Origin: Escherichia coli
GTDB taxonomy: Bacteria; Pseudomonadota; Gammaproteobacteria; Enterobacterales; Enterobacteriaceae
Direction: 5' to 3' (one strand)
Length of the DNA: 64,000 bases
Assembly (NCBI RefSeq): GCF_001677475.2
Contig: NZ_CP015229.1
The number at the start of each line of letters is the position of its first letter. Positions within the stretch are counted from its first letter, which is position 1. Position numbers and translations under genes: made by a program. The notes under the pieces are model-generated. The model did not search any database. It saw nothing but the letters and a program-made list of their open reading frames with translations, and had not been told where the DNA came from. Shown piece after piece: positions 1 to 64,000 of this stretch.

Positions 1-356
1 TCCGCACTTTTCCTGACAGTGAGTTTTTAATGCGTCAGCAAGGGCTGGCATGGTTCCGGTACCGTCTGACGCCTTCGGGTGAGGCGCATCGTCAGGCGAT
101 TCATCCTGGAGACGATCCACAGCCCTTAATTGAACGTGGTTGGGTAGTGGCGCAACCCATCACCTATGAAGATTTCTTGCCCGTTAGCGCGGCGGGGATC
201 TTCCAGTCAAATCTGGGTAATGAAACGCAGACACGCAGTCACGGTAATGCCAGTCGCGAAGCATTTGAGCAGGCGTTGGGTTGTCCGGTTTTGAATGAGT
301 TCCAGCTTTATCAGGAAGCGGAAGAACGCAGTAAACGTCGCTGTGGTTTGCTTTAA
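1..356 (+). CDS. ydcJ: 3' end of YdcJ-family protein gene (gene begins upstream of window)
   Basis: Open frame runs from window start to TAA at 354-356 with no upstream stop; position immediately upstream of opgD as in E. coli K-12. Confidence 0.7.
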   Translation, partial: RTFPDSEFLMRQQGLAWFRYRLTPSGEAHRQAIHPGDDPQPLIERGWVVAQPITYEDFLPVSAAGIFQSNLGNETQTRSHGNASREAFEQALGCPVLNEFQLYQEAEERSKRRCGLL

Positions 357-580
357 ATTCTGACCATCCGCCTTTGCAAAAATTTGCCTGATTTTACAAT
401 CGAATCAGGCTCATCCCATCGACATAAAAAAATTGCCAATTTATGCATATTCTCTGAGTTCAACAATTGGATTATTAATAAATATTGTCTAGAGTGAGCG
501 GTCATAAATAAGCACTTTCTTGCCGCTGAAAACGACCAGCGCGGGACCATTCACAACACCAGAAGGACTCACTTTCAGGT

Positions 581-2236
581 ATGGATCGTAGACGATTTAT
601 TAAAGGTTCAATGGCTATGGCCGCCGTGTGCGGTACCAGCGGCATTGCTTCTCTTTTTTCTCAGGCGGCATTCGCGGCAGATTCTGATATTGCCGACGGG
701 CAAACTCAGCGTTTTGACTTCTCCATTCTACAGTCAATGGCGCACGACTTAGCGCAAACAGCGTGGCGTGGTGCGCCGCGTCCGTTACCTGACACGCTGG
801 CGACAATGACGCCGCAGGCTTATAACAGTATTCAATACGACGCCGAAAAATCGCTCTGGCATAACGTTGAGATCCGTCAACTGGACGCTCAGTTCTTCCA
901 TATGGGAATGGGATTCCGTCGCCGCGTTCGTATGTTTTCTGTTGATCCAGCAACACATCTGGCGCGTGAAATTCACTTTCGCCCGGAGTTGTTCAAATAC
1001 AACGATGCAGGTGTTGATACCAAACAATTAGAAGGGCAAAGCGATCTCGGCTTTGCCGGTTTTCGCGTGTTTAAAGCCCCCGAACTGGCGCGCCGTGATG
1101 TAGTATCATTCCTCGGCGCGAGTTATTTCCGCGCCGTTGATGATACATATCAATACGGTTTGTCCGCCCGCGGCCTGGCGATCGACACTTACACCGACAG
1201 TAAAGAAGAGTTCCCCGACTTTACCGCCTTCTGGTTTGATACGGTAAAACCGGGGGCAACCACCTTTACCGTTTATGCGTTGCTCGATAGCGCCAGCATT
1301 ACTGGTGCCTATAAGTTCACTATCCATTGTGAGAAAAGTCAGGTGATTATGGATGTGGAAAATCACCTGTATGCGCGCAAAGACATTAAACAGCTGGGCA
1401 TTGCGCCGATGACCAGCATGTTCAGCTGCGGTACTAATGAACGTCGGATGTGCGATACAATTCATCCGCAAATTCATGACTCTGATCGTCTGTCCATGTG
1501 GCGGGGCAACGGCGAGTGGATTTGCCGTCCGCTGAATAATCCGCAAAAATTGCAGTTCAATGCTTACACCGACAACAACCCGAAAGGGTTTGGTTTATTG
1601 CAACTGGATCGTGATTTCTCCCATTATCAGGACATTATGGGCTGGTATAACAAACGCCCAAGTCTGTGGGTGGAACCGCGTAACAAGTGGGGTAAGGGCA
1701 CCATCGGCCTGATGGAAATCCCAACAACGGGCGAAACGCTGGATAACATTGTCTGCTTCTGGCAGCCAGAAAAAGCTGTAAAAGCGGGTGATGAGTTTGC
1801 ATTCCAGTATCGTCTGTACTGGAGTGCGCAACCGCCTGTTCATTGCCCATTAGCGCGCGTTATGGCAACGCGTACCGGCATGGGCGGTTTCCCGGAAGGT
1901 TGGGCGCCAGGTGAACACTATCCCGAAAAATGGGCGCGTCGTTTTGCCGTCGATTTCGTTGGTGGTGATCTGAAAGCTGCCGCACCAAAAGGCATTGAGC
2001 CGGTGATTACGCTTTCCAGTGGGGAAGCGAAGCAAATCGAAATTCTCTATATTGAACCCATTGATGGTTATCGTATTCAGTTTGACTGGTATCCGACGTC
2101 GGACTCCACTGATCCGGTCGATATGCGGATGTATCTGCGTTGTCAGGGCGACGCTATCAGTGAAACATGGCTGTATCAGTATTTCCCGCCAGCGCCGGAT
2201 AAACGTCAGTATGTTGACGACCGCGTGATGAGTTAA
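581..2236 (+). CDS. opgD: Glucans biosynthesis protein D (periplasmic, Tat signal)
   Basis: 551 aa; N-terminal twin-arginine motif RRRFIK followed by hydrophobic stretch and AFA cleavage-like site; matches recalled OpgD/MdoD length and sequence. Confidence 0.93.
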
Positions 2237-2375
2237 TTGTTTTTTCTTCGGCACCTTCTTCGGGAGGTGCTGTCTGGTTAAACACGATCCCGCTCGCATT
2301 TTTCCCTAAGTTAAATGAGTAATCTGATGGTGTGTATTTCAGATACAACTTGTCAGCCACTAACAGGGAGTGCGT

Positions 2376-2600
2376 ATGTTTCCAGAATACCGAGATTTAA
2401 TATCCCGTCTGAAAAACGAAAATCCTCGCTTTATGTCCTTGTTCGATAAACACAATAAACTTGATCATGAAATTGCCAGAAAGGAAGGTTCCGACGGTCG
2501 AGGTTACAATGCGGAAGTGGTCCGCATGAAAAAACAAAAGCTACAGTTAAAAGATGAGATGCTCAAAATCCTGCAGCAGGAGAGCGTCAAAGAGGTGTAA
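2376..2600 (+). CDS. ydcH: DUF465-family small protein YdcH
   Basis: 74 aa from ATG 2376 with GGGAG Shine-Dalgarno at 2366-2370; the track ORF starts 6 nt earlier at GTG. Confidence 0.85.
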   Translation: MFPEYRDLISRLKNENPRFMSLFDKHNKLDHEIARKEGSDGRGYNAEVVRMKKQKLQLKDEMLKILQQESVKEV

Positions 2601-2662
2601 ACTTTCCTAAGCCGCCAGCCAGGCGGCTTTTTTAACAACTGCATGGATTGACTGGAGATAAG

Positions 2663-3202
2663 ATGACTGAAACGATAAAAGTAAGCGAATCACTTGAATT
2701 ACATGCTGTTGCGGAAAGTCATGTCACACCTCTTTATCAGTTAATCTGTAAAAATAAAACCTGGTTACAGCAGTCGCTAAACTGGCCGCAGTTCGTTCAG
2801 AGTGAAGAGGACACGCGAAAAACGGTGCAGGGTAATGTGATGTTGCATCAACGCGGCTATGCCAAAATGTTCATGATTTTCAAAGAAGATGAACTTATCG
2901 GCGTTATCTCGTTTAATCGAATTGAACCACTGAATAAAACCGCTGAAATCGGCTACTGGCTGGACGAATCTCATCAGGGGCAGGGGATCATTTCTCAGGC
3001 GTTGCAGGCACTGATTCATCATTACGCCCAGTCTGGTGAACTTAGACGCTTCGTGATCAAATGTCGGGTGGACAATCCGCAAAGCAACCAGGTCGCTTTG
3101 CGCAATGGTTTTATTCTTGAAGGTTGCCTGAAACAGGCTGAGTTCCTGAATGATGCCTATGATGATGTGAACTTATACGCGCGTATTATCGATTCACAAT
3201 AA
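2663..3202 (+). CDS. rimL: Ribosomal protein L7/L12 serine N-acetyltransferase
   Basis: 179 aa from ATG 2663 preceded by GGAG; GNAT-fold sequence; K-12 synteny. Confidence 0.9.
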
Positions 3203-4174
3203 CCCTGCCAGCGGCGTTCGCGTAATGCGCTCCTCGCCGTTAATGACTTTTGGACCACGGACATGAACCGTGTCGCCATCAAAGGCTTCAACGACGGCGT
3301 GGTCGGTTAACTCCACATGGTTTTCAATTATCACCGCATCTGTAATACGGCTCTTACCTTGTATTACAACGTGCTCGTCGAGCAGAATCGGTCCGCCACG
3401 TACCACGGCATTTCCGCCAATCAAGACATGATGTTTTAACACACAATTACCTTCCACAATGGCATATTCCGCCACCTGCGAACTGTAATGAATCGTCGGA
3501 ATGGCATCTTCTTCTATGCCAGCTTTCACCTGCGCGTGACCGTAGACTTTAGCGCAATCGCATAGCCATACGTTGTTCTCTTCATTACCTTCAACACTGG
3601 CAAAATCAAAAACTTCGGCGCGATGTTCAATAAAAGCATACCGGACGACGGCATCGCCATAAATTTGTGCCTGGTGGACAATACGCGAGGCGCTAACCCT
3701 CGCGCGATCATAAATTTGTAGCAGGAGTTGATGGTCGGGCGTTAAGCCTTGTGCGGCGACGATCATAGAATGTTGATCAATTAAGGCGTGACCAAATATT
3801 CTACATTGACCGCAAACTAATGAGTCACGAATGGTGACGCTGTCACTTATATATGCACCCTGGCTGATTTCACTATTATCGATCCAGACATTATCCGTTG
3901 CGTATACCTCTCCCCACAGCACGCTTATGCCGGTGATACGCGTATTCCCGGAAATCACCGCTCCGCCGAACGCAATAGCATTCTGGTCGTAAATCCAGCA
4001 ATTTCCTTCCTGTGCTAACACCGTTTCGCAATCGATCCAGCCGCCAGCGGTTCCTGCTATCACATCGTTAAAATCGCTCATGGCGATAATCTGCCGTAAT
4101 AACACACTTTTTTTAGTGCCATCATCCTGATAACTAAAGGCTCGCTGTTCTTCACTTAGACGATATTTGCGCAT
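3194..4174 (-). CDS. ydcK: Hexapeptide-repeat family protein YdcK
   Basis: 326 aa, repetitive hexapeptide-like composition; convergent with rimL as in K-12. Confidence 0.85.
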
Positions 4175-4297
4175 AGCGTTTTCCCACAGGTGACTTACTA
4201 TAACCGTAGCAAATTCTGCGGCTCTGGCTATGCTCGAGAAAATTCCATAAAATGCATTTCAAATATACTTTATAAATTAAACAAAATGAGTAAGAAG

Positions 4298-5290
4298 ATG
4301 CAGAGCGATAAAGTGCTCAATTTGCCGGCAGGCTACTTTGGTATTGTGTTGGGGACGATAGGGATGGGATTTGCCTGGCGCTATGCCAGCCAGGTTTGGC
4401 AGGTCAGCCACTGGTTAGGGGATGGGCTGGTGATTCTGGCGATGATCATCTGGGGATTATTAACTAGCGCATTTATTACCCGACTCATACGCTTTCCGCA
4501 TAGCGTGCTGGCAGAAGTGCGCCATCCAGTGATGAGCAGTTTTGTGAGTTTGTTTCCGGCAACGACGATGCTGGTGGCGATTGGTTTTGTTCCGTGGTTT
4601 CGCCCACTGGCGGTGTGCCTGTTCAGTTTTGGTGTCGTGGTTCAGTTGGCTTATGCCGCCTGGCAAACTGCGGGATTATGGCGCGGATCTCACCCTGAAG
4701 AAGCTACCACGCCTGGACTGTATCTGCCGACAGTTGCCAACAACTTTATCAGCGCAATGGCCTGTGGTGCGTTGGGCTACACCGACGCCGGTCTGGTGTT
4801 TTTAGGCGCAGGCGTTTTCTCATGGCTAAGCCTTGAACCGGTGATCTTGCAGCGTCTGCGCAGTTCGGGAGAATTACCCACGGCACTGCGGACATCACTC
4901 GGCATTCAGCTCGCTCCTGCGCTGGTGGCCTGTAGTGCCTGGCTGAGCGTCAACGGCGGCGAGGGTGACACGCTGGCGAAAATGCTTTTCGGTTATGGAC
5001 TGCTGCAACTGCTGTTTATGCTACGTCTGATGCCATGGTATCTCTCCCAGCCATTTAATGCTTCATTCTGGAGTTTCTCGTTCGGCGTATCTGCACTGGC
5101 AACCACCGGTTTGCATCTGGGGAGTGGCAGCGATAATGGATTTTTCCATACGCTGGCGGTGCCGCTGTTTATCTTTACCAATTTTATTATTGCAATACTG
5201 CTCATCCGTACTTTTGCGCTTCTGATGCAGGGAAAATTGTTAGTCAGAACCGAGCGCGCCGTTTTAATGAAAGCAGAGGACAAAGAATGA
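4298..5290 (+). CDS. tehA: Tellurite resistance protein TehA (TDT family transporter)
   Basis: 330 aa polytopic membrane protein from ATG 4298 ([15 protein letters not shown]...); the track ORF has a 36-codon N-terminal extension judged non-coding. Confidence 0.92.
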
Positions 5291-5880
5291 TCATTCGTGA
5301 CGAAAACTATTTTACTGATAAATATGAATTAACCCGTACACACTCTGAAGTACTGGAAGCGGTGAAAGTGGTTAAACCGGGTAAAACGCTGGATCTGGGC
5401 TGTGGCAATGGTCGTAACAGTCTTTACCTGGCAGCCAATGGTTATGATGTTGACGCATGGGATAAAAATGCCATGAGTATCGCCAACGTCGAGCGCATTA
5501 AATCCATTGAAAATCTGGATAATTTACACACCCGGGTCGTTGATCTGAATAACCTCACATTTGATGGACAGTACGATTTTATTCTTTCGACTGTGGTGCT
5601 GATGTTCCTTGAGGCTAAAACCATCCCAGGGCTGATTGCCAATATGCAACGTTGCACGAAACCTGGCGGTTACAACCTGATTGTGGCGGCGATGGATACC
5701 GCCGATTATCCATGTACCGTCGGCTTCCCGTTTGCCTTCAAAGAGGGAGAATTACGTCGATATTACGAAGGCTGGGAGAGGGTGAAATACAATGAAGACG
5801 TCGGCGAGCTGCACCGCACCGACGCCAACGGTAATCGTATTAAACTGCGTTTCGCCACGATGCTGGCACGTAAAAAATGA
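5287..5880 (+). CDS. tehB: Tellurite methyltransferase TehB (SAM-dependent)
   Basis: 197 aa; SAM-binding motif [15 protein letters not shown]; ATGA start/stop overlap with tehA. Confidence 0.92.
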
Positions 5881-6182
5881 TCCGGTAAGAACAAAGCGCG
5901 TGAAAATTCCCCACGCTGAGATGGTTTACTGTTCTTCTTTTCGGTAAGCATATTTTTTATTGAAGGGATGTGAAATTAATCACAGTAGTCGAAGTTTTTT
6001 AGCAGCTTAACATACTGAAATTTAACTACTGATGATTGACTTAGCCCCTTTTTCGGCATTGACTATATCGTCTGAAAAGGGGCTAAAAAATTTATTTTCA
6101 CCAACACTTTTTTTGCCACAACACGAAGCGGCGCTTTTTGCTATAACTTAAAAAGTAATATAATCATCTCAGGAAACTATTC

Positions 6183-6851
6183 ATGCGTACCACATCATTT
6201 GCGAAAGTTGCAGCTTTATGCGGCTTGTTGGCTCTGTCTGGTTGTGCCTCTAAAATCACCCAGCCAGATAAATATTCTGGTTTTTTAAACAATTACTCTG
6301 ATTTAAAAGAAACAACCTCAGCAACAGGTAAACCTGTTTTACGTTGGGTAGACCCGAGTTTTGATCAAAGCAAATATGACAGCATTGTCTGGAACCCAAT
6401 CACTTATTATCCGGTACCAAAACCTTCTACCCAGGTAGGGCAGAAAGTTCTGGATAAAATTTTGAACTATACAAACACCGAAATGAAAGAAGCGATAGCG
6501 CAGCGTAAACCACTGGTTACCACCGCTGGGCCGCGTAGTCTGATTTTCCGTGGGGCCATTACCGGTGTAGATACCAGCAAAGAAGGGCTGCAATTCTATG
6601 AAGTGGTTCCTGTTGCATTAGTGGTTGCAGGGACGCAAATGGCTACAGGCCACCGTACCATGGATACTCGCCTCTATTTTGAAGGTGAACTGATTGATGC
6701 AGCGACGAATAAACCGGTTATCAAAGTCGTTCGTCAGGGCGAAGGTAAAGACCTGAATAACGAAAGTACGCCAATGGCTTTCGAAAATATTAAACAAGTT
6801 ATTGATGACATGGCGACCGATGCCACCATGTTTGACGTTAACAAAAAGTAG
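6183..6851 (+). CDS. ydcL: Lipoprotein YdcL
   Basis: 222 aa; lipoprotein signal peptide with lipobox LSGC. Confidence 0.85.
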   Translation: MRTTSFAKVAALCGLLALSGCASKITQPDKYSGFLNNYSDLKETTSATGKPVLRWVDPSFDQSKYDSIVWNPITYYPVPKPSTQVGQKVLDKILNYTNTEMKEAIAQRKPLVTTAGPRSLIFRGAITGVDTSKEGLQFYEVVPVALVVAGTQMATGHRTMDTRLYFEGELIDAATNKPVIKVVRQGEGKDLNNESTPMAFENIKQVIDDMATDATMFDVNKK

Positions 6852-6885
6852 TTCCAGACGCGCCGTCGTTAGATGGCGCTTTTTA

Positions 6886-8058
6886 TTATCGGTTTCTGTC
6901 AGCGATTAAATTCAACACCACGTAACAAACGCCTCCGGCAATTAAACCCCAAAACGCAGAACCAATCCCGACCAGTGTCAATCCACTTGCCGTTACCAGA
7001 AATGCCACCACCGCCGCGTCGCGCTCACGCTCATTATGCAGCGCCTGATACAAACTGCCGCCAATGGTACTTAACAGCGCCAGACCTGCCAGCATCTGGA
7101 TCCAACTTACGGGCAGGGCAGCCATCATCCCGGTAATGGCACTACCAAACAGACCTGCGAGCAAATAGAAAATGCCGGCAACGGCAGCTGCCAGCCAACG
7201 TTGATCTTTATCCGGATGCGCTTCCGGGCTTTGGCAAATAGCCGCGGTGATTGCCGCAATACCGACGGAATAAACGCCGAAAGGGGAAAAAACCAGTGCC
7301 AGCAATCCAGTAAATACAATTAATGGCGAAACAGGAGCTGAATATCCGGCTGCTTTCATTGCTGCGATACCCGGTGCGTTTTGCGATGCCATCGTCACCA
7401 GAAAAAGGGGGAGTGCAACGCTCAGGCTGTGAGCAAACGAAAAATCAGGGGTAATATAAGTGGGGAGAACGGGTTTAAAGACAATATCAGTTGTGACAAC
7501 GTCACCTTGCGCGATAACGATCACGATCCCAATAATCATCGCGGCAATTACCGCATAGCGCGGCGCAACGGCCCTGGTTGCCAGCCATACCAGCAACATA
7601 CTGCCACACAACGTAAATTGACCATCCAGACTGGCAAACGCCTGTAAACCAAAGCGTAATAAAATCCCGGCAAGCATTGCCGCCGCAAGCGAGTGTGGAA
7701 TAATGCGCATCAGACGAGCAAAGAGTCCCGTTATGCCGCAGAGGACTATTAACGCGTTGGTGACAATAAAAACGCCGATGGCTTCGTTAAGTGTTAGTCC
7801 CTGCAATCCGGTGACCAACAAAGCCGCGCCAGGCGTTGACCATGCGGTGAGAACAGGTACGCGATACCATAATGTCAGAGTCAGCGTACTGACGCCCATT
7901 GCCAGCCCCAGCGCCGTCATCCAGCCAGAGATTTGTGCAGTGGTGGCTCCGGCGACAATCGCTGCTTGCCAGATTATTGCCGCTGAACTGGCGTAGCCAA
8001 TTAATACCGCCAGAAACCCCGCCAGTAGCGTGGGTGGAGGAATAGAAAACAGACGCAT
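6886..8058 (-). CDS. ydcO: BenE-family inner membrane transporter YdcO
   Basis: 390 aa from ATG (complement of 8056-8058), N-terminus MRLFSIPPPTLLAGF; the 477-aa track ORF includes an upstream extension. Confidence 0.85.
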   Translation of the reverse strand: MRLFSIPPPTLLAGFLAVLIGYASSAAIIWQAAIVAGATTAQISGWMTALGLAMGVSTLTLTLWYRVPVLTAWSTPGAALLVTGLQGLTLNEAIGVFIVTNALIVLCGITGLFARLMRIIPHSLAAAMLAGILLRFGLQAFASLDGQFTLCGSMLLVWLATRAVAPRYAVIAAMIIGIVIVIAQGDVVTTDIVFKPVLPTYITPDFSFAHSLSVALPLFLVTMASQNAPGIAAMKAAGYSAPVSPLIVFTGLLALVFSPFGVYSVGIAAITAAICQSPEAHPDKDQRWLAAAVAGIFYLLAGLFGSAITGMMAALPVSWIQMLAGLALLSTIGGSLYQALHNERERDAAVVAFLVTASGLTLVGIGSAFWGLIAGGVCYVVLNLIADRNR

Positions 8059-8149
8059 AGTCACCTCGTGCGTTATAACGTACAGGTACCGTAGCATTTG
8101 TCCGTTATAACGCACAAGTGATAAACTTCCGTTTTGCCGGAGGAGTCGC

Positions 8150-8686
8150 ATGGAAAATCTCGCTCGCTTTTTATCCACCACACTTAAACAACTACGCCAG
8201 CAGCGCGGCTGGAGTCTTTCGCGATTGGCAGAAGCGACGGGCGTTTCTAAAGCGATGTTAGGGCAGATTGAGCGTAATGAATCCAGCCCGACGGTCGCGA
8301 CATTATGGAAAATTGCCACCGGGTTGAATGTGCCATTTTCGACATTTATTTCTCCGCCGCAGTCCGCAACGCCTTCAGTTTATGATCCACAACAGCAGGC
8401 GATGGTGATCACTTCGCTGTTTCCTTATGATCCACAACTCTGCTTTGAACACTTCTCGATTCAGATGGCATCTGGTGCAATAAGCGAATCGACGCCCCAT
8501 GAGAAGGGGGTAATCGAACATGTCGTCGTCATTGATGGACAACTTGATCTGTGCGTTGATGGTGAATGGCAGAGCCTTAATTGTGGGGAAGGCGCTCGAT
8601 TTGCTGCAGACGCCACGCATGTCTATCGTAATCGTGGGGAGCAAATCGTACATTTTCATTCCCTCATCCATTACCCGCGCAGTTAA
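8150..8686 (+). CDS. ydcN: HTH (XRE-type)/cupin transcriptional regulator YdcN
   Basis: 178 aa; N-terminal helix-turn-helix (SRLAEATGVSKAMLGQIERN) and C-terminal cupin-like region. Confidence 0.85.
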   Translation: MENLARFLSTTLKQLRQQRGWSLSRLAEATGVSKAMLGQIERNESSPTVATLWKIATGLNVPFSTFISPPQSATPSVYDPQQQAMVITSLFPYDPQLCFEHFSIQMASGAISESTPHEKGVIEHVVVIDGQLDLCVDGEWQSLNCGEGARFAADATHVYRNRGEQIVHFHSLIHYPRS

Positions 8687-8758
8687 GCGGGAAAACTATT
8701 TCGCAACGTCGCGCTTGTGGCTAAAATAGCCGCCATTTTTCAGCTACTGGATAAGAAT

Positions 8759-10720
8759 GTGACCGTATCTTCTCATCGACTTGAACTGTTAAGCCCGGCA
8801 CGCGATGCCGCCATTGCCCGCGAAGCTATTTTGCACGGTGCCGATGCTGTTTATATCGGCGGCCCTGGTTTTGGTGCCCGTCATAATGCCAGTAATAGCC
8901 TGAAAGATATTGCCGAGCTGGTGCCGTTTGCCCATCGTTATGGTGCAAAAATTTTCGTCACGCTTAACACCATTCTGCATGATGATGAGCTTGAACCCGC
9001 GCAACGGCTGATTACCGACCTCTACCAGACCGGCGTCGATGCGCTGATTGTTCAGGATATGGGGATTCTGGAACTTGATATTCCGCCGATTGAACTGCAC
9101 GCCAGTACGCAGTGCGACATTCGCACGGTAGAGAAAGCGAAGTTCCTTTCTGATGTTGGCTTCACGCAGATTGTGCTGGCACGAGAGCTGAATCTTGAGC
9201 AGATCCGCGCGATTCACCAGGCCACGGACGCGACCATTGAATTCTTTATTCATGGCGCACTGTGCGTGGCCTATTCGGGTCAGTGCTACATTTCTCATGC
9301 GCAAACAGGGCGTAGCGCCAACCGTGGCGATTGCTCGCAGGCGTGCCGTTTGCCATACACATTGAAAGACGATCAGGGGCGGGTGGTTTCCTATGAAAAA
9401 CATCTGCTGTCGATGAAAGATAACGATCAGACTGCCAACCTCGGCGCGCTGATTGATGCTGGCGTACGCTCCTTCAAGATTGAAGGGCGTTACAAAGATA
9501 TGAGCTACGTGAAGAATATCACCGCCCATTATCGCCAGATGCTGGATGCCATTATTGAAGAACGTAGCGATTTGGCGCGAGCTTCATCCGGTCGTACTGA
9601 GCACTTCTTCGTACCGTCGACGGAAAAAACCTTCCATCGTGGCAGCACCGACTACTTTGTTAACGCGCGTAAAGGCGATATTGGCGCATTCGATTCACCG
9701 AAATTTATCGGCCTGCCGGTGGGTGAAGTATTGAAAGTGGCGAAAGATCATCTTGATGTTGAGGTTACCGAACCGCTGGCTAACGGCGATGGACTGAACG
9801 TAATGATTAAGCGTGAAGTCGTCGGCTTTCGTGCCAACACGGTAGAGAAAACTGGGGAAAATCAGTACCGCGTCTGGCCAAATGAGATGCCAGTGGAGCT
9901 GCACAAAATTCGCCCGCACCATCCGCTTAATCGCAACCTCGACCATAACTGGCAGCAGGCGTTGACCAAAACCTCCAGCGAACGTCGGGTGGCGGTAGAC
10001 ATTGAACTGGGCGGCTGGCAGGAACAACTGATTCTGACTCTGACCAGCGAAGAGGGCGTCAGTATCACTCATACGCTGGACGGGCAGTTCGACGAAGCGA
10101 ATAACGCCGAAAAAGCACTCCTCAATCTGAAAGAGGGATTGTCGAAGCTTGGGCAAACCCTCTATTACGCCCGCGATGTGCAAATTAATTTGCCGGGGGC
10201 GCTGTTTGTACCAAACAGTCTGTTAAACCAGTTCCGCCGTGAAGCTGCCGACATGCTGGATGCTGCACGTCTTGCCAGTTACCAGCGGGGCAGCCGTAAA
10301 CCGGTTGCTGATCCTGCGCCGGTTTATCCGCAAACGCATCTGAGTTTCCTCGCGAACGTATACAACCAGAAAGCGCGTGAATTTTATCATCGCTATGGTG
10401 TGCAGCTGATTGACGCGGCGTATGAGGCACATGAAGAGAAGGGCGAAGTCCCGGTGATGATCACCAAGCATTGTCTGCGCTTTGCCTTTAATCTGTGCCC
10501 GAAACAGGCGAAAGGCAATATCAAAAGCTGGAAGGCGACGCCAATGCAACTGGTTAACGGCGATGAAGTGTTAACGCTGAAATTTGATTGCCGCCCATGC
10601 GAGATGCACGTCATTGGCAAAATCAAAAATCACATACTGAAAATGCCGTTACCGGGAAGCGTAGTGGCATCCGTAAGTCCGGATGAGCTGCTGAAAACAT
10701 TGCCGAAGCGAAAAGGGTAA
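8759..10720 (+). CDS. rlhA: Peptidase U32 family protein RlhA/YdcP (23S rRNA C2501 hydroxylation)
   Basis: 653 aa if initiated at GTG 8759, the recalled YdcP length; the track ORF begins at 8717; U32 family by sequence recall. Confidence 0.85.
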   Translation: MTVSSHRLELLSPARDAAIAREAILHGADAVYIGGPGFGARHNASNSLKDIAELVPFAHRYGAKIFVTLNTILHDDELEPAQRLITDLYQTGVDALIVQDMGILELDIPPIELHASTQCDIRTVEKAKFLSDVGFTQIVLARELNLEQIRAIHQATDATIEFFIHGALCVAYSGQCYISHAQTGRSANRGDCSQACRLPYTLKDDQGRVVSYEKHLLSMKDNDQTANLGALIDAGVRSFKIEGRYKDMSYVKNITAHYRQMLDAIIEERSDLARASSGRTEHFFVPSTEKTFHRGSTDYFVNARKGDIGAFDSPKFIGLPVGEVLKVAKDHLDVEVTEPLANGDGLNVMIKREVVGFRANTVEKTGENQYRVWPNEMPVELHKIRPHHPLNRNLDHNWQQALTKTSSERRVAVDIELGGWQEQLILTLTSEEGVSITHTLDGQFDEANNAEKALLNLKEGLSKLGQTLYYARDVQINLPGALFVPNSLLNQFRREAADMLDAARLASYQRGSRKPVADPAPVYPQTHLSFLANVYNQKAREFYHRYGVQLIDAAYEAHEEKGEVPVMITKHCLRFAFNLCPKQAKGNIKSWKATPMQLVNGDEVLTLKFDCRPCEMHVIGKIKNHILKMPLPGSVVASVSPDELLKTLPKRKG

Positions 10721-10811
10721 AACGCCAGTTTTCTGGTTACTCACCACTCATTGAATCTGCATGATATTGCCTGCCGGGTAAGGCGTCATGCCGCATCCGG
10801 CATCAAACGAC

Positions 10812-11042
10812 TCAACGTTGTCCTGCTTCTGGTTTGCGCGATTTTTGCCAGTAAAAATGCTCGCGCAAACCTTCCGCCGACTCTTCCGCCACAGCACGCA
10901 ATTCATCGCTGTCCGCTTCATGACGTAGCTGATGATCCACATTCTTTACCCACATAAATTCATGTCCTTTGTGCCCTGCCATGAGTTGTCCTGAGAACAG
11001 CGCACACGTTAATAAGACAACCGATAACGCCTTCGTAAACAT
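10812..11042 (-). CDS. yncJ: Secreted small protein YncJ
   Basis: 76 aa with N-terminal signal peptide. Confidence 0.8.
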   Translation of the reverse strand: MFTKALSVVLLTCALFSGQLMAGHKGHEFMWVKNVDHQLRHEADSDELRAVAEESAEGLREHFYWQKSRKPEAGQR

Positions 11043-11213
11043 CCCGCCACCTTTTTCTCACCTTTTGCCGCTATGATGCCGATCGTTTCTTGAGGTTCTT
11101 ATTCAGTTTTGCAAATTAGCGCAAAGAAATTCTGGAATCTTCCTTCCTGATTTTGCATTGCATTCTGCCGTTGCGGCGATTAAGTGCTATTTTCGAGCAA
11201 ATTACACACGGAG

Positions 11214-11231
11214 GTAAACACTAATGTTTAC
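11214..11231. promoter_or_regulatory. Inverted repeat GTAAACA-N4-TGTTTAC upstream of hicA; candidate HicB operator
   Basis: Perfect 7-bp arms read directly at 11214-11220 and 11225-11231, about 35 nt upstream of the hicA start. Confidence 0.3.
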
Positions 11232-11263
11232 TTTGTTGATATACTCAGCGGCAGGGAGGCGAT

Positions 11264-11440
11264 GTGAAACAAAGCGAGTTCAGACGTTGGCTCGAATCTC
11301 AGGGCGTCGATGTAGCGAATGGCAGCAACCATTTAAAACTAAGGTTTCACGGGAGGCGCAGTGTCATGCCGCGTCACCCCAGCGAAGAGATTAAAGAATC
11401 ATTGCGTCAAGCCATTCTGAAACTACTCAGTTTGAGTTAA
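11264..11440 (+). CDS. hicA: HicA mRNA interferase toxin (type II toxin-antitoxin)
   Basis: 58 aa from GTG 11264 with GGGAGG Shine-Dalgarno at 11254-11259 (VKQSEFRRWLESQGV...); absent from the ORF track because it is under 60 aa. Confidence 0.85.
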   Translation: MKQSEFRRWLESQGVDVANGSNHLKLRFHGRRSVMPRHPSEEIKESLRQAILKLLSLS

Positions 11441-11485
11441 TCGCCCATTAAAAAGGTTAATGACATGCGAGAGACAGTCGAAATT

Positions 11486-11902
<417 letters not shown>

Positions 11903-11980
11903 TAACAGTTAATGAAAAGTTGTCATTTTTAACAACTGATATAGACTGCCGAATCACCTGCACATAATAACGATTCGATA

Positions 11981-13387
11981 ATGAAAAAATACCAGCAGCT
12001 TGCAGAACAATTACGCGAGCAGATTGCGTCGGGTATCTGGCAACCCGGCGATCGTTTGCCTTCGTTGCGTGACCAGGTGGCGCTTTCTGGCATGAGCTTT
12101 ATGACTGTCAGCCATGCCTATCAGTTGCTCGAAAGTCAGGGATATATTATCGCGCGACCGCAGTCGGGTTATTACGTTGCGCCACAGGCAATAAAAATGC
12201 CGAAAGCGCCAGTCATTCCAGTCACTCGAGATGAAGCAGTCGATATCAACACCTATATTTTTGATATGTTGCAGGCCAGTCGCGATCCGTCGGTCGTTCC
12301 GTTTGCCTCGGCCTTTCCCGACCCGCGACTTTTCCCCCTCCAACAACTCAACCGCTCGCTGGCGCAGGTAAGCAAAACCGCCACGGCGATGAGCGTGATT
12401 GAAAATTTACCGCCAGGAAACGCAGAACTGCGTCAGGCTATTGCTCGTCGCTATGCCTTACAGGGCATCACTATTTCTCCTGATGAAATTGTCATTACCG
12501 CCGGGGCGTTAGAGGCATTAAACCTCAGTTTACAAGCGGTAACGGAACCAGGCGATTGGGTGATAGTAGAGAATCCTTGTTTCTACGGCGCGTTGCAGGC
12601 GCTGGAGCGGTTACGGCTGAAGGCGTTATCGGTGGCGACGGACGTTAACGAAGGGATTGATCTCAAGGCGCTGGAACTGGCGTTGCAGGAGTATCCGGTG
12701 AAAGCGTGCTGGCTGATGACTAATAGCCAGAATCCACTCGGATTTACCTTGACGCCGCAGAAAAAAGCGAGGCTGGTAGCGTTGCTCAATCAGTACAACG
12801 TAACGCTGATTGAAGATGATGTTTACAGCGAACTTTATTTTGGACGGGAAAAACCGCTGCCTGCGAAAGCGTGGGATCGCCACGATGGCGTTTTGCATTG
12901 CTCTTCGTTTTCGAAATGTCTGGTGCCTGGTTTTCGTATTGGTTGGGTCGCCGCCGGAAAACATGCACGTAAAATTCAACGCTTGCAGTTGATGAGTACG
13001 CTTTCCACCAGCTCACCGATGCAGCTTGCGCTGGTGGATTACCTTTCCACGCGCCGATACGACGCCCATCTTCGTCGCCTGCGTCGCCAGCTTGCGGAAC
13101 GTAAACAACGTGCCTGGCAGGCACTGCTGCGTTATCTGCCTGCGGAAGTTAAAATTCATCATAATGACAGCGGTTATTTTCTCTGGCTGGAGCTCCCCGA
13201 GCCGTTAGATGCCGGCGAATTAAGCCTGGCGGCACTGACGCATCATATCAGTATTGCGCCGGGTAAAATGTTTTCTACCGGTGAAAACTGGTCACGTTTT
13301 TTTCGTTTTAATACCGCGTGGCAGTGGGGAGAACGTGAAGAACAGGCGGTAAAACAATTAGGCAAACTTATTCAAGAACGGCTGTAA
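11981..13387 (+). CDS. ydcR: MocR/GntR-family regulator with aminotransferase-like domain, YdcR
   Basis: 468 aa; N-terminal wHTH and large PLP-fold C-terminal domain. Confidence 0.88.
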   Translation: MKKYQQLAEQLREQIASGIWQPGDRLPSLRDQVALSGMSFMTVSHAYQLLESQGYIIARPQSGYYVAPQAIKMPKAPVIPVTRDEAVDINTYIFDMLQASRDPSVVPFASAFPDPRLFPLQQLNRSLAQVSKTATAMSVIENLPPGNAELRQAIARRYALQGITISPDEIVITAGALEALNLSLQAVTEPGDWVIVENPCFYGALQALERLRLKALSVATDVNEGIDLKALELALQEYPVKACWLMTNSQNPLGFTLTPQKKARLVALLNQYNVTLIEDDVYSELYFGREKPLPAKAWDRHDGVLHCSSFSKCLVPGFRIGWVAAGKHARKIQRLQLMSTLSTSSPMQLALVDYLSTRRYDAHLRRLRRQLAERKQRAWQALLRYLPAEVKIHHNDSGYFLWLELPEPLDAGELSLAALTHHISIAPGKMFSTGENWSRFFRFNTAWQWGEREEQAVKQLGKLIQERL

Positions 13388-13631
13388 TAGCGTTTAATTT
13401 AATTCCTCTTAGATTAGGTAATATGAATTTCGAATAGCAGTCATATTTCCTAACTCCTTGTCTATACTCCAGAAGATAACCTTACAGACGGCATAATGCG
13501 CGGTAGCTCACAACCTGATTAAATTTTCTCAGGGGCGAAGGTGTGCCTGCTAGCCGCCGTCTATGGTTAAACAAGGAGATATTTTTACGGCACGGCGGCT
13601 GAACAATTAATTACGACAGGAGTAAGACTTT

Positions 13632-14777
13632 ATGAGCAAGACATTTGCCCGCAGCAGCCTGTGTGCGCTCACCATGACAATAATGACCGCTCACGCCGCC
13701 GAACCGCCTACCAATTTAGATAAACCGGAAGGGCGACTGGATATTATCGCCTGGCCGGGATACATCGAACGCGGACAAACTGATAAACAATACGACTGGG
13801 TAACGCAGTTCGAAAAAGAGACAGGCTGCGCGGTGAATGTTAAAACCGCCGCGACTTCCGATGAAATGGTCAGTCTGATGGCCAAAGGGGGTTACGATCT
13901 GGTTACGGCATCCGGCGATGCCTCGCTGCGTTTGATTATGGGCAAACGCGTGCAGCCGATTAATACCGCCTTGATTCCCAACTGGAAAACGCTCGATCCG
14001 CGCGTGGTTAAAGGCGACTGGTTTAACGTTGGCGGCAAAGTTTACGGCACACCTTACCAATGGGGGCCGAACCTGCTGATGTACAACACTAAAACCTTCC
14101 CGACGCCGCCGGATAGCTGGCAAGTGGTTTTTGTTGAGCAAAATCTGCAGGACGGCAAGAGCAATAAAGGCCGCGTTCAGGCTTATGATGGCCCTATCTA
14201 CATTGCGGACGCTGCGTTGTTCGTTAAAGCCACTCAGCCGCAGTTGGGCATCAGCGATCCGTATCAACTCACCGAAGAACAGTATCAGGCGGTGCTGAAA
14301 GTGCTGCGCGATCAACATAGTTTGATCCATCGCTACTGGCATGACACTACCGTGCAAATGAGCGATTTCAAAAACGAGGGTGTGGTCGCTTCCAGTGCCT
14401 GGCCCTATCAGGCCAACGCCTTGAAAGCCGAAGGTCAGCCTGTCGCTACCGTTTTCCCGAAGGAGGGCGTTACCGGTTGGGCTGACACCACTATGCTACA
14501 TAGCGAAGCGAAACATCCGATTTGCGCCTACAAATGGATGAACTGGTCATTAACGCCAAAAGTGCAGGGCGATGTGGCGGCCTGGTTTGGTTCGTTACCA
14601 GTCGTGCCGGAAGGGTGTAAAGCCAGTTCGTTATTAGGCGAGAAAGGTTGTGAAACAAACGGTTTTAACTATTTCGATAAAATAGCCTTCTGGAAAACGC
14701 CTATAGCAGAAGGGGGCAAGTTTGTTCCCTACAGTCGCTGGACGCAGGATTACATTGCCATTATGGGCGGTCGCTAA
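13632..14777 (+). CDS. ydcS: ABC transporter periplasmic substrate-binding protein YdcS
   Basis: 381 aa with signal peptide; first gene of ydcSTUV-patD cluster. Confidence 0.9.
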   Translation: MSKTFARSSLCALTMTIMTAHAAEPPTNLDKPEGRLDIIAWPGYIERGQTDKQYDWVTQFEKETGCAVNVKTAATSDEMVSLMAKGGYDLVTASGDASLRLIMGKRVQPINTALIPNWKTLDPRVVKGDWFNVGGKVYGTPYQWGPNLLMYNTKTFPTPPDSWQVVFVEQNLQDGKSNKGRVQAYDGPIYIADAALFVKATQPQLGISDPYQLTEEQYQAVLKVLRDQHSLIHRYWHDTTVQMSDFKNEGVVASSAWPYQANALKAEGQPVATVFPKEGVTGWADTTMLHSEAKHPICAYKWMNWSLTPKVQGDVAAWFGSLPVVPEGCKASSLLGEKGCETNGFNYFDKIAFWKTPIAEGGKFVPYSRWTQDYIAIMGGR

Positions 14778-14794
14778 CTTCGCTGGGGTGCTTT

Positions 14795-15808
14795 ATGACG
14801 TACGCAGTGGAGTTTGACAACGTCTCGCGGTTGTACGGTGACGTGCGCGCAGTAGATGGCGTCAGTATTGCGATAAAAGATGGTGAGTTCTTCTCTATGC
14901 TGGGGCCGTCCGGCTCCGGCAAAACCACCTGCCTGCGCCTGATTGCTGGATTCGAACAGCTTTCCGGCGGGGCTATCTCTATCTTTGGTAAACCCGCCAG
15001 CAATCTGCCACCGTGGGAGCGGGATGTTAATACCGTTTTCCAGGACTATGCGCTGTTTCCCCATATGTCGATTCTCGATAACGTGGCCTACGGGTTAATG
15101 GTCAAAGGTGTGGAGAAAAAAAAGCGTTACATCATGGCGCAAGAGGCGCTGGAAAAAGTGGCGCTGGGTTTTGTTCAGCAACGTAAACCGTCACAACTTT
15201 CTGGTGGTCAGCGCCAGCGGGTTGCTATCGCCAGAGCATTAGTAAATGAACCGCGCGTATTATTGCTGGATGAACCACTCGGCGCGCTGGATCTCAAGTT
15301 GCGTGAGCAGATGCAGCTGGAACTGAAAAAGCTGCAACAGTCTCTCGGTATCACTTTTATCTTCGTTACCCACGATCAGGGCGAAGCGTTATCGATGTCC
15401 AATCGTGTGGCGGTTTTCAATAATGGACGCATTGAGCAGGTCGATTCCCCGCGCGATCTCTATATGCGCCCGCGCACGCCGTTTGTTGCCGGGTTCGTTG
15501 GTACATCGAATGTTTTTGATGGACTGATGGCAGAGAAACTTTGTGGCATGACGGGAAGCTTCGCCCTGCGACCGGAACATATCCGCCTCAACACCCCTGG
15601 TGAACTGCAGGCCAATGGCACGATCCAGGCGGTGCAATATCAGGGCGCGGCGACCCGTTTTGAACTGACACTGAGCGGCGGTGAAAAACTGCTGGTTAGT
15701 CAGGCCAATATGACGGGGGAAGAACTCCCCGCTACGCTTACTCCAGGGCAACAAGTGATGGTTTCCTGGGCGCGCGATGTGATGGTGCCACTGGTTGAGG
15801 AGAGGTGA
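14795..15808 (+). CDS. ydcT: ABC transporter ATP-binding protein YdcT
   Basis: 337 aa; Walker A GPSGSGKTT and ABC signature LSGGQRQR. Confidence 0.9.
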   Translation: MTYAVEFDNVSRLYGDVRAVDGVSIAIKDGEFFSMLGPSGSGKTTCLRLIAGFEQLSGGAISIFGKPASNLPPWERDVNTVFQDYALFPHMSILDNVAYGLMVKGVEKKKRYIMAQEALEKVALGFVQQRKPSQLSGGQRQRVAIARALVNEPRVLLLDEPLGALDLKLREQMQLELKKLQQSLGITFIFVTHDQGEALSMSNRVAVFNNGRIEQVDSPRDLYMRPRTPFVAGFVGTSNVFDGLMAEKLCGMTGSFALRPEHIRLNTPGELQANGTIQAVQYQGAATRFELTLSGGEKLLVSQANMTGEELPATLTPGQQVMVSWARDVMVPLVEER

Positions 15809-16750
15809 ATGGCGATGAACGTATTGCAATCACCTTCACGTCCGGGTGTTGGGAAAATATCAGGTTTTTTCTGGCGGAATCCGGGGCTGGGGCTGTTTTT
15901 GCTGCTGCTTGGCCCGCTAATGTGGTTTGGCATTGTCTATTTCGGCTCGCTGCTGACACTGTTATGGCAGGGATTTTATACCTTTGACGATTTCACCATG
16001 TCGGTAACGCCGGAACTGACGCTGGCGAATATCCGTGCGCTGTTTAATCCGGCGAATTACGACATCATTCTCCGCACGCTGACTATGGCTGTGGCAGTCA
16101 CTATCGCCAGCGCCATTCTGGCTTTTCCAATGGCGTGGTATATGGCGCGCTATACCAGCGGGAAAATGAAAGCGTTTTTTTATATTGCGGTAATGTTGCC
16201 GATGTGGGCGAGCTACATTGTTAAAGCCTATGCCTGGACGTTATTGCTGGCAAAAGATGGCGTGGCTCAGTGGTTTTTACAACATCTTGGGCTGGAACCA
16301 CTGCTGACTGCGTTCCTTACATTACCTGCGGTGGGCGGCAATACGCTGTCAACTTCCGGGCTGGGGCGCTTTCTGGTGTTTCTCTATATCTGGCTGCCGT
16401 TCATGATCCTGCCCGTGCAGGCGGCGCTTGAGCGTTTGCCGCCGTCATTGTTGCAGGCGTCAGCTGATCTCGGCGCACGTCCACGACAAACCTTTCGCTA
16501 TGTGGTGCTGCCGCTGGCGATCCCGGGTATTGCCGCTGGCTCTATCTTTACCTTCTCACTCACACTGGGCGATTTTATCGTCCCGCAGCTGGTTGGCCCG
16601 CCAGGATATTTTATCGGCAATATGGTTTATTCCCAGCAGGGGGCGATTGGCAATATGCCGATGGCGGCGGCATTCACCCTGGTGCCGATTGTTCTCATCG
16701 CACTGTACCTGGCGTTCGTGAAACGTCTGGGAGCGTTCGATGCACTCTGA
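15809..16750 (+). CDS. ydcU: ABC transporter permease YdcU
   Basis: 313 aa polytopic membrane protein; operon position. Confidence 0.88.
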
Positions 16751-17534
16751 ACGCGCACCGTTTTTCCTCAAACTGGCGGCCTGGGGCGGCGTTGTTTTCC
16801 TACATTTTCCCATCCTGATAATCGCCGCCTATGCGTTTAACACTGAAGATGCGGCGTTTAGTTTTCCACCGCAGGGCCTGACGCTGCGCTGGTTTAGCGT
16901 GGCAGCACAGCGTAGTGATATTCTTGATGCCGTGACACTGTCACTTAAAGTGGCGGCGCTGGCGACATTAATGGCGCTGGTGTTAGGGACGCTGGCAGCT
17001 GCCGCGCTGTGGCGACGAGACTTTTTCGGCAAAAACGCCATTTCGCTGTTACTGCTGCTGCCCATTGCGCTGCCGGGCATTGTCACTGGTCTGGCGTTAT
17101 TAACCGCCTTTAAAACCATCAATCTGGAGCCGGGATTTTTCACCATCGTGGTCGGTCATGCGACTTTTTGTGTAGTTGTGGTGTTTAACAATGTCATCGC
17201 CCGTTTTCGCCGCACCTCGTGGAGTCTGGTTGAGGCGTCAATGGATCTTGGGGCCAATGGCTGGCAAACCTTCCGCTACGTAGTGTTGCCGAATCTTAGT
17301 TCGGCGTTACTGGCAGGAGGAATGCTGGCGTTTGCCTTGTCGTTCGATGAAATCATCGTTACGACTTTTACGGCAGGTCATGAACGAACGTTACCGTTGT
17401 GGTTGCTCAATCAGCTTGGGCGACCGCGTGATGTACCGGTAACCAACGTGGTGGCACTGCTGGTTATGTTGGTAACAACCTTGCCGATCCTGGGGGCCTG
17501 GTGGCTAACCCGCGAAGGCGACAATGGTCAATAA
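16740..17534 (+). CDS. ydcV: ABC transporter permease YdcV
   Basis: 264 aa polytopic membrane protein; overlaps ydcU stop. Confidence 0.88.
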
Positions 17535-17555
17535 CCACTGATACAGGAATATGCT

Positions 17556-18980
17556 ATGCAACATAAGTTACTGATTAACGGAGAACTGGTCAGCGGCGAA
17601 GGGGAAAAACAGCCTGTCTATAATCCGGCAACGGGGGACGTTTTACTGGAGATTGCCGAGGCATCCGCAGAGCAGGTCGATGCTGCTGTGCGCGCGGCAG
17701 ATGCAGCATTTGCCGAATGGGGGCAAACCACGCCGAAAGTGCGTGCGGAATGCCTGCTGAAACTGGCTGATGTTATCGAAGAAAATGGTCAGGTTTTTGC
17801 CGAACTGGAGTCCCGTAATTGTGGCAAACCGCTGCATAGTGCGTTCAATGATGAAATTCCGGCGATTGTCGATGTCTTTCGCTTTTTCGCCGGAGCAGCT
17901 CGCTGCCTGCATGGTCTGGCGGCAGGTGAATATCTTGAAGGTCATACTTCGATGATCCGTCGCGATCCGTTGGGGGTCGTGGCTTCTATCGCACCGTGGA
18001 ATTATCCGCTGATGATGGCTGCGTGGAAACTGGCTCCGGCGCTGGCGGCAGGGAACTGCGTAGTGCTCAAACCATCAGAAATTACCCCGCTGACCGCGTT
18101 GAAGTTGGCAGAGCTGGCGAAAGATATCTTCCCGGCAGGCGTGATTAACGTACTGTTTGGCAGAGGCAAAACGGTGGGAGATCCGCTGACCGGACATCCC
18201 AAAGTGCGGATGGTGTCGCTGACGGGCTCTATCGCCACTGGCGAGCACATCATCAGCCATACCGCGCCGTCCATAAAGCGTACTCATATGGAACTTGGAG
18301 GCAAAGCGCCAGTGATAGTTTTTGATGATGCGGATATTGAAGCGGTGGTCGAAGGTGTACGTACTTTTGGCTATTACAATGCCGGACAGGATTGTACAGC
18401 GGCTTGTCGGATCTATGCGCAAAAAGCCATTTACGATACGCTGGTGGAAAAACTTGGTGCTGCAGTGGCAACGTTAAAATCGGGTGCACCGGATGACGAG
18501 TCTACGGAGCTTGGACCTTTAAGCTCGCTGGCGCATCTCGAACGCGTCAGCAAAGCGGTAGAAGAGGCGAAAGCGACAGGGCACATCAAAGTGATCACTG
18601 GCGGTGAAAAGCGCAAGGGTAATGGCTATTACTATGCGCCGACGCTACTGGCTGGCGCATTACAGGACGATGCCATCGTGCAAAAAGAGGTATTTGGTCC
18701 GGTAGTGAGTGTTACCCTCTTCGACAACGAAGAACAGGTGGTGAACTGGGCAAATGACAGCCAGTACGGACTTGCATCCTCGGTATGGACGAAAGATGTG
18801 GGCAGGGCGCATCGCGTCAGCTCGCGGCTGCAATATGGTTGTACCTGGGTCAATACCCATTTCATGCTGGTAAGTGAAATGCCGCACGGTGGGCAGAAAC
18901 TTTCTGGTTACGGCAAGGATATGTCACTTTATGGGCTGGAGGATTACACCGTCGTCCGCCACGTCATGGTTAAACATTAA
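17556..18980 (+). CDS. patD: Gamma-aminobutyraldehyde dehydrogenase (aldehyde dehydrogenase family)
   Basis: 474 aa; aldehyde dehydrogenase motifs ELGGKAP and catalytic cysteine region; K-12 synteny. Confidence 0.92.
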
Positions 18981-19076
18981 GGATAATATTGCAGATCGTA
19001 AGAGTATGAGAAGATCTTGCGTACTGTCAGAGAGTTGATTTCTCTGACAGTACGTGTTGCGTGCAAAATCACTACA

Positions 19077-19172
19077 TCAAATAAACCAGCCAAATCTCAT
19101 AGAGATAAGAGTAAACAAACCAACAGCAGCAAAGACATTTATCAGTACTACAGTTCTACTGGAAACATTCAT
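19077..19172 (-). CDS. yncL: Small membrane protein YncL
   Basis: 31-aa ORF read from the reverse strand (MNVSSRTVVLINVFAAVGLFTLISMRFGWFI); single hydrophobic helix; absent from ORF track (too short). Confidence 0.7.
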   Translation of the reverse strand: MNVSSRTVVLINVFAAVGLFTLISMRFGWFI

Positions 19173-19366
19173 TTTTGCCACCTTTTATCATTGCCCCTAT
19201 GTGTATAGTACGGGTTAAGAAAATCCGCAATAATACTCATTCTGAAGATGGATAAGGGCAAGTTGCTGTTTGATGATTTTTTCTCAAACCGGTTAAAAAA
19301 CTTGATGTACATCAAAAAATGACGCATATTTGCGCGCGTTTTATTCATCTGGCTGGACGCCCGTAC

Positions 19367-19540
19367 ATGTCTTTCTATCAACACATGCTTGTTTTTTATG
19401 CGGTTATGGCAGCAATCGCATTTCTTATCACCTGGTTTCTTTCTCACGATAAGAAACGCATCCGTTTCTTAAGCGCCTTTCTGGTGGGGGCAACATGGCC
19501 GATGAGTTTCCCGGTGGCGCTGTTGTTTTCACTGTTTTAA
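19367..19540 (+). CDS. ortT: Orphan toxin OrtT (YdcX), small membrane protein
   Basis: 57 aa from ATG 19367 (MSFYQHMLVFYAVMAAIAFLITWF...); the track ORF has a 16-codon extension. Confidence 0.8.
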   Translation: MSFYQHMLVFYAVMAAIAFLITWFLSHDKKRIRFLSAFLVGATWPMSFPVALLFSLF

Positions 19541-19625
19541 ATCTTATGCATTGGCTTGACGGCACCACGCAGACTTATATCATTTGGATGAATCGATAAA
19601 TTTCACAAGTGGCTAAGGAGAAAGT

Positions 19626-19859
19626 ATGTCGCATCTGGATGAAGTCATCGCGCGCGTGGATGCCGCGATTGAAGAGAGCGTCATTGCCCATATGAACGAA
19701 TTATTAATCGCCCTGAGCGATGACGCGGAGTTAAGTCGGGAAGATCGCTACACCCAGCAGCAGCGTTTGCGCACCGCTATTGCTCATCACGGTCGCAAGC
19801 ATAAAGAAGATATGGAAGCGCGCCACGAACAGTTAACCAAAGGCGGCACCATCCTCTGA
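19626..19859 (+). CDS. ydcY: Small protein YdcY
   Basis: 77 aa; K-12 synteny. Confidence 0.8.
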   Translation: MSHLDEVIARVDAAIEESVIAHMNELLIALSDDAELSREDRYTQQQRLRTAIAHHGRKHKEDMEARHEQLTKGGTIL

Positions 19860-20309
19860 TTAAAATGAGCGTCTGGCCACCAACCAGGCGCCAACCACAA
19901 GTAAAATTGCGCCACAAATTGGTCCGAACAACGCCCGTAGTGGTACGCCATGACTGCGGAAGATATCCAGAACCAGACCGCCAATCAGCTGGCTGGCGAC
20001 CAGTACTGCAATAGTTGTCGCCGCTCCCACATTCTGATATCCGCTGATACTAGCGAAGACAAAAAACGAACCCAGCAAGCCAGGTATAAGTGTCCACCAG
20101 CGCACGCTGGACACCAGTTCGCCAAACCCCGCCATGCCTTGTTTAAACCATAAAATAGAAACAAAGAGCACAATCCCCACCAGTGAGTTCAGCAACATGG
20201 CGATGAGAATGGTAGAGGAGGTCTGGGTGATGCGCACCATAAGCGTGTTCTGGATTACCAGACCAATTCCGGCGGCAATCAAAAAAGCAAGGGTGAGCGA
20301 CTGATTCAT
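19860..20309 (-). CDS. ydcZ: DMT-superfamily inner membrane protein YdcZ
   Basis: 149 aa, four hydrophobic segments. Confidence 0.8.
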   Translation of the reverse strand: MNQSLTLAFLIAAGIGLVIQNTLMVRITQTSSTILIAMLLNSLVGIVLFVSILWFKQGMAGFGELVSSVRWWTLIPGLLGSFFVFASISGYQNVGAATTIAVLVASQLIGGLVLDIFRSHGVPLRALFGPICGAILLVVGAWLVARRSF

Positions 20310-20824
20310 CCAATCGTGTCCGGTTCAGTGCGCTCGTCGAGTTGCAACTGCATAAATGTCAGATCCAGCCAACGACCAAATTTAGTGCCTACCTGCGGCA
20401 TTTGTGCGGTGACGACAAATCCCAGCGACTGGTGCAGATGCAGCGAGGCCTGATTTTGCGATTCGATCCCGGCGATCATGACATGCTTCCCGCAATCTCG
20501 CGCTTCATCAATCAATCGGCTTAACAATTTACGCCCCAGGCCTTTGCCCTGATGATCGGGATGGACATAAACCGAATGCTCCACGGTATGGCGAAAACCA
20601 TCGAAACTACGCCAGTCGCCAAATGAGGCATATCCCGTCACTACGCCATCTTCTTCACTTACCAGCACCGGATAACCTGCTATGGTCCGCGCTTCAAACC
20701 AGGCAATGCGGTTATCTGCATCCACCGTTTGGTCATTCCAGATAGCCGCCGTATACAACACGGCGTGGTTATAAATTTCCGCAATGGCAGCACAGTCGGC
20801 TTTGCGGGCAAAACGGATGGACAT
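20306..20824 (-). CDS. mnaT: L-amino acid N-acyltransferase MnaT (GNAT)
   Basis: 172 aa from ATG (complement of 20822-20824); GNAT motif QGKGLGRKLL; track ORF extension rejected. Confidence 0.88.
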   Translation of the reverse strand: MSIRFARKADCAAIAEIYNHAVLYTAAIWNDQTVDADNRIAWFEARTIAGYPVLVSEEDGVVTGYASFGDWRSFDGFRHTVEHSVYVHPDHQGKGLGRKLLSRLIDEARDCGKHVMIAGIESQNQASLHLHQSLGFVVTAQMPQVGTKFGRWLDLTFMQLQLDERTEPDTIG

Positions 20825-21004
20825 GTCTGGCCTCAATAAAATAATGATGATGATGTTATCAATACTATCGAAAACAGCCCGAAGCAACGGATTCCTCGAT
20901 GAAATTATTGCGTGTTGCAGAGGGGATGTGACGGCTACAAACAAAACCAATCCCGTGAGCCTGCTACTATTGATGGATTCATGCCAAAAGCACAGGAGAG
21001 CATT

Positions 21005-22042
21005 ATGGGGCAACAAAAGCAGCGTAATCGACGTTGGGTTCTGGCCTCGCGTCCACATGGCGCACCGGTTCCGGAGAATTTCCGTCTTGAAGAAGATGAT
21101 GTCGCCACACCGGGTGAAGGACAGGTGTTACTGCGCACAGTTTATTTGTCCCTGGACCCGTATATGCGTGGACGTATGAGCGATGAGCCATCTTATTCAC
21201 CGCCGGTTGATATTGGCGGCGTGATGGTCGGCGGTACGGTGAGCCGTGTCGTGGAGTCGAATCATCCTGATTATCAGCCTGGCGACTGGGTGCTGGGCTA
21301 CAGTGGATGGCAGGACTATGACATATCCAGTGGTGATGATCTGATGAAACTTGGCGATCATCCGCAAAATCCATCGTGGTCGCTGGGTGTGCTGGGGATG
21401 CCAGGCTTTACCGCTTATATGGGGCTGCTGGATATCGGTCAACCTAAAGAGGGCGAAACATTGGTGGTTGCTGCGGCAACCGGCCCAGTGGGAGCAACGG
21501 TGGGGCAAATCGGCAAACTTAAAGGTTGCAGGGTGGTGGGTGTTGCCGGTGGCGCGGAAAAATGCCGCCATGCTACCGAGGTGTTAGGCTTTGATGTTTG
21601 TCTTGACCATCACGCGGATGATTTTGCCGAACAACTGGCGAAAGCGTGCCCAAAAGGTATTGATATCTATTATGAAAACGTGGGCGGTAAGGTATTCGAT
21701 GCGGTGCTACCGTTACTTAATACATCTGCGCGCATTCCCGTTTGTGGCTTAGTGAGCAGCTATAACGCTACAGAGCTACCACCCGGTCCGGATCGATTAC
21801 CTTTGTTGATGGCTACGGTGCTGAAAAAACGTATTCGCTTGCAAGGATTTATTATCGCTCAGGATTATGGTCACCGCATCCATGAGTTTCAGAAGGAGAT
21901 GGGGCAATGGGTGAAAGAGGATAAAATCCACTACCGCGAAGAAATTACTGACGGTTTAGAGAATGCGCCACAGACGTTTATCGGCCTTCTGAAGGGTAAA
22001 AACTTCGGCAAAGTGGTGATCCGCGTGGCGGATGATGATTAA
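21005..22042 (+). CDS. curA: NADPH-dependent curcumin/dihydrocurcumin reductase (MDR family)
   Basis: 345 aa from ATG 21005 with GGAGAG Shine-Dalgarno; Rossmann motif AAATGPVGATVGQ. Confidence 0.9.
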   Translation: MGQQKQRNRRWVLASRPHGAPVPENFRLEEDDVATPGEGQVLLRTVYLSLDPYMRGRMSDEPSYSPPVDIGGVMVGGTVSRVVESNHPDYQPGDWVLGYSGWQDYDISSGDDLMKLGDHPQNPSWSLGVLGMPGFTAYMGLLDIGQPKEGETLVVAAATGPVGATVGQIGKLKGCRVVGVAGGAEKCRHATEVLGFDVCLDHHADDFAEQLAKACPKGIDIYYENVGGKVFDAVLPLLNTSARIPVCGLVSSYNATELPPGPDRLPLLMATVLKKRIRLQGFIIAQDYGHRIHEFQKEMGQWVKEDKIHYREEITDGLENAPQTFIGLLKGKNFGKVVIRVADDD

Positions 22043-22239
22043 AGTTTCAACGGCGGCGTAAGCCGCCATAAAAATCCAGGCAAAAAGCTTATTTTCAGCT
22101 TTAATTAACTAACCACGTCATTGTTCTGCTGCTAATAACAACAAAGGTGAGTGGTTTATGATTATTCACTTTAATACACCAGGTGAACTCCTTCTGCCAT
22201 GCAGGCAGGGTTGGGCAGAAAACACGCGAAGGAATTAAA

Positions 22240-22905
22240 ATGCCTGGAACGGGAAAAATGAAACATGTCAGTTTGACTCTGCAGGTTGAGAACGACCTGA
22301 AACATCAGCTTAGTATTGGCGCATTAAAACCTGGCGCACGCCTGATTACTAAAAATCTGGCGGAGCAATTAGGTATGAGTATTACACCTGTGCGTGAAGC
22401 ATTATTACGTCTGGTTTCGGTGAATGCGCTTTCTGTCGCACCAGCGCAAGCATTTACAGTTCCGGAAGTGGGAAAACGTCAATTAGACGAAATCAATCGG
22501 ATCCGCTATGAACTGGAATTAATGGCAGTTACTCTGGCTGTTGAACACCTCACCCCGCAAGACCTGGCGGAACTCCAGGTATTACTCGAGAAATTACAGC
22601 AGGCGCAAGAAAAGGGCGACATGGAACAAATCATTAATGCGAACAGGCTATTTCGCTTAGCGATTTATCATCGCTCAAATATGCCCATCCTGTGTGAGAT
22701 GATTGAGCAACTGTGGGTCAGGATGGGACCTGGTTTACATTATCTTTATGAAGCGATTAATCCAGCGGAATTACGGGAGCGTATAGAAAACTATCATCTA
22801 TTACTCGCCGCGTTAAAAGCAAAAGACAAAGAGGGATGCAGGCATTGTCTTGCTGAAATTATGCAACAAAATATTGCTATTTTATACCAGCAATACAATC
22901 GTTAA
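22240..22905 (+). CDS. mcbR: GntR/FadR-family transcriptional regulator McbR
   Basis: 221 aa from ATG 22240; N-terminal wHTH; K-12 synteny. Confidence 0.88.
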   Translation: MPGTGKMKHVSLTLQVENDLKHQLSIGALKPGARLITKNLAEQLGMSITPVREALLRLVSVNALSVAPAQAFTVPEVGKRQLDEINRIRYELELMAVTLAVEHLTPQDLAELQVLLEKLQQAQEKGDMEQIINANRLFRLAIYHRSNMPILCEMIEQLWVRMGPGLHYLYEAINPAELRERIENYHLLLAALKAKDKEGCRHCLAEIMQQNIAILYQQYNR

Positions 22906-22940
22906 ATTAAATGCCCGGCAAATACCGGGCATCAAGGTAA

Positions 22941-25031
22941 TTACTCAAATCGCCACGCAATATTCATGCCGACACCATAATTTCGTCCGGGCGCAGGTTC
23001 GTAATATCGCCCGTTTGACTCATTGACAATGACAGAACCAACGTATTCTTTATCGAATAAATTATCGACACGACCAAATAAATCCACGGTTAAATTGTGG
23101 TAATTGTATTTATACCCGGTGAATAAGCCGACGAGAGTATAAGACGGCGCTTTTGCCGTATTTTCATCATCTGCCATAATATCGCCCATATAACGCGCTT
23201 CCGTGCCTGCATACCAGCCATCTTCCGGTACATAACCTATCGACGCAAAGCCCATATTACGGGCGATCCCTGGCATCCGATTACCGTTACAATCCTGTTC
23301 GTTGCAAACATTGCTGCGATAGGTCGCATCAAGCCAGGTCCAGGACGCGTTTACGCGAAAATCTCCCGCGAAACGTTGATCCCATGCCAGTTCAGCGCCT
23401 TGACGACGGGTCTTTCCGGCATTTTTGTAAGTCGTACGCCCACCGCTACTGCTATCGACAACAATTTCATCATCGGTGTCGGTCTGGAACAATGCGAGAC
23501 TAAGCAGCCCATCACCAATACGCGTTTTACTGCCGATCTCAATTGTATCGTTGGTGGATGGTTTTAAACCAAAGTTCATACCGCTTTGCCCATCAGCGCG
23601 ATAAGACAGTTCATTAATCGTCGGCGTTTCAAAACCTCGCCCGGCTGCCAGATAGATATTCCAGGCATCGGTCATTGCATATTTTAACGAACCGGCAGGT
23701 AGCCATTTATGATAACTGTCATCGCCGTTACCCGGAGTAACGTAATGGTCGTTGGAATCAAACCACACGGAGCTGTAGCGCACGCCAGCATCCAGCGACA
23801 GTTTTTCGCTCAGCTGCCACTGCGTCTGTAAATAGGGATCGACGTTCCACATCAGATTGCGTTCGTCGCGACGCAACTCACCTTTTTGCCCGTATTCCGG
23901 CACGCCGCTATTCAGGCGGAAGTTATTGTAGCCCTTGCGGTTTTCACTCATGTTTTCGTAGTTCAGGCCGGTAGTGAACGTGACCGGAACGCCCAGTTCA
24001 CCACGGTGTGTCCAGCGGCTGTCTATTCCCTGGTAATGGCGTTGCAGGGTAATCACGCCGCCCGCATGTGACGGGTTAAGTTGTGGTGCCATGGGTATTG
24101 ACTGGTACTGGGTCGTTTCTCGCTCTCCGGCATACATCATCACACTCATATCATCCCGCGAACTCAGGCTACGTTCATAGCGCAACCCAGCCTGAGTTTG
24201 CTTGATGGTTTTTCGCGTGTCGTACTGTTCTGCACGAGGCGCTTGTTGTGGATTCGCCTTCCATTCTGCTTTTGTTAGACCACCTGGGTCATCTGCTTTG
24301 ATATCCACACTATTGAAAATCAGGCTTAATTTGCTGGCTTCATCAATGCGCACGCCCAGTTTGGCATTGGCTAAATTTTTCTGTGCGCCACTATGGTTAC
24401 GATAACCGTGGGTCGTAAAACGCGTGGTTGAGACGGTGTAATCGACATCGCCAGGCTGTGTGCCGTCGCCCGTTACACCCGTTGCTTTCAGCCCATAGCG
24501 CCAGCTGCCAAAACTGCCGTAGTAACTACTGGCTTCAATAGTTGGTGGCAGTTGTCCGGTCTGGGTGGTGACATTCATTACCCCACCAGACGCGTTGCCA
24601 TACAGGGCAGAGAAGGGGCCACGCAGCACTTCCACATTTTGCACACTGCTTAAATCGATGTTGGATGTTTGCCCTTGCCCGTCGGGCATGGTGGCGGGAA
24701 TACCGTCCACATACAGGCGAATACCGCGAATTCCGTAAGTGGAACGGGAGCCAAATCCGCGAATCGACAGCTGTAAATCTTGCGCATAGTTCTGCCGGTT
24801 TTGTACCTGCAAACCAGGCACGCCGGTCAGTGATTCGGACAAGTTAATGCGCGGTGTTGCCAGGCGCATCTCCTTGCCATCCACCACGCTCACGGCTGCA
24901 GGGGTATCCAGTTCTGAAACCACCTGCGGCGCGGCACTGACAATCATGGTCTGTTCATCAGCGGCAAAAACAACGGGGGAAAGAACAAGCAGTGCGGGCA
25001 AAACGGTCTGTCGAACGAAAACAATCTTCAT
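22941..25031 (-). CDS. yncD: TonB-dependent outer membrane receptor YncD
   Basis: 696 aa; signal peptide; C-terminal aromatic residue (…AWRFE) typical of TonB-dependent barrels. Confidence 0.9.
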   Translation of the reverse strand: MKIVFVRQTVLPALLVLSPVVFAADEQTMIVSAAPQVVSELDTPAAVSVVDGKEMRLATPRINLSESLTGVPGLQVQNRQNYAQDLQLSIRGFGSRSTYGIRGIRLYVDGIPATMPDGQGQTSNIDLSSVQNVEVLRGPFSALYGNASGGVMNVTTQTGQLPPTIEASSYYGSFGSWRYGLKATGVTGDGTQPGDVDYTVSTTRFTTHGYRNHSGAQKNLANAKLGVRIDEASKLSLIFNSVDIKADDPGGLTKAEWKANPQQAPRAEQYDTRKTIKQTQAGLRYERSLSSRDDMSVMMYAGERETTQYQSIPMAPQLNPSHAGGVITLQRHYQGIDSRWTHRGELGVPVTFTTGLNYENMSENRKGYNNFRLNSGVPEYGQKGELRRDERNLMWNVDPYLQTQWQLSEKLSLDAGVRYSSVWFDSNDHYVTPGNGDDSYHKWLPAGSLKYAMTDAWNIYLAAGRGFETPTINELSYRADGQSGMNFGLKPSTNDTIEIGSKTRIGDGLLSLALFQTDTDDEIVVDSSSGGRTTYKNAGKTRRQGAELAWDQRFAGDFRVNASWTWLDATYRSNVCNEQDCNGNRMPGIARNMGFASIGYVPEDGWYAGTEARYMGDIMADDENTAKAPSYTLVGLFTGYKYNYHNLTVDLFGRVDNLFDKEYVGSVIVNESNGRYYEPAPGRNYGVGMNIAWRFE

Positions 25032-25271
25032 GAAAAAAGCCAGGTTAAGAATGGGAAAACACCGTCATGGTAATAAAATTGTAAATTTATGGAAAACGAA
25101 ACGGCACGATACGTTAAGTAATTGAGAAAATTGTAGTCGTAACGGCAAGAAATGCTCCACATTTGAGAAAATAATGATTACCATTCCCATTTATAACAAG
25201 AGCGTAACGATGATTACGCTTAGCGAAGCATTGTGAAGCAGCAAAAATATCGGTCATCAAAGGGAGTCGTC

Positions 25272-26333
25272 ATGCATTTACGTCATCTGTTTTCATCGCG
25301 CCTGCGTGGTTCATTACTGTTAGGTTCATTGCTTGTTGCTTCATCATTCAGTACGCAGGCCGCAGAAGAAATGCTGCGTAAAGCGGTAGGTAAAGGTGCC
25401 TACGAAATGGCTTATAGCCAGCAAGAAAACGCGCTGTGGCTCGCCACTTCGCAAAGCCGCAAACTGGATAAAGGCGGCGTGGTTTATCGTCTTGATCCGG
25501 TTACTCTGGAAGTGACCCAGGCGATCCATAACGATCTCAAGCCGTTTGGTGCCACCATCAATAACACGACTCAGACGTTGTGGTTTGGTAACACCGTAAA
25601 CAGCGCGGTCACGGCGATAGATGCCAAAACTGGCGAGGTGAAAGGCCGTCTGGTGCTGGATGATCGTAAGCGCACGGAAGAGGTGCGCCCGCTGCAACCG
25701 CGTGAGCTGGTGGCAGACGATGCCACGAACACCGTTTACATCAGTGGTATTGGTAAAGAGAGCGTGATTTGGGTCGTTGATGGCGAGAATATCAAACTGA
25801 AAACCGCCATCCAGAATACCGGTAAAATGAGTACCGGTCTGGCGCTGGATAGCAAAGGCAAACGTCTTTACACCACTAACGCTGACGGCGAATTGATTAC
25901 CATCGACAGCGCCGACAATAAAATCCTCAGCCGTAAAAAGCTGCTGGATGACGGCAAAGAGCACTTCTTTATCAACATCAGCCTTGATACGGCCAATCAG
26001 CGTGCATTTATCACCGATTCTAAAGCGGCAGAAGTGTTAGTGGTCGATACCCGTAATGGCAATATTCTGGCGAAGGTTGCGGCACCGGAATCACTGGCTG
26101 TGCTGTTTAACCCAGCACGTAATGAAGCCTACGTAACGCATCGTCAGGCAGGTAAAGTCAGTGTGATTGACGCGAAAAGCTATAAAGTGGTGAAAACGTT
26201 CGATACGCCGACTCATCCGAACAGCCTGGCGCTGTCTGCCGATGGTAAAACGCTGTATGTCAGTGTGAAACAAAAATCCACTAAACAGCAGGAAGCAACC
26301 CAGCCGGATGATGTGATTCGTATTACGCTGTAA
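25272..26333 (+). CDS. yncE: Periplasmic beta-propeller protein YncE
   Basis: 353 aa from ATG 25272 with AGGGAG Shine-Dalgarno; signal peptide. Confidence 0.88.
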   Translation: MHLRHLFSSRLRGSLLLGSLLVASSFSTQAAEEMLRKAVGKGAYEMAYSQQENALWLATSQSRKLDKGGVVYRLDPVTLEVTQAIHNDLKPFGATINNTTQTLWFGNTVNSAVTAIDAKTGEVKGRLVLDDRKRTEEVRPLQPRELVADDATNTVYISGIGKESVIWVVDGENIKLKTAIQNTGKMSTGLALDSKGKRLYTTNADGELITIDSADNKILSRKKLLDDGKEHFFINISLDTANQRAFITDSKAAEVLVVDTRNGNILAKVAAPESLAVLFNPARNEAYVTHRQAGKVSVIDAKSYKVVKTFDTPTHPNSLALSADGKTLYVSVKQKSTKQQEATQPDDVIRITL

Positions 26334-26445
26334 TAGATATGGCGAGGGTGAAAACTGAGAGACGTGCCTGACTTTTATCACGCCGTATCCGGCACCTTCG
26401 TCAGTAATTTGAATTTGCCCGGCACGTAGCCGGGCAATTTTGCAA

Positions 26446-27945
26446 TTAACTCGCCGTTTCAGGTTTAAACACAATTTCCTGTTTTTCTTCATCTTCCTCG
26501 ACGACTGGCGCAGTGCTGTGAATTTCAGCAACGCGTTTGCGCACACCAAACCAGCCTATAACCAGCAGAATACCGATAATCGGCAGCGCCGCGATGGTAT
26601 AAGTCCCGTTCGGGTAATCGAATGCCATCAGCACCAGGACACTCAGTAAAAACAGTAATGTCAGCCAGGAAGTGAAGGGCGCGCCAGGCAGTTTAAAACT
26701 GACATCCGCTGCTTTGCCTTCTTTAATCGCTTTACGCAGGCGCATCTGGCACACGATGATAAACGCCCATGAAGCGATGATTCCCAGCGACGCGAAGTTC
26801 AACACAATCTCAAATACGCGCGACGGCACCAGATAGTTGAGGAATACGCCGACGACATAAACGACCAGTGTCGCCAGAATCCCGGCATACGGCACATGCT
26901 GACGGCTCATTTTCGCCATAAAACTCGGTGCGGAACCGCCCATCGCCATCGAGCGTAGAATACGTCCGGTGCAGTACAGACCTGAGTTCAGGCTGGAGAG
27001 GGCAGCGGTCAGCACCACAATGTTCATAATGCTGCCGATGTACGGCACACCCAGTTTAGAGAAAAACGTCACGAACGGACTTTGCCCAGCCTGATACGCG
27101 CTCCACGGCAATAACATAACCAGCAACACCACGGAGCCGACGTAAAACAGGCCAATACGCCAAATCACACTGTTAATCGCTTTAGGCACCATGGTCTGCG
27201 GATCTTTACATTCTCCGGCAGCTGTACCCACCATTTCAATGGAGGCAAAAGCAAACACTACGCCCTGAATCAACACCAGAGCAGGAAGCAAACCGTGGGG
27301 GAAGAAGCCGCCATTATCGGTGATTAAATGAAAGCCAGTGGTGTTGCCATCCAGCGGCTGACCACTACCGAGGAACACTGTACCCACGACCAAAAAGGTC
27401 ACAATGGCGAGCACTTTAATAAGCGCAAACCAGAACTCCATCTCCGCAAACCATTTCACACCAATCATATTCATGGTGCCAACGATGGTAAGTGCAGCGA
27501 GCGCAAAGACCCACTGCGGCACGCCGCCAAACGCCCCCCAGTAATGCATATACAGCGCTACAGCGGTGATATCGACAATCCCCGTCATCGCCCAGTTAAT
27601 GAAGTACATCCAGCCTGCAACGTAAGCGGCTTTCTCTCCTAAAAACTCACGGGCATAAGAGACAAAGCTGCCACTGGAAGGGCGATGTAACACCAGCTCA
27701 CCCAATGCACGCAGAATAAAAAACGAAAACAGGCCACATATTAAATAAACCAGTGCCAGCGCAGGACCCGCCATTTGCAGTCGGGCTCCTGCACCTAAAA
27801 ACAAGCCGGTGCCAATCGCGCCGCCAATGGCGATCATCTGCACCTGGCGATTGCCCATCGCTTTGTGATACCCCTCTTCGTGGGCATTAAGCCAGCGGCG
27901 TTTCGCGGCGTGTTGATCTGGAGTGTCGGTGTCGTGTTTACTCAT
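26446..27945 (-). CDS. ansP: L-asparagine permease (APC family)
   Basis: 499 aa from ATG (complement of 27943-27945); polytopic amino acid permease sequence. Confidence 0.92.
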   Translation of the reverse strand: MSKHDTDTPDQHAAKRRWLNAHEEGYHKAMGNRQVQMIAIGGAIGTGLFLGAGARLQMAGPALALVYLICGLFSFFILRALGELVLHRPSSGSFVSYAREFLGEKAAYVAGWMYFINWAMTGIVDITAVALYMHYWGAFGGVPQWVFALAALTIVGTMNMIGVKWFAEMEFWFALIKVLAIVTFLVVGTVFLGSGQPLDGNTTGFHLITDNGGFFPHGLLPALVLIQGVVFAFASIEMVGTAAGECKDPQTMVPKAINSVIWRIGLFYVGSVVLLVMLLPWSAYQAGQSPFVTFFSKLGVPYIGSIMNIVVLTAALSSLNSGLYCTGRILRSMAMGGSAPSFMAKMSRQHVPYAGILATLVVYVVGVFLNYLVPSRVFEIVLNFASLGIIASWAFIIVCQMRLRKAIKEGKAADVSFKLPGAPFTSWLTLLFLLSVLVLMAFDYPNGTYTIAALPIIGILLVIGWFGVRKRVAEIHSTAPVVEEDEEKQEIVFKPETAS

Positions 27946-28295
27946 TGCTCTCCCTGATTGCTTTAATGAAAAAGTCATATAAGTTGCCATGAACAATGTT
28001 TATTCATCCTGGCGATGACAAGATTCACCATTATTCTTTATGGGTATAACTGTCGGCGCAGAATCCTACCTTTTATCGTGTAACGATGCAAAATAATCCC
28101 GCTATAAATATGAGGGGATAAAGGCGGCCGGCAACAAAATAGCAACCTGATGAAATTTTGACGGAAACAACCACTATTGGTTTGATGATGCCCGACGGCA
28201 GTCCTACTCTTGCGCCACTCGTTCGTCGCTCTGAACGCCAGTGGTTGCAGTGGACACTGGCGTGGTTGGCTCATTGAATAGTGAGGTGCTAGCAC

Positions 28296-28472
28296 ATGAC
28301 GGGTTTCAGGGGTAATACACCAAATACCAATACAATTGCTGATTATATGAGCCAATTGCCGATGTTACAGAAAAGGCTAAAAAATGTAAGAGGCATGCAG
28401 GATGATAAACGCGCTATTGCCCAACAGGGGTTTCTGGAATTAGTCCTGTTCCATGGTCATTACAACTCTTAA
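28296..28472 (+). CDS. Hypothetical small protein (58 aa)
   Basis: ATG 28296 preceded by GAGGTG about 8 nt upstream; no recognisable family; not in ORF track (under 60 aa). Confidence 0.25.
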   Translation: MTGFRGNTPNTNTIADYMSQLPMLQKRLKNVRGMQDDKRAIAQQGFLELVLFHGHYNS

Positions 28473-28882
28473 AACATTACTTCAATATAATTAATGTGTA
28501 TATCATTCCCGATATTAATTTATGAAGTGAATTTGATATATTCCGAATTCTTAATTTACATTACTAATGTATGGGGCATAACGTTAAGATTGCTATGTGC
28601 AGATTAACATATCAGGGTGGGGCGGTAGCGTTTACAGATATTAATCAATTGATGAGAATTATGTTAACTGCGTAATCATTTGCATCGATTATTGATATTG
28701 AAGATAGATTAATAAAAATGCTGAGAATTAATGTTAAAAAATCATAACGGGAAACGTTGATAACTTGCTTTGATTTCATTTTCTATGAAGATGATGTCAT
28801 CAATACTGTATAAAGTGGAAATGTTGAACATCAAAGAGCGTTTGTGTTTTATCTGAAAGATATTATTTCCAGGGGGAAGGAT

Positions 28883-29013
28883 ATGTCATTAAGGAGAATG
28901 ACATCTGGTGAATTAACATTGGCCAGATCGATTTTTGAGAATACAATTGATTATAGCAAGGTATGGATCCACAATGAAAAATATTTGCCTGGTCAAGGGG
29001 AAAGAACAGCGAT
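28883..29013 (+). pseudogene. 5' portion of a host ORF interrupted by the prophage left end
   Basis: ATG 28883 with strong GGGGGAAGGA Shine-Dalgarno; the reading frame runs straight across the Mu-type end at 29014 into phage sequence, so the track ORF 28844..29083 is a host-phage fusion. Confidence 0.45.
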
Positions 29014-29040
29014 TGTATTGATTCACTTGAAGTACGAAAA
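29014..29040 (+). repeat. Prophage left terminal transposase-binding site (L1-like)
   Basis: Begins with 5'-TG; sequence matches the recalled Mu attL terminus. Confidence 0.75.
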
Positions 29041-29352
29041 AAACCGGGAGGACATTGGATTATTCGGGATTTGGCGGGATTAGATTTAGTGGGGCTTGCA
29101 AGCCTGTAGGACAGATTTTAGCCGTTACATCTTGAAACGCGAAAGATTGTTGGAAACAGCTTTTGATTCATTAAAGACACGAAAAGCAATTACTTCACGC
29201 ATCATTTCAAGTACAGCTTCAAAAATGCTTCAAAAACGGTAACAACCAGGCTTTCGGCAAGTGATGTGTGTCAAAAACAATCATCACTGTTTGGGTATCT
29301 TACATATGTAATTACCTAGAGTGAAGTTTATGTCTTAGCTATTACCTGGTTG

Positions 29353-29877
29353 TTATACAGCTTTCTTTACATCGTTTTCTCTTACAGGGAAATTATGTTC
29401 TTTGCCTTCATACTGAGACAAAATCTCTCTCACTTTTTCAGGTGGTAATGCCTGAAGAGTTTGCAGGGTTTTCTGTTGATCCACAGTAATCCCTAATGCC
29501 TCTAATGCCTTATCTTTACTGACAATTGTAGGCATAAGTCCTTTAATCCCTGCTACACGAATGATCTCCACAGCTGCGGCCTGCTCATCTGGTGTTAAGA
29601 AGCTCATTGCATAAATTAGCCTCTCATCAACTGTATGGGCGATTGATGTATGCACTGGTTTATCAGAAAGTGAGGCTCCTTTAATGGCCCTACGTGTTTC
29701 TTCTGGCAGACTGTTGATGTGATACTCATAAGCGACACCTTTCCCACCGTGACGCTGACGTTTTACCCAATCTTCCGCCACAGCTTTCCTGGTAATGTTA
29801 GTCGCCAACTTTGGTACACCAGGCATCCCTTCCAGCTCTTTCGCATTAAACCATTCTTTGATTTCAAAAGACATCAT
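29353..29877 (-). CDS. c: Transposable-phage repressor (Mu c / D108 repressor family)
   Basis: 174 aa, divergent from ner-A-B; N-terminal about 60 aa are roughly 50 percent identical to the N-terminus of the adjacent transposase. Confidence 0.8.
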   Translation of the reverse strand: MMSFEIKEWFNAKELEGMPGVPKLATNITRKAVAEDWVKRQRHGGKGVAYEYHINSLPEETRRAIKGASLSDKPVHTSIAHTVDERLIYAMSFLTPDEQAAAVEIIRVAGIKGLMPTIVSKDKALEALGITVDQQKTLQTLQALPPEKVREILSQYEGKEHNFPVRENDVKKAV

Positions 29878-30062
29878 TTAAAATCCTAGCGATTTCAATA
29901 GAGACAAAATAAATTCATATAAAAATCATGCCGTTATATGAAATCATGGTAAATACTTTCAAATCTCTATTGATTTGAAAATGATTCCACACTACATTGC
30001 ACGATATGCCGTGAGCTACTTTATAGCGTAGCTCACGGGGGAATCTGAAAGGATTACATGAA
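29878..30062. promoter_or_regulatory. Early operator/promoter region between divergent c and ner
   Basis: AT-rich 185-bp divergent intergenic region with several inverted repeats (for example TCAAAT..ATTTGA at about 29958-29978). Confidence 0.6.
30009..30038. promoter_or_regulatory. Perfect inverted repeat CCGTGAGCTAC-N8-GTAGCTCACGG; candidate Ner operator
   Basis: 11-bp arms at 30009-30019 and 30028-30038 with AT-rich 8-bp spacer, 25 bp upstream of ner. Confidence 0.5.
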
Positions 30063-30284
30063 ATGCATATGAATAAAAGAACTAACCGCCAAGATTGGCA
30101 CAGAGCTGACATCGTTGCAGAGCTACGAAAACGCAATATGTCACTAGCTGAATTGGGAAGATCTAATCATCTTTCGTCTTCAACATTAAAAAATGCTTTG
30201 GATAAGAGATATCCGAAAGCGGAGAAAATCATTGCAGATGCACTGGGAATGACACCGCAAGATATTTGGCCGTCTCGATACTAG
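30063..30284 (+). CDS. ner: Ner-family DNA-binding protein (early-operon negative regulator)
   Basis: 73 aa; motifs [14 protein letters not shown] and IWPSRY shared with Mu Ner and E. coli Nlp. Confidence 0.85.
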
Positions 30285-30291
30285 GTGCGCT

Positions 30292-32280
30292 ATGAAAGAA
30301 TGGTATACAGCAAAAGAGTTGCTCGGTTTGGCAGGTTTACCAAAGCAAGCCACTAACATTACACGTAAGGCACAAAGAGAAGGCTGGGAGTTCAGGCAGG
30401 TTGCAGGGACTAAAGGTGTATCATTTGAATTCAATATCAAATCATTCCCTGTCGCATTACGTGCTGAAATTCTGTTGCAACAAGGGAGAATTGAAACAAG
30501 CCAGGGGTATTTTGAAATCGCCCGCCCCACGCTGGAAGCCCACGATTACGATCGCGGGGCACTGTGGAGCAAATGGGATAAAGCCAGCGATTCCCAGCGC
30601 AGACTTGCTGAAAAATGGTTGCCTGCAGTTCAGGCCGCAGACGAAATGCTGAACCAGGGGATTTCAACAAAAACGGCTTTTGCGACCGTTGCAGGACATT
30701 ACCAGGTCAGCGCATCCACTTTGCGAGACAAGTATTACCAGGTACAGAAGTTTGCGAAGCCTGACTGGGCGGCTGCACTTGTTGATGGACGTGGTGCATC
30801 TCGTCGCAATGTTCACAAAAGTGAATTTGACGAGGATGCCTGGCAGTTTCTGATTGCAGATTATCTGCGACCGGAAAAACCCGCCTTCCGCAAATGTTAT
30901 GAGCGTCTGGAACTGGCAGCCCGCGAGCATGGCTGGAGTATTCCCTCCCGTGCCACGGCCTTTCGCCGGATTCAGCAACTGGACGAGGCAATGGTTGTTG
31001 CCTGTCGTGAAGGTGAACATGCACTGATGCATCTGATACCGGCACAGCAGCGAACTGTGGAACACCTGGACGCCATGCAGTGGATCAACGGCGACGGTTA
31101 TCTGCATAACGTCTTTGTACGCTGGTTTAACGGTGATGTGATCCGCCCGAAAACATGGTTCTGGCAGGATGTGAAAACCCGAAAAATTCTGGGCTGGCGC
31201 TGCGATGTGAGCGAGAACATTGATTCAATTCGCCTCTCGTTCATGGATGTGGTGACACGCTACGGCATCCCGGAAGATTTTCACATCACCATTGATAACA
31301 CCCGTGGGGCAGCGAATAAATGGCTGACGGGGGGCGCGCCCAATCGTTACCGCTTTAAGGTGAAAGAGGACGATCCAAAGGGACTGTTTTTACTGATGGG
31401 CGCGAAAATGCACTGGACAAGCGTTGTTGCCGGTAAAGGCTGGGGCCAGGCAAAACCTGTTGAACGTGCTTTCGGTGTTGGTGGGCTTGAGGAATACGTT
31501 GATAAGCATCCGGCACTGGCTGGCGCATATACGGGGCCAAATCCGCAGGCAAAACCTGATAACTATGGCGACCGTGCTGTTGATGCAGAGCTGTTTCTGA
31601 AAACCCTTGCTGAAGGTGTGGCGATGTTCAATGCCAGAACAGGCCGTGAAACAGAAATGTGCGGGGGCAAACTCTCGTTTGATGATGTTTTCGAGCGTGA
31701 ATACGCCAGAACGATTGTGCGTAAGCCAACCGAAGAACAAAAACGGATGCTGTTACTGCCTGCCGAAGCGGTGAACGTTTCACGCAAAGGCGAGTTTACG
31801 CTTAAAGTTGGCGGCTCCCTTAAAGGCGCGAAAAACGTTTATTACAACATGGCGTTAATGAATGCAGGCGTGAAAAAAGTTGTGGTCAGGTTTGATCCGC
31901 AGCAGCTACACAGCACAGTTTATTGCTACACCCTGGACGGTCGGTTTATCTGTGAAGCGGAATGTCTGGCACCTGTTGCATTTAATGATGCTGCGGCAGG
32001 CCGTGAATATCGCCGCCGCCAGAAACAACTGAAATCTGCAACTAAAGCAGCCATTAAGGCGCAGAAACAAATGGACGCGCTGGAAGTTGCTGAACTGCTG
32101 CCGCAGATAGCCGAACCAGCAGCACCAGAATCAAGGGTTGTTGGTATTTTCCGGCCTGTGGGTAACACAGTACGGGTTAAATATCGCACCCCCGATGATA
32201 AATACGAACCCGCTCGTGATGAATATCTGAATCAGTCACTGGATATTCTGGAACAGAAAAGACGTAAAAAAGCCATTTAA
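30292..32280 (+). CDS. A: DDE transposase (MuA family)
   Basis: 662 aa; Mu-transposase-like sequence throughout; N-terminal domain shared with the repressor. Confidence 0.93.
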
Positions 32281-32318
32281 TTAACGTTTAAACAAAATTT
32301 AATTACGAGGTTATTTAG

Positions 32319-33278
32319 ATGAATATTTCCGATATTCGCGCAGGACTGCGCACGCTTGTAGACAATGGAGAAACCACGCTGACACGCATCGCCAGTGAAT
32401 CAGGCGTGGCCCTGAGCACAGTCAGTGGTTTTGTGAATGATAAATATAACGGCAACATGGAATCAGTCGGGCGCACACTGGAACGCTGGCTGGAAAACTA
32501 TCACCGCGCAGAAGAACTGCCGGAACCCCCGCGTTTTGTGGAAACTGCAACAGCCCGTCAAATCTGGACAAGTATGCGTTTTGCTAATCTGACCGGAACC
32601 ATTGCTGTTATCTGTGGCAATCCAGGAGTGGGTAAAAGCGAAGCAGCCCGTGAATTTTGTCGCACTAATAATAATGTCTGGATGATCACCATCGCGCCAT
32701 CCCGTGCCAGTACGCTGGAATGTCTGACTGAACTTGCCGAAGAGTTGGGAATGAATAATGCACCCTGTCGCAAAGGGCCGCTTTCCCGTAATCTGCGTCG
32801 CCGCCTGAAAGGGACGCAGGGACTGGTCATTGTTGACGAAGCTGATCACCTTGACACCGAAGCGCTGGAAGAGCTCCGTCTGTTACAGGAGTCCGCCTGT
32901 ATTGGTCTGGTTCTGATGGGGAATCACCGTGTTTATTCAAATATGACCGCTAATGGCGACAGAACAATTGAGTTTGCCCGTCTGTTTTCCCGTATTGCAA
33001 AGCGCACAGCAATTAATAAAACCAAAGAAGACGATGTAAACGCAATTGCGGATGCCTGGCAGATTACCGGGAAAAATGAACGGGAATTATTACAGCAGAT
33101 TGCACAAACGCCTGGTGCGCTCCGCATTATGAATCAAACGCTGCGCCTTGCTGTTATGAATGCCTTCGGTAAAGGCGAACGTGTTAATGAGGATTATCTG
33201 CGTGAGGCTTACAAAGAGTTAGACCAGGACGTTGATGTTTCGATGCTGCTGGGTGTGCAAGGGGATGCTGAATCATGA
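32319..33278 (+). CDS. B: Transposition ATPase / target DNA activator (MuB family)
   Basis: 319 aa; Walker A GNPGVGKS; immediately downstream of A. Confidence 0.9.
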
Positions 33279-33502
33279 TGTCACGGAATATCAAAATGGC
33301 AACGGAAGTAAAGAGCTGGTTACAGGAGCGCGGCAGCCACGTCAACGAATCCTGGCTGGGCGTGGCCCGCCCGGTGCTTGAAATCACCTGCCCACCACCG
33401 GAGCTTGTCAGGAATGCTGTCAGGATTATGGAGCGTAAATCAGGGGTTGCCCGTTCAGTCTGGACGGCCCGCCTTAATGGTTGCCAGATTATCTGGCGTT
33501 AA
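33275..33502 (+). CDS. Hypothetical early protein (positional analogue of Mu Kil)
   Basis: 75 aa; ATGA overlap with B stop; assignment by position only. Confidence 0.4.
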
Positions 33503-33534
33503 TAACGGCTTATTTATTTGTGAGGAATAACAAA

Positions 33535-33804
33535 ATGGCAAAAGTAATCTTTGAATTTAACCGCATGGAAGATGTTGAGTTTCAGAAAAAAGGAGGTTTC
33601 TTTGTAGGAATGAGTGTGCAACTGGAAGAACAGTCTCCTAAGGAGCAAACCGGACCGCATGACGTGATGGCAGTCATTATCAAGAGCATGGCTCCTGAAA
33701 TTATTGAAAAAGCAACCCAGGAGTTGTTGAAGTCAGCCAGAGAACTTGGGCTGGAAGCCGAAGGCGAGTTATTCCGGTATAACCCGGATGCAGCTAAATA
33801 TTAA
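33535..33804 (+). CDS. Hypothetical early protein
   Basis: 89 aa from ATG 33535 with GAGGAA Shine-Dalgarno. Confidence 0.5.
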   Translation: MAKVIFEFNRMEDVEFQKKGGFFVGMSVQLEEQSPKEQTGPHDVMAVIIKSMAPEIIEKATQELLKSARELGLEAEGELFRYNPDAAKY

Positions 33805-33824
33805 TTCGCAAAGGAACGCTGACA

Positions 33825-34244
33825 ATGAAAGCCAAAATCAGAAACGAAATTCAGGCATTAATTCGGATTAAAGAGCGTAATAGCAATGGTGGAGACTTGC
33901 GCGAATTTATTTGCGCGCGCGAAGTTGAGGGATATGGCGAAAAGACTTACCTGATTGCATTCGACCATTACAGCATTTGTGCGCGTTATTGCGGGGAGGC
34001 GGTATTCCGCGCCATTACGTTTGGCAATGCCTTCAATGTGGATTTATGGGAATACGTCATGGACCGCGAATACATCAGCGCGTCAGACCCGGACGCACGG
34101 GAGCAGTGGAAGAACATCTGGCGCGATTACCGGCAAATGGCGAAAGGCTGGACGCAGGGGACGTATTCTTCCCTTGCCCTGAAAGCGGTTCAGCTATCTG
34201 TGCGGCATATGCTGTCGGCACGATTCGAACTCCCGGTGCACTGA
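33825..34244 (+). CDS. Hypothetical early protein
   Basis: 139 aa; operon context. Confidence 0.55.
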   Translation: MKAKIRNEIQALIRIKERNSNGGDLREFICAREVEGYGEKTYLIAFDHYSICARYCGEAVFRAITFGNAFNVDLWEYVMDREYISASDPDAREQWKNIWRDYRQMAKGWTQGTYSSLALKAVQLSVRHMLSARFELPVH

Positions 34245-34260
34245 TAAGGAGGGCATCATC

Positions 34261-34548
34261 ATGATAATCCCTCGCAAAAGATGGTCACGTGAAGACCGGG
34301 AATTTATCGAAGCCAGTGTCGGGAAAATGACAGTTGAAGAAATGGCGAAAAAACTGAACGTTGCCACAAGCGCCCTGCGGGCACATGCCAGAAGGTACGG
34401 AATATCGTTGTGTGTATACAAAATCAGTGAGCACGACAAATATTTGTGTCGAGAACTTTATAAAGAAGGGGTGGCTATTCATGTCATTGCCCAAAAGATG
34501 GAATTAAGCAATCGGGCTGTATCCAGCGTTGTATACAGTGAATATTAA
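34261..34548 (+). CDS. Hypothetical early protein with HTH-like segments
   Basis: 95 aa; two helix-turn-helix-like stretches (MTVEEMAKKLNVATSALRAHARRYG and VAIHVIAQKMELSNRAVSSVVY). Confidence 0.5.
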   Translation: MIIPRKRWSREDREFIEASVGKMTVEEMAKKLNVATSALRAHARRYGISLCVYKISEHDKYLCRELYKEGVAIHVIAQKMELSNRAVSSVVYSEY

Positions 34549-34568
34549 TTAACAGGAGCTTTATTTAT

Positions 34569-35093
34569 ATGGCTAAACCAGCAAAACGAATCAGGAATGC
34601 CGCAGCAGCTTATGTTCCTCAATCCCGCGATGCCGTGGTGTGTGATATTCGCTGGATTGGTGACCTGCAACGCGAAGCGGTACGACTTGAAACGGAAATG
34701 AATGACGCTATTGCTGAAATTACGGAGAAATACGCCTCACGGATTGCGCCGCTTAAAACCCGTATTGAAACCCTTTCAAAAGGCGTTCAGGGGTGGTGTG
34801 AAGCGAACCGTGACGAACTGACGAACGGCGGCAAGGTGAAGACGGCCAACCTGGTAACCGGTGATGTGTCATGGCGTCAGCGCCCACCATCAGTAAGTAT
34901 TCGCGGTGTGGATGCGGTGATGGAAACGCTGGAGCGTCTTGGCCTGCAACGCTTTATTCGCACGAAACAGGAAATCAACAAGGAAGCGATTTTACTGGAA
35001 CCGAAAGCGGTCGCAGGTGTTGCCGGAATTACAGTTAAATCAGGCATTGAAGATTTTTCTATTATTCCGTTTGAACAGGAAGCCGGTATTTAA
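34569..35093 (+). CDS. gam: Host-nuclease inhibitor Gam (Mu Gam family)
   Basis: 174 aa, same length as Mu Gam and matching recalled sequence character. Confidence 0.88.
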   Translation: MAKPAKRIRNAAAAYVPQSRDAVVCDIRWIGDLQREAVRLETEMNDAIAEITEKYASRIAPLKTRIETLSKGVQGWCEANRDELTNGGKVKTANLVTGDVSWRQRPPSVSIRGVDAVMETLERLGLQRFIRTKQEINKEAILLEPKAVAGVAGITVKSGIEDFSIIPFEQEAGI

Positions 35094-35191
35094 TACCACC
35101 ACGAATATTTAATTAGTTCACTTTCTTTTAATTATGGCGCGATGCGTCAGGGGATTGCTCGCGCCTGAATCTGATATACGGGATATAAAAA

Positions 35192-35734
35192 ATGATTAAT
35201 ACAAAAGTTCTGAGCGGCGTCAGCACATTATTACAGGTTTACGGGCGTCTGACCTGCGGCGTACTGGCTGAAAAAATGAAGATGCCACCTTCCTCAATGG
35301 TGTATTTCCTGCGTGATGCGGTTGATGCCGGAGTTCTCACTGAATGCAACGGATTTTATGACGTTCCGCGCCCTCGTCCGACGCCGCCAGTAATACGAAA
35401 CGCAACAACGGAGCACCCCGATGTTGATGATGCTCAATGGTGCGCGTTCCGCCGCTCTTTGCCCTGGCTGGAAGGCAATGCCATTCCGGCACTGGCAAAA
35501 GAATTTGCGACAGGCGTACTGACCTGCGAGTCGGTTTACATCGTTGCTGAAGTGGATGACGATATGTGCAAACAGGGAATGCCCCGTTTTGTGATGGCTT
35601 ATATCGATATCCGGCTGGGTCGTTTTATTTGTGGCTCCAGTGGCTGGAATATCACCGACCACATCCTGCGCTATCTCATTCTTGATTATTCACCAGCTCC
35701 GGCAGCAACACAGGAAGTCAGTGAACATGATTAA
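35192..35734 (+). CDS. Hypothetical early protein
   Basis: 180 aa; no recognisable motif. Confidence 0.55.
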   Translation: MINTKVLSGVSTLLQVYGRLTCGVLAEKMKMPPSSMVYFLRDAVDAGVLTECNGFYDVPRPRPTPPVIRNATTEHPDVDDAQWCAFRRSLPWLEGNAIPALAKEFATGVLTCESVYIVAEVDDDMCKQGMPRFVMAYIDIRLGRFICGSSGWNITDHILRYLILDYSPAPAATQEVSEHD

Positions 35735-35909
35735 GTCAACTGGCTTTGTCCTGCTGGTTGGCACCTGCGGGAATGATGCCTGCGATGCCATTCCGGTAAC
35801 GGAAAAAATCTGGCCCACAGAGCAGGCATGTATGCAGGTGATGGAGCGCATACAAAAACGTTATCCCAGTGAAATCTTTTATTGCGAAGAGGTATTACGA
35901 AATGAATAA
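35727..35909 (+). CDS. Hypothetical small protein with N-terminal hydrophobic segment
   Basis: 60 aa from ATG 35727 overlapping the preceding stop; MIKSTGFVLLVGTCGNDAC resembles a signal/lipoprotein-like N-terminus but is not a canonical lipobox. Confidence 0.4.
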   Translation: MIKSTGFVLLVGTCGNDACDAIPVTEKIWPTEQACMQVMERIQKRYPSEIFYCEEVLRNE

Positions 35910-36228
35910 ACCAGAGAATAAAGAAATGAAATTCACACCAGTTGATATTGATGGCGTCATGGCTAATTTAAAGATGCTGGAACGTATGCACGATATCGTT
36001 AAATATGGTATTGAGCATGACCTCACCGCCAGAGAAGTCCGGAGCATTATTAACCGTGAAATGAACCAGGTGGAAGCTGCCGTGGCGCTACAAAATGAAG
36101 CAGCCCGCGAGGAATACATTCGTCGCAGGCTGGGACTATCAAATAAAGATATTCTTACGGATGCTCAGATGGCTGAGGCTTTTGATATTCATCAGAATCT
36201 TGGTCTAACAAACGGATGGTATCAGTGA
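35902..36228 (+). CDS. Hypothetical early protein
   Basis: 108 aa from ATG 35902 with GAGGT Shine-Dalgarno. Confidence 0.5.
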   Translation: MNKPENKEMKFTPVDIDGVMANLKMLERMHDIVKYGIEHDLTAREVRSIINREMNQVEAAVALQNEAAREEYIRRRLGLSNKDILTDAQMAEAFDIHQNLGLTNGWYQ

Positions 36229-36421
36229 TTAGCTGTGATATTTGCAGAATGGGATTATTCGTTGTTCTCAATGCCGGAGCCTCTGCCGCTCCGCTTGCTG
36301 CGGCTTCGAGGATCGTTTTGCCTTCCTCTGCGGTAATCAGCCCCTTTCTGACAAGGAGTATCAGCAACCTTGAAGCAATGACATACCCTGCAACATCATA
36401 AGGCTGTTCACTGTTTTTCAT
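36155..36421 (-). CDS. Hypothetical antisense-oriented small protein
   Basis: 88 aa from ATG (complement of 36419-36421) with GAGGA Shine-Dalgarno 7 nt upstream on the reverse strand; 3' end overlaps the preceding plus-strand ORF by 74 nt. Confidence 0.35.
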   Translation of the reverse strand: MKNSEQPYDVAGYVIASRLLILLVRKGLITAEEGKTILEAAASGAAEAPALRTTNNPILQISQLITDTIRLLDQDSDEYQKPQPSEHP

Positions 36422-36494
36422 AAAAAGTTTCCTCTGTTTAGTGAGTGGATTCTGGCGGTGTTGCCGCACCGCCCCCTTTTCTGGAGGTACGATA

Positions 36495-37046
36495 ATGAAT
36501 CGCACATCCCTGATTAAATTAATTCATGTCGCCCGTCGTGATCTACAACTCGACGATGACACTTACCGCGCCTTTCTGGTGCAGTGCACAGGCAAGACCA
36601 GCTGCCGCGAGCTGTCCGTTGCACAACTGGAACGTGTGCTCGATGCCATGAAAGAGTGCGGTTTTAAAAAGCAGAAAAAACATCCCCGCCGTCGCTTTAA
36701 GGGGCATGTCACACCGCGCGAGAAGATTTATAAAATCTGGCAGCAGATGTTTCAGGATGGCTTTATCGCTGATGGCAGCGATGTCGCGCTGGACAAATAC
36801 GTTGCACGCCTGACGGCCAGACGTAATGGCGGTCAGGGGGTTTCCACGCTGGCCTGGTGTCACGGGGAATCGTTGCAGGTTGTGCTCGAAACGCTCAAGC
36901 AGTGGCACATGCGCTGCATCCGGGAAGCCTTTGCCCGACATGGTGTGCCGTTACCTGCAAGCCCATCCGGGCGGGAACTACGCGGATATGATGCACTGAC
37001 CAGTGCATATGCCCGCGCACGAAACAGCGGGAGAATTGCTGTATGA
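36495..37046 (+). CDS. gemA: GemA-family protein (Mu gp16-like)
   Basis: 183 aa from ATG 36495 with GGAGGT Shine-Dalgarno; position upstream of mor. Confidence 0.8.
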   Translation: MNRTSLIKLIHVARRDLQLDDDTYRAFLVQCTGKTSCRELSVAQLERVLDAMKECGFKKQKKHPRRRFKGHVTPREKIYKIWQQMFQDGFIADGSDVALDKYVARLTARRNGGQGVSTLAWCHGESLQVVLETLKQWHMRCIREAFARHGVPLPASPSGRELRGYDALTSAYARARNSGRIAV

Positions 37047-37492
37047 AACAGATGAAAGAGCAGGATTTATTCGAAGACCTTCGGGACGACAGCGTTCTGG
37101 AATATCTTCATGATTACCAGGAAAACACCGCTTATCCGGCGTTACTTTCTGAACTGAACGCACTGCTGCGTAAAGAGCTGGCCCGGATTGGCGCAGACCC
37201 TGCTCATTCCCTTGAGCTGGTTGTGGCGATTTGTCGCCATATCGGCGGGATGCAGGTTTATGTTCCGAGGGGGAATATTCTGGAGAATCTTGTCCGGGAT
37301 ATGCGTATCTGGCGTGATTTTAACGGTCATAATATTCCTGAACTGGTTCAGCGTTACGGGGTGACGTATAAAACCGTCTACAAGGCCATCAAACGGATGC
37401 GACGTCTGGAGCGCAATAAATACCAGCCGGATTTGTTTTACCCCTCCCCGAACCTGCCTCACCCCGTTCGTCGTCCACCACGACGCCCTTAA
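37043..37492 (+). CDS. mor: Mor transcription activator (Mor/C family)
   Basis: 149 aa; sequence closely matches recalled Mu Mor (DLFEDLRDDSVLEYL, VVAICRHIGGMQVYVPRG, YKAIKRMRRL). Confidence 0.88.
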   Translation: MKQMKEQDLFEDLRDDSVLEYLHDYQENTAYPALLSELNALLRKELARIGADPAHSLELVVAICRHIGGMQVYVPRGNILENLVRDMRIWRDFNGHNIPELVQRYGVTYKTVYKAIKRMRRLERNKYQPDLFYPSPNLPHPVRRPPRRP

Positions 37493-37500
37493 TCAATGAA

Positions 37501-37522
37501 GCCGGTAAATCCGGCTTTTTTT
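37501..37522 (+). terminator. Rho-independent terminator after mor
   Basis: GCCGG-TAAAT-CCGGC hairpin followed by a run of seven T. Confidence 0.6.
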
Positions 37523-37577
37523 ATGCCTCCGGCACCATGAAGCAGACCACGTTTAAATCTGCTTCACAGGTGCTTTT

Positions 37578-38174
37578 ATGGAAAATCAAAAATTCTCCCC
37601 GGCCTTTGAACATGCGCTGAATTTCATTCTGCGTCCCGATATCGAAGGCGTCTATGCCAATGACCCCACTGACCGTGGCGGTGAAACCAAATACGGCATT
37701 TCTGACCGCCGCGACGGTGTGACTGACGGCAAAACCGATGTCAACGGCGACGGCAAACCGGATACCCGCATCAGGGATTTAACCCGCGAACAGGTTGCTC
37801 AGATTTACTGGCGCGATTACTGGCTGCCTGCCGGATGTGACCAGTGGCCTGATGGCGTGGCGATGTTTGTGTTCGATGCGGCGGTTCAGCATGGCGTTAA
37901 AAAAGCTATCAGGATTTTGCAGGAAGCCGCGGATGTGGATGCTGACGGCATCATCGGCCCCCGTACCCGTAAGGCCGTGAGCCTGTCCACCCCGGACTGG
38001 CTGCTGGCCCGCTGCATTGTCCGTCGTTCCCGCTTTTATGCCGACATCATCAAGTCCAAACCCGCCCAGGGCAAATACCTGAACGGCTGGTTTAACCGCA
38101 TGGAAAAGCTGACCGACGCCTGTCTGGAAATCATCGATACCCCTCCAGGCATCATGTCCGCCACGCGGGGGTGA
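37578..38174 (+). CDS. Endolysin, glycoside hydrolase family 108 with C-terminal peptidoglycan-binding domain
   Basis: 198 aa; motif EGVYANDPTDRGGETKYGIS matches the GH108 family signature EGGY.NDP.DPGGETN.GI; DGIIGPRT in the C-terminal domain. Confidence 0.8.
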   Translation: MENQKFSPAFEHALNFILRPDIEGVYANDPTDRGGETKYGISDRRDGVTDGKTDVNGDGKPDTRIRDLTREQVAQIYWRDYWLPAGCDQWPDGVAMFVFDAAVQHGVKKAIRILQEAADVDADGIIGPRTRKAVSLSTPDWLLARCIVRRSRFYADIIKSKPAQGKYLNGWFNRMEKLTDACLEIIDTPPGIMSATRG

Positions 38175-38175
38175 T

Positions 38176-38427
38176 ATGGGCAAAGGCTGGGATGCCTCTC
38201 TGAAAGCCGGGCGGCGCGACCGCCTGCGTCAGGAGGTTCTGCACCGCATGGCCGGAGGTCCGCCCCCGAAACCGCTGGACTATACCGGCCATGACGGCAC
38301 ACACGCCAGCTACTACATGCGTGGCTGGAACTCCGTGGATACACGGGACATTTTCTGGCAGTGCCAGAAGTACAGGGAAAAATTCAATGTGGAAAAAGGT
38401 TATGAACAAAATTTTAAAACTGTGTGA
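38176..38427 (+). CDS. Hypothetical protein in lysis region
   Basis: 83 aa; starts 2 nt after the endolysin stop; overlaps the next ORF. Confidence 0.4.
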   Translation: MGKGWDASLKAGRRDRLRQEVLHRMAGGPPPKPLDYTGHDGTHASYYMRGWNSVDTRDIFWQCQKYREKFNVEKGYEQNFKTV

Positions 38428-38812
38428 CTGGCTGATTTGTTCCCGACTGATGAGAACCCCATGGCCGCTGGCCGGACTGACGCTCTGTATGTTCATCATC
38501 AGCATGTTATGTGGCTGGCGATCGTTCGTGTTGATGTTGTTGTCCTTTGCCGGGGTGGTGTTGTTTTCATACAGCGCAAGCCTCGGGAATGTGCCATTTC
38601 GCCTGCTGCCTGAGGTCCGTTACCGGGCTTTTGGTCGCCACATCATCGTGTGGTCATGGGTGGTCTGGGCGCTGGGATATTTCTGCTGCGTCTTCAGCAC
38701 GCTGATGATGATGTCACCGGCACACCCGGTGTTCTGGCTGTGTGGTGGCGGTTGCGGCGCTCTGCTCTGTCTTCAGCGTTATCTGTATGGAGGTTTCCCG
38801 TGGATCCGTTAA
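38402..38812 (+). CDS. Polytopic small membrane protein (holin-like or exclusion-like)
   Basis: 136 aa from ATG 38402; three to four hydrophobic helices; lysis-region context. Confidence 0.5.
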   Translation: MNKILKLCDWLICSRLMRTPWPLAGLTLCMFIISMLCGWRSFVLMLLSFAGVVLFSYSASLGNVPFRLLPEVRYRAFGRHIIVWSWVVWALGYFCCVFSTLMMMSPAHPVFWLCGGGCGALLCLQRYLYGGFPWIR

Positions 38813-39408
38813 CCCTTTCAGGCATCGCCTCCGTTCTGCTGAAAGCCGGGCCGGGGCTGATTCGTTCCGTCGGGCGCTGGTTTGGTGGCGGTACATCTGC
38901 CGCCGCTGACTCGGTGGCCGGTATGGTGGAAAGCGTCCGGGAAAGCCTGCCGGTGGCTGAACAGCAGCGCGTTCTGGAACAGAAGATGGCGATGTTACCA
39001 CCGGAACAACAGATACAACTGGAAACCCTGAAAATTCAGCTGCAACAACTGGAGGTGGAGCGGCAGAAGCTGGTGCTGGCTGACCAGCAGGCCGCACACC
39101 ACGAACAGCAGGAAACCATCCGCAATGGTGACAACGCCACGGACAGCTATGTGCGCCAGACGCGCCCGCTGCTGGCCCGCCTTTCCTGTTACAGCGGTCT
39201 GGCCTATGTGCTGTTGCTCTCCTGCGGCCAGATTGCCGGAGCCGTTGCCGGTGCCAGAGGTATCACGCTGCATATGCCAACACCGGACTGGGATATCACG
39301 CTGATGTTGCTTACCCCTGCGCTGGGCTATCTCGGCGTGCGAACCCTTGACGGCTTTGCCCGTTACAGCAAATCAAGCCGTCACAAAATGTCTGCGGGGC
39401 TGAAATGA
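38800..39408 (+). CDS. Lysis-associated membrane protein with coiled-coil N-terminus and C-terminal transmembrane segments
   Basis: About 202 aa if initiated at GTG 38800 (overlaps preceding stop); Q/L-rich heptad region then two hydrophobic helices; start uncertain (internal ATGs at 38920 and 38984). Confidence 0.45.
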   Translation: MDPLTLSGIASVLLKAGPGLIRSVGRWFGGGTSAAADSVAGMVESVRESLPVAEQQRVLEQKMAMLPPEQQIQLETLKIQLQQLEVERQKLVLADQQAAHHEQQETIRNGDNATDSYVRQTRPLLARLSCYSGLAYVLLLSCGQIAGAVAGARGITLHMPTPDWDITLMLLTPALGYLGVRTLDGFARYSKSSRHKMSAGLK

Positions 39409-39632
39409 CCGATGAAATCGACCGCATCAGTGAAGTGGTTCTGAACGAGCGTCAGTGCGTCGTTAAAGCCTGGCAGACGCGGACAAAAGAAGCGCCCCAC
39501 AGTCGGGGCTTCTGCAATGACTGCGGGAACGTTATTCCGGCACAGCGCCTTGCGGCGCTGCCGGATGTGGTGACCTGTATTGACTGCCAGCAGATGCGTG
39601 AGCGCAGGAGGAAGACATGTCCTGGGAAGTGA
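39405..39632 (+). CDS. TraR/DksA-family C4 zinc-finger protein
   Basis: 75 aa; CNDCGNVIP...CIDCQ four-cysteine motif characteristic of the DksA/TraR zinc finger. Confidence 0.7.
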   Translation: MTDEIDRISEVVLNERQCVVKAWQTRTKEAPHSRGFCNDCGNVIPAQRLAALPDVVTCIDCQQMRERRRKTCPGK

Positions 39633-39922
39633 TCCGGGCCAACTGGCCCATTTTATGGGCGCTGTTGATGACAGCGATAAATTTGCTTCAGCTGATTCTG
39701 GCAAAGACTTACGTCAAACGCGAAGAGTTTGATTCGCTGCGTTCCCGTGTGTCGGTGATGGAAGGTCTGGTGAATCAGCTCCCCGACCGCAATGAATTTC
39801 ACCGCCTGCAACTGGATATCAGCAACCTGCGGGGCGAAATCCGGGAACTGGGGCCATCCATACGCCAGGTTTCCCGCATCAGTGATTTGTTATTAGAGAA
39901 CGAGTTAAAGGTAAAAAATTAA
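39617..39922 (+). CDS. Membrane-anchored coiled-coil protein (i-spanin/Rz-like)
   Basis: 101 aa; N-terminal transmembrane helix (ILWALLMTAINLLQLILA) followed by coiled-coil-like sequence. Confidence 0.5.
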   Translation: MSWEVIRANWPILWALLMTAINLLQLILAKTYVKREEFDSLRSRVSVMEGLVNQLPDRNEFHRLQLDISNLRGEIRELGPSIRQVSRISDLLLENELKVKN

Positions 39923-40215
39923 TGGCGATGAAAGAGATCCTCACTGAAGACCGTCGTCTGGTGTTGCTGCGTTCCCTGCTGGACTGTGGCGACAGCGCGA
40001 ATGAATCCGTGTTGCAGACCTGCCTTCAGGCTTATGGTCATAAGGTATCCCGTGATGTGGTGCGCACCCAGCTTGCATGGCTTCGCGAGCAGGGGTTGGT
40101 TCGTCTGTCTGATGTGGGCGGCTGTTACGTGGCTGAAATCACCGGCAGCGGCGAGGATGTGGCAAACGGCCTGTCCAGCGTTCCGGGCGTTAAAAAACCC
40201 CGTGCGAGGGGCTGA
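39922..40215 (+). CDS. Hypothetical phage protein
   Basis: 97 aa; translationally coupled to the preceding ORF. Confidence 0.5.
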   Translation: MAMKEILTEDRRLVLLRSLLDCGDSANESVLQTCLQAYGHKVSRDVVRTQLAWLREQGLVRLSDVGGCYVAEITGSGEDVANGLSSVPGVKKPRARG

Positions 40216-40217
40216 GC

Positions 40218-40517
40218 ATGGCCCGAAAACTGAAGCCGTTAAGTCGCGGAGAACGGGCCGTCGTGCGGCAACTGGCGTACTGCCTTGTGCTGGCAGATAT
40301 TGAGCAAAACGCCATTGTCCGTGCATACGAACAACAGACCGGAAAGCCCTGGAGCCCGGATGCACCGGACAGCCCCATGAAACGCTTTCTGCGGTCATCA
40401 CCGGCATGTGCGCGGCTGTGGAAGCTGCTGGGTAAGGATATCCGGTCCGTTCGCGAAGAAATATACGCCGGTCTGAAAACACCGGGAACTGAAGACGGGG
40501 GCCGTCGTGAACCGTAA
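40218..40517 (+). CDS. Hypothetical phage protein
   Basis: 99 aa. Confidence 0.5.
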   Translation: MARKLKPLSRGERAVVRQLAYCLVLADIEQNAIVRAYEQQTGKPWSPDAPDSPMKRFLRSSPACARLWKLLGKDIRSVREEIYAGLKTPGTEDGGRREP

Positions 40518-40654
40518 AAAGAATCCGATAAGTAAAGCGTCCCGTGATGAACTCCGCCGTCTGGCGCACAACCTGACATGGCGGGAAATCCAGAGCGGCG
40601 CGCTGAAATCTGCATACGAAAGTTTACAGCGTAGTGAGCAACAGGAGGGCAAAC

Positions 40655-41236
40655 ATGGAAAATGAACAACGCCCCACCCGTGGCCGTCTTTCCAAAGTGG
40701 ATTTACTCCCGGACAGCATCCGGGAGCAGTTGCATCAGATGCTGCGGGAAAAGCGGCACACGCAGGAAGAAATCCGCGAAGCCATCAACGCCCTGATTGA
40801 CGAACACAACCTGCCGGAAGAGATGCAGTTAAGCCGGACGGGTTTAAACCGTTATGCCAGCCGCATGGAAAAAGTCGGGGCCAAAATCCGCGCCTCCCGC
40901 GAAATGGCCGAAGTCTGGGCGGCAAAGCTGGGTTCCGCGCCAACATCAGACGTCGGCAGGCTGCTGATGGAGTTTGTAAAAACGCTGGCCTTTGAAACGT
41001 CCATGTCGATGGCAGAAGACGACAAACCTGTAGCACCAAAGGCGCTGGGGCAACTGGCGCTGGTTGCCCAGCGTCTGGAAGCGGCAGCCATGACCAGCCA
41101 TAAACGCGAGAAAGCGATCCGCGATGCGTTTGCACAGGAGATGGCTGAGAAAACCGAAGAGCTGGTCAGAACGGGTGGTCTGTCAGGCGGTGCGGCTGAC
41201 ACCATCAAACGAGACATTCTGGGGATTAGCGCATGA
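40655..41236 (+). CDS. Mu gp27-like protein (putative terminase small subunit)
   Basis: 193 aa from ATG 40655 with AGGAGGG Shine-Dalgarno; directly upstream of the large terminase and overlapping its start. Confidence 0.6.
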   Translation: MENEQRPTRGRLSKVDLLPDSIREQLHQMLREKRHTQEEIREAINALIDEHNLPEEMQLSRTGLNRYASRMEKVGAKIRASREMAEVWAAKLGSAPTSDVGRLLMEFVKTLAFETSMSMAEDDKPVAPKALGQLALVAQRLEAAAMTSHKREKAIRDAFAQEMAEKTEELVRTGGLSGGAADTIKRDILGISA

Positions 41237-42768
41237 CACAGATGAACACGTTCAGTGAATCCGATGTTCTGCTGCCGTATCAGAAACGCTGGGTGGCGGA
41301 TGATTCAAAACTGAAAATCGCCGAGAAATCACGCCGTACCGGGTTAACCTGGGCGGAAGCGGCAGATGCAGCACTGACCGCATCACTGAAGAAGGAAAAC
41401 GGCGGGCGCGATCACTTTTATATCGGTTCGAATAAGGAGATGGCCCGCGAATTTATCGACGCCGTAGCGATGTGGGCGAAAGCGTTTAATGCGGCAGCGG
41501 AAGAAATCCGCGAGGAAGTGATCACCGACGAAGACATGGACATTCTGACGTTCGTCGTGTACTTCGCCAGCGGTTTTAAGGTCAAGGCGCTGTCCAGCAA
41601 TCCGGGCAACATTCGCGGGATGCAGGGGAATGTCACCATCGACGAAGCGGCGTTTCATGAAAAACTGGATGAGGTACTCAAGGCGGTCACACCACTGACC
41701 ACGTGGGGCGGTAAGGTTCGCCTTATCTCCACCCATGACGGCGTGGACAACCCGTTTAACCAGCTGATTCAGGAGAGCCGCGCAGGCAAAAAAGATTACC
41801 GTATTCACACCATCACGCTGGATGACGCCTGCAGTGACGGGCTGTACCGGCGTATCTGTCAGGTACGCGGCATGGAGTGGTCACCGGAGGCCGAGGCGGA
41901 ATGGAAAGAAGGCCTGCTGCGAAATACCGCCACCCGCGAAGACGCCCTGGAGGAATATTACTGCGTCCCGAAAAACGGCGGCGGCACGTATATCCCCCGC
42001 TCAATGCGTGAACGTGCAGCCCGTGGCACCGGAAAAGTGTTGCGCTTTACCGGCACACCGGAATTTAACGCACTGACGGAAAGCCAGCGCCGGGCAGATA
42101 TCCGGGAATGGCTGGAAACGGTGGTGCGCCCTGAACTGGAAAAACTCCCACAGAACCTGCGCCACTGTCTGGGGGAAGACTTTGCGCGTTCGGGTGACCT
42201 GACTGTGCTGGCCCCGGTGACGGTGAACGACGACACCACCCGCGAGGTGCCGTTCCTGGTTGAGCTTGCCAATGTGCCGTTTAAACAGCAGGAGCAGGTA
42301 CTGTTCTGGCTTTGCGATCGTCTGCCCCGTCGTGACGGCATCAAAATGGATGCGCGGGGGAATGGTCAGTATCTGGCAGAACAGGCGGCGGAGCGGTACG
42401 GCGACGAGGTGGAACAGGTGATGCTGTCCGTGGCGTTTTACCGTGAAAACATGCCCCGTTTCCGTGCGGCGTTTGAAGATGATGAGCTGATCCTTCCGAA
42501 GCATGAAGACGTGATCAATGACCTCGGGGCCATTCAGTTACTGCGTGGCGTTCCCGGCATTGATGATTCACGAACCAGAGGCAGCGACGGTCACAAACGT
42601 CACGGCGACGCCGCTGTGGCCATTTTCCTGGGCTTCCTTGCCAGTAAAGATGACTGCCACCGTTACGAACTGCACCGTCTGAACCGCCCGGCGAAACCGG
42701 AAGAACGCAACGCGCGCCGCCAGCTGAAGCTGACGCGCGGCCTGAAAAATGAGGGAGGTTTACTGTGA
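41233..42768 (+). CDS. Terminase large subunit (Mu gp28 family)
   Basis: 511 aa; position and sequence character. Confidence 0.88.
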   Translation: MTQMNTFSESDVLLPYQKRWVADDSKLKIAEKSRRTGLTWAEAADAALTASLKKENGGRDHFYIGSNKEMAREFIDAVAMWAKAFNAAAEEIREEVITDEDMDILTFVVYFASGFKVKALSSNPGNIRGMQGNVTIDEAAFHEKLDEVLKAVTPLTTWGGKVRLISTHDGVDNPFNQLIQESRAGKKDYRIHTITLDDACSDGLYRRICQVRGMEWSPEAEAEWKEGLLRNTATREDALEEYYCVPKNGGGTYIPRSMRERAARGTGKVLRFTGTPEFNALTESQRRADIREWLETVVRPELEKLPQNLRHCLGEDFARSGDLTVLAPVTVNDDTTREVPFLVELANVPFKQQEQVLFWLCDRLPRRDGIKMDARGNGQYLAEQAAERYGDEVEQVMLSVAFYRENMPRFRAAFEDDELILPKHEDVINDLGAIQLLRGVPGIDDSRTRGSDGHKRHGDAAVAIFLGFLASKDDCHRYELHRLNRPAKPEERNARRQLKLTRGLKNEGGLL

Positions 42769-44336
42769 ACCAGAAACAACAGGCCGGGGCCGCACGCCGT
42801 CTGCTGAACCCGGCAACCGGTGAGGAAGACACGCTGAAAAAAGAGGCGCTCAACGAAGCACAGGCCCGTCCGCGTCAGGCTGGCGTGCGTCCGGCCTCGC
42901 CGGGCATCAGCATCGCCTCCGGGCTGAATCCCGGCAGGCTGGCAGGCATTCTGCGCAATGCCGCCAACGGTATCACGCGTGATTTTTTTATCCTTGCCGA
43001 AGAGATGGAAGAACGCGATTTGCATTACGCCTCGGTGCTGCGCACCCGCAAGCTGACGGTGGCGGGTATTGAACCGGTGGTGGTGGCTGCCAGTGATGAC
43101 GATGCCGACGTACAGCTGGCGGATGCCATACGTGCGCTGATGGAAGCCCCGCAAATCCCCGAGCTGATGTTTGATTTGCTCGACGGGCTGGGAAAAGGCG
43201 TGGCGGTCTGTGAAATTTTGTGGAACACCCGCAACAACCACTGGGTGCCCCGTGATTATGAGTGGGTTGATCCCCGTTTTCTGAAAGCCGAAAAGCCCAC
43301 TCTGCGCCGGTTCCGCCTGCTGACTGACGATGAACCGGTGGATGGCGTACCGCTGACACCGGGAAAATTCATTGTTCACCAGCCGCGTCTGAAATCCGGT
43401 CTGCCGCTGCGTAACGGTCTGGCCCGTCTGGTGGCTGTGATGTATATGCTGAAATCCTTTACCGTGCGTGACTGGTGGGCATTTGCGGAAAAATTCGGCA
43501 TTCCGGTTACGGTGGGGAAATACGGTCCCAACGCCACGGAGGAGCAAATCCGCGTGCTGATTGATGCGATTGCCTCCATTGCCTCAGATGCCGGGTGTGC
43601 CATTCCGCAGTCCATGCAACTGGAGATGCAGGAAACCGCCAGCCGGAATAACGGCGGCGCGCTGTTCCGTGAAATGGCTGAATGGTGCGATGCGCAAATC
43701 AGTAAAGCCGTACTGGGGCAGACCATGACCACAGATAATGGCAGTTCGCGTTCACAGGCGGACGTGCACAATCAGGTGCGCATGGACATTGTGCGCTGGG
43801 ACGCGCGACAGCTGGCTAACACGCTGAATGAATATCTGGTGCGTCCCTACATCGAGGCCAACTACGGGCCACAGGCGCACTATCCCCGTGTTGTTCTGCG
43901 TATCAGTGAAGCCGAAGATCTGAAGGCGCTGACTGATGCTCTGGTGCCACTGATTGACCGGGGGATGCGGGTTCAGGAATCGGAGCTGCGGGATCGGTTC
44001 GGCCTGGCGGAACCGGACGAAGGGGCTGATGTTCTGCATCCGGTGTCTGCCGGAATGTCAGGTGATATGGCGATGAACCACGAGCGCGTCGCCCTGAACC
44101 GGGAACACCCCGACGAACTGGCACAGATGGTGGATGATGCCCTGCGTGACTGGCAGAAAACCGGCGAGGCGTTCACAAACCCGGTGCTGACACTGGCGCA
44201 GGAATGCGACAGTTTTGATGACTTTCTGAAACGCCTGCCTGAGCTTCAGGAAACGCTGAACGCGGACGACTTTGCCCTGCAACTGGCGGAGGTGTGCTTT
44301 AAGGCCCGTGCGCTGGGAGACACTGGTCATGCGTGA
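42765..44336 (+). CDS. Portal protein (Mu gp29 family)
   Basis: 523 aa; follows terminase with ATGA overlap. Confidence 0.88.
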   Translation: MNQKQQAGAARRLLNPATGEEDTLKKEALNEAQARPRQAGVRPASPGISIASGLNPGRLAGILRNAANGITRDFFILAEEMEERDLHYASVLRTRKLTVAGIEPVVVAASDDDADVQLADAIRALMEAPQIPELMFDLLDGLGKGVAVCEILWNTRNNHWVPRDYEWVDPRFLKAEKPTLRRFRLLTDDEPVDGVPLTPGKFIVHQPRLKSGLPLRNGLARLVAVMYMLKSFTVRDWWAFAEKFGIPVTVGKYGPNATEEQIRVLIDAIASIASDAGCAIPQSMQLEMQETASRNNGGALFREMAEWCDAQISKAVLGQTMTTDNGSSRSQADVHNQVRMDIVRWDARQLANTLNEYLVRPYIEANYGPQAHYPRVVLRISEAEDLKALTDALVPLIDRGMRVQESELRDRFGLAEPDEGADVLHPVSAGMSGDMAMNHERVALNREHPDELAQMVDDALRDWQKTGEAFTNPVLTLAQECDSFDDFLKRLPELQETLNADDFALQLAEVCFKARALGDTGHA

Positions 44337-45093
44337 AACCCTCATCCCGAAAGAGGCGCTGGCGTGGCTGAAGGCGAAGAAGCTGCGCCCCGGTTTTGAT
44401 TACCGGGATGTGTGGCGGGAAGAACACCGGAACAGCTTCACCGTGGCAAAAATGCTGCAACTGGATTTGTTGTCGGATGTGAAATCCCTTGTGGAAGACG
44501 CCCTGCAAAGCGGGCAGACGTTCAGCGAGTTCCGGGAGATGCTGCAACCGCTGCTGATAAAACGCGGATGGTGGGGCGTACAGGAGATGGATGATCCGCT
44601 GACGGGCGAAAGGCGCACCGTGCAACTGGGCAGCGACCGCCGCCTCCGCACGATTTTTGACACCAACATGCGCACCGCCCGCGCGGCGGGCCAGTGGGAA
44701 CGCATTCAGCGGACAAAGCGGGCCATGCCGTATCTGATTTATGAGCTGGGGCCATCCCGCGAGCACCGGGCGGAGCATGTGAAATGGGCGCGTCTGTGTC
44801 TGCCTGTAGACCACCCGTTCTGGCAGACGCATTTCGCCCCTAACGGCTGGGGCTGCAAATGCACCATCCGTCAGGTCAGCCGTGGTGAGTATGCGCAACT
44901 GGCGGCACAGGGCACCATTCACACCGAAGCGCCGGAAATCAGGACTGTCCGCTGGGTGAACAAACGTACGGGCGAAGAGGAAGAGGTGCCGGAAGGGATT
45001 GATCCGGGCTGGAACTACAATCCCGGTATAAACCGTGAGCAGGAGCTGGCGCGCCAGCTGGCGACAAAACAGGCCCGTTTTGACAGTGAGTAA
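44329..45093 (+). CDS. Head morphogenesis protein (Mu F family)
   Basis: 254 aa from ATG 44329 overlapping the portal stop. Confidence 0.85.
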   Translation: MRETLIPKEALAWLKAKKLRPGFDYRDVWREEHRNSFTVAKMLQLDLLSDVKSLVEDALQSGQTFSEFREMLQPLLIKRGWWGVQEMDDPLTGERRTVQLGSDRRLRTIFDTNMRTARAAGQWERIQRTKRAMPYLIYELGPSREHRAEHVKWARLCLPVDHPFWQTHFAPNGWGCKCTIRQVSRGEYAQLAAQGTIHTEAPEIRTVRWVNKRTGEEEEVPEGIDPGWNYNPGINREQELARQLATKQARFDSE

Positions 45094-45235
45094 CCCTCCC
45101 GCCGTAAATCCCCCTGAAACGCATCAGAAACGCGTTTTTTATTCTGATGGCGTGAATGTGCATTCTGACGTTTTTGAAGATGCTGTGGCGTTTTTGAAGG
45201 GGTTTTGAAGGGGGTATTTCCCCGTTTTCAGTGAA

Positions 45236-45257
45236 GCCGGTAAATCCGGCTTTTTTT
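45236..45257 (+). terminator. Rho-independent terminator after F; same sequence as the one after mor
   Basis: GCCGG-TAAAT-CCGGC plus seven T; 26 bp identical to 37497-37522. Confidence 0.6.
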
Positions 45258-45306
45258 CTGCCTTCCGCATACTGACCGTCGGTAACCCCAGACGACGGAG
45301 ACTGAC

Positions 45307-46263
45307 ATGCAACCGGAACTGCTGGCGCTGTGTTTTTCCCTGCCAGAACCCATCCCTGAGCTGACACCTGCTCAACTGCCGGAATGGCTCGAACTTGTCC
45401 CTGCGGGTGAGTTCACCGGGCGCGATGGCCGGACGTGGATTAACCGCAATCCGCATGAGGTGGTTGCCCGTTCGTCCGGCATCAAAATTCCGGTGGATAT
45501 TGAACACGCCACCGAAATTAAAGGCCCGCGTGGTGAAGATGCTCCGGCGTATGGCTGGGTGGAAGAACTGCGGGTGACGGACAGCAGCACCATTGAAGGG
45601 CGTGTTGTCTGGAGCGAGTCCGCCCGCTGGATGCTGAGCGAGCGCCGCTACCGCTATTACAGCCCGGCGTTTTTCTTTGACGCGGAAGGCGTAGTGACGC
45701 GCCTGTCCAGCGTCGGGCTGACCAACAAACCTAACCTGGATTTTCCTGCACTGAATACGGAGAAAAACCTGATGACAGTACCTGTGCAAATCACCGGCCT
45801 GCTTGGGCTGGCTGAATCTGCCACGGTGGACGATACCGTGGCCGCCATTAAACAACTTCAGGAGAACGAACAGGTGGCGCTGAACCGCGCACAGACACCT
45901 GATCTGACGAAGTTTGTGCCGGTGGAAACCCACAATCTGGCCCTGAACCGTGCCGAAACCGCAGAACAACGCCTTCAGCAACTTGAAGAGAAGGAAGCAG
46001 AAGCGCTTGTGGATGCGGCCATCGAAGCCGGAAAAGTGGCCCCGGCAAACCGTGACATGTTCCTTGCCACCTGCCGCACGGAAGAAGGCCGCAAACAGTT
46101 TGCGGAGTACACCAGAGGCGCACAGCCGCTGGTGAACAACGACAAGCCCAGCCAGGGCAAGGATAAACCCGCGCAGACACTGACCGACACCGAACTGGCG
46201 ATGTGCCGCAGCATGGGTATTACCGGGGAAGAGTTCCTCGCCGCTAAACCGAAACAGGAGTAA
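45307..46263 (+). CDS. Head protease/scaffold protein (Mu I family)
   Basis: 318 aa; immediately upstream of the major capsid gene. Confidence 0.8.
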   Translation: MQPELLALCFSLPEPIPELTPAQLPEWLELVPAGEFTGRDGRTWINRNPHEVVARSSGIKIPVDIEHATEIKGPRGEDAPAYGWVEELRVTDSSTIEGRVVWSESARWMLSERRYRYYSPAFFFDAEGVVTRLSSVGLTNKPNLDFPALNTEKNLMTVPVQITGLLGLAESATVDDTVAAIKQLQENEQVALNRAQTPDLTKFVPVETHNLALNRAETAEQRLQQLEEKEAEALVDAAIEAGKVAPANRDMFLATCRTEEGRKQFAEYTRGAQPLVNNDKPSQGKDKPAQTLTDTELAMCRSMGITGEEFLAAKPKQE

Positions 46264-46270
46264 GTAACAC

Positions 46271-47176
46271 ATGTCACAGACTATCAGTTCTGAAATCCTT
46301 CATGCACTGACCACCTGCCTGAGCGCCGCCTTTACCCGTGGACTGAGTGGTGTCGAACCGCAGTGGAATCGTATTGCTTCTGAGGTGCCGAGTTCGTCCG
46401 CCTCCAACACCTACGGCTGGATGAAAGATTTACCGGACATCAAAGAATGGGTCGGTGAGCGTCAGCTGGCAACGCTGGACGGTTATGGTTACACCATCAC
46501 CAACAAACTCTGGGAAAGTTCCATTCGCGTTAAGCGCGAACACATTGAAGATGACCAGATAGGTCAGTACAGCATTACCGCCGAACGCTATGGCCGTATG
46601 ACTGCTGTGTTCCCGGACAAGCTGTGTTACGCCCTGTTGTGTGCCGGGTTTAACACCCTGTGCTTTGACGGCCAGAACTTCTTTGATGAAGACCACCCGC
46701 TGGGCGACGGCACCTACAGCAACGTTGTCGGTACACCAGGAACGGACCAGGGCGAACCGTGGTTTCTGATTGATGAGTCGCAGGTGCTGAAACCCATCAT
46801 CTGGCAGACGCGACGCGCCTTTAAATTTGAAGCCCTGGACGATCTGAACAGCGAGCACACCTTCAAGAACCACGAGTTCCTGTACGGCGTGGACGGTCGC
46901 TGTAATGCGGGCTTCGGCTTCTGGCAGACCGCCGTCGGTTCCCGTGCAGCACTGACGGTGGAGAACTACAAAAAAGCCAATGAGTTGCTGCGGGGCATGA
47001 AGGGCACCAACGGTGAGCCGCTGGGCATCCGCCCGACCACCCTTGTGGTGGGGCCGAAAAACCGTGCGGACGCGAAGCTCATTATTGACGCCATGCTGGT
47101 TAACGGCGGCGATTCCAACATCTGGTACAAGGATGTGGAGATCGTGGACAGCCCGTACATCACCACCCCGGCATAA
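46271..47176 (+). CDS. Major capsid protein (Mu T family)
   Basis: 301 aa; position and sequence character. Confidence 0.88.
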   Translation: MSQTISSEILHALTTCLSAAFTRGLSGVEPQWNRIASEVPSSSASNTYGWMKDLPDIKEWVGERQLATLDGYGYTITNKLWESSIRVKREHIEDDQIGQYSITAERYGRMTAVFPDKLCYALLCAGFNTLCFDGQNFFDEDHPLGDGTYSNVVGTPGTDQGEPWFLIDESQVLKPIIWQTRRAFKFEALDDLNSEHTFKNHEFLYGVDGRCNAGFGFWQTAVGSRAALTVENYKKANELLRGMKGTNGEPLGIRPTTLVVGPKNRADAKLIIDAMLVNGGDSNIWYKDVEIVDSPYITTPA

Positions 47177-47200
47177 CCCGTCATCCGTAATCTGTAACCC

Positions 47201-47236
47201 GCAGTTAAAAGGCGCTGCGAATGCCCTTTTAACTGC
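47201..47236 (+). terminator. Stem-loop after the major capsid gene (terminator or attenuator candidate)
   Basis: GCAGTTAAAAGG...CCCTTTTAACTGC inverted repeat 25 bp after the capsid stop, followed by the palindrome GCCTTTTAAAAGGC. Confidence 0.4.
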
Positions 47237-47254
47237 CTTTTAAAAGGCAGAGTC

Positions 47255-47566
47255 ATGAGTGAAAAAGCAGGAACCAAAGGCGCGAAAGCCGCAAAGAACA
47301 GCGCTGCACAGGAAAACCCGGCACCGCTGGCAGACGTTATTGTGGCTGACGGTCAGGCGAATGAACCACGTCCGGCTGAAGACCCGGTTGCTGTACAGGG
47401 TGACGCCCCTGTCCGGCTGAACGTCCGGGCCGTGTCTGAAAACGGGTTCTGGCGCTGTGGCCGTTTCTGGTCACATGCCGGTGAGAATGTGGCGGTGATC
47501 GCTGCGGTTGCCACCCGCCTGATGGCAGAGCCGAATCTGATTGTCCGGGAAGCGGAGAAAGGCTGA
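47255..47566 (+). CDS. Hypothetical head-region protein
   Basis: 103 aa, Ala/Pro-rich N-terminus. Confidence 0.5.
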   Translation: MSEKAGTKGAKAAKNSAAQENPAPLADVIVADGQANEPRPAEDPVAVQGDAPVRLNVRAVSENGFWRCGRFWSHAGENVAVIAAVATRLMAEPNLIVREAEKG

Positions 47567-48003
47567 TGGGGTACATCACGCAGGAAGACCTGTTACGCGC
47601 GGACGGCAATCTTGTCTGGAACATGGCGATTAACCGGGAAACCAACGGGCTGGACGAGGACAAAATCCGTCAGGCCATCAGTGATGCCGAAGCGGAAATT
47701 GATTCGTTTCTGTCCCGCCGCTACCAGCTGCCGCTGGGAGTGACGGAAATCCCGCGCCCGCTGCAACGCGTGGCAGTATCGCTGGCGTTTTACTGGTTGT
47801 CAGAGCGTGACAATCAAATCACTGAGCTGATCCAGAAACGCTACGACGACGCCATTAAAACCCTGCGTGAGATGGCGAACGGCACCCGTGACCTGGGTCT
47901 GCCGACGTATGCCACCCCGGCAGAAACCGACCACGGGAAGATCATTGTAGTGGGTGCCAATGCCCGGCTGTTCACCCGTAACAACCTGAAAGGGGTGCTG
48001 TGA
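47566..48003 (+). CDS. Mu gp36-like protein (DUF1320 family)
   Basis: 145 aa; position. Confidence 0.6.
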   Translation: MGYITQEDLLRADGNLVWNMAINRETNGLDEDKIRQAISDAEAEIDSFLSRRYQLPLGVTEIPRPLQRVAVSLAFYWLSERDNQITELIQKRYDDAIKTLREMANGTRDLGLPTYATPAETDHGKIIVVGANARLFTRNNLKGVL

Positions 48004-48545
48004 TGGGGATTTCTGTACAGGTCAGCGGTGACCAGCGTCTGGAGGATATCCGCCGCGCCGTTGAAAAGCTGGCAGATGGTTCATTGCAGGCAGAGCTGCT
48101 GGAAAGCATCGGTGCGGTGGTGGAATCACAGACCCGCCGCCGCATCATCGATGAGAAAACCAGTCCGGGTGGCGAACGCTGGCCGGACTGGTCTGACGGG
48201 TACAAAAAGACCCGCCACGGCAACCAGAGTCTGCTGCGCGGTGAAGGCCATCTGCTGGAGAGTATCCAGTACATCGTGGAAAACCGTGTGGTGCGTATCG
48301 GTTCACCGCTGGATTATGCCCGCATCATGAATGACGGCTTTTCCGGCAGTGTGCCGGTCAGCGCCCACAAACGGCTTATCTCGCAGTGTTTCGGGCGGGC
48401 GCTGAAATATCCGGTCTGGCAGACCGTCGGCGCACATAACCGCATGATGAACATTCCACAACGTGAATTTCTGGGGCTGTCTTCTGCCAACCAGCAGGAG
48501 CTGCAACAGGTTATCAGTCATTTCTGGAAGGAGGTTCTGCCATGA
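48000..48545 (+). CDS. Virion morphogenesis protein (Mu G family)
   Basis: 181 aa; sequence character of Mu G-like late proteins. Confidence 0.75.
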   Translation: MMGISVQVSGDQRLEDIRRAVEKLADGSLQAELLESIGAVVESQTRRRIIDEKTSPGGERWPDWSDGYKKTRHGNQSLLRGEGHLLESIQYIVENRVVRIGSPLDYARIMNDGFSGSVPVSAHKRLISQCFGRALKYPVWQTVGAHNRMMNIPQREFLGLSSANQQELQQVISHFWKEVLP

Positions 48546-49153
48546 CAGAACAACGCCCTGAACTGCGCACACCGGGGAGCACCGTTGCGGCCGCAGAGCG
48601 CATTGTGGCCTGGCTGAAAACAGCACTTCAGGGGAAAACCCCTGACCGGGCCGACGTGGTGGAGCGTCACATCGGCCAGTTCAACAGCCCGGAAGAAGTG
48701 AAGCGCTATCTGTCCGGTCGTACCGGCTGTATCCGGGTAGCTGCCCTGCGTGTCCGGGATATCAACCCGCGCGGCGGGCTGTCCGGTCTGGTCACCTGGG
48801 TGGCTTACATCATGGCAACGGATTCGTGGGGGTATTCCCGCGACGTGCGCTGTGAAGTGCTGGCCGAAAAGGTGATCAAACGCCTGCTGTCGTCGGATGC
48901 CACAGCGGGCATGGGGGCTGAACGCATGGCCGCTGATGTGCGGGCAGACAACATTTACTCCGCCAGCCTCGACGGGCTGGGTGTCACCATGTGGGCGGTG
49001 ACGTGGGAGCAGGAATTTCAGCTGGATGAAGAGATTGATCTCGCCGCGCTCCCGGACTTCCTGCGCCTCGGAGCGACGCTGCGCAGCGGTGAACATACTG
49101 AGATTAACGACGTGATCCATGTACGGGGTGACGATGGAACAGAAACTGATTAA
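48542..49153 (+). CDS. Mu gp37-like protein
   Basis: 203 aa; position. Confidence 0.6.
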   Translation: MTEQRPELRTPGSTVAAAERIVAWLKTALQGKTPDRADVVERHIGQFNSPEEVKRYLSGRTGCIRVAALRVRDINPRGGLSGLVTWVAYIMATDSWGYSRDVRCEVLAEKVIKRLLSSDATAGMGAERMAADVRADNIYSASLDGLGVTMWAVTWEQEFQLDEEIDLAALPDFLRLGATLRSGEHTEINDVIHVRGDDGTETD

Positions 49154-49337
49154 GCCAGCGCGGGAAAACGTCCGTGTCCGTAAACCGGATGGCGCGCATT
49201 TATCCCCGGAAGGGGAACGTCTCGACGTCGGGGCGTACTGGCGACGTCGTGAAGCCGAGGGGGATGTGGTGATTGCTGATGTTCCGGCAGAAACATCCCT
49301 CCCTGAAACCAAAAATCAGAAACGAAAGAGGAAGTAA
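49119..49337 (+). CDS. Mu gp38-like small protein
   Basis: 72 aa; position. Confidence 0.5.
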   Translation: MYGVTMEQKLIKPARENVRVRKPDGAHLSPEGERLDVGAYWRRREAEGDVVIADVPAETSLPETKNQKRKRK

Positions 49338-49341
49338 ATCT

Positions 49342-50817
49342 ATGTCGCTGGGTTCAATTCCTGATGATATCCGCGTCCCGCTCGTCGTGATCGATATTGA
49401 CAATTCACAGGCGCTGGACAGTGCATCCGCGCAAAGCCGAAAAATTCTGGTCATGGGCCATGCGGTATCGTCCGGCAGCGCAGACGCCCTGTCACTGACC
49501 CGCATCACCAGTGACAGCCAGGCAGAGCAGCTTTATGGCAAAGGGTCTATGCTGGCTGAAATGCTCAAAATACTGCGTCGTGCCAACACGTACACGGAAA
49601 CCTGGGCAATGCCGGTTGCCGCACCTGTTGGCGCTGCCGCAAAAGCCACGCTGACCGTGCTGGGGACAGCAACAGAGGCCGGAACGGTGGCACTACTGAT
49701 TAACGGTGTCTCCGTTCAGGTGGGCGTGAGCGCCGGGGATACCAAAGAAAACATTGCAAAAGCCATTGCTGATGCGGTGACGAAAAAGCCTGCCACGCAG
49801 GTGGCCGCTGCGGTGAAGGATGATGCCACGGATACCGTGGAGCTGACCGTGAACTGGCACGGCGTCACCGGCAACGGTGCCGACGTTCGCCTGAACTACT
49901 ACACCGGTGAAGCCTTCCCGGCAGGTGTGAAGGTGACCGCAACCGCGTTTACCGGCGGCACCGGGACACCGGAAATGGCAGACGCCGTTGCGGCCATCGG
50001 CCCGGAGTGGTTTACCGATATCATCGCCCCGTTCACCGACACGCAAAGCCTGAACACCCTGCGTGATGAACTGCTGAACCGCTGGGGGCCGCTCAGGATG
50101 ATGGAAGCGCAGCTATGGACGGCGTTTCGTGGCACGCACGGCGAGACAGGCACGTTTGGTGAAACCCGCAATGACTGGCTGATTAGCTGTATCGGCACCA
50201 ACCTGTCACCGCATCCGGCGTGGATGTGGGCCGCGTCATACGGCGCAACGGCAGCGTATCACCTTGCCATTGACCCGGCGCGTCCGCTTCAGACGCTGGT
50301 CCTGACCGGCATTCTGCCGCCTGCGCGTAATGTTCGCTGGGATATGCCGGAACGTAACCTGCTGCTGCATGACGGCATTGCCACGCACATGGTGGACGCC
50401 GGGGATAACGTCTGCATAGAGCGTGAAATCACCATGTACCGGGTTAATCAGTACGGTGATGCGGATGTGTCGTACCTGGATGTGCAGTCGCCCGCCACGC
50501 TGGGCCGTATCCGTTACATCATCAAAAACCGTTTCTCGAACCGTTATCCGCGCCACAAGCTGGCGGATGATGACGTGCTGGACTCGCTGGATGCGGGGCA
50601 GCCGGTGATGACGCCGAAGCTGTGCACCGCAGAGCTGCTGGATATCTGCCAGACCGAACTTATCCCGGCAGGCCTTGTGGAGAACTTCAGCGATTACAGG
50701 GACACGCTTCAGGTGACACGCGACAGCAGCGATAAAAACCGCCTGAACTTTATCTGCCACCCGAATCTGGTGAACCAGCTGCGTGTGCTGGCAGGCCTGA
50801 TTCAGTTCAGAGTTTAA
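49342..50817 (+). CDS. Contractile tail sheath protein (Mu L family)
   Basis: 491 aa from ATG 49342 with AGAGGAAG Shine-Dalgarno. Confidence 0.88.
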   Translation: MSLGSIPDDIRVPLVVIDIDNSQALDSASAQSRKILVMGHAVSSGSADALSLTRITSDSQAEQLYGKGSMLAEMLKILRRANTYTETWAMPVAAPVGAAAKATLTVLGTATEAGTVALLINGVSVQVGVSAGDTKENIAKAIADAVTKKPATQVAAAVKDDATDTVELTVNWHGVTGNGADVRLNYYTGEAFPAGVKVTATAFTGGTGTPEMADAVAAIGPEWFTDIIAPFTDTQSLNTLRDELLNRWGPLRMMEAQLWTAFRGTHGETGTFGETRNDWLISCIGTNLSPHPAWMWAASYGATAAYHLAIDPARPLQTLVLTGILPPARNVRWDMPERNLLLHDGIATHMVDAGDNVCIEREITMYRVNQYGDADVSYLDVQSPATLGRIRYIIKNRFSNRYPRHKLADDDVLDSLDAGQPVMTPKLCTAELLDICQTELIPAGLVENFSDYRDTLQVTRDSSDKNRLNFICHPNLVNQLRVLAGLIQFRV

Positions 50818-50826
50818 GGGGGCCGC

Positions 50827-51183
50827 ATGGCAAAAATTCTTGGCATGGCGACCATTCGCGTGAATGGCCGCGAAATTAAAACCGAGGGGAAATCCACGCT
50901 GAATCCAGGCGGCTTCAGTCGCACCCAGCATATGGGCGGCGGCAAGGTCTGGGGCATCTCCAGCAAGATGGCCTCGCCGTCCATCAAAGTGACCATTGCG
51001 GCGGCTGCGGATATGGACGTGATTGAAATCAGCAGCTGGGAAGACGTCACGGTGATGTTCTACGGCGACAACGGCCTGAACTACATGATGACGGGGTCCG
51101 CCACGGATAACCCGGCGGAGCTGGACGAGGATTCCGGCACCATCAGTGCAAACTTTATCGGTGAAAAATGCGTGAAGGTGTGA
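50827..51183 (+). CDS. Tail tube protein (Mu M family)
   Basis: 118 aa directly after sheath. Confidence 0.85.
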   Translation: MAKILGMATIRVNGREIKTEGKSTLNPGGFSRTQHMGGGKVWGISSKMASPSIKVTIAAAADMDVIEISSWEDVTVMFYGDNGLNYMMTGSATDNPAELDEDSGTISANFIGEKCVKV

Positions 51184-51184
51184 C

Positions 51185-51580
51185 ATGGCCGCGATGGAAT
51201 TTGAACTGAAACACGGGCTTCTGACCGGCAAAGGCACGGCAGATGAAACCCTGCATAAAACCGTGAAGCTGCGCGAACTGACTGCCAGTGATGTGATTGA
51301 TGCGCAACTGGCCGCAGAACGCGTCGTCATGGGCGGGAACGGAAAGGCGGTGGCCTACTGCTCTGAAGTGCTGATGGGGCTGGAGATGATGCGCCGTCAG
51401 GTTGCGGCCATCGGCAGTATTCCCGGCCCGCTGGACATGAAACAGTTGCGAATGCTCCACCCCGCAGACCTTGAGCTTATCAGCACGAAAGCTGCTGCGC
51501 TGGATGACATGCTTGAGGAGGTGGCAACGCGGGGGCGAACTGATGCCGCTGGCGGCGGCACTGATGAACCTGCTGGTTAA
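51185..51580 (+). CDS. Tail assembly chaperone
   Basis: 131 aa between tube and tape measure; an overlapping ORF in another frame (51471..51680) ends just inside the tape-measure gene. Confidence 0.7.
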   Translation: MAAMEFELKHGLLTGKGTADETLHKTVKLRELTASDVIDAQLAAERVVMGGNGKAVAYCSEVLMGLEMMRRQVAAIGSIPGPLDMKQLRMLHPADLELISTKAAALDDMLEEVATRGRTDAAGGGTDEPAG

Positions 51581-51666
51581 CCTGTCTTCGAGATTCAGCA
51601 TTCAGTACCTGGAACAGCTGCCCCTGCGGCAGCTGTTCCGCCTGATAAAGCAACTGGAGAAACAGC

Positions 51667-53514
51667 ATGGCAACAGGTAACCGTCTCAGCACGGAAATCA
51701 TGATCAACCTTGCCGGGAACCTGACCGCCAAAGCCCGGCAGTACGGCGCAAATATGTCGCAGTTCGCCCGGAACCATCAGAAGGCTATGAGCCTTGTCAA
51801 AGCCACAACGGAGGCCGCAGGACGCGGCCTTGATACGCTTGGTAACCGCTACACGGCAATGATAGCCGGGCTTGGCAGTAGTCTTACCATCAAACAGGTT
51901 GCCGATTTTGATGCGCAGATGCGCCGGATGGGTACGGATGCCCAGTTAACCACTGAACAGGTAAAGACGCTTCACGACAAAATCAGGGATGTATCGAACC
52001 AGAAAGATATTCGTATTGATGCTTCTGCGCTTGGTCAGGGGGCCAGCGAACTTCTGGGGAAAACCGGTGATTATCAGTATGTGGTGGACAACCTCCGCAA
52101 CATGGGGTTGATGATGCAGGCGTTCGGTGTTGACGGACAGGTTGCAGCCGGGCTGATGGCCCAGTTCTGGGAAAAAAACGTCCGGGGTGCTGAGGCGGTC
52201 AATAACATGATGGACAGGCTGTATTCGCAGTTCGCAGTGGGGTCTGTTAGCGTTGCCGATGTTGCCCGCGCTGCCCCGAAACTGTTTTCCATCATTCAGG
52301 ATCAGGGACCGGAAGCCATTGCCCAGATGGGGGCATTTGCTCAGGTGTTCGCCAAAAACAAAGGCAGCATTGATGAGACGGTAACCAGTATTCAGGCCAT
52401 GTATGCTTCCCTGTCGGACAAAAAGAACATCGAGTTCCTGAAAAAAAACGGCATTGACGTTTTTGTCAAAGGCACAAAAGACATCAAAAAGCCCTATGAG
52501 CTGATGATGGAAATCCTTAAACGGGCCAAATACGATCCGCTGAAACTTCAGGATGTGTTTGATCTGACCGGAATGCAGGGGATTAAGGCGCTGCTTAACC
52601 CTGAAAACCGGCAACTGATGGAACAAATGATTTACGGCACGATTGAGCTGGGTTCCACGCAAAAGGCCGCACAGACCAATGCCGAAGGCTTTAATGCCGC
52701 AATACAGTCACTGAATAACGAATGGCAACGTTTTGCTGAAGGACAACTGGCAAAACCCGTTCAGGAGCTGGCGGATGCGCTCAACAGCGTGGACCAGCAT
52801 ACCGTCCAGAACTGGTTGCAGGTCGGTAAATATATGGCGATTGCTGTGGGCGGCATTATCGCCATCAGAAAAACGTACCAGTTAGGTAAAACCCTCCACG
52901 ACATCATGAATCCCAAAGGGAAAGGCAAAGGAATACCCGGTGCCATTACTGACGTTTTTGGTTCCGGCGTGATACCTGTTTATGTGGTCAATATGGGCAG
53001 CTTTGGTCCGGGTAAGGACGGTGGTCTGCCGGATCTCCCTGACCTCCCGGAGTTACCGGAAAACTCCGGCGGTTCAGGTAACGGTCGGGGACGTTTTATA
53101 GGGAAAATCCTCGGTCCTGTGCTGGGGGCAATGGCTGTAAAAGAGCGTCTGGAAACACTATACGCCCTGCCGGATGAAACAGACTCACTCACGAAATCTG
53201 TGGCTGCTGACCCCAGCGCCAGCCCGTGGGAGCGCGAGTTCGCGCAACAAAGTCAGGACAACCAGAAAGCGCTCGAGTCCGTCTGGCGTAAGGTAACGGA
53301 CTGGTTCAGTTCGCTGGGTGACAAGAACATTGCTGACCCGCGACCGTGGGCAGGTATGCAGGGCACACAGAATTATCCTTTCCTTCCGCAGCAGTTGCAG
53401 GGGGAAATCCGTGTGGTGGTGGAAGGTGACGCCCGCGTGAAAAGTGTCAGAGTGGATCAACCCGGCGTCAGACTCAGTGCGCAGGCTGGCGTCACCAGCG
53501 TGGAGCAAGGGTAA
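51667..53514 (+). CDS. Tail tape measure protein
   Basis: 615 aa; position. Confidence 0.85.
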   Translation: MATGNRLSTEIMINLAGNLTAKARQYGANMSQFARNHQKAMSLVKATTEAAGRGLDTLGNRYTAMIAGLGSSLTIKQVADFDAQMRRMGTDAQLTTEQVKTLHDKIRDVSNQKDIRIDASALGQGASELLGKTGDYQYVVDNLRNMGLMMQAFGVDGQVAAGLMAQFWEKNVRGAEAVNNMMDRLYSQFAVGSVSVADVARAAPKLFSIIQDQGPEAIAQMGAFAQVFAKNKGSIDETVTSIQAMYASLSDKKNIEFLKKNGIDVFVKGTKDIKKPYELMMEILKRAKYDPLKLQDVFDLTGMQGIKALLNPENRQLMEQMIYGTIELGSTQKAAQTNAEGFNAAIQSLNNEWQRFAEGQLAKPVQELADALNSVDQHTVQNWLQVGKYMAIAVGGIIAIRKTYQLGKTLHDIMNPKGKGKGIPGAITDVFGSGVIPVYVVNMGSFGPGKDGGLPDLPDLPELPENSGGSGNGRGRFIGKILGPVLGAMAVKERLETLYALPDETDSLTKSVAADPSASPWEREFAQQSQDNQKALESVWRKVTDWFSSLGDKNIADPRPWAGMQGTQNYPFLPQQLQGEIRVVVEGDARVKSVRVDQPGVRLSAQAGVTSVEQG

Positions 53515-54788
53515 TGACAACAAGCAACGGCAAATGGGACGGGCTGCGCGACGCTTCGTTTCGTGGCGTCCCCTTCTTTCTGGTGGATACGGAAGGCACC
53601 GGTGGCCGTCGTGCCATTCCCCGTGCGTATCCCCGGCGTGAAACCGCCTGGACGGATGATAACGGGGCCGTTCCGGGGCAACAGCAGATTAACGCAAAGC
53701 TGTTGGGTAAAAACTTCCAGGATGATTTAAACGCCCTTTTAGATGCACTCAATACCCCCGGCCCCGGTGAGCTTATCCACCCGTGGTTCGGAATACAGAC
53801 CGTACAGGTTGGCAAGGTCACCCATCGCCTCAGCACGGAGGAAGATGGCATTGCATATGTCACCTTTGAAGTGTTTGAGGCAGGCGAGCGCCTGTTCCCG
53901 TCTGCGGCGGATAACACGCAGCAGGAGGTGCTGACGGGTATTGATGCGGTAAAAGCGGCTATTGATGCTGGCGACTGGTTCGGTGTACCTGACGGGCTGG
54001 GTGACATGGCCGACAGCTTTCTGGCCGATATGGAAAACCTTGTGGCTAACCTGCCCACGTTACCGGCAGCACTGAATCAGTGGATGGACAGGCTGAACCA
54101 TTTTAAGGAGATGGCCGGAACCATCATTGCCACGCCGGGGCGTCTGGTCAGTGAGCTGTCCTCGTTCATTAACGGCGTGGTTGATCTGGTGACGGAAGCA
54201 CCCGAAGCACTGGCGGTTTACACGACATTACGCAACCAGTGGGCCGGAGAACGCTCCCGACAGGTTGCCACCGGCGCACTGCCGGAAGATATCACAGTGA
54301 AGCCAGGCAGCGTGGCAGACGGCGAACCTGGCTTTGCTATCGGGCTGTCACCGGATTATCAGCCTGTATCTGACAGCCTGCAAAAGAACATTGACGACTT
54401 CCGCCTGGTGGTTGTGCTGGAAACTCTGCTGGGACAGGCAAATGCCGTGGCCTCGATGACGTTCGATACCAGTGATGCGGCATTATCTGCCGGTGACGTG
54501 CTGGCGGCTGAACTGCATGAGCAGGCGGTGGCAGCAGTGGAAAATAACCAGCGGGCATTGTGGCGAACGCTGCGCGATTTACGGCAGGCCGTGATTACGG
54601 ATGCCCGCGAGCGTGCCGCCCGTCTGCCGGAAACCCGGCAGGTGACGCTGACCACAACCACATCTGCCGCATTGCTGGCATGGCGCGAGCATGGGGATAC
54701 AAGCCGACGGGATGAAATCGTGCAGCGTAACCGCCTGCGCCATCCATCATTCATTCTGCCGACGCAACCTGTGGAGATCACCGACTGA
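53514..54788 (+). CDS. DNA circularization protein (Mu N family)
   Basis: 424 aa; follows tape measure. Confidence 0.85.
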   Translation: MTTSNGKWDGLRDASFRGVPFFLVDTEGTGGRRAIPRAYPRRETAWTDDNGAVPGQQQINAKLLGKNFQDDLNALLDALNTPGPGELIHPWFGIQTVQVGKVTHRLSTEEDGIAYVTFEVFEAGERLFPSAADNTQQEVLTGIDAVKAAIDAGDWFGVPDGLGDMADSFLADMENLVANLPTLPAALNQWMDRLNHFKEMAGTIIATPGRLVSELSSFINGVVDLVTEAPEALAVYTTLRNQWAGERSRQVATGALPEDITVKPGSVADGEPGFAIGLSPDYQPVSDSLQKNIDDFRLVVVLETLLGQANAVASMTFDTSDAALSAGDVLAAELHEQAVAAVENNQRALWRTLRDLRQAVITDARERAARLPETRQVTLTTTTSAALLAWREHGDTSRRDEIVQRNRLRHPSFILPTQPVEITD

Positions 54789-55858
54789 TGGGATCCGTGA
54801 TTCTTACCGTTGACGGTAAACTGTGGGAAGGCTGGACGGAAATGTCCGTCAGCCGTTCCCTGAAGGCGATTGCCGGTGAGTTTGATCTCAGTGTGACAAC
54901 ACGCTGGTCAGCGGCGGCACCGCGCGTGATTCGTGAGGGGCAACCCTGTACGGTCAGGCTGGGTGCGGATACCGTGCTGACGGGGTATATCGATGATTTT
55001 ATTCCCAGCTATGACGCGGACAATGTGGAAATTCGTGTCATGGGGCGCGACAAAACCGGCGACCTGGTGGACTGCTCTGTGGTGCATTCGTCCGGGAAAT
55101 GGAAAGGCGTGCGGCTTGAACAGGTGGCGGCGGATGTCTGCCGCCCGTTCGGAATAACCGTCATCACGGAAACCCCGACCGGGGAGGCGTTTGCGTCCGT
55201 TGTTCTGGAACAGGGTGAAACGGGTTTTGAACTGCTCGACCGGCTGGCAAAACAGCGCGGTGTTCTGCTGACGTCTGACGGAGCGGGTAACCTGATTATC
55301 ACCCGCGCTTCTTCCGTTCGCGCGGGCGTGTCACTGGTGCTGGGAAAAAATATCCTCGCCGCCCGTGGGCGCTTCAGCTGGCGGGAGCGTAACAGTCAGT
55401 ACATCATCAAGGGCACCACCAGTGCCGGTGGCAAACTGTGGGACAGCCAGCCTGCCCCGATGGTGGGCGGTCGCCAGTACATCACCGAAGACCCGGAAAT
55501 TAACCGTTACCGCCCGCGCATTCTGGTCAATGAAGACAGTCTGACCGTGGGCGGTGCCAGCATTCGCGGGGAATGGTACAAAGCCCGGATGCTGGGAGAG
55601 GCCCGCACGACGGAAATCACGGTGGCAGGCTGGCGCGAACAGGGCGACAGCGGTCCGCTGTGGCAGACCAACCGCCTTGTCGATATCGACGACAGCATTC
55701 AGAACCTGAAAACCACCTGGCTGATATCCGGGGTGACCTGGACGGATGGTGCACAGGGGCGGATGACGGTTCTGGCGCTGGTTCCGCCTGAATCACTGGA
55801 TATGCCGGAAATGAAAGCGAAGACGAAGAAAACAAAGGCGGTGGCCACATGGGATTAA
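54788..55858 (+). CDS. Baseplate hub protein (Mu P/gp44 family)
   Basis: 356 aa. Confidence 0.8.
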   Translation: MGSVILTVDGKLWEGWTEMSVSRSLKAIAGEFDLSVTTRWSAAAPRVIREGQPCTVRLGADTVLTGYIDDFIPSYDADNVEIRVMGRDKTGDLVDCSVVHSSGKWKGVRLEQVAADVCRPFGITVITETPTGEAFASVVLEQGETGFELLDRLAKQRGVLLTSDGAGNLIITRASSVRAGVSLVLGKNILAARGRFSWRERNSQYIIKGTTSAGGKLWDSQPAPMVGGRQYITEDPEINRYRPRILVNEDSLTVGGASIRGEWYKARMLGEARTTEITVAGWREQGDSGPLWQTNRLVDIDDSIQNLKTTWLISGVTWTDGAQGRMTVLALVPPESLDMPEMKAKTKKTKAVATWD

Positions 55859-56385
55859 ACGCCATTGCCCGCCGTCTGCGACTGATGGTTGACCGTGCCA
55901 TTGTCCGCATGGTGTCTGACAGTCTGGAGCGGCAGAACCTGCAAATCCAGACGCTGGCAGATGCCACCGACGACGACGTGGAACGCTTCCAGAACTACGG
56001 TTTTACATCCGTGCCGCCGGAAGGTTCTGAAGCCATAGTGCTGGCCGTTAGCGGGCGGCGTGACGGGCTGGTTGCCATCGCGGTGGAGGACAAGCGATGT
56101 CGCCCGAAAGGGCTGTCCCCCGGCGACGTCCGGCTGTATCACCAGGACGGCAAATCACATATCACGTTAAGGAAAGGCGGAATTATTGAAATCACAGGGG
56201 AACAATTAAACGTTTCAGGGAAAACGGTAAATCTCACCGCCGACGAATTACTGGCTATAAATGCAGGAAATATGAAATTCGTCGGTCCCTGTGAGTTTAC
56301 TGAAGATGTCAGAATCAACGGCAAATCTTTCAGCGAACACATTCATAAGGACGGCGACAATGAGAATACATCACCGCCCGTATGA
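55849..56385 (+). CDS. Baseplate assembly/spike protein (Mu gp45, gpV-like)
   Basis: 178 aa. Confidence 0.75.
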   Translation: MGLNAIARRLRLMVDRAIVRMVSDSLERQNLQIQTLADATDDDVERFQNYGFTSVPPEGSEAIVLAVSGRRDGLVAIAVEDKRCRPKGLSPGDVRLYHQDGKSHITLRKGGIIEITGEQLNVSGKTVNLTADELLAINAGNMKFVGPCEFTEDVRINGKSFSEHIHKDGDNENTSPPV

Positions 56386-56834
56386 CGACAGGAATCCGCT
56401 GGAATAACATGCTCTCACGGGGTGACATCACCGTCACCCATAACGGCCTCTCACTGGATGAGGGGCTGGTCACTCAGGTTCTTATCTGCCTTTTCACCGA
56501 TGCCCGTGCTGATGACGATGATGTCATTCCTGATGGTTCCGGCGACCCGCGCGGATGGCCGGGCGACACGTACAGCGATTTTTCGTGGGGTTCCCGCCTG
56601 TGGCTGCTTGAGCGCGAAAAACTGACGGAAGATGTCCGCCTGCGCGTGGAAGACTACGCGCGGTTGTCCATGCAACCGCTGCTGCGGGCCGGTTACGCCC
56701 GTAACGCCACCGTCACGGCCAGAATCATCGTCCCTGACCGTATTGCCTTTCAGGTGGTGTTAACCCGCCCGGACAAAACCACGCTCACAATTGAAATCAC
56801 CCGCCGATGGGAGGCCACCATTAATGCCGTATGA
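56382..56834 (+). CDS. Baseplate protein (Mu gp46 family)
   Basis: 150 aa. Confidence 0.75.
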   Translation: MTTGIRWNNMLSRGDITVTHNGLSLDEGLVTQVLICLFTDARADDDDVIPDGSGDPRGWPGDTYSDFSWGSRLWLLEREKLTEDVRLRVEDYARLSMQPLLRAGYARNATVTARIIVPDRIAFQVVLTRPDKTTLTIEITRRWEATINAV

Positions 56835-57900
56835 AATCCCCACGCTGGGCAAACTGATTGCCGACGGCGAAAAAGATATTGCGTATGAACTCGGCCTGCA
56901 AAAGCTGCCGCCTGTCAGTGTTGAGCAGGCACTGAACGTGTCATTCAGCAGTCAGGTCCGGGATTTATACGACCATCAGAGCTGGATTAAGGACCAGATA
57001 ATTCCGTCCACCGCGTCTGATGATGAAACCATTATCAAAACAGCAACGTATGAAGGGGTTATCCGCAAGCAGGCCACCTTTGCCAGCGGGCCGGTGACCT
57101 TCACCAGTCAGTCCCCCATTCCGGCAGAAACCCGGATGCAGTACGACACGAATCAGGTGTATCAGGTACTCACATCCGGCGAGGTACAGAACGGCGAGGT
57201 CACTGTCATCGTGCAGGCTGAAGAAGCCGGTGTTGCGGGCAATCTTGCTGCCGGTGCCGTGCTGACCCTGCTGTCCCCGTTGCCCGGAACGGGCAGCACA
57301 GGCGCGGTGACTGAAAGTGGCATCACCGGTGGCGCAGATATCGAATCCATCGCAGAGCTGCTGGACCGTCTGCTGTATGTGCGCCGTAATCCCCCGGTAG
57401 GTGGTGCGCTGCATGACTACGTGATATGGGCGCGTGAAGTGCCGGGCGTCAGCCGTGCGTGGGCGTGGGATGCGTGGCACGGCCCCGGCACGGTCGGGCT
57501 GGCATGGCTTTATGATGACCGTGAAGACATTATCCCCACACGGGACGACCTGAAGACCATGGAGCAGTATCTGTTCTGCCACAAACACCCGGCCACCGGC
57601 GTGATGGTGGGCAAACCGGGCGGCATCGAGGTCTGGCCGGTACAGGTCAGGCTGAAGAAAATCGACCTGTCCATCCGTCTGACACCGGACAGCCAGGCGA
57701 ACAGGAACGCCGTCCGGGCAAACCTGACCGCATTACAGAAAACGCTGGCCCCCGGTCAGATGCTGCCGGTGTCCTCGCTGCGCACGGCCATCGGTATGAC
57801 GTCCGGTATCACGGATTACTTTCTTAACATCGGGGAAGACACCACCAGTGATGTGGATGAGCTTATCACCATCGGGGAGGTGACATGGCTCACAGCGTGA
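56824..57900 (+). CDS. Baseplate J-like protein (Mu gp47 family)
   Basis: 358 aa from ATG 56824 overlapping the preceding stop. Confidence 0.8.
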   Translation: MPYEIPTLGKLIADGEKDIAYELGLQKLPPVSVEQALNVSFSSQVRDLYDHQSWIKDQIIPSTASDDETIIKTATYEGVIRKQATFASGPVTFTSQSPIPAETRMQYDTNQVYQVLTSGEVQNGEVTVIVQAEEAGVAGNLAAGAVLTLLSPLPGTGSTGAVTESGITGGADIESIAELLDRLLYVRRNPPVGGALHDYVIWAREVPGVSRAWAWDAWHGPGTVGLAWLYDDREDIIPTRDDLKTMEQYLFCHKHPATGVMVGKPGGIEVWPVQVRLKKIDLSIRLTPDSQANRNAVRANLTALQKTLAPGQMLPVSSLRTAIGMTSGITDYFLNIGEDTTSDVDELITIGEVTWLTA

Positions 57901-58469
57901 CGGAATGGCTGACCGCACTGCAACAGGTCATGCCACGGGGTAAGGCATGGCCTCGTGATAACGACGCGGATTTAAACCGCTTTTTAAGGGCACTGGCAGA
58001 GCGTTTAACCCGCGTTGAATACGATGCCTCGCGCCTGCATGTGGAGATGCGACCGGAAACCACGCTCCAGCTGCTGCCGGAGTGGGAGCAATATCTGGCG
58101 CTGCCGGAATGCGGAATTGCCGCCACCACAACGGAAGCCCGCCGCCGGGCCGTTGTGGAGAAATACCGCCGCAAAGGCGGGCTGGCAACCTGGCAGATTG
58201 AAGCCGCTGCGGCGGCGCTGGGCTTCACCATTAAGGTGACGGCCGTTCTGCCGCACCACTGCCTGCGTGACTGCATGTACCCGCTGCATCCGGCACGGTA
58301 TCGCTGGCTGCTGAAAGTGGAAGTCCCGGACAACGATGCCGGGCGGTTTACCTGTATTGATGACGTCATGACGCCATTAATCAGCGAACGTACCCGCGAG
58401 CTGGAATGCCTGCTGAAGCATTACCGGCTGGCGGGTACGGAATATGAATATTATTACACCGGAGAATAA
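57885..58469 (+). CDS. Baseplate/tail protein (Mu gp48 family)
   Basis: 194 aa. Confidence 0.75.
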   Translation: MAHSVTEWLTALQQVMPRGKAWPRDNDADLNRFLRALAERLTRVEYDASRLHVEMRPETTLQLLPEWEQYLALPECGIAATTTEARRRAVVEKYRRKGGLATWQIEAAAAALGFTIKVTAVLPHHCLRDCMYPLHPARYRWLLKVEVPDNDAGRFTCIDDVMTPLISERTRELECLLKHYRLAGTEYEYYYTGE

Positions 58470-58472
58470 TTT

Positions 58473-59468
58473 ATGTTTCACGTGGACAATAATACGGGTG
58501 TGCCTGTTATGCCGCCTGTTGCGGCTGAATTAAGCAAAACAACGCTTTATTTCACCGAAGGCGGGAACGGTATTCCACCCACTTATCCAGGACCAGACTG
58601 GTTTAATATTATTCAGTCTGAATTACTGAAAATTCTCGAAGAAGCCGGAATAACGCCGGATAAAGCAGATACCGGTCAGATAATGGCAGCCCTGAAAAAA
58701 CAGTTTATTACGAACAGTGGTTCAGCCGGAGCTATTGCCGGATTAACCGGTGAGAATAATACGTTCCCGTATTTTACCGGCGAAGACACAATGGCATTAA
58801 CGCCGCTCAGTGCGTTTGTGCGCAGTATTCTTGGAAAAAACAGCGGCAGTGAGTTTATTAAAGCAATTGGCCTGTCACCGGACACCCTTTTATCATCAGG
58901 GCGAATAACAGCATTAAGCGGTGGCTCACAGGGAGCAACCGGACTTCAGATGTACGAAGCGTATAACAACGGCTATCCCATTCCATACGGCAATGTGCTG
59001 CATCTGAAGGGGGGGACAGCGTCAGGTGAAGGCGAATTACTGATTGGCTGGAGTGGCACAAGTGGTGCACATGCCCCGGTTTACATCCGCTCAAGACGAG
59101 ACAATGACGAGGCGGAATGGTCTGAATGGGCACAGGTTTTTACCTCAAAAGACAGTTTCAACGCAGCAACTGCTACAAAACTCCAGACAGCCCGCAAGAT
59201 TAATAATGTGGCATTTGATGGCACCAGCGATATCACCATCAGCAGTACCGATTCTGGTGCTGTGCGTGATTTCAGATACACCAGCGAAGTGTTTCACAAT
59301 CCCGGAGGTAACGAAATCACCTGGACGTTTCGCGCGCCCTCAGGTTGCGTTTTGTCAGGTATTTACGTTCAGGAAACGGGAAGAAGTTCTTCGGATAACA
59401 TCGGCGGCGTGTATTACAAACAAACTCAGGTTTATATCAATGGCTCATGGCGCACCGTATCCGGTTAA
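58473..59468 (+). CDS. Tail fibre protein 1 (Mu S-like N-terminus)
   Basis: 331 aa; N-terminus MFHVDNNTGVPVMPP...FTEGGNGIPP resembles the conserved N-terminal part of Mu S / P2 H fibres. Confidence 0.7.
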   Translation: MFHVDNNTGVPVMPPVAAELSKTTLYFTEGGNGIPPTYPGPDWFNIIQSELLKILEEAGITPDKADTGQIMAALKKQFITNSGSAGAIAGLTGENNTFPYFTGEDTMALTPLSAFVRSILGKNSGSEFIKAIGLSPDTLLSSGRITALSGGSQGATGLQMYEAYNNGYPIPYGNVLHLKGGTASGEGELLIGWSGTSGAHAPVYIRSRRDNDEAEWSEWAQVFTSKDSFNAATATKLQTARKINNVAFDGTSDITISSTDSGAVRDFRYTSEVFHNPGGNEITWTFRAPSGCVLSGIYVQETGRSSSDNIGGVYYKQTQVYINGSWRTVSG

Positions 59469-59482
59469 TTAAGGAGAAAATA

Positions 59483-60013
59483 ATGGAACTCAGAAACGTC
59501 ACGCGTTATTACCCGGAAGAAATGCCTTATGGTGAAAACATTCAGTATTTCCGCAGTGAAGACGGACAGGATTTTTATGAATCACTGGATAAATTCACGA
59601 AGAAATACAAATTGTGTATTCACCCTGACACAGGCGTGATTTTTTCGATGGCGGAAGATGTGTCCCGTCTTTATCCGGCTGGTTTCACTATTGTGGAAGT
59701 GGACGAACTGCCGGAGGGTTTTGGCATTGAAGCCTGCTGGTATTACCTGGATGGCGAAGTGCTGCCGGTTCCGGTTGATTATTCGCAACTGGCAGAAAAG
59801 CAACGCCAGCGTCTTCTGGCTGAAGCCAGGGACATCACCTCCGACTGGCGAACCGAGCTGGATCTGGGCACCATCAGCGACGATGACAAAGCCCGTCTTA
59901 CGCAGTGGATGGCATATATCAAAGCGGTGAAGGCGCTGGATTTAAGCACCGTTACTGATGAAGCCTCCTTTAATGCCATCAACTGGCCGGAGCGTCCCGA
60001 TGCCGCAGCTTAA
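59483..60013 (+). CDS. Tail fibre assembly chaperone 1
   Basis: 176 aa from ATG 59483 with AAGGAG Shine-Dalgarno; follows fibre 1. Confidence 0.65.
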   Translation: MELRNVTRYYPEEMPYGENIQYFRSEDGQDFYESLDKFTKKYKLCIHPDTGVIFSMAEDVSRLYPAGFTIVEVDELPEGFGIEACWYYLDGEVLPVPVDYSQLAEKQRQRLLAEARDITSDWRTELDLGTISDDDKARLTQWMAYIKAVKALDLSTVTDEASFNAINWPERPDAAA

Positions 60014-62249
60014 AGGTGTGATTAAAACGCCCACGGGAGAAGCGCTGGGCGGCGCAACCATTACTCTGACCTCCCTGCACAACCGTGCAGGGATCCTGAA
60101 AGGTGTTTTCAGCCACGTAACCACACAGAGCGGGGAGTACGACTTTTCCGTTCAGCCGGGTGTGTACAGCGTTCGCCTGACACAAAGCGAACAGCGCCTT
60201 TCAGAAATCGGTGTCATTCGTGTTTATGAAGATTCACAGGACGGTTCACTGAATGATTTTCTGGGTGCAACCGATATTGACCTGCGCCCGGAAGCCCTGA
60301 AGAAATTCGAAGAACTGGCGCAACAGGCGCAGCAAAGCGCGGAAGAAGCCGGAGAGCACGCGGACGCGGCTGAACAGGCCCGCCAGGATACAGAAACCCT
60401 CGCCGGGGAAATACGGCAGGATGCAGAAGAAATTGCAGGCAATGTGCAGAAAGCTGAAGAGCTTGCCTCTGAAACCAGTCAGAATGCAGCCCGCGCAGAG
60501 CAGGCCGTTAAGGATGCCGACACGATAGTCCGGAAAGCGGTCGATAAACTTGCTGATGCTGCAACGCTGACCGGCGAGGCAAAAGCCAGTGCCAAAGCTG
60601 CCGCACAAAGCGAACAGAATGCGGAAAATCACGCTGATAATGCAGCACAAAGCGCACAGCAGACCGCACAGGATGTGCAGGCAACGGTAACAGCCCGCAG
60701 TGATGCGGAACGTTTTGCGGGTGAGGCAGAAAACAGCGCACAGTCATCAGGCACAGCGCGGGACGAATCAGTCGATGCCGCCGAACGCGCCCGCCTTTAT
60801 CATAATGCCGCATCATCAGCTGCAACCAGCGCGGAAAATGCAGCAAATGCTGCACTCGGGCATGAAAACAGCGCCGCCGAATACGCCCGACAGGCTAAAG
60901 CCAGCCAGGATGCAGGTGCAGACAATGCGCAGGAAGCGAAACAGTACAGGGATGAGGCGCAGCAGATAGTTGATGACCTGAATGCAACAAATGCCTCCAC
61001 GACAGAAAAAGGTCTGGTGCAACTGTGTAGTGATACGGACAACGACAGCGAGGAACTGGCTGCCACGCCAAAGGCTGTCAAAACCGTCATGGACGAGACG
61101 AAAACAAAAGCGCCACTGGACAGCCCGGCCTTCACCGGCACCCCAACCACCCCAACCCCACCGGATGATGCCGCCGGTCTGGAAGCAGCGAACGCAGCGT
61201 TTGTGCGCAAACTGCTTGCTGCGCTGGTTGGCTCATCGCCGGAAGTTCTGGACACCCTGAACGAGCTGGCAGCGGCGCTGGGCAATGACCCGAACTTTGC
61301 GACGACAATCACAAACGCGCTGGCAGGCAAACAACCGCTTAATGACGTCTTAACGGCAATCAGCGCACTGACGCAACGGGCAGATAATCTTCTGTACTTC
61401 AATACAGACGGGAATGCCTCACTGTCTCTGCTGTCAGAGAAGGGCCGCGCATTGCTGGCGCATGACACGGCTGAAGCCATGCGCACGGAGCTTGAGCTGA
61501 GCACGGCTGCGACGATGGAACCCCAGAGTGATATCCGTGACCGCACACCGGGCAGGCTGGCCCTGTCCGGGATGTATGGGTTTGGACAGGCATTCACCAG
61601 CGCCGAAGCTCTGTCATTTAACGGACAGGCTGATTTCGTTATATGGCTGCAGACAGTCACCCCGGGGCGTTATGCGGTCAGTATTGCGGACTCCTCCACG
61701 CTGCTGGTGGGCACCACGAAATTTAACGGTATCATTGATGTGATGTGGTCACCCTCTGATAACGATGGTTCAGACTCAGCGCGTAAATTCAAAACGCTGC
61801 TGTACTACAACCAGTATTACGAGGATGAGCACAGCATACATTGTATGCGTTATCGCTACAGTGGTAACAGCTGGAATGCAACATCAAGCCTTATTGTGTA
61901 TGACGGCAACTCCCTGGCATATCTGATGTCCTCAACCGCCGGTAATGGTCCGTTCTCATATTACCAATACCCGGCCGTCGGTGTGCCGATTATGGCGGTA
62001 TATCAGGGAGAAAGTTTTGGTGAAAATGCTTCTCTGGGACTCGGTGATACTGTGCCGGGTTCCCGTCTTGGTCCTCTGGCCATGAGTGCACAGGTTAGTG
62101 ATACAGGGACATACGCATCCTCACCGCAGGTTGTGATTGGCGGTGCCGGTGAATACAACTTCCCCGGTCGTTACACGGCGCTTTCGGGCCTGGGTAACAA
62201 TTATGGTACTCAGCGTGGCTTTATCGGTCTTTTTGTACGCATTGAGTAA
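60000..62249 (+). CDS. Tail fibre protein 2 (lambda Stf-like side tail fibre)
   Basis: 749 aa from ATG 60000; N-terminus (KGVIKTPTGEALGGATITL, YEDSQDGSLNDFL) and central region (ELAATPKAVKTVMDETKTKAPLDSPAFTGTPT, LNELAAALGNDPNFATTITNALAGKQP) match recalled lambda Stf; Ala/Glu/Gln-rich repeat shaft. Confidence 0.8.
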   Translation: MPQLKGVIKTPTGEALGGATITLTSLHNRAGILKGVFSHVTTQSGEYDFSVQPGVYSVRLTQSEQRLSEIGVIRVYEDSQDGSLNDFLGATDIDLRPEALKKFEELAQQAQQSAEEAGEHADAAEQARQDTETLAGEIRQDAEEIAGNVQKAEELASETSQNAARAEQAVKDADTIVRKAVDKLADAATLTGEAKASAKAAAQSEQNAENHADNAAQSAQQTAQDVQATVTARSDAERFAGEAENSAQSSGTARDESVDAAERARLYHNAASSAATSAENAANAALGHENSAAEYARQAKASQDAGADNAQEAKQYRDEAQQIVDDLNATNASTTEKGLVQLCSDTDNDSEELAATPKAVKTVMDETKTKAPLDSPAFTGTPTTPTPPDDAAGLEAANAAFVRKLLAALVGSSPEVLDTLNELAAALGNDPNFATTITNALAGKQPLNDVLTAISALTQRADNLLYFNTDGNASLSLLSEKGRALLAHDTAEAMRTELELSTAATMEPQSDIRDRTPGRLALSGMYGFGQAFTSAEALSFNGQADFVIWLQTVTPGRYAVSIADSSTLLVGTTKFNGIIDVMWSPSDNDGSDSARKFKTLLYYNQYYEDEHSIHCMRYRYSGNSWNATSSLIVYDGNSLAYLMSSTAGNGPFSYYQYPAVGVPIMAVYQGESFGENASLGLGDTVPGSRLGPLAMSAQVSDTGTYASSPQVVIGGAGEYNFPGRYTALSGLGNNYGTQRGFIGLFVRIE

Positions 62250-62263
62250 TGAGGAAATCAGGC

Positions 62264-62839
62264 ATGAAAATCAGAGCGGTGAAAGGTATCAGAAACGCAC
62301 ATTATCTTGAAAATGGTGCGGTTGACTGCGAGGTGTTATTTGAAGGTGAAACGGAGTTCGCCCTGTATACTGCCATACAGGATGATATGGCCCCGACAGG
62401 CCAGCACATCTGGCAGGAGCTGCAAAGCGGGAAATGGGGCGAAATCGCCCCGTTCACCGTCACGCCGGAACTTATTGCAGCGGCAAAGGATGCCAAAAGG
62501 CGGGAAATTGAGGCATGGCGCGACAGTCAGGAAAACGTTGAGTTTATTTTCACGTTTGATGGCCGTCGTTTTGATGGCGGAAAAACCTCGCAGTCACGCC
62601 TTGCCCCCGTGGTTGCAGCAGCGCAGGCCGGACTGCTTCCGGAGGGATTTTTCTGGACTGATGCGGATAATAACAACGTCGTACTGACCAGGGAGAAACT
62701 TATTGCGCTGAACGATGCCATGATGGTGGCCATGGTGGCGGAGGGCTTTAAAATCCACGAACGCCAGCGCGAGATGAAAGAGCAACTTTCCCTGCTGTCC
62801 ACACTGAGCGATATAAGAGCGTTAACGCCCGGTTATTAA
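62264..62839 (+). CDS. Tail fibre assembly chaperone 2
   Basis: 191 aa from ATG 62264 with GAGGA Shine-Dalgarno (alternative ATG 62249 overlaps the fibre stop). Confidence 0.6.
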   Translation: MKIRAVKGIRNAHYLENGAVDCEVLFEGETEFALYTAIQDDMAPTGQHIWQELQSGKWGEIAPFTVTPELIAAAKDAKRREIEAWRDSQENVEFIFTFDGRRFDGGKTSQSRLAPVVAAAQAGLLPEGFFWTDADNNNVVLTREKLIALNDAMMVAMVAEGFKIHERQREMKEQLSLLSTLSDIRALTPGY

Positions 62840-62863
62840 GTCATCATTTTGTATAGTTTATAA

Positions 62864-62887
62864 CGATCGATACAATCGTATCGATCG
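62864..62887. promoter_or_regulatory. GATC-containing inverted repeat upstream of com/mom; candidate Dam-methylation-sensitive operator
   Basis: CGATCGATAC-AATC-GTATCGATCG; two GATC sites at 62865-62868 and 62883-62886, about 75-100 bp upstream of com. Confidence 0.5.
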
Positions 62888-62961
62888 TCAGTTTGCATCA
62901 TCTGTGATTAAATACCCTGGCCCTCAGGGCTATCGTATCTGGTTAATACACAGGTGGGATC

Positions 62962-63147
62962 ATGGATGCTGTTCGTTGTAAAAACTGCAATAAATTGCTG
63001 TTTAAAGGAAGTTTTAAGCATATAGAAATCAAATGCCCTCGTTGTAAACGTTACATTGTCATGTCGAGTGCCCGGGAGCATCCCACGGAGCTGTATTGTG
63101 GGAAAAGAGAAGAAATCACGCATCCTTACAAAACCCTGCGTTATTGA
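62962..63147 (+). CDS. com: Com zinc-finger translational activator of mom
   Basis: 61 aa; CKNC...CPRC...C..H zinc-finger pattern as in Mu Com; overlaps the mom start. Confidence 0.8.
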
Positions 63148-63793
63148 GTATGAAGGCCGTATTGTCGGCTATGGTTCAAGGGAACTGCGCGTTGAAACCA
63201 TATCCTGCTGGCTGGCCCGCACAATCATTCAGACAAAGCACTATTCCCGCCGTTTTGTGAATAACTCCTGGTTGCATCTGGGGGTATTCAGCGGACGTGA
63301 TCTGGTTGGCGTTCTCCAGTGGGGATACGCCCTTAATCCCAACTCAGGGCGTCGGGTCGTGCTGGAAACGGATAACCGGGGCTATATGGAACTGAACCGC
63401 ATGTGGTTACACGACGACATGCCCCGCAACTCTGAATCACGGGCTATCAGCTACGCACTGAAAACCATCAGGTTACTGTATCCATCAGTGGAGTGGGTTC
63501 AGTCCTTTGCAGACGAACGCTGCGGACGTGCAGGTGTTGTGTATCAGGCATCTAATTTTGATTTTATTGGTAGCCATGAAAGCACGTTCTACGAGCTGGA
63601 CGGCGAGTGGTATCACGAGATAACGATGAACGCGATTAAGCGTGGAGGACAACGAGGCGAGTATTTGCGGGCTAATAAGGAGCGGGCGGTGGTACACAAA
63701 TTTAATCAGTATCGCTACATCAGATTCCTGAACAAGCGCGCAAAAAAGCGACTAAATACTAAGCTATTCAGGATTCAGCCATACCCGAAGTGA
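63098..63793 (+). CDS. mom: Mom DNA modification protein
   Basis: 231 aa if initiated at GTG 63098 (Mu Mom length) with GGAG 7 nt upstream; the track ORF starts at TTG 63056; overlaps com. Confidence 0.8.
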
Positions 63794-63815
63794 TCCCACG
63801 TAATGAATAAAAAAG

Positions 63816-63835
63816 CAGCGGCCAATGCCGCTGTT

Positions 63836-63839
<4 letters not shown>
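63816..63839 (+). terminator. Rho-independent terminator after mom
   Basis: CAGCGGC-CAAT-GCCGCTG hairpin followed by TTTTAT. Confidence 0.6.
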
Positions 63840-63999
<160 letters not shown>

Positions 64000-64000
64000 A

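Follow-up and report, generated by a model that had tools for sequence, protein, structure and literature searches.

Which lysis system does a Mu-like prophage use when it has no homologs of Mu gp22, gp23, or gp23.1? The question is raised by a gene block at positions 37578 to 39922 of the 64,000-nucleotide stretch of Escherichia coli DNA analyzed here (contig NZ_CP015229.1; referred to below as the window). The lysis set of Mu itself consists of the SAR endolysin gp22, the spanins gp23/23.1, and the releasin gp25, and Mu was reported to be holin-less (PMC9239132). An earlier note on this DNA had described the block as an atypical lysis cassette whose individual roles could not be decided from sequence. 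The block is a cell-bursting (lysis) gene cluster of a Mu-like prophage, ordinary in kind and atypical relative to Mu, and one-to-one homology with the characterized Mu lysis proteins was not found. It keeps a relative of the Mu releasin and contains no recognizable outer-membrane (spanin) genes; in contrast to Mu, its wall-degrading enzyme is soluble and is accompanied by a probable hole-forming protein from the ICP1 TeaA/gene-transfer-agent family. Most of the roles can be assigned after all, including those of a holin candidate (ORF202), a gp25 homolog (the DUF2730 protein), and a gp18 homolog (ORF83).

The prophage is of the Mu-like type, with its left end near 29.0 kb in the window. All of the ORFs in the earlier list were found on the + strand between 37578 and 39922, together with a sixth gene that the list had overlooked (a TraR/DksA finger gene, 39405 to 39632). 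The six genes abut or overlap (in order, a 1-nt gap followed by overlaps of 26, 13, 4, and 16 nt), which is an operon layout. PHROGs contained homologs for every ORF of the block, and the whole block was present at 90 to 99% identity in about 50 of 5,426 complete E. coli genomes, indicating that this set of ORFs is not due to chance. RM9088 carries a 99%-identical copy of the region, from which the PGAP start of ORF136 was taken.

The block lies downstream of a dyad (AAGCCGGTAAATCCGGCTTTTT; 37499 to 37520, + strand) that occupies the gap between mor and the endolysin gene and resembles the activator-site/hairpin element of Mu Pm. The dyad aligned with the region annotated as the middle promoter in Mu and also with the sequence upstream of the endolysin gene of Klebsiella Kp4866-3. 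A second, identical copy (0 expected by chance) was detected at 45234 to 45255, upstream of the head-protease gene. The two copies have about 37 nt in common, and each is located roughly 55 to 60 nt upstream of an ATG. We regard the dyad as a putative promoter element of the lysis operon. Annotation of the complete related prophage (STEC383) shows only one Mor-family gene.

The first gene of the block (37578 to 38174, + strand; 198 aa) encodes a GH108 N-acetylmuramidase with a PG_binding_3 domain, as had been proposed from the sequence; both Pfam domains scored above their cutoffs (PF05838, 82.5 bits, cutoff 21.2, 3e-23; PF09374, 62.9 bits, cutoff 24.6, 3e-17). The protein was also assigned to phrog_315 (endolysin; 1e-53) and matched the NCBIfam family NF040573 ("holin-associated N-acetylmuramidase") at 5e-20, under the cutoff of that family. 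The GH108 family has a conserved N-terminal E-G-G-Y catalytic motif. Residues 21 to 26 of the endolysin read D-I-E-G-V-Y, with Glu and Tyr retained and the second Gly substituted; the Klebsiella homolog reads E-G-S-Y at the same motif. No hydrophobic segment reached the hydropathy threshold anywhere in the protein, neither a signal nor a SAR segment was found, and the N terminus is charged (E2, K5, E11, R19, D21, and E23). On the basis of the hydropathy result and the charged N terminus, we classified the enzyme as soluble (cytoplasmic) rather than SAR. It had no similarity to Mu gp22.

The fourth gene, ORF202 (38800 to 39408, + strand; 202 aa), encodes a probable holin of the TeaA/GTA_holin_3TM superfamily. 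It has a GTG start with GGAGG upstream, and its product consists of a weakly hydrophobic N-terminal helix, a long helical/coiled-coil middle, and a C-terminal membrane hairpin, an architecture that agrees with the coiled-coil region and C-terminal hydrophobic helices noticed earlier in a protein of roughly 200 aa. Transmembrane segments were called by Kyte-Doolittle (KD) windows, and topology was assigned by the positive-inside rule. A clear hydrophobic segment was located at about residues 125 to 152, accompanied by weaker segments at the N terminus (KD, 1.35) and at about residues 163 to 181 (KD, 1.29); the family medians for the three segments were 1.45, 1.53, and 1.12. The charge distribution fits an N-out/C-in topology, and by this charge topology a role as an i-spanin was ruled out.

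The assignment of ORF202 to a holin superfamily was suggested by several comparisons. ORF202 belonged to phrog_1544 over its full length (E = 1e-57), the same family as ICP1 TeaA (E = 2e-53, full length), and the ORF202 family matched TeaA by hhalign (85% probability, E = 7e-6). ICP1 Gp137, i.e., TeaA, collapses the proton motive force and is DNP-triggerable (PMC7182436). With respect to PF11351, ORF202 scored 20.4 to 20.6 bits, below the gathering threshold of 24.8, and 31 of 68 family representatives matched the profile at an E value of ≤0.01 (best, 8e-9). TeaA gave no PF11351 match by hmmscan, and the link thus rests on PHROG comembership and on profile and fold comparison. The AF2 model of ORF202 (pLDDT, 92) had top BFVD matches by Foldseek annotated as "Holin of 3TMs" (E = 2e-7).

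Genomic context was consistent with this assignment. Relatives of ORF202 were located directly after four unrelated types of endolysin (GH108, DUF5675, LD-endopeptidase, and T4-type lysozyme) in Mu-like and non-Mu phages. Here, ORF202 lies two genes downstream of the endolysin gene; its relatives are directly adjacent to the endolysin gene in LP.1, Donnerlittchen, and metagenomic contigs. In Janthinobacterium phage Donnerlittchen, the endolysin gene is preceded by a different gene that is annotated as a class III holin, and the ORF202 relative is found in the usual spanin position, so the ORF202 family may not always provide the sole holin. ORF202 and roughly 130 family clusters were labeled "hypothetical protein" in all of the annotations that we looked at.

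The last gene (39617 to 39922, + strand; 101 aa), whose start is preceded by AGGAGG, encodes the membrane-anchored coiled-coil protein of the earlier note, which proved to be a DUF2730 protein and a homolog of the Mu releasin gp25. It matched PF10805 over profile positions 1 to 102 of 102 (102.4 bits; cutoff, 24.9; 1.6e-29), was 29% identical to gp25 (E = 3e-9), and shared PHROG 736 with it. A single hydrophobic helix at residues 10 to 30 with a K/R-rich C-terminal flank is followed by helical repeats, from which an N-out/C-in topology is predicted, i.e., an N-terminal membrane anchor and a cytoplasmic coiled coil. In all 34 phages surveyed in a previous study, DUF2730 genes followed the endolysin gene at a distance of at most five genes (PMC9239132); the present one is the fifth gene after it. 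The target of Mu gp25 is the membrane-tethered SAR endolysin gp22, on which it acts through lysines 6 and 7, and gp25 did not show holin-type DNP-triggered lethality; the models of that study were stated not to cover DUF2730 families whose partner endolysins are non-SAR (PMC9239132). The partner endolysin is soluble here, and the SAR partner that defines a "releasin" is missing. Since no endolysin is tethered to the membrane for it to release, the DUF2730 protein cannot work in the way described for Mu.

Three further genes complete the block. ORF83 (38176 to 38427, + strand) encodes a small soluble helical protein that was 69% identical to Mu gp18 over 72 aa (E = 1e-36), with tblastn matches in Mu, D108, SfMu, and Yersinia Mu-like phages; its family also occurs in Vibrio and Shewanella Mu-like phages, between the endolysin and holin candidate genes. 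Its AF2 model (pLDDT, 81) consists of three helices, for which a PDB fold search gave no significant match (weak matches to RNAP omega had E values of >1). Nothing was found for ORF83 in the local Pfam copy or NCBIfam, and a precomputed PF26867 tag had no usable description. A gp18-holin fusion hinted at by the composite phrog_2121 profile was discarded, as no fused protein was present among the homologs. The 75-aa ORF at 39405 to 39632 (+ strand) encodes a TraR/DksA-type C4 zinc finger (C-x2-C-x17-C-x2-C), the positional counterpart of Mu gp24. It matched PF01258 (42.5 bits; cutoff, 24.9; 6.5e-11), scored just under the cutoff of TIGR02419 (58.6 versus 59.7 bits), and aligned with gp24 by hhalign (53%; E = 1e-4) with the four Cys residues in register. 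This gene was kept between the holin candidate and DUF2730 genes in all of the related Mu-like phages, and its product probably binds RNA polymerase as a regulator and is not itself an effector of lysis.

ORF136 (38402 to 38812, + strand) encodes a four-helix inner-membrane protein, a counterpart of Mu gp19 by position and topology; the four hydrophobic segments seen by hydropathy bear out its earlier description as a polytopic membrane protein of 136 aa. The two proteins belong to different PHROGs (phrog_12596 for ORF136; 4975 for gp19), and their relationship was collinear but weak by hhalign (20% probability; E = 1e-3; a CGWR motif in both) and weak by BLAST with composition correction (E = 0.07 to 0.14). 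ORF136 alleles are hypervariable between prophages: amino acid identity to the STEC383 allele was only 40%, versus 86 to 99% for the neighboring genes, and the allele of the window was carried by only eight E. coli genomes. A counterpart was not annotated in three marine Mu-like phages (Vibrio and Shewanella), and a deep homolog search yielded only four near-identical E. coli clusters, too few for a useful profile. No holin family matched ORF136 in Pfam, PHROGs, or NCBIfam, and PADLOC gave no matches to defense or exclusion systems for ORF136 and its neighbors. We consider ORF136 accessory; it is a possible antiholin or exclusion protein.

The earlier note had raised the possibility of an embedded lipoprotein o-spanin. 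Strict and relaxed scans for lipobox ORFs in six frames (the 37- to 41.3-kb region, the window from 26 to 64 kb, the complete STEC383 prophage, and the Klebsiella homolog) produced no credible candidate, and they recovered Mu gp23.1 as a positive control. The matches were in-frame or antisense fragments only. An in-frame LLSC in ORF202 corresponds to MSLG in the Klebsiella homolog and is not conserved in the family, and a 59-aa, Pro-rich, alternate-frame ORF (39125 to 39304) has a noncanonical "PMCC" without a lipobox counterpart in Klebsiella; both were attributed to chance. Given that no lipobox ORF was present in any frame of the window or of the complete related prophage, no spanin is identifiable in this prophage. 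A phage of Gram-negative bacteria without a spanin is unusual, and some lysis component may therefore have escaped recognition.

The reading that we favor, and consider reasonably probable, is that the region forms the first part of a presumably late, Mor-activated operon and that it encodes a holin-endolysin cassette rather than the holin-less SAR-endolysin/releasin route of Mu. The prophage, unlike Mu, thus probably does have a holin. The GH108 muramidase, which has no export signal, would build up in the cytoplasm, while ORF202, which is distantly related to TeaA and to gene-transfer-agent holins, would build up in the inner membrane. At the trigger time, ORF202 would make holes through which the folded enzyme can pass, and wall degradation would follow. 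ORF83, ORF136, and the TraR finger would be inherited Mu backbone genes that flank swapped-in lysis genes and have accessory or regulatory functions. The DUF2730 protein would most likely tune the timing or efficiency of membrane permeabilization, and the outer membrane would rupture unassisted or by means of an unrecognized factor.

Other distributions of these roles were weighed against this reading. If lysis were holin-less as in Mu, the DUF2730 protein would let the endolysin out as gp25 does and ORF202 would have another role; the clear gp25 homology and the location within five genes of the endolysin gene speak for such a route, but the endolysin lacks both a SAR and a signal segment, whereas gp25 targets a tethered SAR endolysin and the published models exclude non-SAR pairings (PMC9239132), which leaves this route very improbable. 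Equally doubtful in our estimation is that ORF136 is the holin and ORF202 its antiholin or regulator. A small polytopic membrane protein within the cassette would suit a holin, and Samanta et al. (cited in PMC9239132) at one time suggested that Mu gp19/gp20 form a holin-antiholin pair; however, ORF136 has no holin family match and no annotated counterpart in the Vibrio/Shewanella Mu-like phages that carry the endolysin-gp18-ORF202-TraR-DUF2730 series, and an essential timer would not be expected to have alleles of only 40% identity in prophages that are otherwise ~95% identical. We give still less credence to the view that members of the ORF202 family, rather than being holins, disrupt the outer membrane or stand in for spanins. 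This view would account for the constant location of the family downstream of the endolysin gene (the usual Rz/Rz1 place), for the annotated upstream holin of Donnerlittchen, and for the failure to find a spanin in the prophage, but the charge distribution puts the coiled coil and the C-terminal tail in the cytoplasm, the lipobox is not conserved (LLSC versus MSLG), and a member of the same PHROG, TeaA, acts as a holin (PMC7182436).

Two refinements are compatible with a holin role for ORF202. ORF136 could be its antiholin, like ICP1 ArrA, and confer lysis inhibition, an unlikely but compatible addition to the holin-endolysin reading. In ICP1, Gp139 (one transmembrane domain [TMD] and a coiled coil), Gp138/ArrA (polytopic), and Gp137/TeaA lie next to one another, with a small 4-Cys protein after them; here, ORF136 is directly upstream of the TeaA-like gene, with the 4-Cys protein and the one-TMD coiled-coil protein after it. 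Against this, similarity was not detected between ORF136 and ICP1 ORF138 or between the DUF2730 protein and ICP1 ORF139, and Mu gp19, the closest counterpart of ORF136 by position, belongs to a phage without a holin to inhibit. A more speculative refinement, to which we assign a distinctly low probability, is that the DUF2730 protein acts on the holin and not on the endolysin, promoting or restraining the exit or entry of the Gly/Ala/Ser-rich N-terminal helix of ORF202 and thereby setting the lysis time; these two proteins and ORF136 would then make up a timing device of three membrane proteins that resembles ICP1 Gp137-139 in architecture, in a spanin-less phage.

Chamblee et al. (2022) described Mu lysis without a holin, via gp25, and left open the role of DUF2730 proteins beside soluble endolysins. 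The prophage provides an E. coli example of a DUF2730 protein with a soluble endolysin, in which a plausible holin has been pinpointed and no spanin found, and the function of DUF2730 in this setting is now testable with standard coliphage genetics. For annotation, a plausible role is gained for the ORF202 family.

The cassette has parallels in several known systems. To our knowledge, the RcGTA lysis locus has no DUF2730, gp18, or TraR neighbors. It shares with the window the order of an endolysin followed by a PF11351-type holin (rcc00555 and rcc00556, respectively) and is required for lysis (PMC5026251); both ORF202 and the endolysin of the window are below the curated cutoffs of the respective families (PF11351 and NF040573). 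The TeaA/ArrA locus of ICP1 shares a phrog_1544 protein of comparable architecture (pairwise identity between TeaA and ORF202, about 21%), preceded by a polytopic protein and adjacent to a one-TMD coiled-coil protein and a small 4-Cys protein. At that locus, TMDs are confined to three proteins, Gp137-139 (PMC7182436), in agreement with ORF137-139 of NC_015157. In contrast to the window, no endolysin was annotated beside TeaA in the stretch examined, and the nonholin neighbors are not detectably homologous: BLAST, PHROGs, Pfam, and hhalign gave no support for homology of ICP1 ArrA, Gp139, and ICP1 ORF136 to ORF136, the DUF2730 protein, and the TraR finger of the window.

Among Mu-like phages, the cassette is not confined to this prophage. 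Its module (endolysin, gp18-like protein, ORF202 family, TraR finger, DUF2730, gp26, and small terminase) was found in Vibrio 1.028.O-type phages, Vibrio phages martha 12B12 and vB-Vv-ZX4290, Shewanella phage vB_SspM_MuM16-2, and Klebsiella Kp4866-3. The pairing of DUF2730 with GH108 was already catalogued in 2022, and for Vibrio phages it is listed in Table S1 of PMC9239132; we found no assignment of a holin role to the ORF202-type candidate of these phages in the searchable literature. The marine Mu-like phages differ from the window in having no annotated ORF136 gene and, in some cases, a DUF5675 endolysin instead of GH108. With Mu itself (genes 18 to 26), the window shares, in the same order, GemA-Mor upstream, the Pm-like dyad after mor, gp18 (69%), a four-TMD protein at the gp19 position, a C4 finger at the gp24 position, gp25/DUF2730 (29%), gp26 (60%), and then the gp27/gp28 terminase. 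Mu gp20, C, gp22, gp23, and gp23.1 have no homologs in the window, which instead has a soluble GH108 endolysin ahead of the gp18-like gene and a TeaA-type holin candidate in the interval that holds gp20, C, lys, and the spanin genes in Mu.

The window contains a Mu-like prophage carried on the E. coli chromosome, with host sequence stopping near 29.0 kb. Its lysis cassette, placed by the earlier note at 37578-39922, was borne out on the plus strand, and the same genes were called by PGAP in E. coli strain RM9088 and in a related, complete Mu-like prophage of E. coli STEC383. The previous count of five genes was too low; six are present, a TraR/DksA zinc finger having been overlooked. These genes encode an endolysin (37578-38174; 198 aa), ORF83 (38176-38427; 83 aa), ORF136 (38402-38812; 136 aa), ORF202 (38800-39408; 202 aa; GTG start with GGAGG ahead), the TraR/DksA zinc finger protein (39405-39632; 75 aa), and a DUF2730 protein (39617-39922; 101 aa), and they abut or share 4- to 26-nt overlaps. 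Further 3' come gp26 (60%) and two small ORFs, then DUF3486/gp27 and the large terminase. The 37.5- to 40-kb region is 99% identical to RM9088, and approximately 50 of 5426 complete E. coli genomes match it at 90 to 99%.

Two further features were observed nearby. Between the early region and gemA, a 116-aa ORF (36155-36505, minus strand) lies in the opposite orientation and may be a moron; an opposite-strand hypothetical gene is annotated at the equivalent place in the STEC383 prophage. A small basic protein encoded just 5' of the small terminase seems to have undergone partial tandem duplication, as ORF52 (40507-40665) matches the N-terminus of ORF99 (40218-40517) with 39% identity over its first 43 residues. 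In the Mu-like phage Klebsiella Kp4866-3, only one copy, of 91 aa, was seen at the position examined.

The endolysin contains GH108 and PG_binding_3 domains, each over the Pfam cutoff, and also matches NCBIfam "holin-associated N-acetylmuramidase" under the cutoff. It is predicted to be a soluble cytoplasmic enzyme because the hydropathy of the whole protein revealed no hydrophobic segment, and sequence comparison detected no relation to the Mu SAR lysozyme gp22. The GH108 domain includes an Asp/Gly-rich insert (residues ~44 to 66; RRDGVTDGKTDVNGDGKPDTRIRD) with a weak dockerin match that, in sequence, resembles a calcium-binding loop; the insert is also present in the Klebsiella homolog.

ORF202 is the probable holin of this cassette. 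Its match to PF11351 (GTA_holin_3TM) is weak and under the threshold (E value, 8e-4; 20.4 bits; cutoff, 24.8). An exhaustive HMMER search recovered 132 clusters of the family, and 31 of 68 full-length representatives matched PF11351 (best, 8e-9). In PHROGs, ORF202 (E value, 1e-57) and ORF137 of phage ICP1 (2e-53) are both full-length members of phrog_1544. ICP1 Gp137 to Gp139 have been described as the three transmembrane domain (TMD)-bearing products of one conserved locus; Gp137, which resembles PF11351, acts as the holin TeaA (PMF collapse and DNP-triggered OD loss) and its neighbor ArrA as the antiholin (eLife; PMC7182436). Given that ORF137 to ORF139 are exactly the three TMD proteins in NC_015157, ORF137 is TeaA. 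The ORF202 family profile aligned with TeaA at 85% probability (hhalign). The AlphaFold model of ORF202 is all-helical and confident (pLDDT, 92); the viral folds that match it best belong to "Holin of 3TMs" proteins (E value, 2e-7). Hydropathy (a simple measure, used for all transmembrane calls) and charge are consistent with an N-out protein in which a weak TM1 leads into ~90 residues of cytoplasmic coiled coil, followed by a TM2-TM3 hairpin and a basic tail on the inner side (C-in).

Genomic context also argues for a holin. Genes of this family lie immediately 3' of endolysins of four unrelated types, namely, GH108 (Vibrio phage LP.1 and the Mu-like phages), DUF5675 (Vibrio ZX4290 and Martha), LD-endopeptidase (Janthinobacterium Donnerlittchen), and T4-type lysozyme (metagenomic contigs); such variation in partner chemistry is as expected of a holin. 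In Donnerlittchen, a different gene 5' of the endolysin is annotated as a holin, and thus the family may sometimes provide a second lysis-membrane component. ORF202 homologs have no functional name in databases, where all are "hypothetical protein," and we found no holin assignment for this phage lineage in the papers searched. A separate profile, phrog_2121 (284 positions), was matched by ORF83 (3-85), ORF202 (89-273), and ORF136 (198-259), suggesting that one member may be fused or mis-clustered; the homologs searched included no fusion of gp18 with the holin.

The earlier note had left room for an embedded lipoprotein o-spanin. We scanned all six frames for lipoboxes from every ATG, GTG, and TTG start under strict and relaxed rules, both in the cassette and throughout the prophage portion of the window, and likewise in the whole 34-kb STEC383 prophage and the Klebsiella homolog. 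The scan recovered the Mu o-spanin gp23.1 as a positive control and yielded no credible candidate here. An LLSC motif read in frame within ORF202 lacks conservation, and a 59-aa Pro-rich alternative-frame ORF (39125-39304) has neither a canonical lipobox nor a Klebsiella counterpart. No protein combined an N-terminal TMD with a periplasmic body, as an i-spanin would; the body of the DUF2730 protein would be cytoplasmic by homology with Mu gp25 (PMC9239132). With neither component found, the prophage has no identifiable spanin.

The remaining genes have a homolog or a positional counterpart in Mu. ORF83 is 69% identical to Mu gp18. ORF136 occupies the position of gp19 and contains four hydrophobic helices; its charge pattern is N-in/C-in, and gp19 is annotated with the same topology; the two are collinear but only weakly similar (hhalign, 20%; E value, 1e-3), with a common CGWR motif. 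The TraR ORF encodes a bona fide C-x2-C-x17-C-x2-C finger, and all four Cys are in register with Mu gp24 at the same position (hhalign, 53%; E value, 1e-4). These three are probably Mu backbone genes kept around a module swap. Compared with its counterpart in STEC383 (30426-30836), ORF136 of the window has only 40% aa and 60% nt identity, whereas flanking genes are 86 to 99% identical, and the window allele occurs in only 8 of the ~50 cassette-bearing genomes; ORF136 is an allele-replacement hot spot, perhaps through diversifying selection or cassette exchange. The 101-aa ORF is a full-length DUF2730 match (102 bits) and a homolog of the Mu releasin gp25. As no tethered protein is there to be released, it cannot act as a Mu-type releasin; our guess is that it most likely modulates membrane permeabilization. 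Chamblee et al. state explicitly that such DUF2730/soluble-endolysin pairings lie outside their models, and they name testing of these as the next step (PMC9239132).

Within the 85 nt that separate mor from the endolysin is a 22-nt dyad (AAGCCGGTAAATCCGGCTTTTT; 37499-37520), which can be aligned to the Mu middle promoter as annotated (Pm Mor-site region) and also lies 5' of the Klebsiella endolysin. An identical copy is present at 45234-45255, with ~37 nt shared between both. Each copy lies ~55 to 60 nt 5' of an ATG: the first precedes the endolysin, and the second, at ~55 nt, an ORF starting at 45307, where the STEC383 prophage has its head-protease gene. A single Mor/C-family gene (window, 37043-37492; 63% identical to Mor and 32% to C) is annotated, also across the whole STEC383 prophage, which has com/mom genes at its right end but contains no C homolog. 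Mu itself requires C for mom and for the late operons. From the sequence, we infer that a single Mor-type activator switches on the lysis and head operons together. Lysis would then begin with Mor-dependent transcription, yielding a soluble muramidase that waits in the cytoplasm. ORF202 would build up in the inner membrane, trigger, and form holes through which the enzyme exits; the cell wall would be degraded, and the outer membrane would fail without a dedicated spanin or via an unrecognized factor.

Regarding known systems, sequence comparison detected no counterpart of Mu gp20, C, gp22, gp23, or gp23.1 in the prophage. The description of the cassette as atypical relative to Mu therefore holds, as one-to-one homology with the characterized Mu lysis proteins is absent and only the releasin has a homolog. 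The endolysin-then-holin order is that of the RcGTA lysis locus rcc00555-rcc00556 (PMC5026251). The ICP1 TeaA locus (NC_015157, 12541-14097) has the same architectures (a one-TMD coiled-coil protein, a polytopic protein, the TeaA holin, and a small 4-Cys protein), but detectable homology is limited to the holin. The same module (endolysin, gp18-like protein, ORF202 family, TraR, DUF2730, gp26, and small terminase) is found in Shewanella vB_SspM_MuM16-2, Vibrio vB-Vv-ZX4290, martha 12B12, and the 1.028.O group, and Klebsiella Kp4866-3; among these phages, ORF136 is annotated only in the enterobacterial versions. The GH108-DUF2730 pairing of Vibrio phages has been tabulated (PMC9239132). The useful gain is the annotation of the ORF202 homologs as putative holins; the cassette itself is not a new system and is shared with known Mu-like phages.

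Follow-up and report, generated by a model that had tools for sequence, protein, structure and literature searches.

A short four-cysteine ORF lies in the late region of a Mu-like prophage in the Escherichia chromosome and raises two questions: does its product act on host transcription in the manner of TraR and DksA, and could it take over from the activator C, which this prophage lacks? Both ideas came from an earlier inspection of the DNA letters (the sequence-only reading). The window, which is the whole stretch of DNA analysed, was 64,000 nt long and contained the prophage, which starts at about 29.3 kb and runs past 63 kb. The prophage genes identified were those for repressor, transposases A and B, GemA, Mor, portal, F, I and T.

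Identification of the gene

The ORF was found to be a real gene of 75 codons with an ATG start. The gene and the parts of it referred to below were as follows.

39405..39632, + strand: TraR-type gene, 75 codons
39411..39428, + strand: N-terminal tip motif D3-E4-I5-D6-R7-I8, counterpart of TraR DxxDxA, here DxxDxI
39513..39524, + strand: first CxxC of the zinc ribbon, C37/C40, present in 100/100 family members at the positions of TraR C37/C40
39546..39548, + strand: codon of R48, equivalent of TraR R48, invariant (100/100)
39576..39587, + strand: second CxxC, C58/C61, cysteines invariant, followed by the C-terminal helix with Q62, E66, R67 and K70

The encoded protein (75 aa) was MTDEIDRISEVVLNERQCVVKAWQTRTKEAPHSRGFCNDCGNVIPAQRLAALPDVVTCIDCQQMRERRRKTCPGK. 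The motif CNDCGNVIP...CIDCQ, quoted in the sequence-only reading as the four-cysteine signature, was confirmed at C37/C40 and C58/C61 with a CxxC-17-CxxC spacing. No hydrophobic segment was found in the 75-aa protein, which is soluble. The start codon overlapped the stop codon of the upstream ORF (ATGA at 39405-39408), and the 3' end overlapped the following DUF2730 gene by 16 nt, with the AGGAGG ribosome-binding site of the DUF2730 gene (39606-39611) placed inside the TraR-type coding sequence.

Just past the TraR-type stop codon, a terminator-like hairpin with a weak T-run was seen at 39636-39649. Sites of this kind numbered 12 against 7.2 expected, and the hairpin is likely due to chance.

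Homology and structure prediction

The 75-aa protein matched, far beyond chance, Pfam PF01258 zf-dskA_traR (E 6.5e-11) with 42.5 bits against a gathering cut-off of 24.9, and PHROG 54 'DksA-like zinc-finger protein' over residues 1-73 (E 2.8e-19). With NCBIfam TIGR02419 (phage/conjugal plasmid C-4 type zinc finger protein, TraR family), residues 3-66 aligned to model positions 1-64 of 64 (E 6.8e-16) at 58.6 bits, 1.1 bits short of the curated cut-off of 59.7. The F-TraR equivalog model was far from reached (30.4 vs 108 bits), and the protein, of only 75 aa, also fell well below the models for DksA proper (NF008045, 29.7 vs 289 bits; TIGR02420, 28.9 vs 115.5). The best PDB sequence matches were TraR and DksA, and no Mor or HTH Pfam match was found in the ORF.

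A word-indexed homologue search reached close Escherichia relatives only, and the depth of the family was obtained from an exhaustive HMMER search of 1.84 billion representatives, which produced 429 relatives at E ≤ 0.001. Among the best 150 of the 429, the relatives were mostly 65-80 aa long and aligned from residue 1-3 on. The family alignment of 100 relatives from the HMMER search (A1) was used as a profile, and its positions 1-72 aligned with residues 1-71 of F TraR (E 7.5e-18), and M-x-D-E-x-D at the two N-termini was in register. Aligned end to end, the protein and F TraR were 35% identical, which falls inside the 32-49% range of identity to TraR of five phage homologues that were shown to bind RNA polymerase (RNAP) (PMC9239242).

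The AlphaFold2 (AF2) model of the protein, built with A1, had moderate confidence (mean pLDDT 72.7) and showed helices at residues 4-27 and 59-71 and, between them, a zinc ribbon that includes a short helix (46-51). The size of the protein and this layout of helix, zinc ribbon and helix are those of TraR, where the three elements span residues 2-27, 28-57 and 58-73 (PMC6970531). A Foldseek search against the PDB gave DksA/TraR-family chains for all of the top 11 matches, including full-length TraR (6N57_M). The TM-scores to TraR were only about 0.5, as expected because the protein is small and elongated and was modelled free and not bound.

Overall, sequence, profile and predicted fold agree, and membership of the 75-aa protein in the DksA/TraR zinc-finger family, as the short TraR type, is therefore supported. 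This is the assignment made in the sequence-only reading, and both checks proposed there, homology (with PF01258 above its cut-off and TraR and DksA as the best PDB sequence matches) and structure prediction (with a DksA/TraR-like fold in the AF2 model), came out in its favour. The alternative that it had named, a conserved Mu structural-module protein of known other function, did not hold.

Escherichia coli DksA is longer, at 151 aa, has a coiled coil made of two helices and depends on ppGpp. DksA and the TraR-type protein have in common the C4 zinc ribbon with the helix that follows it, and the same secondary channel of RNAP is bound by DksA according to the family model. The TraR-type protein differs from DksA in having a single N-terminal helix in place of the two-helix coiled coil.

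Conservation of functional residues

F-plasmid TraR (73 aa; PDB 5W1S and 6N57; Gopalkrishnan et al. 2017, Chen et al. 2019) shares with the 75-aa protein the cysteines at 37, 40, 58 and 61, the residues I44, P45, R48, Q62, E66, R67 and K70, the N-terminus M-x-D-E-x-D with D3 and D6, and the helix, ribbon and helix architecture, which is predicted here. In A1, C37, C40, R48, C58 and C61 were invariant (100/100), and D3 (97%), D6 (98%), Q62 (92%), E66 (97%) and I44 (at least 90%) were highly conserved. In TraR, the DxxDxA tip with D3 and D6 is required for function (PMC9239242, PMC6970531), R48 contacts the β' rim helices (PMC9239242) and the C-terminal helix touches the β lobe/Si1 (PMC9239242, PMC6970531). 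Substitutions of D3 and D6 in lambda Orf73 resulted in less inhibition of rrnB P1 and a lower phage yield (PMC9239242).

The two proteins differ at position 43 (P in TraR, V here), at position 8 (A in TraR, I here) and at the β'Si3 interface (E46/R49/K50 in TraR, A46/L49/A50 here). With Ile at residue 8, the Ala of DxxDxA is missing; Ala was present in 77% of A1 and Ile in the Escherichia clade only. A46 and L49 are the majority residues of the family in A1, where the majority triplet as a whole reads A/L/A. The residues E46, R49 and K50 of TraR form the β'Si3 interface and contribute to activation, and about half of the activation was lost in TraR E46A, R49A and K50A (PMC6970531). Inhibition of rrnB P1 by TraR K50A was like that of the wild type, with E46A and R49A only mildly impaired (PMC6970531). 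Incomplete motifs have been proposed to lower the activity of P2 Orf82 and Gp34 (PMC9239242). It is a reasonable prediction from these comparisons that the 75-aa protein would be an inhibitor of short-lived open complexes and a weak activator, weak because A46/L49/A50 replace E46/R49/K50 of TraR.

Purifying selection on the gene was shown by five Escherichia prophage alleles with 76-97% protein identity, for which pairwise dN/dS was 0.06-0.46. Changes between the five alleles clustered in residues 17-34, and the tip, the ribbon and the C-terminal helix were conserved.

Gene neighbourhood in transposable phages

The neighbouring features of the TraR-type gene were as follows.

37043..37492, + strand: Mor orthologue (Pfam Mor, E 3.6e-30), presumed activator of the operon
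37499..37517, + strand: 19-bp dyad AAGCCGGTAAATCCGGCTT followed by a T-run, Pm-like, at the operon head between the Mor gene and the endolysin gene
37578..38174, + strand: endolysin with GH108 and PG_binding_3 domains (Pfam), first gene of the operon
38800..39408, + strand: membrane/coiled-coil protein of about 202 aa (PHROG 1544), start as in a relative's RefSeq entry
39617..39922, + strand: DUF2730 gene, Mu gp25 releasin family (Pfam PF10805, E 1.6e-29), with an N-terminal TM segment
40634-41236: gp27-like small terminase gene
41233-42768: large terminase
42765-44336: portal

The order of the region was GemA, Mor, the dyad with its T-run, GH108 endolysin, a gp18-like gene, a 136-aa multi-TM protein, the ~202-aa protein, the TraR-like gene, DUF2730, a gp26-like gene, a 99-aa ORF, gp27, large terminase and portal. 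Starts and stops abut or overlap from the endolysin through the portal gene. The TraR-type gene is located between lysis and packaging genes, as the sequence-only reading had placed it, with the endolysin (37578-38174) before it and the gp27-like, terminase and portal genes (40634-44336) after it. The ~202-aa protein had a hydrophobic segment at residues 133-152 and a weak match, below the cut-off, with GTA_holin_3TM, and it recurs as the neighbour in relatives.

The same gene order was found in 6/6 informative contigs encoding more distant family members. A scan of IMG/VR with a 12-sequence alignment produced 80 loci in 23 clusters at 70% identity. A DUF2730-type gene directly followed the TraR-like gene in 78/80 of these viral contigs (55 called by HMM, the rest by sequence and N-terminal TM segment), with its start at -41 to 0 nt from the TraR stop codon, and a gp27-type small terminase gene was present 560-1250 bp downstream at 76 of the 80 loci. 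This adjacency and synteny make the TraR-type gene a near-constant part of the late module in a broad group of transposable phages. Almost all representatives of the 23 Mu-like-phage clusters kept the D-x-x-D tip. In some same-slot copies, position 3 was K or E, or position 6 was E.

Genes of this type have been described at the same position, flanked by the endolysin and small-terminase genes, in the Burkholderia transposable phage KS10 (gp7, a dksA/traR zinc-finger gene, in 2008; PMC2628397) and in FluMu of Haemophilus influenzae, where HI1497 is listed (PMC3877243). Annotated copies were also found at this position in Mu-like phages of Vibrio (martha 12B12 VPCG_00028), Shewanella (MuM16-2 p23) and Pseudoalteromonas (HS6 gp35), all of the same family and directly upstream of DUF2730; these three were 26-36% identical to the TraR-type protein, and I8 was particular to the Escherichia clade.

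A role in the lysis module itself, in which the protein would time or license lysis together with the ~200-aa membrane protein and/or the DUF2730 releasin, with or without RNAP binding, is judged unlikely. The gene does belong to the lysis cassette, where it overlaps the preceding gene at ATGA and the following gene by 16 nt, the DUF2730-type gene came next in 78/80 viral contigs across 23 sequence clusters and in phages of Vibrio, Shewanella, Pseudoalteromonas and Klebsiella, and the TraR of phage VP882 has a dedicated partner, QisA (bioRxiv 10.64898/2026.07.27.740977). However, adjacency is weak evidence because the entire late region is syntenic. The protein is soluble and without a hydrophobic segment, and its conserved D3 and D6 are residues needed at the polymerase active site and not for binding, which points to an RNAP-directed activity. 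In addition, the Mu lysis study worked with separate clones of gene 22 and gene 25 and left gene 24 out (PMC9239132), and action of gp25 on gp22 without gp24 is therefore suggested.

Promoter, Mor orthologue and absence of C

The dyad at the operon head differed by 1 mismatch from the hairpin inside the annotated Mor-dependent middle promoter Pm of Mu. The gene I homologue (Mu-like_Pro) was directly preceded by an identical copy (45234-45252), with 0 copies expected by chance, and both copies together with 20-odd downstream bases aligned with the hairpin region of Mu Pm. At 39 loci the dyad was conserved on the + strand, where it immediately preceded the endolysin gene and lay about 1.9 kb upstream of the TraR-like gene. 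One lineage had an extra gene between the dyad and mor. In published work the Mor dyad has its centre at -43.5 (PMC4390567, PMC4287176), which agrees with the position of the hairpin to within a few bases. The dyad is a putative Mor site by its position in the annotated Pm and by its sequence conservation. No convincing terminator was found between the dyad and the TraR-like gene. With a conserved dyad at the operon head and no convincing terminator in between, the TraR-like gene is most likely transcribed from a Pm-type promoter along with the lysis and packaging genes.

The Mor orthologue was 63% identical to Mu Mor and 32% identical to Mu C. No second Mor/C-family paralogue was found in the window, where the ORF at 37043-37492 was the sole one of this kind; C is absent from the prophage. 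In Mu, the gene I promoter PI is C-dependent. The positions of the two Pm-like dyads of the prophage correspond to those of Plys and PI in Mu and point to a cascade of two tiers, with the late operons driven directly by the Mor orthologue.

The sequence-only reading had considered the TraR-type gene as possibly relevant to the missing C function. This link is not supported, and the gene does not replace the C activator: two Pm-like dyads and one Mor orthologue account for late transcription. TraR-family proteins act on RNAP without DNA binding (PMC9239242) and therefore cannot supply promoter specificity. The TraR-type protein was rejected as a C substitute on this ground and on the lack of conservation of the activation residues at A46/L49/A50.

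As a rival reading, the protein would be a co-activator standing in for Mu C by binding RNAP and stimulating the activator-dependent late promoters of the phage, which is considered very unlikely. It is consistent with the absence of C, and the 5 kb preceding the TraR-like gene contained at most one Mor/C-family ORF in each of the 80 TraR-bearing viral contigs (one in 64, none in 16). Mu, with both Mor and C, has in this slot gp24, which is without the TraR hallmarks, and some F promoters are activated by F TraR in vitro (PMC9239242). However, this contrast between Mor plus C and TraR is one phylogenetic split (Mu proper vs the rest), for which reason the co-activator is given such a low probability. 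With identical Pm-like dyads ahead of the endolysin operon and the gene I operon, the single Mor orthologue already suffices to explain late transcription. DNA binding is absent from TraR proteins, the β'Si3 activation residues are not conserved in the 75-aa protein, and lambda promoters were barely affected by lambda Orf73 (PMC9239242).

The corresponding gene of phage Mu

Mu gp24 (AAF01102, 64 aa, hypothetical, PHROG 3260) occupies the same slot immediately upstream of the gp25 releasin gene and has a C4 motif with CxxC-17-CxxC spacing identical to that of the TraR-type protein. Its AF2 model showed an N-terminal helix and ribbon like the TraR type but no C-terminal helix, and the top Foldseek match of the model was TraR (E 0.34). 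D3, D6, R48 and Q62, all present in the TraR-type protein, are lacking in Mu gp24. BLASTP of the TraR-type protein against Mu gp24 gave no alignment, and Pfam zf-dskA_traR had no match in Mu gp24. The hhalign comparison gave E 3.7e-4 but a probability of 36%, the family HMM scored 10.6-12.3 bits, which 2-5% of Cys-fixed shuffles reach, and the two proteins fell in separate PHROGs (54 for the TraR-type ORF, 3260 for Mu gp24), so that similarity to the gp24 family was not found. Mu gp24 was rejected as a clear homologue on BLASTP, Pfam, hhalign and shuffles and was kept as a positional analogue of unproven homology, possibly a TraR-type protein that has decayed.

The TraR-type protein of the prophage could likewise be a zinc ribbon that has drifted from RNAP regulation to another function or none, as Mu gp24 may have done, and this is held to be quite improbable. 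I8 in place of the motif Ala, the lost Si3-contact residues, the score just below the TIGR02419 cut-off and the same-slot copies with K/E at position 3 or E at position 6 would fit such drift. The purifying selection (dN/dS 0.06-0.46), the full set of invariant family residues and the full-length alignment with TraR, which takes in both helices, argue against it. Finally, an anti-phage defence role was rejected, as PADLOC gave no defence-system match for the TraR-type gene or its neighbours.

Proposed role

The explanation that fits best, and that is considered moderately probable, is that the 75-aa protein would be a TraR-type, ppGpp-independent regulator of host RNAP acting from the lysis-packaging operon. 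That it is a modulator of host transcription, in the words of the sequence-only reading, can reasonably be inferred from the characterised homologues (PMC9239242). The N-terminal helix would insert into the secondary channel of the host sigma-70 RNAP and bring D3 and D6 close to the active site. The β' rim helices would be contacted by R48 and the zinc ribbon, and the β lobe/Si1 by the C-terminal helix. If F TraR and lambda Orf73 are a guide, the protein would need neither ppGpp nor DNA binding for its action. Open complexes at rRNA and ribosomal-protein promoters would be destabilised, and polymerase and resources may thereby be freed for phage late gene expression. It would be expressed within the lysis-packaging operon behind the Pm-like, presumably Mor-dependent promoter, and membership in this Pm-headed operon would therefore place its action from the middle/late stage onward.

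The tested phage homologues (lambda Orf73, P2 Orf82, VHML Orf8, VP882 Orf61 and Xenorhabdus bovienii Gp34) come from gammaproteobacterial phages and are likewise short and comparably diverged from TraR (PMC9239242), and the mechanism is expected to be as for these, with RNAP binding and inhibition of rRNA and ribosomal-protein promoters. The genomic context is different. F TraR is encoded in a conjugative transfer operon and the TraR-type gene here in a phage late operon. Lambda Orf73, P2 Orf82, VHML Orf8 and VP882 Orf61, the four of known genomic context, are encoded in early or lysis-lysogeny regions (PMC9239242), whereas the gene here is in a presumably Mor-dependent lysis-packaging operon and translationally coupled to the DUF2730 gene. 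The characterised phage TraR homologues are early genes, unlike the middle/late action proposed here.

Against the RNAP regulator, a late inhibitor of host transcription has less time than the early lambda and P2 homologues. I8, the lost Si3 residues, the TIGR02419 shortfall, the moderate model confidence and the TM-scores of about 0.5 also count against it.

A joint reading of the family, which is tentative and rather doubtful, would be that across a wide clade of Mu-like transposable phages the late operon driven by Mor has a TraR-type channel binder among its core genes, translationally coupled to the releasin gene, for late shut-off of host transcription together with lysis and packaging, with a timing and a context unlike those of all characterised TraR homologues. 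Mu gp24 would then be a decayed remnant of the gene, lost or repurposed in the lineage where C was acquired.

Distribution and implications

The module was carried by 50 of 5,426 complete E. coli genomes. In strain KFu019, the protein is present in RefSeq as WP_042856712.1 (97% identical) under the name 'TraR/DksA C4-type zinc finger protein'. The TraR-type gene is thus already annotated, of a known kind and an ordinary member of its family, and only its conserved late-operon place beside the releasin gene is modestly new. The advance over the current annotation is slight: a near-constant late-operon gene next to the releasin gene, of a family whose characterised phage homologues are early.

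If the protein acts like TraR or lambda Orf73, Escherichia Mu-like prophages carry a small factor that rewires host RNAP without the stringent response. Such a factor could make bursts larger, and induction of the prophage would then have consequences for host physiology. The late-operon place of the gene offers a simple test case for the usefulness of TraR-type factors late in infection too.

Control of the late operons

The prophage was found to encode one Mor/C-family protein, an orthologue of the Mu middle transcription activator Mor with 63% identity to Mu Mor and 32% identity to the late activator C. No C paralogue was found anywhere in the 64-kb window. The elements identified around the late operons were as follows:

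37043-37492, Mor orthologue, the sole Mor/C-family gene of the window
37499-37517, 19-bp dyad AAGCCGGTAAATCCGGCTT with a T-run, upstream of the endolysin operon
45234-45252, exact second copy of the AAGCCGGTAAATCCGGCTT dyad with its T-run, ahead of the operon of gene I (Mu-like_Pro)
37539-37546 and 37558-37565, perfect 8-bp inverted repeat GAAGCAGA and TCTGCTTC with an 11-nt spacer

The dyad differed by one mismatch from the hairpin inside Pm, the Mor-dependent middle promoter of Mu, and the bases downstream also aligned. Because the two dyads match the Pm hairpin, the sequence suggests that both late operons are driven by the one Mor orthologue, and regulation would thus be a two-tier cascade without C. 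The inverted repeat (37539-37565) was placed after the Pm-like dyad and before the endolysin start codon. It may serve as an operator or form a hairpin in the 5'-UTR.

Arrangement of the lysis genes

Between the endolysin and TraR genes the following were identified:

38176-38427, 83-aa ORF immediately 3' of the endolysin gene
38402-39408, a 136-aa protein and an approximately 202-aa protein, both ahead of the TraR gene

The 83-aa ORF was assigned to phrog_2121 (E 9.5e-42) and had no Pfam match at E ≤ 0.001, while the ORFs of relatives in the same slot matched Phage_Mu_gp18 (PF26867). Since gene 18 of Mu sits in the middle operon ahead of C, the middle and late operons appear to be fused or rearranged in this prophage. 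The 136-aa protein had several hydrophobic segments. The approximately 202-aa protein (PHROG 1544) had one strong TM segment, a Gln/Glu-rich coiled-coil at its centre and a weak GTA_holin_3TM match under the cut-off. Both are candidate holin/spanin-like lysis proteins, which would partner the cytoplasmic GH108 endolysin and the DUF2730 protein.

Divergence and the TraR-type protein

Among 5,426 complete E. coli genomes, identity to the host flank (12000-19000; patD, ydcR-ydcU) did not exceed approximately 97.6%, and the best identity to the prophage module was approximately 96-97%. The source may be a divergent Escherichia lineage absent from those genomes. Codon 8 of the TraR gene (39426-39428) encoded Ile in the Escherichia clade and Val in the next relative, whereas this position is the Ala of the DxxDxA tip motif in 77% of the family and in TraR/DksA. 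Ile8 in place of Ala could lower or alter activity.

Mu itself carries a gene in the same slot, just ahead of the gp25 releasin gene:

AF083977 11524-11718 (3666-3860 of the Mu locus L002), Mu gene 24, product gp24 annotated as hypothetical

Mu gp24 has a CxxC-17-CxxC arrangement spaced as in TraR, and its N-terminus, MNEDQNRA, is reminiscent of MxDxxDRA. The best Foldseek match of its AF2 model was TraR (E 0.34), and sequence support for the relation was marginal. Mu gene 24 may be a decayed TraR-type gene.

Follow-up and report, generated by a model that had tools for sequence, protein, structure and literature searches.

A short open reading frame ahead of the small terminase gene of a Mu-like prophage, probably a truncated paralogue of its upstream neighbour

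The late operon of a Mu-like prophage in Escherichia coli contains, between an accessory gene (L) and the gene of the small terminase subunit (gp27), an open reading frame of 52 codons (S), which our comparisons point to as a shortened paralogue, or alternative short allele, of L and not as a full member of the L family, phrog_8988. We read S as a translated relic that would act mainly in cis, as a bridge into gp27, and give this reading a probability of roughly 0.55. Ribosomes finishing L at its TAA (40515-40517) would re-initiate at the GTG of S at 40507, aided by a GGGGG run, and would end at the TGA at 40663-40665, atop the gp27 ATG, where they would be passed to gp27. In this way S would keep the stop-start coupling of the late operon unbroken and supply the strong AGGAGG of gp27; its helical peptide of about 50 residues would be dispensable or nearly so.

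The window, by which we mean the whole analysed stretch of 64,000 nucleotides, is occupied by the prophage from about 28-29 kb onward. The genes around S are the following:

39405-39632: TraR/DksA zinc finger (family search)
39617-39922: DUF2730 (Mu gp25, releasin; family search)
39922..40215, + strand: Mu gp26-like winged-helix gene of the VpaChn25_0724 family, the left border of a variable slot
40218..40517, + strand: L, a full-length phrog_8988 accessory gene of 99 aa (PHROG E 1e-42)
40507..40665, + strand: S, a 52-codon ORF with GTG start and the translation VNRKKNPISKASRDELRRLAHNLTWREIQSGALKSAYESLQRSEQQEGKHGK (ORF listing, sequence)
40655..41236, + strand: Mu gp27 / DUF3486 small terminase subunit, intact (PF11985 E 1e-54)
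41233-42768: large terminase
from 42765: portal

From TraR to the portal gene, neighbouring genes either overlap or lie no more than 2 nt apart; removal of S would leave an untranslated gap of 137 nt between L and gp27. L covers positions 1-91 of the 92 in phrog_8988, and gp27 covers positions 1-172 of the 173 in PF11985 and aligns with residues 3-189 of Mu gp27. In all 38 loci examined gp27 is intact, with 193 aa in 37 of them and 192 aa in the remaining one (L022). Two antisense ORFs lie opposite the gp26-like gene, L and S (39919-40569, − strand, 216 aa; 40190-40669, − strand, 159 aa). They seem to be shadow ORFs cast by coding sequence rich in GC; the + strand is favoured over them because of the family matches of the neighbouring genes and the synonymous-biased variation. 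Further upstream, the gene between the lysis genes and TraR (38650-39408, with an ATG-started form of 202 aa from ~38803) is named inconsistently by PGAP: one E. coli genome has it as a ‘twin-arginine translocase TatA/TatE family subunit’, others have it as a ‘hypothetical protein’.

Flanking gene order, homology and equally tight packing are common to the window and to the late region of Mu (genes 25-26-27-28), and Mu gp26 and gp27 align end-to-end with the window proteins at 60% and 46% identity, respectively. In Mu, however, genes 26 and 27 are separated by a spacer of 11 nt that contains no gene, so that L and S, which lack a Mu counterpart, are both additions relative to Mu. The alignment with Mu gp26 and gp27 had been proposed in an earlier note as a check on whether the small terminase region carries a frameshift, of which S would be a sign. 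Since the gp26-like protein and gp27 align with their Mu counterparts over their whole length and neither gene is broken, this idea can be disposed of: both flanking genes are intact, and L and S are extras in a place where Mu has only its spacer. S itself shows no homology to Mu gp26 or gp27 (PF11985), and a Pfam search with it gave no match.

The same note had described an unlisted, GTG-initiated ORF of 52 codons bridging two phage genes at 40507-40665, and we recovered precisely this ORF, with identical translation and an 11-nt overlap at either end. ‘Unlisted’ is true only in a relative sense, as PGAP already annotates an identical protein in several E. coli genomes. This is WP_170981737.1, a ‘hypothetical protein’ of the strains STEC388, STEC1575 and RM9088, located at the same coordinates relative to its neighbours as S is here. 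A second PGAP ‘hypothetical protein’, WP_001080358.1, represents S-type ORFs in E. coli Mu-like prophages. Neither RefSeq entry states a family, origin or function, and PGAP is not consistent in calling S: in FDAARGOS_943 it omits the ORF, which is intact, and in STEC719 it gives a product of 45 aa.

At both ends, S has the geometry expected of translational coupling, with these elements:

40497..40501, + strand: GGGGG run, an SD-like site for S, 5 nt before the GTG (anti-SD duplex −8.6 kcal/mol)
40507..40517, + strand: 11-nt overlap of the S start and the L stop (GTGAACCGTAA)
40643..40649, + strand: AGGAGGG, the SD of gp27, within codons 46-48 of S (anti-SD duplex −10.8 kcal/mol)
40655..40665, + strand: 11-nt overlap of the S stop and the gp27 start (ATGGAAAATGA)

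The GTG (40507-40509) lies within the final codons of L, and the TGA of S follows just 3' of the gp27 ATG at 40655. The energy of the SD-like site of S is about in the top 5% of the background, and the G-run is kept in all loci seen that carry both L and S. For gp27, the SD energy of −10.8 kcal/mol with S compares to −6.5 kcal/mol in prophages without S. Coupling through overlapping stop and start codons is established in phage late operons, and the overlaps at the two ends of S have the same geometry. The strong AGGAGG may also be able to start gp27 without coupling, in which case a bridging role would be unnecessary. At neither junction does the RNA fold as stably as shuffled sequences do (z +2.4 downstream of the G-run); the S region has no Rfam match at E≤1, and we found in it no internal promoter or terminator on the + strand.

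By its length alone, S is no better than chance, given that 22 kb of the late region contain 141 ORFs of at least 52 codons across the six frames. It stands above chance because of its in-frame homology to the N-terminus of the family of the upstream gene. S matches phrog_8988 at profile positions 1-39 only, with its residues 1-39 in register (hmmscan E 7e-4), and has 39% identity to the first ~39 residues of L (BLASTP E 1e-8). A profile of S variants compared to a profile of 15 L-family proteins gave a probability of 96% (hhalign E 1.5e-9), again with positions 1-39 aligned to 1-39. An ungapped DNA alignment of S and L over their first 117 nt shows 51% identity (60 matching bases), as against 30 ± 4.7 matches (~26%) in a shuffle control, where the best of 2,000 shuffles reached 49. 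Over these 39 codons no indel or stop separates the two sequences. Their start codons, 289 nt apart, are positionally homologous, and GCATACGAA (Ala-Tyr-Glu, AYE) occurs in the same register and at the same offset in both. The N-terminal pattern common to S and phrog_8988 can be written as K-x-K/N-P-L/I-S ... R-x-LA ... EI ... AYE.

Beyond this region the resemblance ends. With its 52 aa, S is much shorter than the members of phrog_8988 (91-99 aa), it lacks TGKPYD, W68 and helices 2-3, and several positions that are hydrophobic in helix 1 of the family are polar in S. Measured by the TGKPYD motif, the conserved tryptophan, the C-terminal helices (~41-87) and its length, S thus falls outside the family; in its location it behaves as a member, lying directly upstream of a gp27-type gene with a stop/start overlap of 11 nt. 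The alignment of full-length members shows little or no variation at T41, G42, K43 and W68, and all ten full-length family representatives have 91-97 aa and carry both TGKPYD and W68. The family is small, with 13 matches among 1.84 billion representatives in an exhaustive HMMER search, and the search with L found no full-length protein with an S-type N-terminus among these representatives. One HMMER match, to a protein of 1,590 aa (P0055), was rejected as spurious, as this is a NACHT/WD40-type repeat protein.

The AlphaFold2 model of L is a helical hairpin (helices at residues 10-41, 53-60 and 62-87; pLDDT 86.5). For S, modeled from a shallow alignment, we obtained a small helical unit at moderate confidence (pLDDT 76.6). 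A Foldseek search of the PDB with the L model returned only generic helical hairpins (best E 1.9), sequence searches of the PDB with S and L profiles gave nothing meaningful, and neither Pfam nor NCBIfam nor PADLOC holds a family for S. None of these searches pointed to a function for either L or S.

S retains the first ~39-43 codons of the family, corresponding to the N-terminal tail and helix 1, as well as the 3' junction with gp27, and the ~50 codons for TGKPYD and the C-terminal helices are gone. The loss can be read in two ways. S may have arisen by an internal deletion, in which case its tail QRSE..GK would be the old C-terminus, or by a 3' truncation after an insertion of 18 nt, a reading in which EQQEGK would echo the EQQTGK of the family. 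The 3' junction of the S type is probably the ancestral one of the family; full-length L makes the same 11-nt junction with gp27 in prophages devoid of S, namely in E. coli E300082 and in two distant loci (L035 and L038).

In related Escherichia Mu-like prophages, the slot between the gp26-like gene and gp27 occurs in five arrangements:

L (99 aa) and S: this window; 19 of 5,426 complete E. coli genomes; 11 complete IMG/VR loci and one contig-end fragment; five metagenome contigs
L (95 aa) only, ending ...QRSEDGK* on the gp27 ATG, 160 bp shorter: 26 complete genomes
S only, its native GTG 2 nt past the stop of the gp26-like gene: IMG/VR locus L031, S 88% identical (tblastn)
L-S fusion of 67 aa, MARKLKPLSRGERAVV followed by NRKK...: 194 collection blocks in the index
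hybrid of 52 aa, MARKLKPLS followed by KASRDEL..., with ATG start: E. marmotae and metagenomes

The form with both genes differs from the S-only form by an insertion of 289 bp. Both fused forms can be derived from the sequence of the window by deletions between short repeats:

40255..40265, + strand: left copy of an exact 11-nt direct repeat, GGGCCGTCGTG
40499..40509, + strand: right copy of GGGCCGTCGTG, which includes the GTG of S
40236..40244, + strand: CCGTTAAGT, codons 7-9 of L, sharing microhomology with CCGATAAGT
40525..40533, + strand: CCGATAAGT, codons 7-9 of S, the partner of CCGTTAAGT

A deletion of 244 nt between the copies of GGGCCGTCGTG gives exactly the in-frame fusion of 67 aa, and one of 289 nt between CCGTTAAGT and CCGATAAGT gives the ATG-started hybrid of 52 aa. 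On the simplest account, the slot has two alternative alleles, L and S, which recombination put in tandem, and the two fusions are secondary deletions. Recombination between a phage with only L and one with only S would yield the tandem seen in the window.

S is restricted to a narrow set of Escherichia Mu-like prophages. S-type proteins form five clusters among 5.8 billion proteins, all from E. coli or E. marmotae, and a scan of metagenome DNA found only five loci with L and S, all of known haplotypes. A tblastn search of 50,697 phage records with S came back empty, even at E≤10. Among cultured phages the closest is Klebsiella phage Kp4866-3, which differs from the window in having a single L gene of 91 aa that leads directly into gp27, without S. 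Our literature search on the gp26-gp27 slot found nothing.

Gene remnants at the mosaic junctions of phage genomes are well established, and the slot shares with such junctions the presence/absence alleles among near-identical phages and the deletions at short direct repeats. S is thus a fresh example of something familiar in temperate phages, whose mosaic junctions hold gene remnants and alternative alleles, and will not surprise a phage specialist, even if an ORF that is intact in most copies is less usual than the typical debris of such places.

Several observations were made in or near the slot. From 40480 to 40509, the frame of S, which is open back to 40477, reads HRELKTGAVV before the GTG, similar to the N-terminus of the gene itself, ARKLKP(LSRGE)RAVV. 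This left junction may represent one more copy of the gene's 5' end, the third and a decayed one, or else a gp26-like 3' remnant. A distant Mu-like prophage (L035, Logan ERR13252829 contig) carries an extra gene of 124 aa at 1634-2008, between the gp26-like gene and the L homologue, and two short contigs (L036 and L037) have an L homologue within the lysis region and not in the slot. It seems, then, that the gp26-gp27 slot is a general hotspot for the insertion of small accessory genes.

To judge how far the S peptide is constrained, we compared substitution patterns between S and its neighbours. Over nine haplotypes with L and S, S had a pN/pS of 0.67; the corresponding ratios were 0.27 in L, 0.12 in the large terminase, 0.08 in the gp26-like gene and 0.06 in gp27. 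Comparison with the S-only locus, which is more distant, gave 0.51 for S and 0.06-0.13 for its neighbours. Segregating changes in 30 loci were 9 synonymous and 15 non-synonymous in codons 10-49 of S, and 93 and 48, respectively, in gp27. The resulting omega-like values of ~0.48 for S and 0.16 for gp27 (Fisher P=0.012) correspond to a constraint on S about three times weaker. S is not distinguishable from neutrality (P=0.07), although an omega of ~0.5 at this P value hints at some purifying selection on the protein. Its GC3 is 0.51, against 0.58-0.67 in the neighbours.

Individual alleles complete this picture. Proline variants (S12P, T24P) occur within the predicted helix of S, STEC719 has a stop at Q46 and the IMG/VR locus L033 a 1-nt deletion, both with L and gp27 intact, and two clusters (P0004 and P0005) are frameshifted versions of the 67-aa fusion. 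Of the 37 loci with S that we examined (one a contig-end fragment), 35 have its frame open, and the chance that both deletion derivatives would stay in frame is about 1/9. Overall, the S protein looks weakly needed, if at all. The earlier note's suggestion that S could be a small real gene may hold: a plausible SD and start, the coding origin, the PGAP calls and a frame open in five arrangements agree with it, and the weak constraint and the disrupted copies do not.

S might be a functional micro-protein, either a trans-acting mimic of helix 1 of L, which would for example pair with the L hairpin or with gp27 and modulate packaging, or a peptide with a new role. We regard this as possible, though unlikely. 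A functional peptide would explain equally well why S is open in five arrangements and in frame in both deletion derivatives, and in L031 S is the sole occupant of the slot, with a GTG and SD of its own. The lack of indels and stops relative to L despite only 51% nucleotide identity, an omega nearer to 0.5 than to 1, the small, helical and moderately confident fold and the PGAP calls in most genomes also agree with it. Against this, S lacks the most conserved residues of the family, it is significantly less constrained than gp27 and tolerates helix-breaking prolines, and nonsense and frameshift alleles, including P0004 and P0005, sit beside intact neighbours. Moreover, S is absent from 26 of 45 related complete-genome prophages, from Klebsiella phage Kp4866-3 and from Mu, and the absence of indels between S and L could predate the truncation. 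More doubtful still is the specific idea that S is a selected, stand-alone mimic of helix 1 that binds L or the small terminase and tunes packaging, or poisons that of competitors. If true, S would be a phage ‘domain-fragment’ regulator that arose when an accessory gene was truncated and that then travelled between Mu-like prophages as a cassette.

The opposite view, that S is untranslated and the 137 nt between L and gp27 are a non-coding remnant open by chance, with gp27 starting independently on its AGGAGG, we consider improbable. It would fit the abundance of chance ORFs of this length, the GTG start with a G-run in place of a canonical SD, the intact ORF skipped by PGAP in FDAARGOS_943, the near-neutral substitution pattern and the low GC3. 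It does not account for the start of S overlapping the upstream stop in classic coupling geometry behind an unusually favourable SD-like site, for a frame whose end coincides in every arrangement with the conserved junction to gp27, or for two deletion derivatives in which S continues, in frame, a gene that starts with ATG and whose translation is certain; nor does a terminator, promoter, RNA family or stable structure give the spacer another role. Least credible, and in our view largely refuted, is that S marks a frameshift, be it as a broken piece of the small terminase or of L, or through programmed +1 frameshifting at the GGGGG run (40497-40501) that would yield an L-S fusion. Relative to L, S does lie in frame +1, and its frame has no stop as far back as 40477. 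On the G-run, tRNA-Gly could slip forward by one base and pair again, and the run is conserved in all loci seen that have L and S together. Yet L and gp27 are of full length when compared to their families, as is gp27 when compared to Mu; S duplicates the N-terminus of L and continues neither neighbour nor any other protein; a read-through L-S architecture is absent among 5.8 billion proteins; the G-run is followed by neither a hungry codon nor a stop nor a stimulatory structure; and loci with S only have no upstream L from which to shift. The translated relic with a bridging role thus remains our preferred reading.

For annotation, S can be labelled a truncated phrog_8988 paralogue and not an orphan hypothetical protein, and it should not be taken for a sign of a damaged terminase. 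New here are this origin, the five-state polymorphism of the slot and the weak constraint on the peptide, and the gp26-gp27 junction of Mu-like phages is marked as a small recombination hotspot. The forms with L only, S only, both genes and the two in-frame fusions make up a compact natural series in near-identical prophages, which would allow a test of whether relic ORFs of small size persist in order to preserve coupling into a packaging gene.

Two further observations concern the prophages as a whole. In the window, the GC content falls to 0.385 at ~28000-30000, where the Mu-like prophage seems to have its left end, with host chromosome to the left. Near it lies a divergent ORF of 174 aa (29353-29877, − strand), followed by + strand ORFs of 662 and 319 aa in the positions of transposases A and B. 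In L010 (GCA_045754795.1, 3272-4601), a carrier of the 67-aa fusion, only 292 aa of the large terminase are left and a Mu gp48-like gene follows directly, a large internal deletion from which we infer that this prophage is defective.

Follow-up and report, generated by a model that had tools for sequence, protein, structure and literature searches.

The 213-bp gap between the head genes F and I of a Mu-like prophage of Escherichia coli (positions 45094-45306) raises the question of what it controls. It lies in a 64,000-nucleotide stretch of contig NZ_CP015229.1, which was analysed in full and is called the window hereafter. An earlier note had named the gap as the candidate position both for a late promoter, which in Mu precedes gene I, and for the central strong gyrase site (SGS). 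From comparisons with Mu and with relatives of the prophage, we read the gap as a composite control region with the layout of the Mu G-I gap, the gyrase site on the left and the head-operon promoter on the right, and we give this reading a probability of about 0.6. Its support consists of sequence homology, register, conservation, periodicity and position; that gyrase binds and cleaves, that Mor binds, and that transcription starts and terminates as proposed is inferred from these. The combined elements are most likely a further example of two known kinds and nothing new in kind.

Prophage context and layout of the F-I gap

The left end of the prophage (TGTATTGATTCACTTGAAGTACGAAAAAAACC...) is near-identical to attL of Mu. 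The genes and the gap, delimited from open reading frames and Pfam matches, are the following.

29014: left end, followed in order by the repressor, ner-like, A and B genes, then GemA (36441-37046)
37043-37492, plus strand: Mor-family gene (PF08765, E = 3.6e-30)
37578: start of lys
41233: start of the terminase gene
42765-44336: portal gene (PF06074)
45093: stop of the F-family ORF (PF04233)
45094-45306, plus strand: F-I intergenic region, 213 bp
45307-46263, plus strand: I-family ORF (PF10123)
46271-47176: T gene, the major head gene (PF10124)
48000-48545: G homologue of the prophage

The order of the head genes is portal, F, I, T, and by sequence comparison the DNA of this head module does not resemble that of Mu. 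It was present in about 45-50 complete E. coli genomes at 95-97% identity, and the F-I gap was carried by about 45 E. coli genomes at 94-99.5% identity and unannotated in all of them. Searches of 50,697 phage records with megablast and blastn returned no relative of the F-I region or of the head module, and a search of genome contigs with the I protein led to a single distant Spirochaete locus. An intact relative in ETEC1732 (L006, positions 2156-37415) is 35,260 bp long and lies inside flhA with a 5-bp target duplication.

Past mom (stop at 63793) and a hairpin, the sequence of the window diverges from that of the intact relative, which runs at that point into Mu-type R-end sites ending CGCCGCTTCA; positions 63838-64000 of the window have instead three direct repeats TATCTTGAAnAAnTTCCATAT. 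The copy of the prophage in the window may be truncated or interrupted. No Mu-type right end was seen in the last 160 bp of the window (63838-64000), and a gyrase site in the gap may therefore be idle in this copy. The gap behind T (47177-47254) contains two palindromes (AGTTAAAAGGCG...GCCCTTTTAACT and CTGCCTTTTAAAAGGCAG) and the strongest AA/TT helical periodicity of the window, and may be a terminator or attenuator behind the capsid gene.

The elements that the earlier note had described in the F-I gap were all found where it had placed them, between the F stop at 45093 and the I start at 45307: the self-complementary AAACGCGTTT at 45128-45137, three GTTTTTGAAG-like units within 45170-45210 (starting at 45170, 45190 and 45201), and a terminator, i.e. 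a hairpin followed by seven T residues, at 45233-45257. Two of the GTTTTTGAAG units, at 45170-45179 and 45190-45199, are exact, and the one at 45201-45210 carries a single mismatch (GGTTTTGAAG). Analysis with TRF gave an 11-bp unit, TTTTGAAGGGG, present 2.0 times at 45192-45213 with a 100% match, and a repeat search placed a third copy of this type at 45172, the spacings being 20 and 11 bp. With at most one mismatch allowed, about 5.9 occurrences of the GTTTTTGAAG decamer are expected per 64 kb on both strands, and we estimated the probability of three copies on the same strand within 41 bp to be about 1e-5; chance clustering is therefore rejected.

A candidate gyrase site in the left part of the gap

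The following features were recognised to the left of the hairpin.

45119-45153: imperfect inverted repeat of 11 bp, ACGCATCAGAA / TTCTGATGGCGT, conserved
45155-45166: near-palindrome GAATGTGCATTC, predicted gyrase core, from the alignment with Mu and the 'gyrase cut site' annotation of the Mu record
45170-45216, plus strand: 47-bp module GTTTTTGAAG-N10-GTTTTTGAAGGGGTTTTGAAGGGGGTA with phased T-tracts, homologous to the Mu SGS right arm
45210-45223, plus strand: small hairpin GGGGGTATTTCCCC, with stem bases that vary among relatives

The Mu SGS (nt ~17812-17944) is cut at 17879/80, in the G-I gap according to the Mu record, and this position aligned to 45158/45159 of the window (GAAT|GTGC|ATTC) with an uncertainty of about 6 bp on either side. 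In a hand count, 10 of the 13 specified positions of the Lockshon-Morris cleavage consensus matched the core. The aligned core was the most variable stretch of the region (6 of 16 sites among eight relatives), and the exact cleavage position is therefore a guess.

Comparison of the two sites showed that each occupies an intergenic gap directly upstream of I, close to the middle of the prophage. The candidate in the window is separated from the left end (29014) by 16.1 kb and lies at about 45% of the length of the intact relative L006, while the Mu site is at 48.7%. The right arms could be aligned in the comparison with the Mu gyrase-site sequence that the earlier note had called for, and it was the GTTTTTGAAG repeats that aligned with the right arm of Mu. 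The centres of the T-runs were at nearly equal distances from the aligned cut, namely +14.5, +34.5, +46 and +68 in the window and +14, +35.5, +48.5 and +70 in Mu, and the phasing of the T-tracts ran on past the module through TATTT (45215-19) and GTTTTC (45224-29). The two sites differ in the upstream gene, which is F in the window and G in Mu, and in the repeated unit, which is TTTTTGAAG(G) in the window and TTTTTAAAC in Mu, while core and left arm are unrelated in sequence.

At the strong gyrase site of Mu, the right arm alone is essential, the left arm can be dispensed with, and bending signals in phase are important (PMC10052514, PMC13284261). This fits a conserved module with a variable core and left flank, and in both systems conservation is seen in the right arm and not in the core and left arm. 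When the 10-11.5 bp periodicity of TT was scored, positions 45136-45235 ranked first of about 12,800 windows in the 64 kb, and the right arm of Mu, used as a positive control, ranked first of about 7,300 windows in Mu, so that the phased T-tract signal is the strongest of the window and of the Mu genome, respectively. The first rank was obtained at all three window lengths, with a metric that was picked among four after the results were known. Surrogate scores derived from the published 133-bp gyrase consensus (identity and W/S pattern) gave z values of about 2.5-2.9 in the window, but they failed on Mu as positive control, ranking its SGS only 29-398, and these values form no part of the argument. 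A Topo-Seq motif matrix for gyrase is found in Supplementary Table DS10 (PMC6379681); the corresponding score of the Mu SGS is 14.3.

Compared directly, Mu and the window are modestly similar and differ mostly by A/G exchanges, and the homology was linked through prophages of the SE11/PEC422 type. A blastn search with the 213-bp gap matched 46 bp at 95.7% identity in the G-I region of Mu-variant prophages of SE11, PEC422 and TUM9757, three E. coli genomes outside the window type. Across G-I, the SE11, PEC422 and L031 prophages share 85% identity with Mu (94% in the I protein), and they carry the window-type module (44/47) where Mu has its own right arm. The sequence of the SE11 type is Mu-like up to the cut (GATAAAATC|ACGC) and then reads TTTTTGAAGGTTCTGTGGCGTTTTTGAAGGGGTTTTGAAGGGGGTA where Mu has ATTTTTTAAAACGCGCCACGGGATTTTTAAACCGGTATTTAACGGTGTA. 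Together with TUM9757, these prophages share the module with the window and differ from it by a Mu-like G, the Mu-like core and a C-type PI promoter. They amount to a natural hybrid of Mu flanks and the right arm of the window.

An exact 22-mer scan of IMG/VR returned 22 loci, mostly of the window type and one of the SE11 type. A third lineage (L017 and L027) has the module at 40-41/47, with otherwise unrelated flanks, about 20-22 bp before the start of an I homologue. The identity of the module across the lineages was 44, 41 and 40 of 47 (85-94%), 22 of the 47 positions being fixed as identical by the 22-mer search and the remaining 25 matching at 18-22, versus 9-20/47 in the adjacent 47 bp on either side, and the I proteins of the three lineages share only 25-32% identity.

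Two other observations were made on related contigs. The 7-kb contig of L027 (IMGVR_UViG_2547132272_000021, positions 1926-5023) has a Mor-family ORF, a 143-aa ORF, the module, I and T, with a Mor-box-like AGAAAAGCCACTGAAA (11/16) about 70 bp upstream of the module. In O157:H7 Sp18-like prophages, the F-G gap bears a RefSeq 'tRNA-OTHER' on the minus strand (L004 2065-2145 and L005 2064-2143), and the G-I gap contains the Mu-like right-arm units GATTTTCTAAC and TATTTAACGG.

The inverted repeat at 45119-45153 would be the left arm of the putative gyrase site. Only 1 of its 37 sites varied among the eight relatives, versus 17-18% at third codon positions (P ~0.007). The AAACGCGTTT palindrome sits in the 12-nt loop of this repeat, and no role for it was found in this analysis. 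The fold of the repeat (-11.5 kcal/mol, z = -1.6, no U-run) was no better than that of shuffled sequences, and it was rejected as a terminator for F given the missing U-run and this z value. No match to the IHF consensus was seen by eye on the left repeat. We also rejected a long-range inverted repeat centred on the predicted cut (45117-33 / 45188-204), with 13 matches of 17, about 0.3 such repeats being expected by chance in a region of this size according to our estimate. Positions 45123-45135 resemble Mu 17824-17837, the copy in the window being 20 bp nearer the aligned cut, and could be a remnant or a common left-arm feature. The small hairpin GGGGGTATTTCCCC probably belongs to the right arm and is not a separate signal.

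On the evidence of these comparisons, positions ~45116-45230 are probably a strong gyrase site of the Mu type, as the earlier note had suggested. Gyrase would cleave near 45153-45163, and the module at 45170-45216, with its continuation to ~45229, would serve to wrap the C-terminal domain of GyrA and to present the T segment. Supercoiling from the middle of the prophage would then be highly processive and would help the two distant prophage ends to synapse for replicative transposition. Oram and Pato (2004) reportedly tested five prophage sites, and the variant of the window is not known to be among them.

A predicted Mor-type promoter at the terminator hairpin

The right part of the gap, and a second copy located upstream of lys, contain the following features.

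45230-45245, plus strand: predicted activator box of the Mor type, AGTGAAGCCGGTAAAT, equivalent to positions -51 to -36 of Mu Pm
45233-45257, plus strand: hairpin GAAGCCGG-TAAAT-CCGGCTTC with a T7 run (GAAGCCGGTAAATCCGGCTTT and the T-run), overlapping the activator box
45268-45273, plus strand: predicted -10 hexamer CATACT, at the same offset as TATCCT of Mu Pm, with a predicted start at ~45281
45276-45300, plus strand: inverted repeat CCGTCG...CGACGG (fold -9.7 kcal/mol, z = -1.4, not significant alone)
45297-45300, plus strand: Shine-Dalgarno sequence GGAG, ahead of the I ATG (45307)
37495-37538, plus strand: second set of box, hairpin, T7 run and -10, behind the Mor-like gene and ahead of lys, from the in-register alignment

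At Mu Pm, the Mor dyad spans -51 to -36 with its centre at -43.5, and the bottom-strand T residues at -12, -4, -1, +1, +3 and +4 are permanganate-reactive (PMC4287176). A single register of the Mu sequence found directly behind mor (AGTAAAGCCGGTTAATCCGGCTTTTTTTACGTCCTCAATATCCT) fits the six reactive positions, with +1 at Mu 9224, TATCCT at 9211-16 and the dyad at 9173-88. In this ungapped register, AGTGAAGCCGGTAAAT is identical to AGTAAAGCCGGTTAAT of Mu (9173-9188) at 14 of 16 positions. Comparison with Mu Pm as a whole (9173-9224) showed an identical GCCGG-N5-CCGGC hairpin and T7 run, which in Mu lie behind mor and overlap the promoter, an equal offset of the -10, no -35, and an activator that is 63% identical to Mor. 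The differences are that the copies in the window precede the late genes lys and I while Mu Pm serves the middle operon encoding C, that the dyad differs at both of two positions related by symmetry (A4 to G and T13 to A), and that the -10 is CATACT or CACCAT instead of TATCCT.

The hairpin has an 8-bp stem and a 5-nt loop, and its core has an RNA fold of -12.6 kcal/mol (z of about -3.2 to -3.5). With its GC-rich stem and U-run, it is a predicted intrinsic terminator. A match to the sroD sRNA (Rfam RF00370), obtained with permissive thresholds, was rejected, since it scored 22.1 bits against a gathering threshold of 50 (E = 0.27) and was driven by this hairpin. The box and T-run showed no variation at 34 sites among the eight relatives and one variable site of 34 among 25 loci, and the -10 segment varied at 1 of 25 sites among the eight relatives, versus 17-18% at the third codon positions of F and I (P ~1.4e-4).

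In a repeat search, a 49-nt stretch that contains the hairpin was found again at 37486-37534, in the interval from the Mor-family gene to lys. In this copy the box is AATGAAGCCGGTAAAT and the -10 is CACCAT at 37533-38, with a predicted start at ~37546. The 19-mer TGAAGCCGGTAAATCCGGC occurs exactly twice in the 64 kb, and no further activator box was found within three mismatches of it before the tail genes or com/mom; there are thus two boxes in all, and the tail genes and com/mom have no recognised box. Upstream of com, positions 62840-62962 contain a GATC cluster, as in the Dam-regulated region of Mu Pmom, and no recognisable C or Mor box.

Neither a sigma-70 consensus promoter (in 44500-45900), nor a -35 hexamer, nor a TGn before CATACT, i.e. 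an extended -10, was found. For a promoter that depends on an activator, the missing consensus is to be expected and carries no weight in either direction. Such promoters are built without -35 elements (PMC4287176).

The protein encoded at 37043-37492 is 63% identical to Mu Mor and 32% identical to Mu C, and is presumed from this likeness to be the cognate activator. No second member of the Mor/C family was found by tblastn in the window or in L006. Between 36441 and 37578, GemA and the single Mor-family gene are followed directly by lys; gp18-20 and a C gene are absent, and this implies a cascade of two steps, from early to late, instead of three. L006 has Mor and an extra 165-aa ORF, and likewise no C.

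Very probably, then, positions 45230-45281 form a promoter of the Mu Pm type that depends on an activator. The single Mor-like protein, as a dimer, would occupy AGTGAAGCCGGTAAAT and bring sigma-70 RNA polymerase to CATACT, and transcription would start at ~45281 and read into I, T and the downstream genes. As RNA, the hairpin and its U7 run should stop transcripts coming from the lys-F operon.

The proposal of a late promoter before I is thus favoured by computation as far as a promoter is concerned, while its type is that of Mor and Pm and not the C-dependent late type. The evidence for it is confined to the terminator hairpin and the ~25 bp after it; the palindrome and the repeats carry none. 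The expected similarity to the Mu late promoter was found in part. Like C-dependent PI of Mu, the predicted promoter is located between the gyrase site and gene I, its -10 area resembles that of PI (CCGCATACTGAC versus CCGCAAACTGAC in Mu), and an inverted repeat precedes the Shine-Dalgarno sequence (CTGCTCA...TGAGCAG in Mu). However, the prophage has no C gene, a Pm-type box replaces the C box, and the likeness is to Pm. The C box (ATAACCCC or TTAT-N6-ATAA) was absent from the F-I gap, while it was seen in Mu Pmom, Mu PI and PI of the SE11 type. We read the promoter as a putative counterpart of PI in function, which a Mor-like protein would drive in a phage without C.

Alternative readings and significance

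The repeats could belong to the promoter, as an upstream curved-DNA or UP-like element or as a platform for Fis, IHF or alpha-CTD that boosts transcription of I, which we consider unlikely. Promoters are often stimulated by curved DNA upstream, and the phased T-tracts lie at -110 to -53 from the predicted start. At Mu Pm, alpha-CTD contacts the DNA just upstream of Mor (PMC4287176). However, the distance from the module to the I ATG is about 96 bp in the window, 130 bp in the SE11 type and about 20-22 bp in L017 and L027, and the promoter type beside the module differs as well (a Mor box, a C box and none visible, respectively); because of these distances (22, 96 and 130 bp), we assign the repeats to the right arm of a gyrase site and not to the promoter. 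The module also aligns with the segment of Mu that was shown experimentally to be the gyrase right arm, which again argues against a promoter element. Quite improbable is the reading of the GTTTTTGAAG units as iteron-like targets of a phage or host protein with sequence specificity, which might, for instance, connect the centre of the prophage with its left end. In its favour, the reverse complement of the unit is found as an 11-bp tandem (CTTCAAAAAT, CTTCAAAAAC) at 29217-29237, in the interval from attL site L3 to the repressor gene's 3' end (and also at Mu nt 203-225 and L006 2358-2378), and the G residues between the T-tracts are invariant across lineages, seemingly beyond the needs of bending. 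An unrelated GC-rich viral contig, L023 (IMGVR_UViG_3300042691_026848, positions 12563-12700), has TTTTGAAGGGG arrays of three to four units, twice, adjoining Toprim primase and AAA_25 helicase genes, and these arrays look like an iteron-type origin. On the other hand, we know of no candidate protein, the right arm of Mu functions with A in place of G (TTTTTAAAC), and periodicity and position match the gyrase model. In a broader version, with an equally low probability, the 47-bp TTTTGAAGGGG-type module would be a movable, sequence-specific cassette passed between Mu-like phages that are otherwise unrelated, and a non-gyrase protein, of the phage or the nucleoid, would recognise centre and left end via the GAAG(G) blocks and the attL tandem. 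If so, the two would be physically coupled in a 'Mu domain' and the site would be more than a gyrase-wrapping sequence.

The hairpin raises a separate doubt, since it could be a terminator alone, duplicated at two operon ends, with I expressed by read-through or from elsewhere. The canonical hairpin with its T7 run, the weak -10 hexamers (CATACT and CACCAT) and the failure to detect a sigma-70 consensus promoter agree with it. We nevertheless hold it to be distinctly unlikely, as conservation between the two copies and with Mu Pm reaches upstream (CAGTGAAG) and continues ~20 nt past the T-run, to a hexamer at the exact offset of Pm, and as genes behind a strong terminator need a new start. That the whole region is a non-functional spacer with repeats that arose by chance or slippage is extremely improbable: the clustering probability of ~1e-5 speaks against it, as do the conservation of the module in three lineages with diverged flanks and the invariance of the promoter part, and it is on clustering and conservation that chance is excluded.

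The preferred reading thus remains that of a composite region with a gyrase site and a Mor-type promoter. As such, it would be a natural sequence variant of the sole known "strong gyrase site" class. The retention of the right-arm module in three phage lineages amid different surroundings provides independent comparative support for the right arm as the functional determinant, the bases kept being the T-runs at an 11-bp pitch and the GAAGGGG between them. The region is unannotated in about 50 E. coli prophages and about 20 IMG/VR contigs and therefore matters for annotation. The phage itself seems to express its late genes straight from promoters of the Pm type, using one Mor-like activator.

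Follow-up and report, generated by a model that had tools for sequence, protein, structure and literature searches.

We identify a lineage of Mu-like E. coli prophages that has no Gin/G-segment switch and that, judging from its genes, probably produces two different fiber sets together and carries both on the same virion. In the 64,000-nucleotide stretch of Escherichia coli DNA that we analyzed (contig NZ_CP015229.1, hereafter the window), four intact genes on the same strand, which we call F1, C1, F2 and C2, lie between a gp48-like baseplate gene and com/mom.

Results

The window contains a Mu-like transposable prophage that spans positions 29014 to about 63919 and is directly adjoined by P1-like DNA. 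Within it, all on the + strand, a gene for a Mu gp48-like baseplate wedge protein of the YmfQ family (57885-58469) is followed by F1 (58473-59468), a short Mu S-type tail fiber of 331 aa; C1 (59483-60013; translation might instead start further upstream, at the in-frame ATG 59447), a Mu U-type tail fiber assembly protein of 176 aa; F2 (60000-62249; reading frame open from 59958), a 749-aa fiber whose N-terminal half is of the lambda Stf type and whose distal domain is distinct; and C2 (62264-62839; alternative ATG at 62249), a 191-aa DUF4376 protein. These are the two complete same-strand fiber-plus-chaperone modules in tandem that an earlier sequence-only reading of the locus had described, and the open reading frames lie exactly where it placed them. 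A ribosome-binding site of the GGAG/GAGG type lies ahead of each gene in the region, and the fiber-region genes are separated by 14-nt gaps or overlap by 14 nt, as C1 and F2 do. From the fiber genes through mom, no + strand terminator of any strength was found ahead of a bidirectional terminator-like hairpin after mom (63816-63835), the first convincing terminator 3' of the fiber genes.

To the right of C2, a + strand spacer (62840-62961) leads to com (62962-63147, + strand) and mom (63056 or 63068 to 63793, + strand), whose products are 69% and 95% identical to those of Mu; three GATC sites lie in the spacer region (62865, 62883 and 62958). Mu similarity in this prophage resumes just right of the spacer: the megablast match to Mu/D108/SfMu begins at 62972, and the com/mom DNA is 89% identical to its Mu-type counterpart. 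Apart from mom, a Mu-like level of identity is found only in the early region (A and gam, 92% each), the late region from terminase through the fibers being a divergent Mu-like module with 26-50% amino acid identity to Mu. Judged by these identities, the prophage combines a distinct late-gene lineage with mom and an early region of the Mu/D108 kind and is not Mu with a swapped G segment. The proposal that the two modules replace the invertible G segment holds by position only, the divergence extending over the whole late region.

The wedge protein is 30-31% identical to Mu gp48 over its full length and matches phrog_203 (baseplate wedge). In Mu, the gp49 N-terminus docks on loop 133-155 of gp48, and there are six gp48 docking loops for six S fibers (PMC11915804). 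The N-terminal anchor of F1 is S-like (39.5% identity between its residues 1-124 and residues 1-124 of Mu S, E = 2e-21), its middle part resembles P1 S (residues 124-248, 62-65% identity to P1/P7 S), and its C-terminal tip is of the S type (residues 259-330 align at the C-terminal end of phrog_6859, in which Mu S is also found). F1 and Mu S both have phrog_1833 as their best-matching family, and a PDB search matched F1 to Mu S (5yvq/9ki1) at E = 1.7e-22. C1 matches the Pfam family Caudo_TAP (PF02413, E = 1.7e-21), has the same top family as Mu U (phrog_136), and is 24% and 31% identical over its full length to Mu U and Mu U', respectively, with a PDB match to Mu U (5yvq_B) at E = 2.5e-14. By these matches F1 and C1 are homologs of Mu S and U, in agreement with the earlier description of this module.

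F2 carries the Pfam domains phage_tail_N (aa 4-129), CarboxypepD_reg (aa 4-76) and Phage_fiber_2 (aa 333-372), the same three families found in lambda orf-401, with which it also has phrog_8713 and phrog_2636 in common, and an alignment of its N-terminal half with lambda Stf contains an invariant VYEDS.PG.LNDFL motif. The protein begins with a collar/anchor domain (60000-60290, + strand, about aa 1-97), an Ig-like beta-sandwich whose strands cover residues 3-75 in an AF2 model of 200 residues. The top three PDB fold matches of F2 are all fiber-anchoring collar domains, namely the Ur-lambda Stf collar (9e7m; TM 0.82 normalized to the target, 36% identity), the XM1 neck collar spike (7kjk) and the A-1(L) neck fiber (8keg); sequence matches in the PDB agree with the fold (7kjk, E = 5.8e-10; 9e7m, E = 1.8e-9), and the match to XM1 gp40 spans residues 3-187. 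A coiled-coil shaft follows (60288-60995, + strand, about aa 97-330), modeled as one helix over residues 97-199, rich in Ala, Glu and Gln (28%, 12% and 10%) and encoded by DNA with imperfect 41-nt repeats and an AT skew of up to 0.41. The distal variable region (61500-62246, + strand, about aa 501-749), presumed to be receptor-binding, matches no Pfam family and bears no relation to the C-terminus of lambda Stf; the portrayal of F2 as lambda Stf-like is thus accurate for its N-terminal half but not for its distal part. The central part of F2 is 84-86% identical at the nucleotide level to lambdoid stf genes, which indicates that exchange with the lambdoid Stf pool is real.

The gene after F2 had been taken for the fiber's own chaperone, with lambda Tfa as the expected relative. 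C2 matches the Pfam family DUF4376 (PF14301, E = 1.5e-19) and phrog_1141 and neither of the lambda Tfa families PF02413 and phrog_105; the relation to Tfa was therefore rejected in favor of the DUF4376 class, and a chaperone role is still presumed. DUF4376 proteins encoded after fiber genes are demonstrated fiber chaperones in the Alteromonas phages V22 and A5 (PMC7289586, PMC10579305). Because the C2 model has no significant match among solved structures, its role is argued from Pfam family, gene position and co-variation; C2 presumably serves the F2 tip as its cognate chaperone or cap.

Invertase-free copies of the order gp48-F1-C1-F2-C2-com-mom are also present in related IMG/VR loci and, at different insertion sites, in E. 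coli genomes. The F2 anchor domain follows F1 and C1 in 19 of the 19 close IMG/VR loci with sequence reaching past gp48; 13 of these loci extend to C2, 14 extend to com/mom, and none has a Gin match. RM9088, 2014-01-7375 and ETEC1732 have the same gene order, and OkiPb01701 has the same fiber gene order but a different baseplate and no com/mom; the phage collection that we searched contains no cultured phage of the lineage. That the arrangement recurs in the 19 loci and, inserted at unrelated sites, in several complete E. coli genomes contradicts the idea of a one-off mosaic acquisition in this genome. All four genes are under purifying selection (dN/dS 0.14-0.51) and free of stop codons in four relatives, and both fiber genes are intact in the window.

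Across loci, the F1 N-terminus is 85-96% identical (72% in the IS-disrupted L041) and the F2 anchor domain 69-97%; the F2 distal region is 27-78% identical among the IMG/VR relatives and near-identical in RM9088. By these comparisons, lambdoid exchange touches the shaft and tip of F2, whereas its anchor domain is stably kept in the lineage. Within each module, tip and chaperone identity rise and fall together (F2 tip with C2, rho = 0.69, p = 0.02, n = 11; F1 tip with C1, rho = 0.75, p = 0.05), with no correlation between either tip and the chaperone of the other module, in a sample of few, phylogenetically related loci. In L002, the block from the F1 C-terminus through C1, F2 and C2 moves as one onto a different baseplate. 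F2 is truncated in L006, L020 and L042, so it may be dispensable, or those prophages may be decaying. More distant relatives (L030-L038) have two tandem fibers, both with S-like anchors.

The claim that the window encodes no serine recombinase was upheld for Gin-like invertases: a tblastn search with Mu Gin gave a best E value of 1.5 over the whole window, and, as a positive control, the same query recovered a Gin of 75% identity from L008, another Mu-like prophage. No other recombinase was found among the unassigned ORFs of the prophage. The closest gix/hix/cix-like site in the window scores 17/26 and is located outside the fiber region, compared with 26/26 at both boundaries of the Mu G segment. 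Between 57800 and 64000, no meaningful inverted repeat was detected (the longest are 14-23 nt and 74-93% complementary), none brackets any fiber segment, and no fiber or chaperone coding segment lies antisense; both modules read the same way, and each fiber has its own N-terminus.

Discussion

Our data favor the view that this locus is the host-recognition end of a late operon from which, we infer, both fibers are expressed together. Six F1 trimers would dock as Mu S does, with the S-like N-terminus seated on the gp48-like wedge protein, and C1 would fold the S-type tip of F1 and perhaps remain on it. F2 would form a second, longer fiber, with an Ig-like collar, about 230 residues of coiled coil, a fiber repeat and a variable distal domain, and C2 would act at its tip. 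Since the F2 N-terminus is unrelated to S, F2 could not use the gp48 docking site and would have to attach elsewhere. In solved virions, collar domains of this kind encircle either the tail tube, as in the siphophages Ur-lambda and Bxb1, or the neck, as in the myophages XM1 (gp40) and A-1(L) (gp5); by this analogy, F2 would most likely sit at the neck or at some other exposed collar position, although the neck proteins of the prophage have no detectable sequence similarity to those of XM1. Two receptor-binding proteins displayed at once, rather than in alternation, would widen the host range, and recombinational swapping of each fiber tip with its own chaperone would diversify it. Of the two interpretations offered earlier, a fixed dual-fiber virion is the better supported, given two intact modules, purifying selection and a pair that is conserved across the lineage.

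An unlikely variant keeps both fibers on the virion and places F2 at the baseplate end, either branching from F1 or C1 or sitting on another wedge protein, for which two baseplate fiber sets (Sf14) and branched fibers (DT57C) offer precedents. The F2 gene closes the baseplate/fiber operon, right after C1 and overlapping it; in L002 the whole block from the F1 C-terminus to C2 sits together on another baseplate; myophages with two baseplate-attached fiber sets exist; and the tandem fibers of L030-L038 both have S-like anchors. However, all solved relatives of the F2 anchor ring the tail axis or neck and none branches on a fiber, F1 tip and F2 anchor identity show no positive correlation, and F1, through its S-like N-terminus, should already occupy the docking site on gp48.

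Somewhat less probable still is that F2 and C2 are a passenger side-tail-fiber cassette from resident lambdoid prophages, unmountable on a contractile Mu-type tail and with no role in the virion. The nucleotide similarity to lambdoid stf genes and the truncations of F2 in some relatives fit such an origin, as does the fact that the lambda collar docks at the gpV/gpM junction of a non-contractile tail, a site that a sheathed tail hides. Yet the anchor is the most conserved part of F2 and is kept on two baseplate backgrounds (L002 versus the rest), dN/dS is 0.23-0.51, tips and chaperones are exchanged as functional units, and homologous collars mount fibers at the neck of the contractile-tailed XM1 and A-1(L). 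Din-family invertases can complement one another and P1-like DNA abuts the prophage, but it is most improbable that an invertase acting in trans, such as Cin of that element or a cryptic-prophage Pin, inverts part of the region so that the window displays just one of two orientations, given the poor crossover-site match, the lack of repeats around any fiber segment and the two same-direction modules with separate fiber N-termini.

With both fibers on one virion as the preferred reading, the closest comparison is with Mu, D108 and SfMu, in which the fiber genes occupy the same place, between the gp47/gp48 baseplate genes and com/mom. The S-type anchor and tip family of F1, the U-type C1 and the adjoining com and mom are common to these phages, whereas Mu has S-U, an inverted S'-U', Gin and gix sites and this prophage has a second module on the same strand with its own unrelated N-terminus; F1 is also shorter than Mu S (331 versus 504 aa). 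Lambda (Ur-lambda) Stf shares with F2 the PF08400 collar, the coiled-coil shaft, the Phage_fiber_2 repeat and stretches of 46-58% amino acid identity, but F2 belongs to a contractile Mu-type tail, ends in a different distal part and is followed by a DUF4376 gene instead of tfa. Vibrio phage XM1 gp40 and cyanophage A-1(L) gp5 share with F2 a homologous Ig-like domain at the N-terminus, which leads into a long helix that assembles as a trimeric coiled coil; the distal part of gp40 is a tailspike, while that of F2 is fiber-like with a separate chaperone, and the prophage neck proteins resemble those of Mu. C2 is similar to V22 gp27 and A5 gp9 in its Pfam domain, its size (191 versus 195-239 aa) and its position directly after a fiber gene, although the Alteromonas phages differ in host, phage type and fiber. 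Finally, Shigella phage Sf14 (gp52/gp53) and T4, with its long and short fibers, also display two tandem-encoded receptor-binding fiber types together rather than alternating them. Their two sets are anchored to the baseplate through related N-termini, and the two anchors of the prophage are unrelated, one being of the collar type; two fixed fiber sets instead of a flip-flop switch would represent a modest variation on known phage biology.

Results

The fibre region of this prophage most likely works like a constitutive two-fibre adsorption apparatus, unlike the Mu G switch. It comprises four intact genes on the + strand: a first fibre gene, F1 (58473-59468, 331 aa), with its chaperone gene, C1 (59483-60013, 176 aa), and a second fibre gene, F2 (60000-62249, 749 aa), with its own presumed chaperone gene, C2 (62264-62839, 191 aa). 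A Mu gp48-like wedge gene (57885-58469) lies upstream of F1, and com (62962-63147) and mom (ending at 63793) follow C2 after a 122-nt spacer. Each of the four start codons is provided with a GGAG/GAGG-type ribosome-binding site, the genes are spaced by 14-nt gaps or a 14-nt overlap, with C2 starting 15 nt past the F2 stop codon, and no + strand terminator of any strength was found before a hairpin at 63816-63835, downstream of mom. Given these binding sites, the tight spacing and the lack of an earlier terminator, F1, C1, F2 and C2 seem to form the distal part of the baseplate operon. The sequence-only reading had placed two complete same-strand modules here, followed directly by com and mom, in place of the invertible segment, and this arrangement holds at the nucleotide positions it gave; neither fibre gene is a pseudogene. 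The spacer itself (62840-62961) contains three GATC sites (62865, 62883 and 62958), which bring to mind the Mu mom promoter and its Dam/OxyR-controlled upstream region, and falls outside the megablast match to Mu at the nucleotide level.

By homology, F1 and C1 are members of the Mu S/U families. Residues 1-124 of F1 are 39.5% identical to Mu S, the protein matches the Mu S structure in the PDB (5yvq/9ki1, E = 1.7e-22), and phrog_1833 is the top PHROG of F1 and Mu S alike; a Pfam search of F1 matched no family. Its middle part (residues 124-248) resembles P1/P7 S at 62-65% identity, and its last ~70 residues share their tip family (phrog_6859) with Mu S, to which they also align directly, if weakly. 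The product of the gene immediately 3' of F1, C1, matches Caudo_TAP (PF02413, E = 1.7e-21) and the Mu U structure (5yvq_B, E = 2.5e-14), and aligns over its full length with Mu U and U' at 24-31% identity. The wedge protein encoded upstream is 30% identical to Mu gp48, so that, as for Mu S (gp49), an S-like anchor directly follows a gp48-type wedge gene and has a Caudo_TAP protein downstream. In Mu, cryo-EM has revealed six trimers of gp49 (S), docked through their N-termini on a gp48 loop (PMC11915804). Since F1 has the Mu S N-terminus and adjoins a gp48 homologue, F1 with C1 would be the baseplate equivalent of Mu S/U, and F1 would be expected from this homology to dock on the gp48-like loop in the manner of Mu.

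The second fibre is of a different kind. Its Pfam families are phage_tail_N (PF08400, aa 4-129), CarboxypepD_reg and Phage_fiber_2 (aa 333-372), exactly the three found in lambda orf-401, the N-terminal half of Stf, with which F2 also has phrog_8713 and other PHROG families in common; in an alignment of F2 with lambda Stf, the motif VYEDS.PG.LNDFL is invariant. For residues 1-200, an AF2 model (pLDDT 77) predicts a beta-sandwich at residues 3-75 and a single long helix at 97-199. The best PDB fold matches of this model are all fibre anchors: first the Ur-lambda Stf collar (9e7m, TM 0.82 normalised to the target, 36% identity), second the 'collar spike' gp40 at the neck of XM1 (7kjk, Foldseek E = 3.4e-6) and third the A-1(L) neck fibre (8keg), with the Bxb1 tail collar fibres lower in the list. 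Sequence searches agree, matching 9e7m at E = 1.8e-9 and, by phmmer, 7kjk at E = 5.8e-10 over residues 3-187. F2 thus combines the PF08400 collar domain of the lambda Stf type with a subsequent coiled coil and Phage_fiber_2 repeat, and its Ig-like N-terminal domain, homologous to that of XM1 gp40, is likewise followed by a coiled coil. Two features of the lambda system are missing. No Tfa (PF02413 / phrog_105) assembly protein is encoded downstream, and a 12-mer collar at the tube/distal-tail junction of a non-contractile tail does not apply, since the virion genes are of Mu type, with a sheath (41% identical to Mu L), a gp44-48-type baseplate and no gpV/gpM context. We therefore describe F2 as a member of the Stf N-terminal family that departs from lambda in its helper and its virion context.

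The presumed chaperone encoded after F2 differs from that of lambda. C2 matches DUF4376 (PF14301, E = 1.5e-19) and phrog_1141, and it has no match to PF02413, to phrog_105 or, by BLASTP, to lambda Tfa; a relationship to Tfa was rejected, the common ground being only the chimeric phrog_1807, which the two proteins match through non-overlapping parts. Proteins with a DUF4376 domain encoded just 3' of fibre genes have been described as a new class of fibre chaperones or caps in the Alteromonas phages V22 and A5 (PMC7289586, PMC10579305), and gp27 of V22 is needed for fibre folding or trimerisation (PMC7289586). C2 has both the domain and the position directly after a fibre gene and so fits this class, and its co-variation with the fibre suggests that it pairs specifically with the F2 tip. 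From family, position and co-variation taken together, C2 probably folds or caps the tip of F2. An alignment of the C2 family shows almost no variation in residues 1-90, and residues ~90-165, the DUF4376 core, differ between fibre-tip types, suggesting a conserved N-terminal module joined to a tip-specific DUF4376 module. The AF2 model of C2 is reasonable (pLDDT 82), and a PDB fold search with it gave no significant match (best E > 0.05), its resemblance to a prefoldin-like helical hairpin being not significant. An NCBIfam search of the five proteins matched no family.

The fibres and chaperones had been proposed to be a Mu S-like fibre and a lambda Stf-like fibre, each with its own chaperone. 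Searches against Mu S/U and lambda Stf/Tfa uphold the first pair entirely; for the second, the Stf-like fibre is confirmed by the Pfam trio and 9e7m, but its helper belongs to DUF4376 and not to the Tfa family.

We found no sign of an inversion switch. A tblastn search of the whole 64-kb window with Mu Gin returned nothing (best E = 1.5), and the same query detects the 75%-identical Gin of a related locus, L008. The best window match to the 26-bp gix sequence is 17/26, far from the fibres and outside the region; as a control, the same search recovers 26/26 at both G-segment boundaries of Mu. The core AAACCNNGGTTT, allowing at most one mismatch, occurs four times against 2.25 expected, with a single, degenerate occurrence in the fibre region. 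Only short, imperfect inverted repeats occur in 57800-64000, none of which brackets the variable parts of the fibres, and PHROG scans of the prophage ORFs that have no Mu counterpart found no recombinase. The region therefore departs from the Mu-type invertible segment (G/C/P/Min family, Din invertases) in all three features that define the switch: there is no serine invertase (gin/cin/pin) beside the fibre genes, no inverted pair of 26-34 bp crossover sites of the gix/cix/hix type, and no opposed sets of tip and chaperone on one constant N-terminus, both modules being on the + strand with unrelated N-termini. The search for a hidden invertase was thus negative throughout, in the Gin tblastn and PHROG scans, in the gix/hix/cix pattern searches with their Mu control and in the inverted-repeat search. 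The earlier claim that the window has no invertase is thus borne out, and neither a gin gene nor inverted repeats flanking the fibres came to light when both were sought.

The same architecture recurs across a lineage. In complete E. coli genomes, the order is a YmfQ-type wedge, a short fibre, an assembly protein, a 'prophage tail fiber N-terminal domain' protein, DUF4376, com and mom, at different insertion sites. RM9088 is 96.7% identical at the nucleotide level across the whole region, the prophage adjoins fic/yhfG in 2014-01-7375 and is inserted in flhA in ETEC1732, and OkiPb01701 has a quite different baseplate and lacks com/mom. Of 5426 complete E. coli genomes, 48 carry the lineage wedge gene, at up to four copies each. 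An IMG/VR scan with the wedge protein yielded 32 loci; all 19 close relatives that reach F2 carry F1, C1 and the F2 anchor in order, 13 of these continuing to C2 and 14 to com/mom, and none of the close loci has a Gin match. Among phage records, none shows the full architecture and none covers F1 beyond 55%, and we found neither a published description of the lineage or its architecture nor a cultured phage.

Across these loci the anchors are conserved, and the distal parts and chaperones vary. The F1 N-terminus is 85-96% identical, except in the IS-disrupted locus L041 (72%), and the F2 N-terminus is 69-97% identical. Identity of the F2 tip correlates with that of C2 (rho = 0.69, p = 0.02, n = 11) and identity of the F1 tip with that of C1 (rho = 0.75, p = 0.05, n = 7), statistics that are suggestive only because the loci are related to one another; cross pairs are uncorrelated (F2 tip with C1, rho = 0.29, not significant). 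In comparison with four relatives, all four genes are intact, with dN/dS of 0.14-0.51.

Several loci depart from this pattern. F2 is truncated or annotated as a pseudogene in L006, L020 and L042, the last of which (E. coli 23CRST050, 7001-9057) also has a longer wedge (YmfQ-family) gene, of 324 aa, separated from the F1 homologue by an additional 352-aa hypothetical gene. In L017 (11888-13705), F2 is 605 aa long, keeps the anchor and has another distal domain (phrog_13714), and there is no C2/DUF4376 gene. In RM9088, the closest relative (L001, 10699-16601), mom is split by nested IS21-like (ISEc12) and IS66-family insertions. In the more distant loci L030-L038, whose wedge is ~60% identical, two tandem fibres both have an S-like N-terminus, with a Tfa-type gene between them and no Gin (e.g. 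L038, 10585-14609); two fibres are obtained here by another route, and the pair would compete for a single docking site. Finally, L008 (7000-9533) belongs to a Mu-like phage inside O157 Stx1a/Stx2c-converting phages, and its Gin adjoins an inverted fibre tip and chaperone. Since L008 retains Gin, invertase-bearing and invertase-free Mu-like lineages coexist in E. coli.

A comparison with all Mu proteins revealed a mosaic prophage. Amino acid identity to Mu is 92% for A and gam, 77% for B, 81% for gemA and 95% for mom; it is 26-50% for all head, tail and baseplate proteins detected, in a late-region gene order fully syntenic with Mu. Similarity to Mu/D108 at the nucleotide level is limited to the early region and com/mom, resuming at 62972; it follows that the fibre region is the end of another Mu-like morphogenetic module that has recombined with a Mu-like early region and mom. 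The idea that this is Mu with its G segment swapped is ruled out, as the whole late region diverges from Mu. Within the prophage (29014-63919), the late head, tail and baseplate region has a higher G+C content (~58-60%), and the repressor matches Mu c at only 30% identity.

Window positions 1-29013 are E. coli chromosome, 97.6% identical to E. coli genomes, the left flank lying within a hypothetical or 'Rhs'-annotated gene. The prophage then begins at 29014 with the canonical Mu/D108 attL, TGTATTGATTCACTTGAAG..., and ends near 63919. On the right, the flank (63920-64000) matches pmgC of P1-like phage-plasmids at 97.5-100% identity, beginning exactly at the prophage end (63919/63920). The 5 bp beside the two ends differ (GCGAT vs TATAC), so there is no target duplication of a simple insertion, and no E. 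coli record was found in which both flanks are adjacent. Flanks from different replicons fit a Mu-mediated cointegrate or recombination between two prophage copies, and they fit an assembly misjoin as well. The right end itself (63838-63919) differs from the canonical Mu attR of L004, L005 and L022: it contains three TATCTTGAA(T/A)AA repeats and two GCGCGCTT motifs and terminates ...GCGCGCTTTA, with a terminal TA rather than CA. An identical variant end occurs in L015 and L041 next to different flanking DNA, and it is therefore a genuine element end.

Discussion

A Stf-type collar domain on a Mu-type virion poses the concrete structural question of where it docks. Ur-lambda has four trimeric fibres, held by a ring of twelve collar domains around the gpV/gpM junction (PMC12617516). 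XM1 is a contractile phage, and its six gp40 trimers use an Ig-like domain, with a 100-residue coiled coil after it, to bind the head-completion and tail-terminator proteins of the neck (PMC10457771). Because a sheathed Mu-type tail hides the tube/tip junction, and because both myophage precedents put the collar domain at the neck, F2 would most plausibly give a second set of fibres with an anchor other than the gp48 site, the neck being favoured. Attachment of F2 at the baseplate end is a live alternative. The neck genes of the prophage include a gp36-like one at 47566-48003 and two more at 48000-48545 and 48542-49153. Searches with the neck genes matched Mu gp36 or gave no informative hit, and no sequence link between the prophage neck proteins and those of XM1 was found. 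Going beyond a neck-anchored F2, it is conceivable, if on balance doubtful, that the lineage may have swapped the phase-variable switch of Mu for permanent two-tier adsorption, combining S-type baseplate fibres with a neck-anchored Stf-like ring whose collar domain was borrowed from the lambdoid side-tail-fibre pool. If true, this would be the first Mu-type virion with neck fibres, and a natural case of a single anchoring domain serving both non-contractile tails and the necks of contractile tails.

Our findings do not overturn current understanding; tandem receptor-binding modules, gin-less Mu-like phages and mosaic fibres are already familiar. The pattern of a conserved anchor and a swappable tip with its own chaperone should be useful for predicting or engineering the host range of contractile phages and tailocins. 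Mu stands in textbooks as the example of a phage that controls its host range by inverting DNA. Close relatives with the transposition genes and mom of Mu no longer have the switch and would carry two different receptor-binding fibres simultaneously, so that alternation and simultaneous display emerge as two interchangeable strategies within one phage group, with Sf14 and T4 as parallels for the constitutive two-fibre adsorption apparatus.
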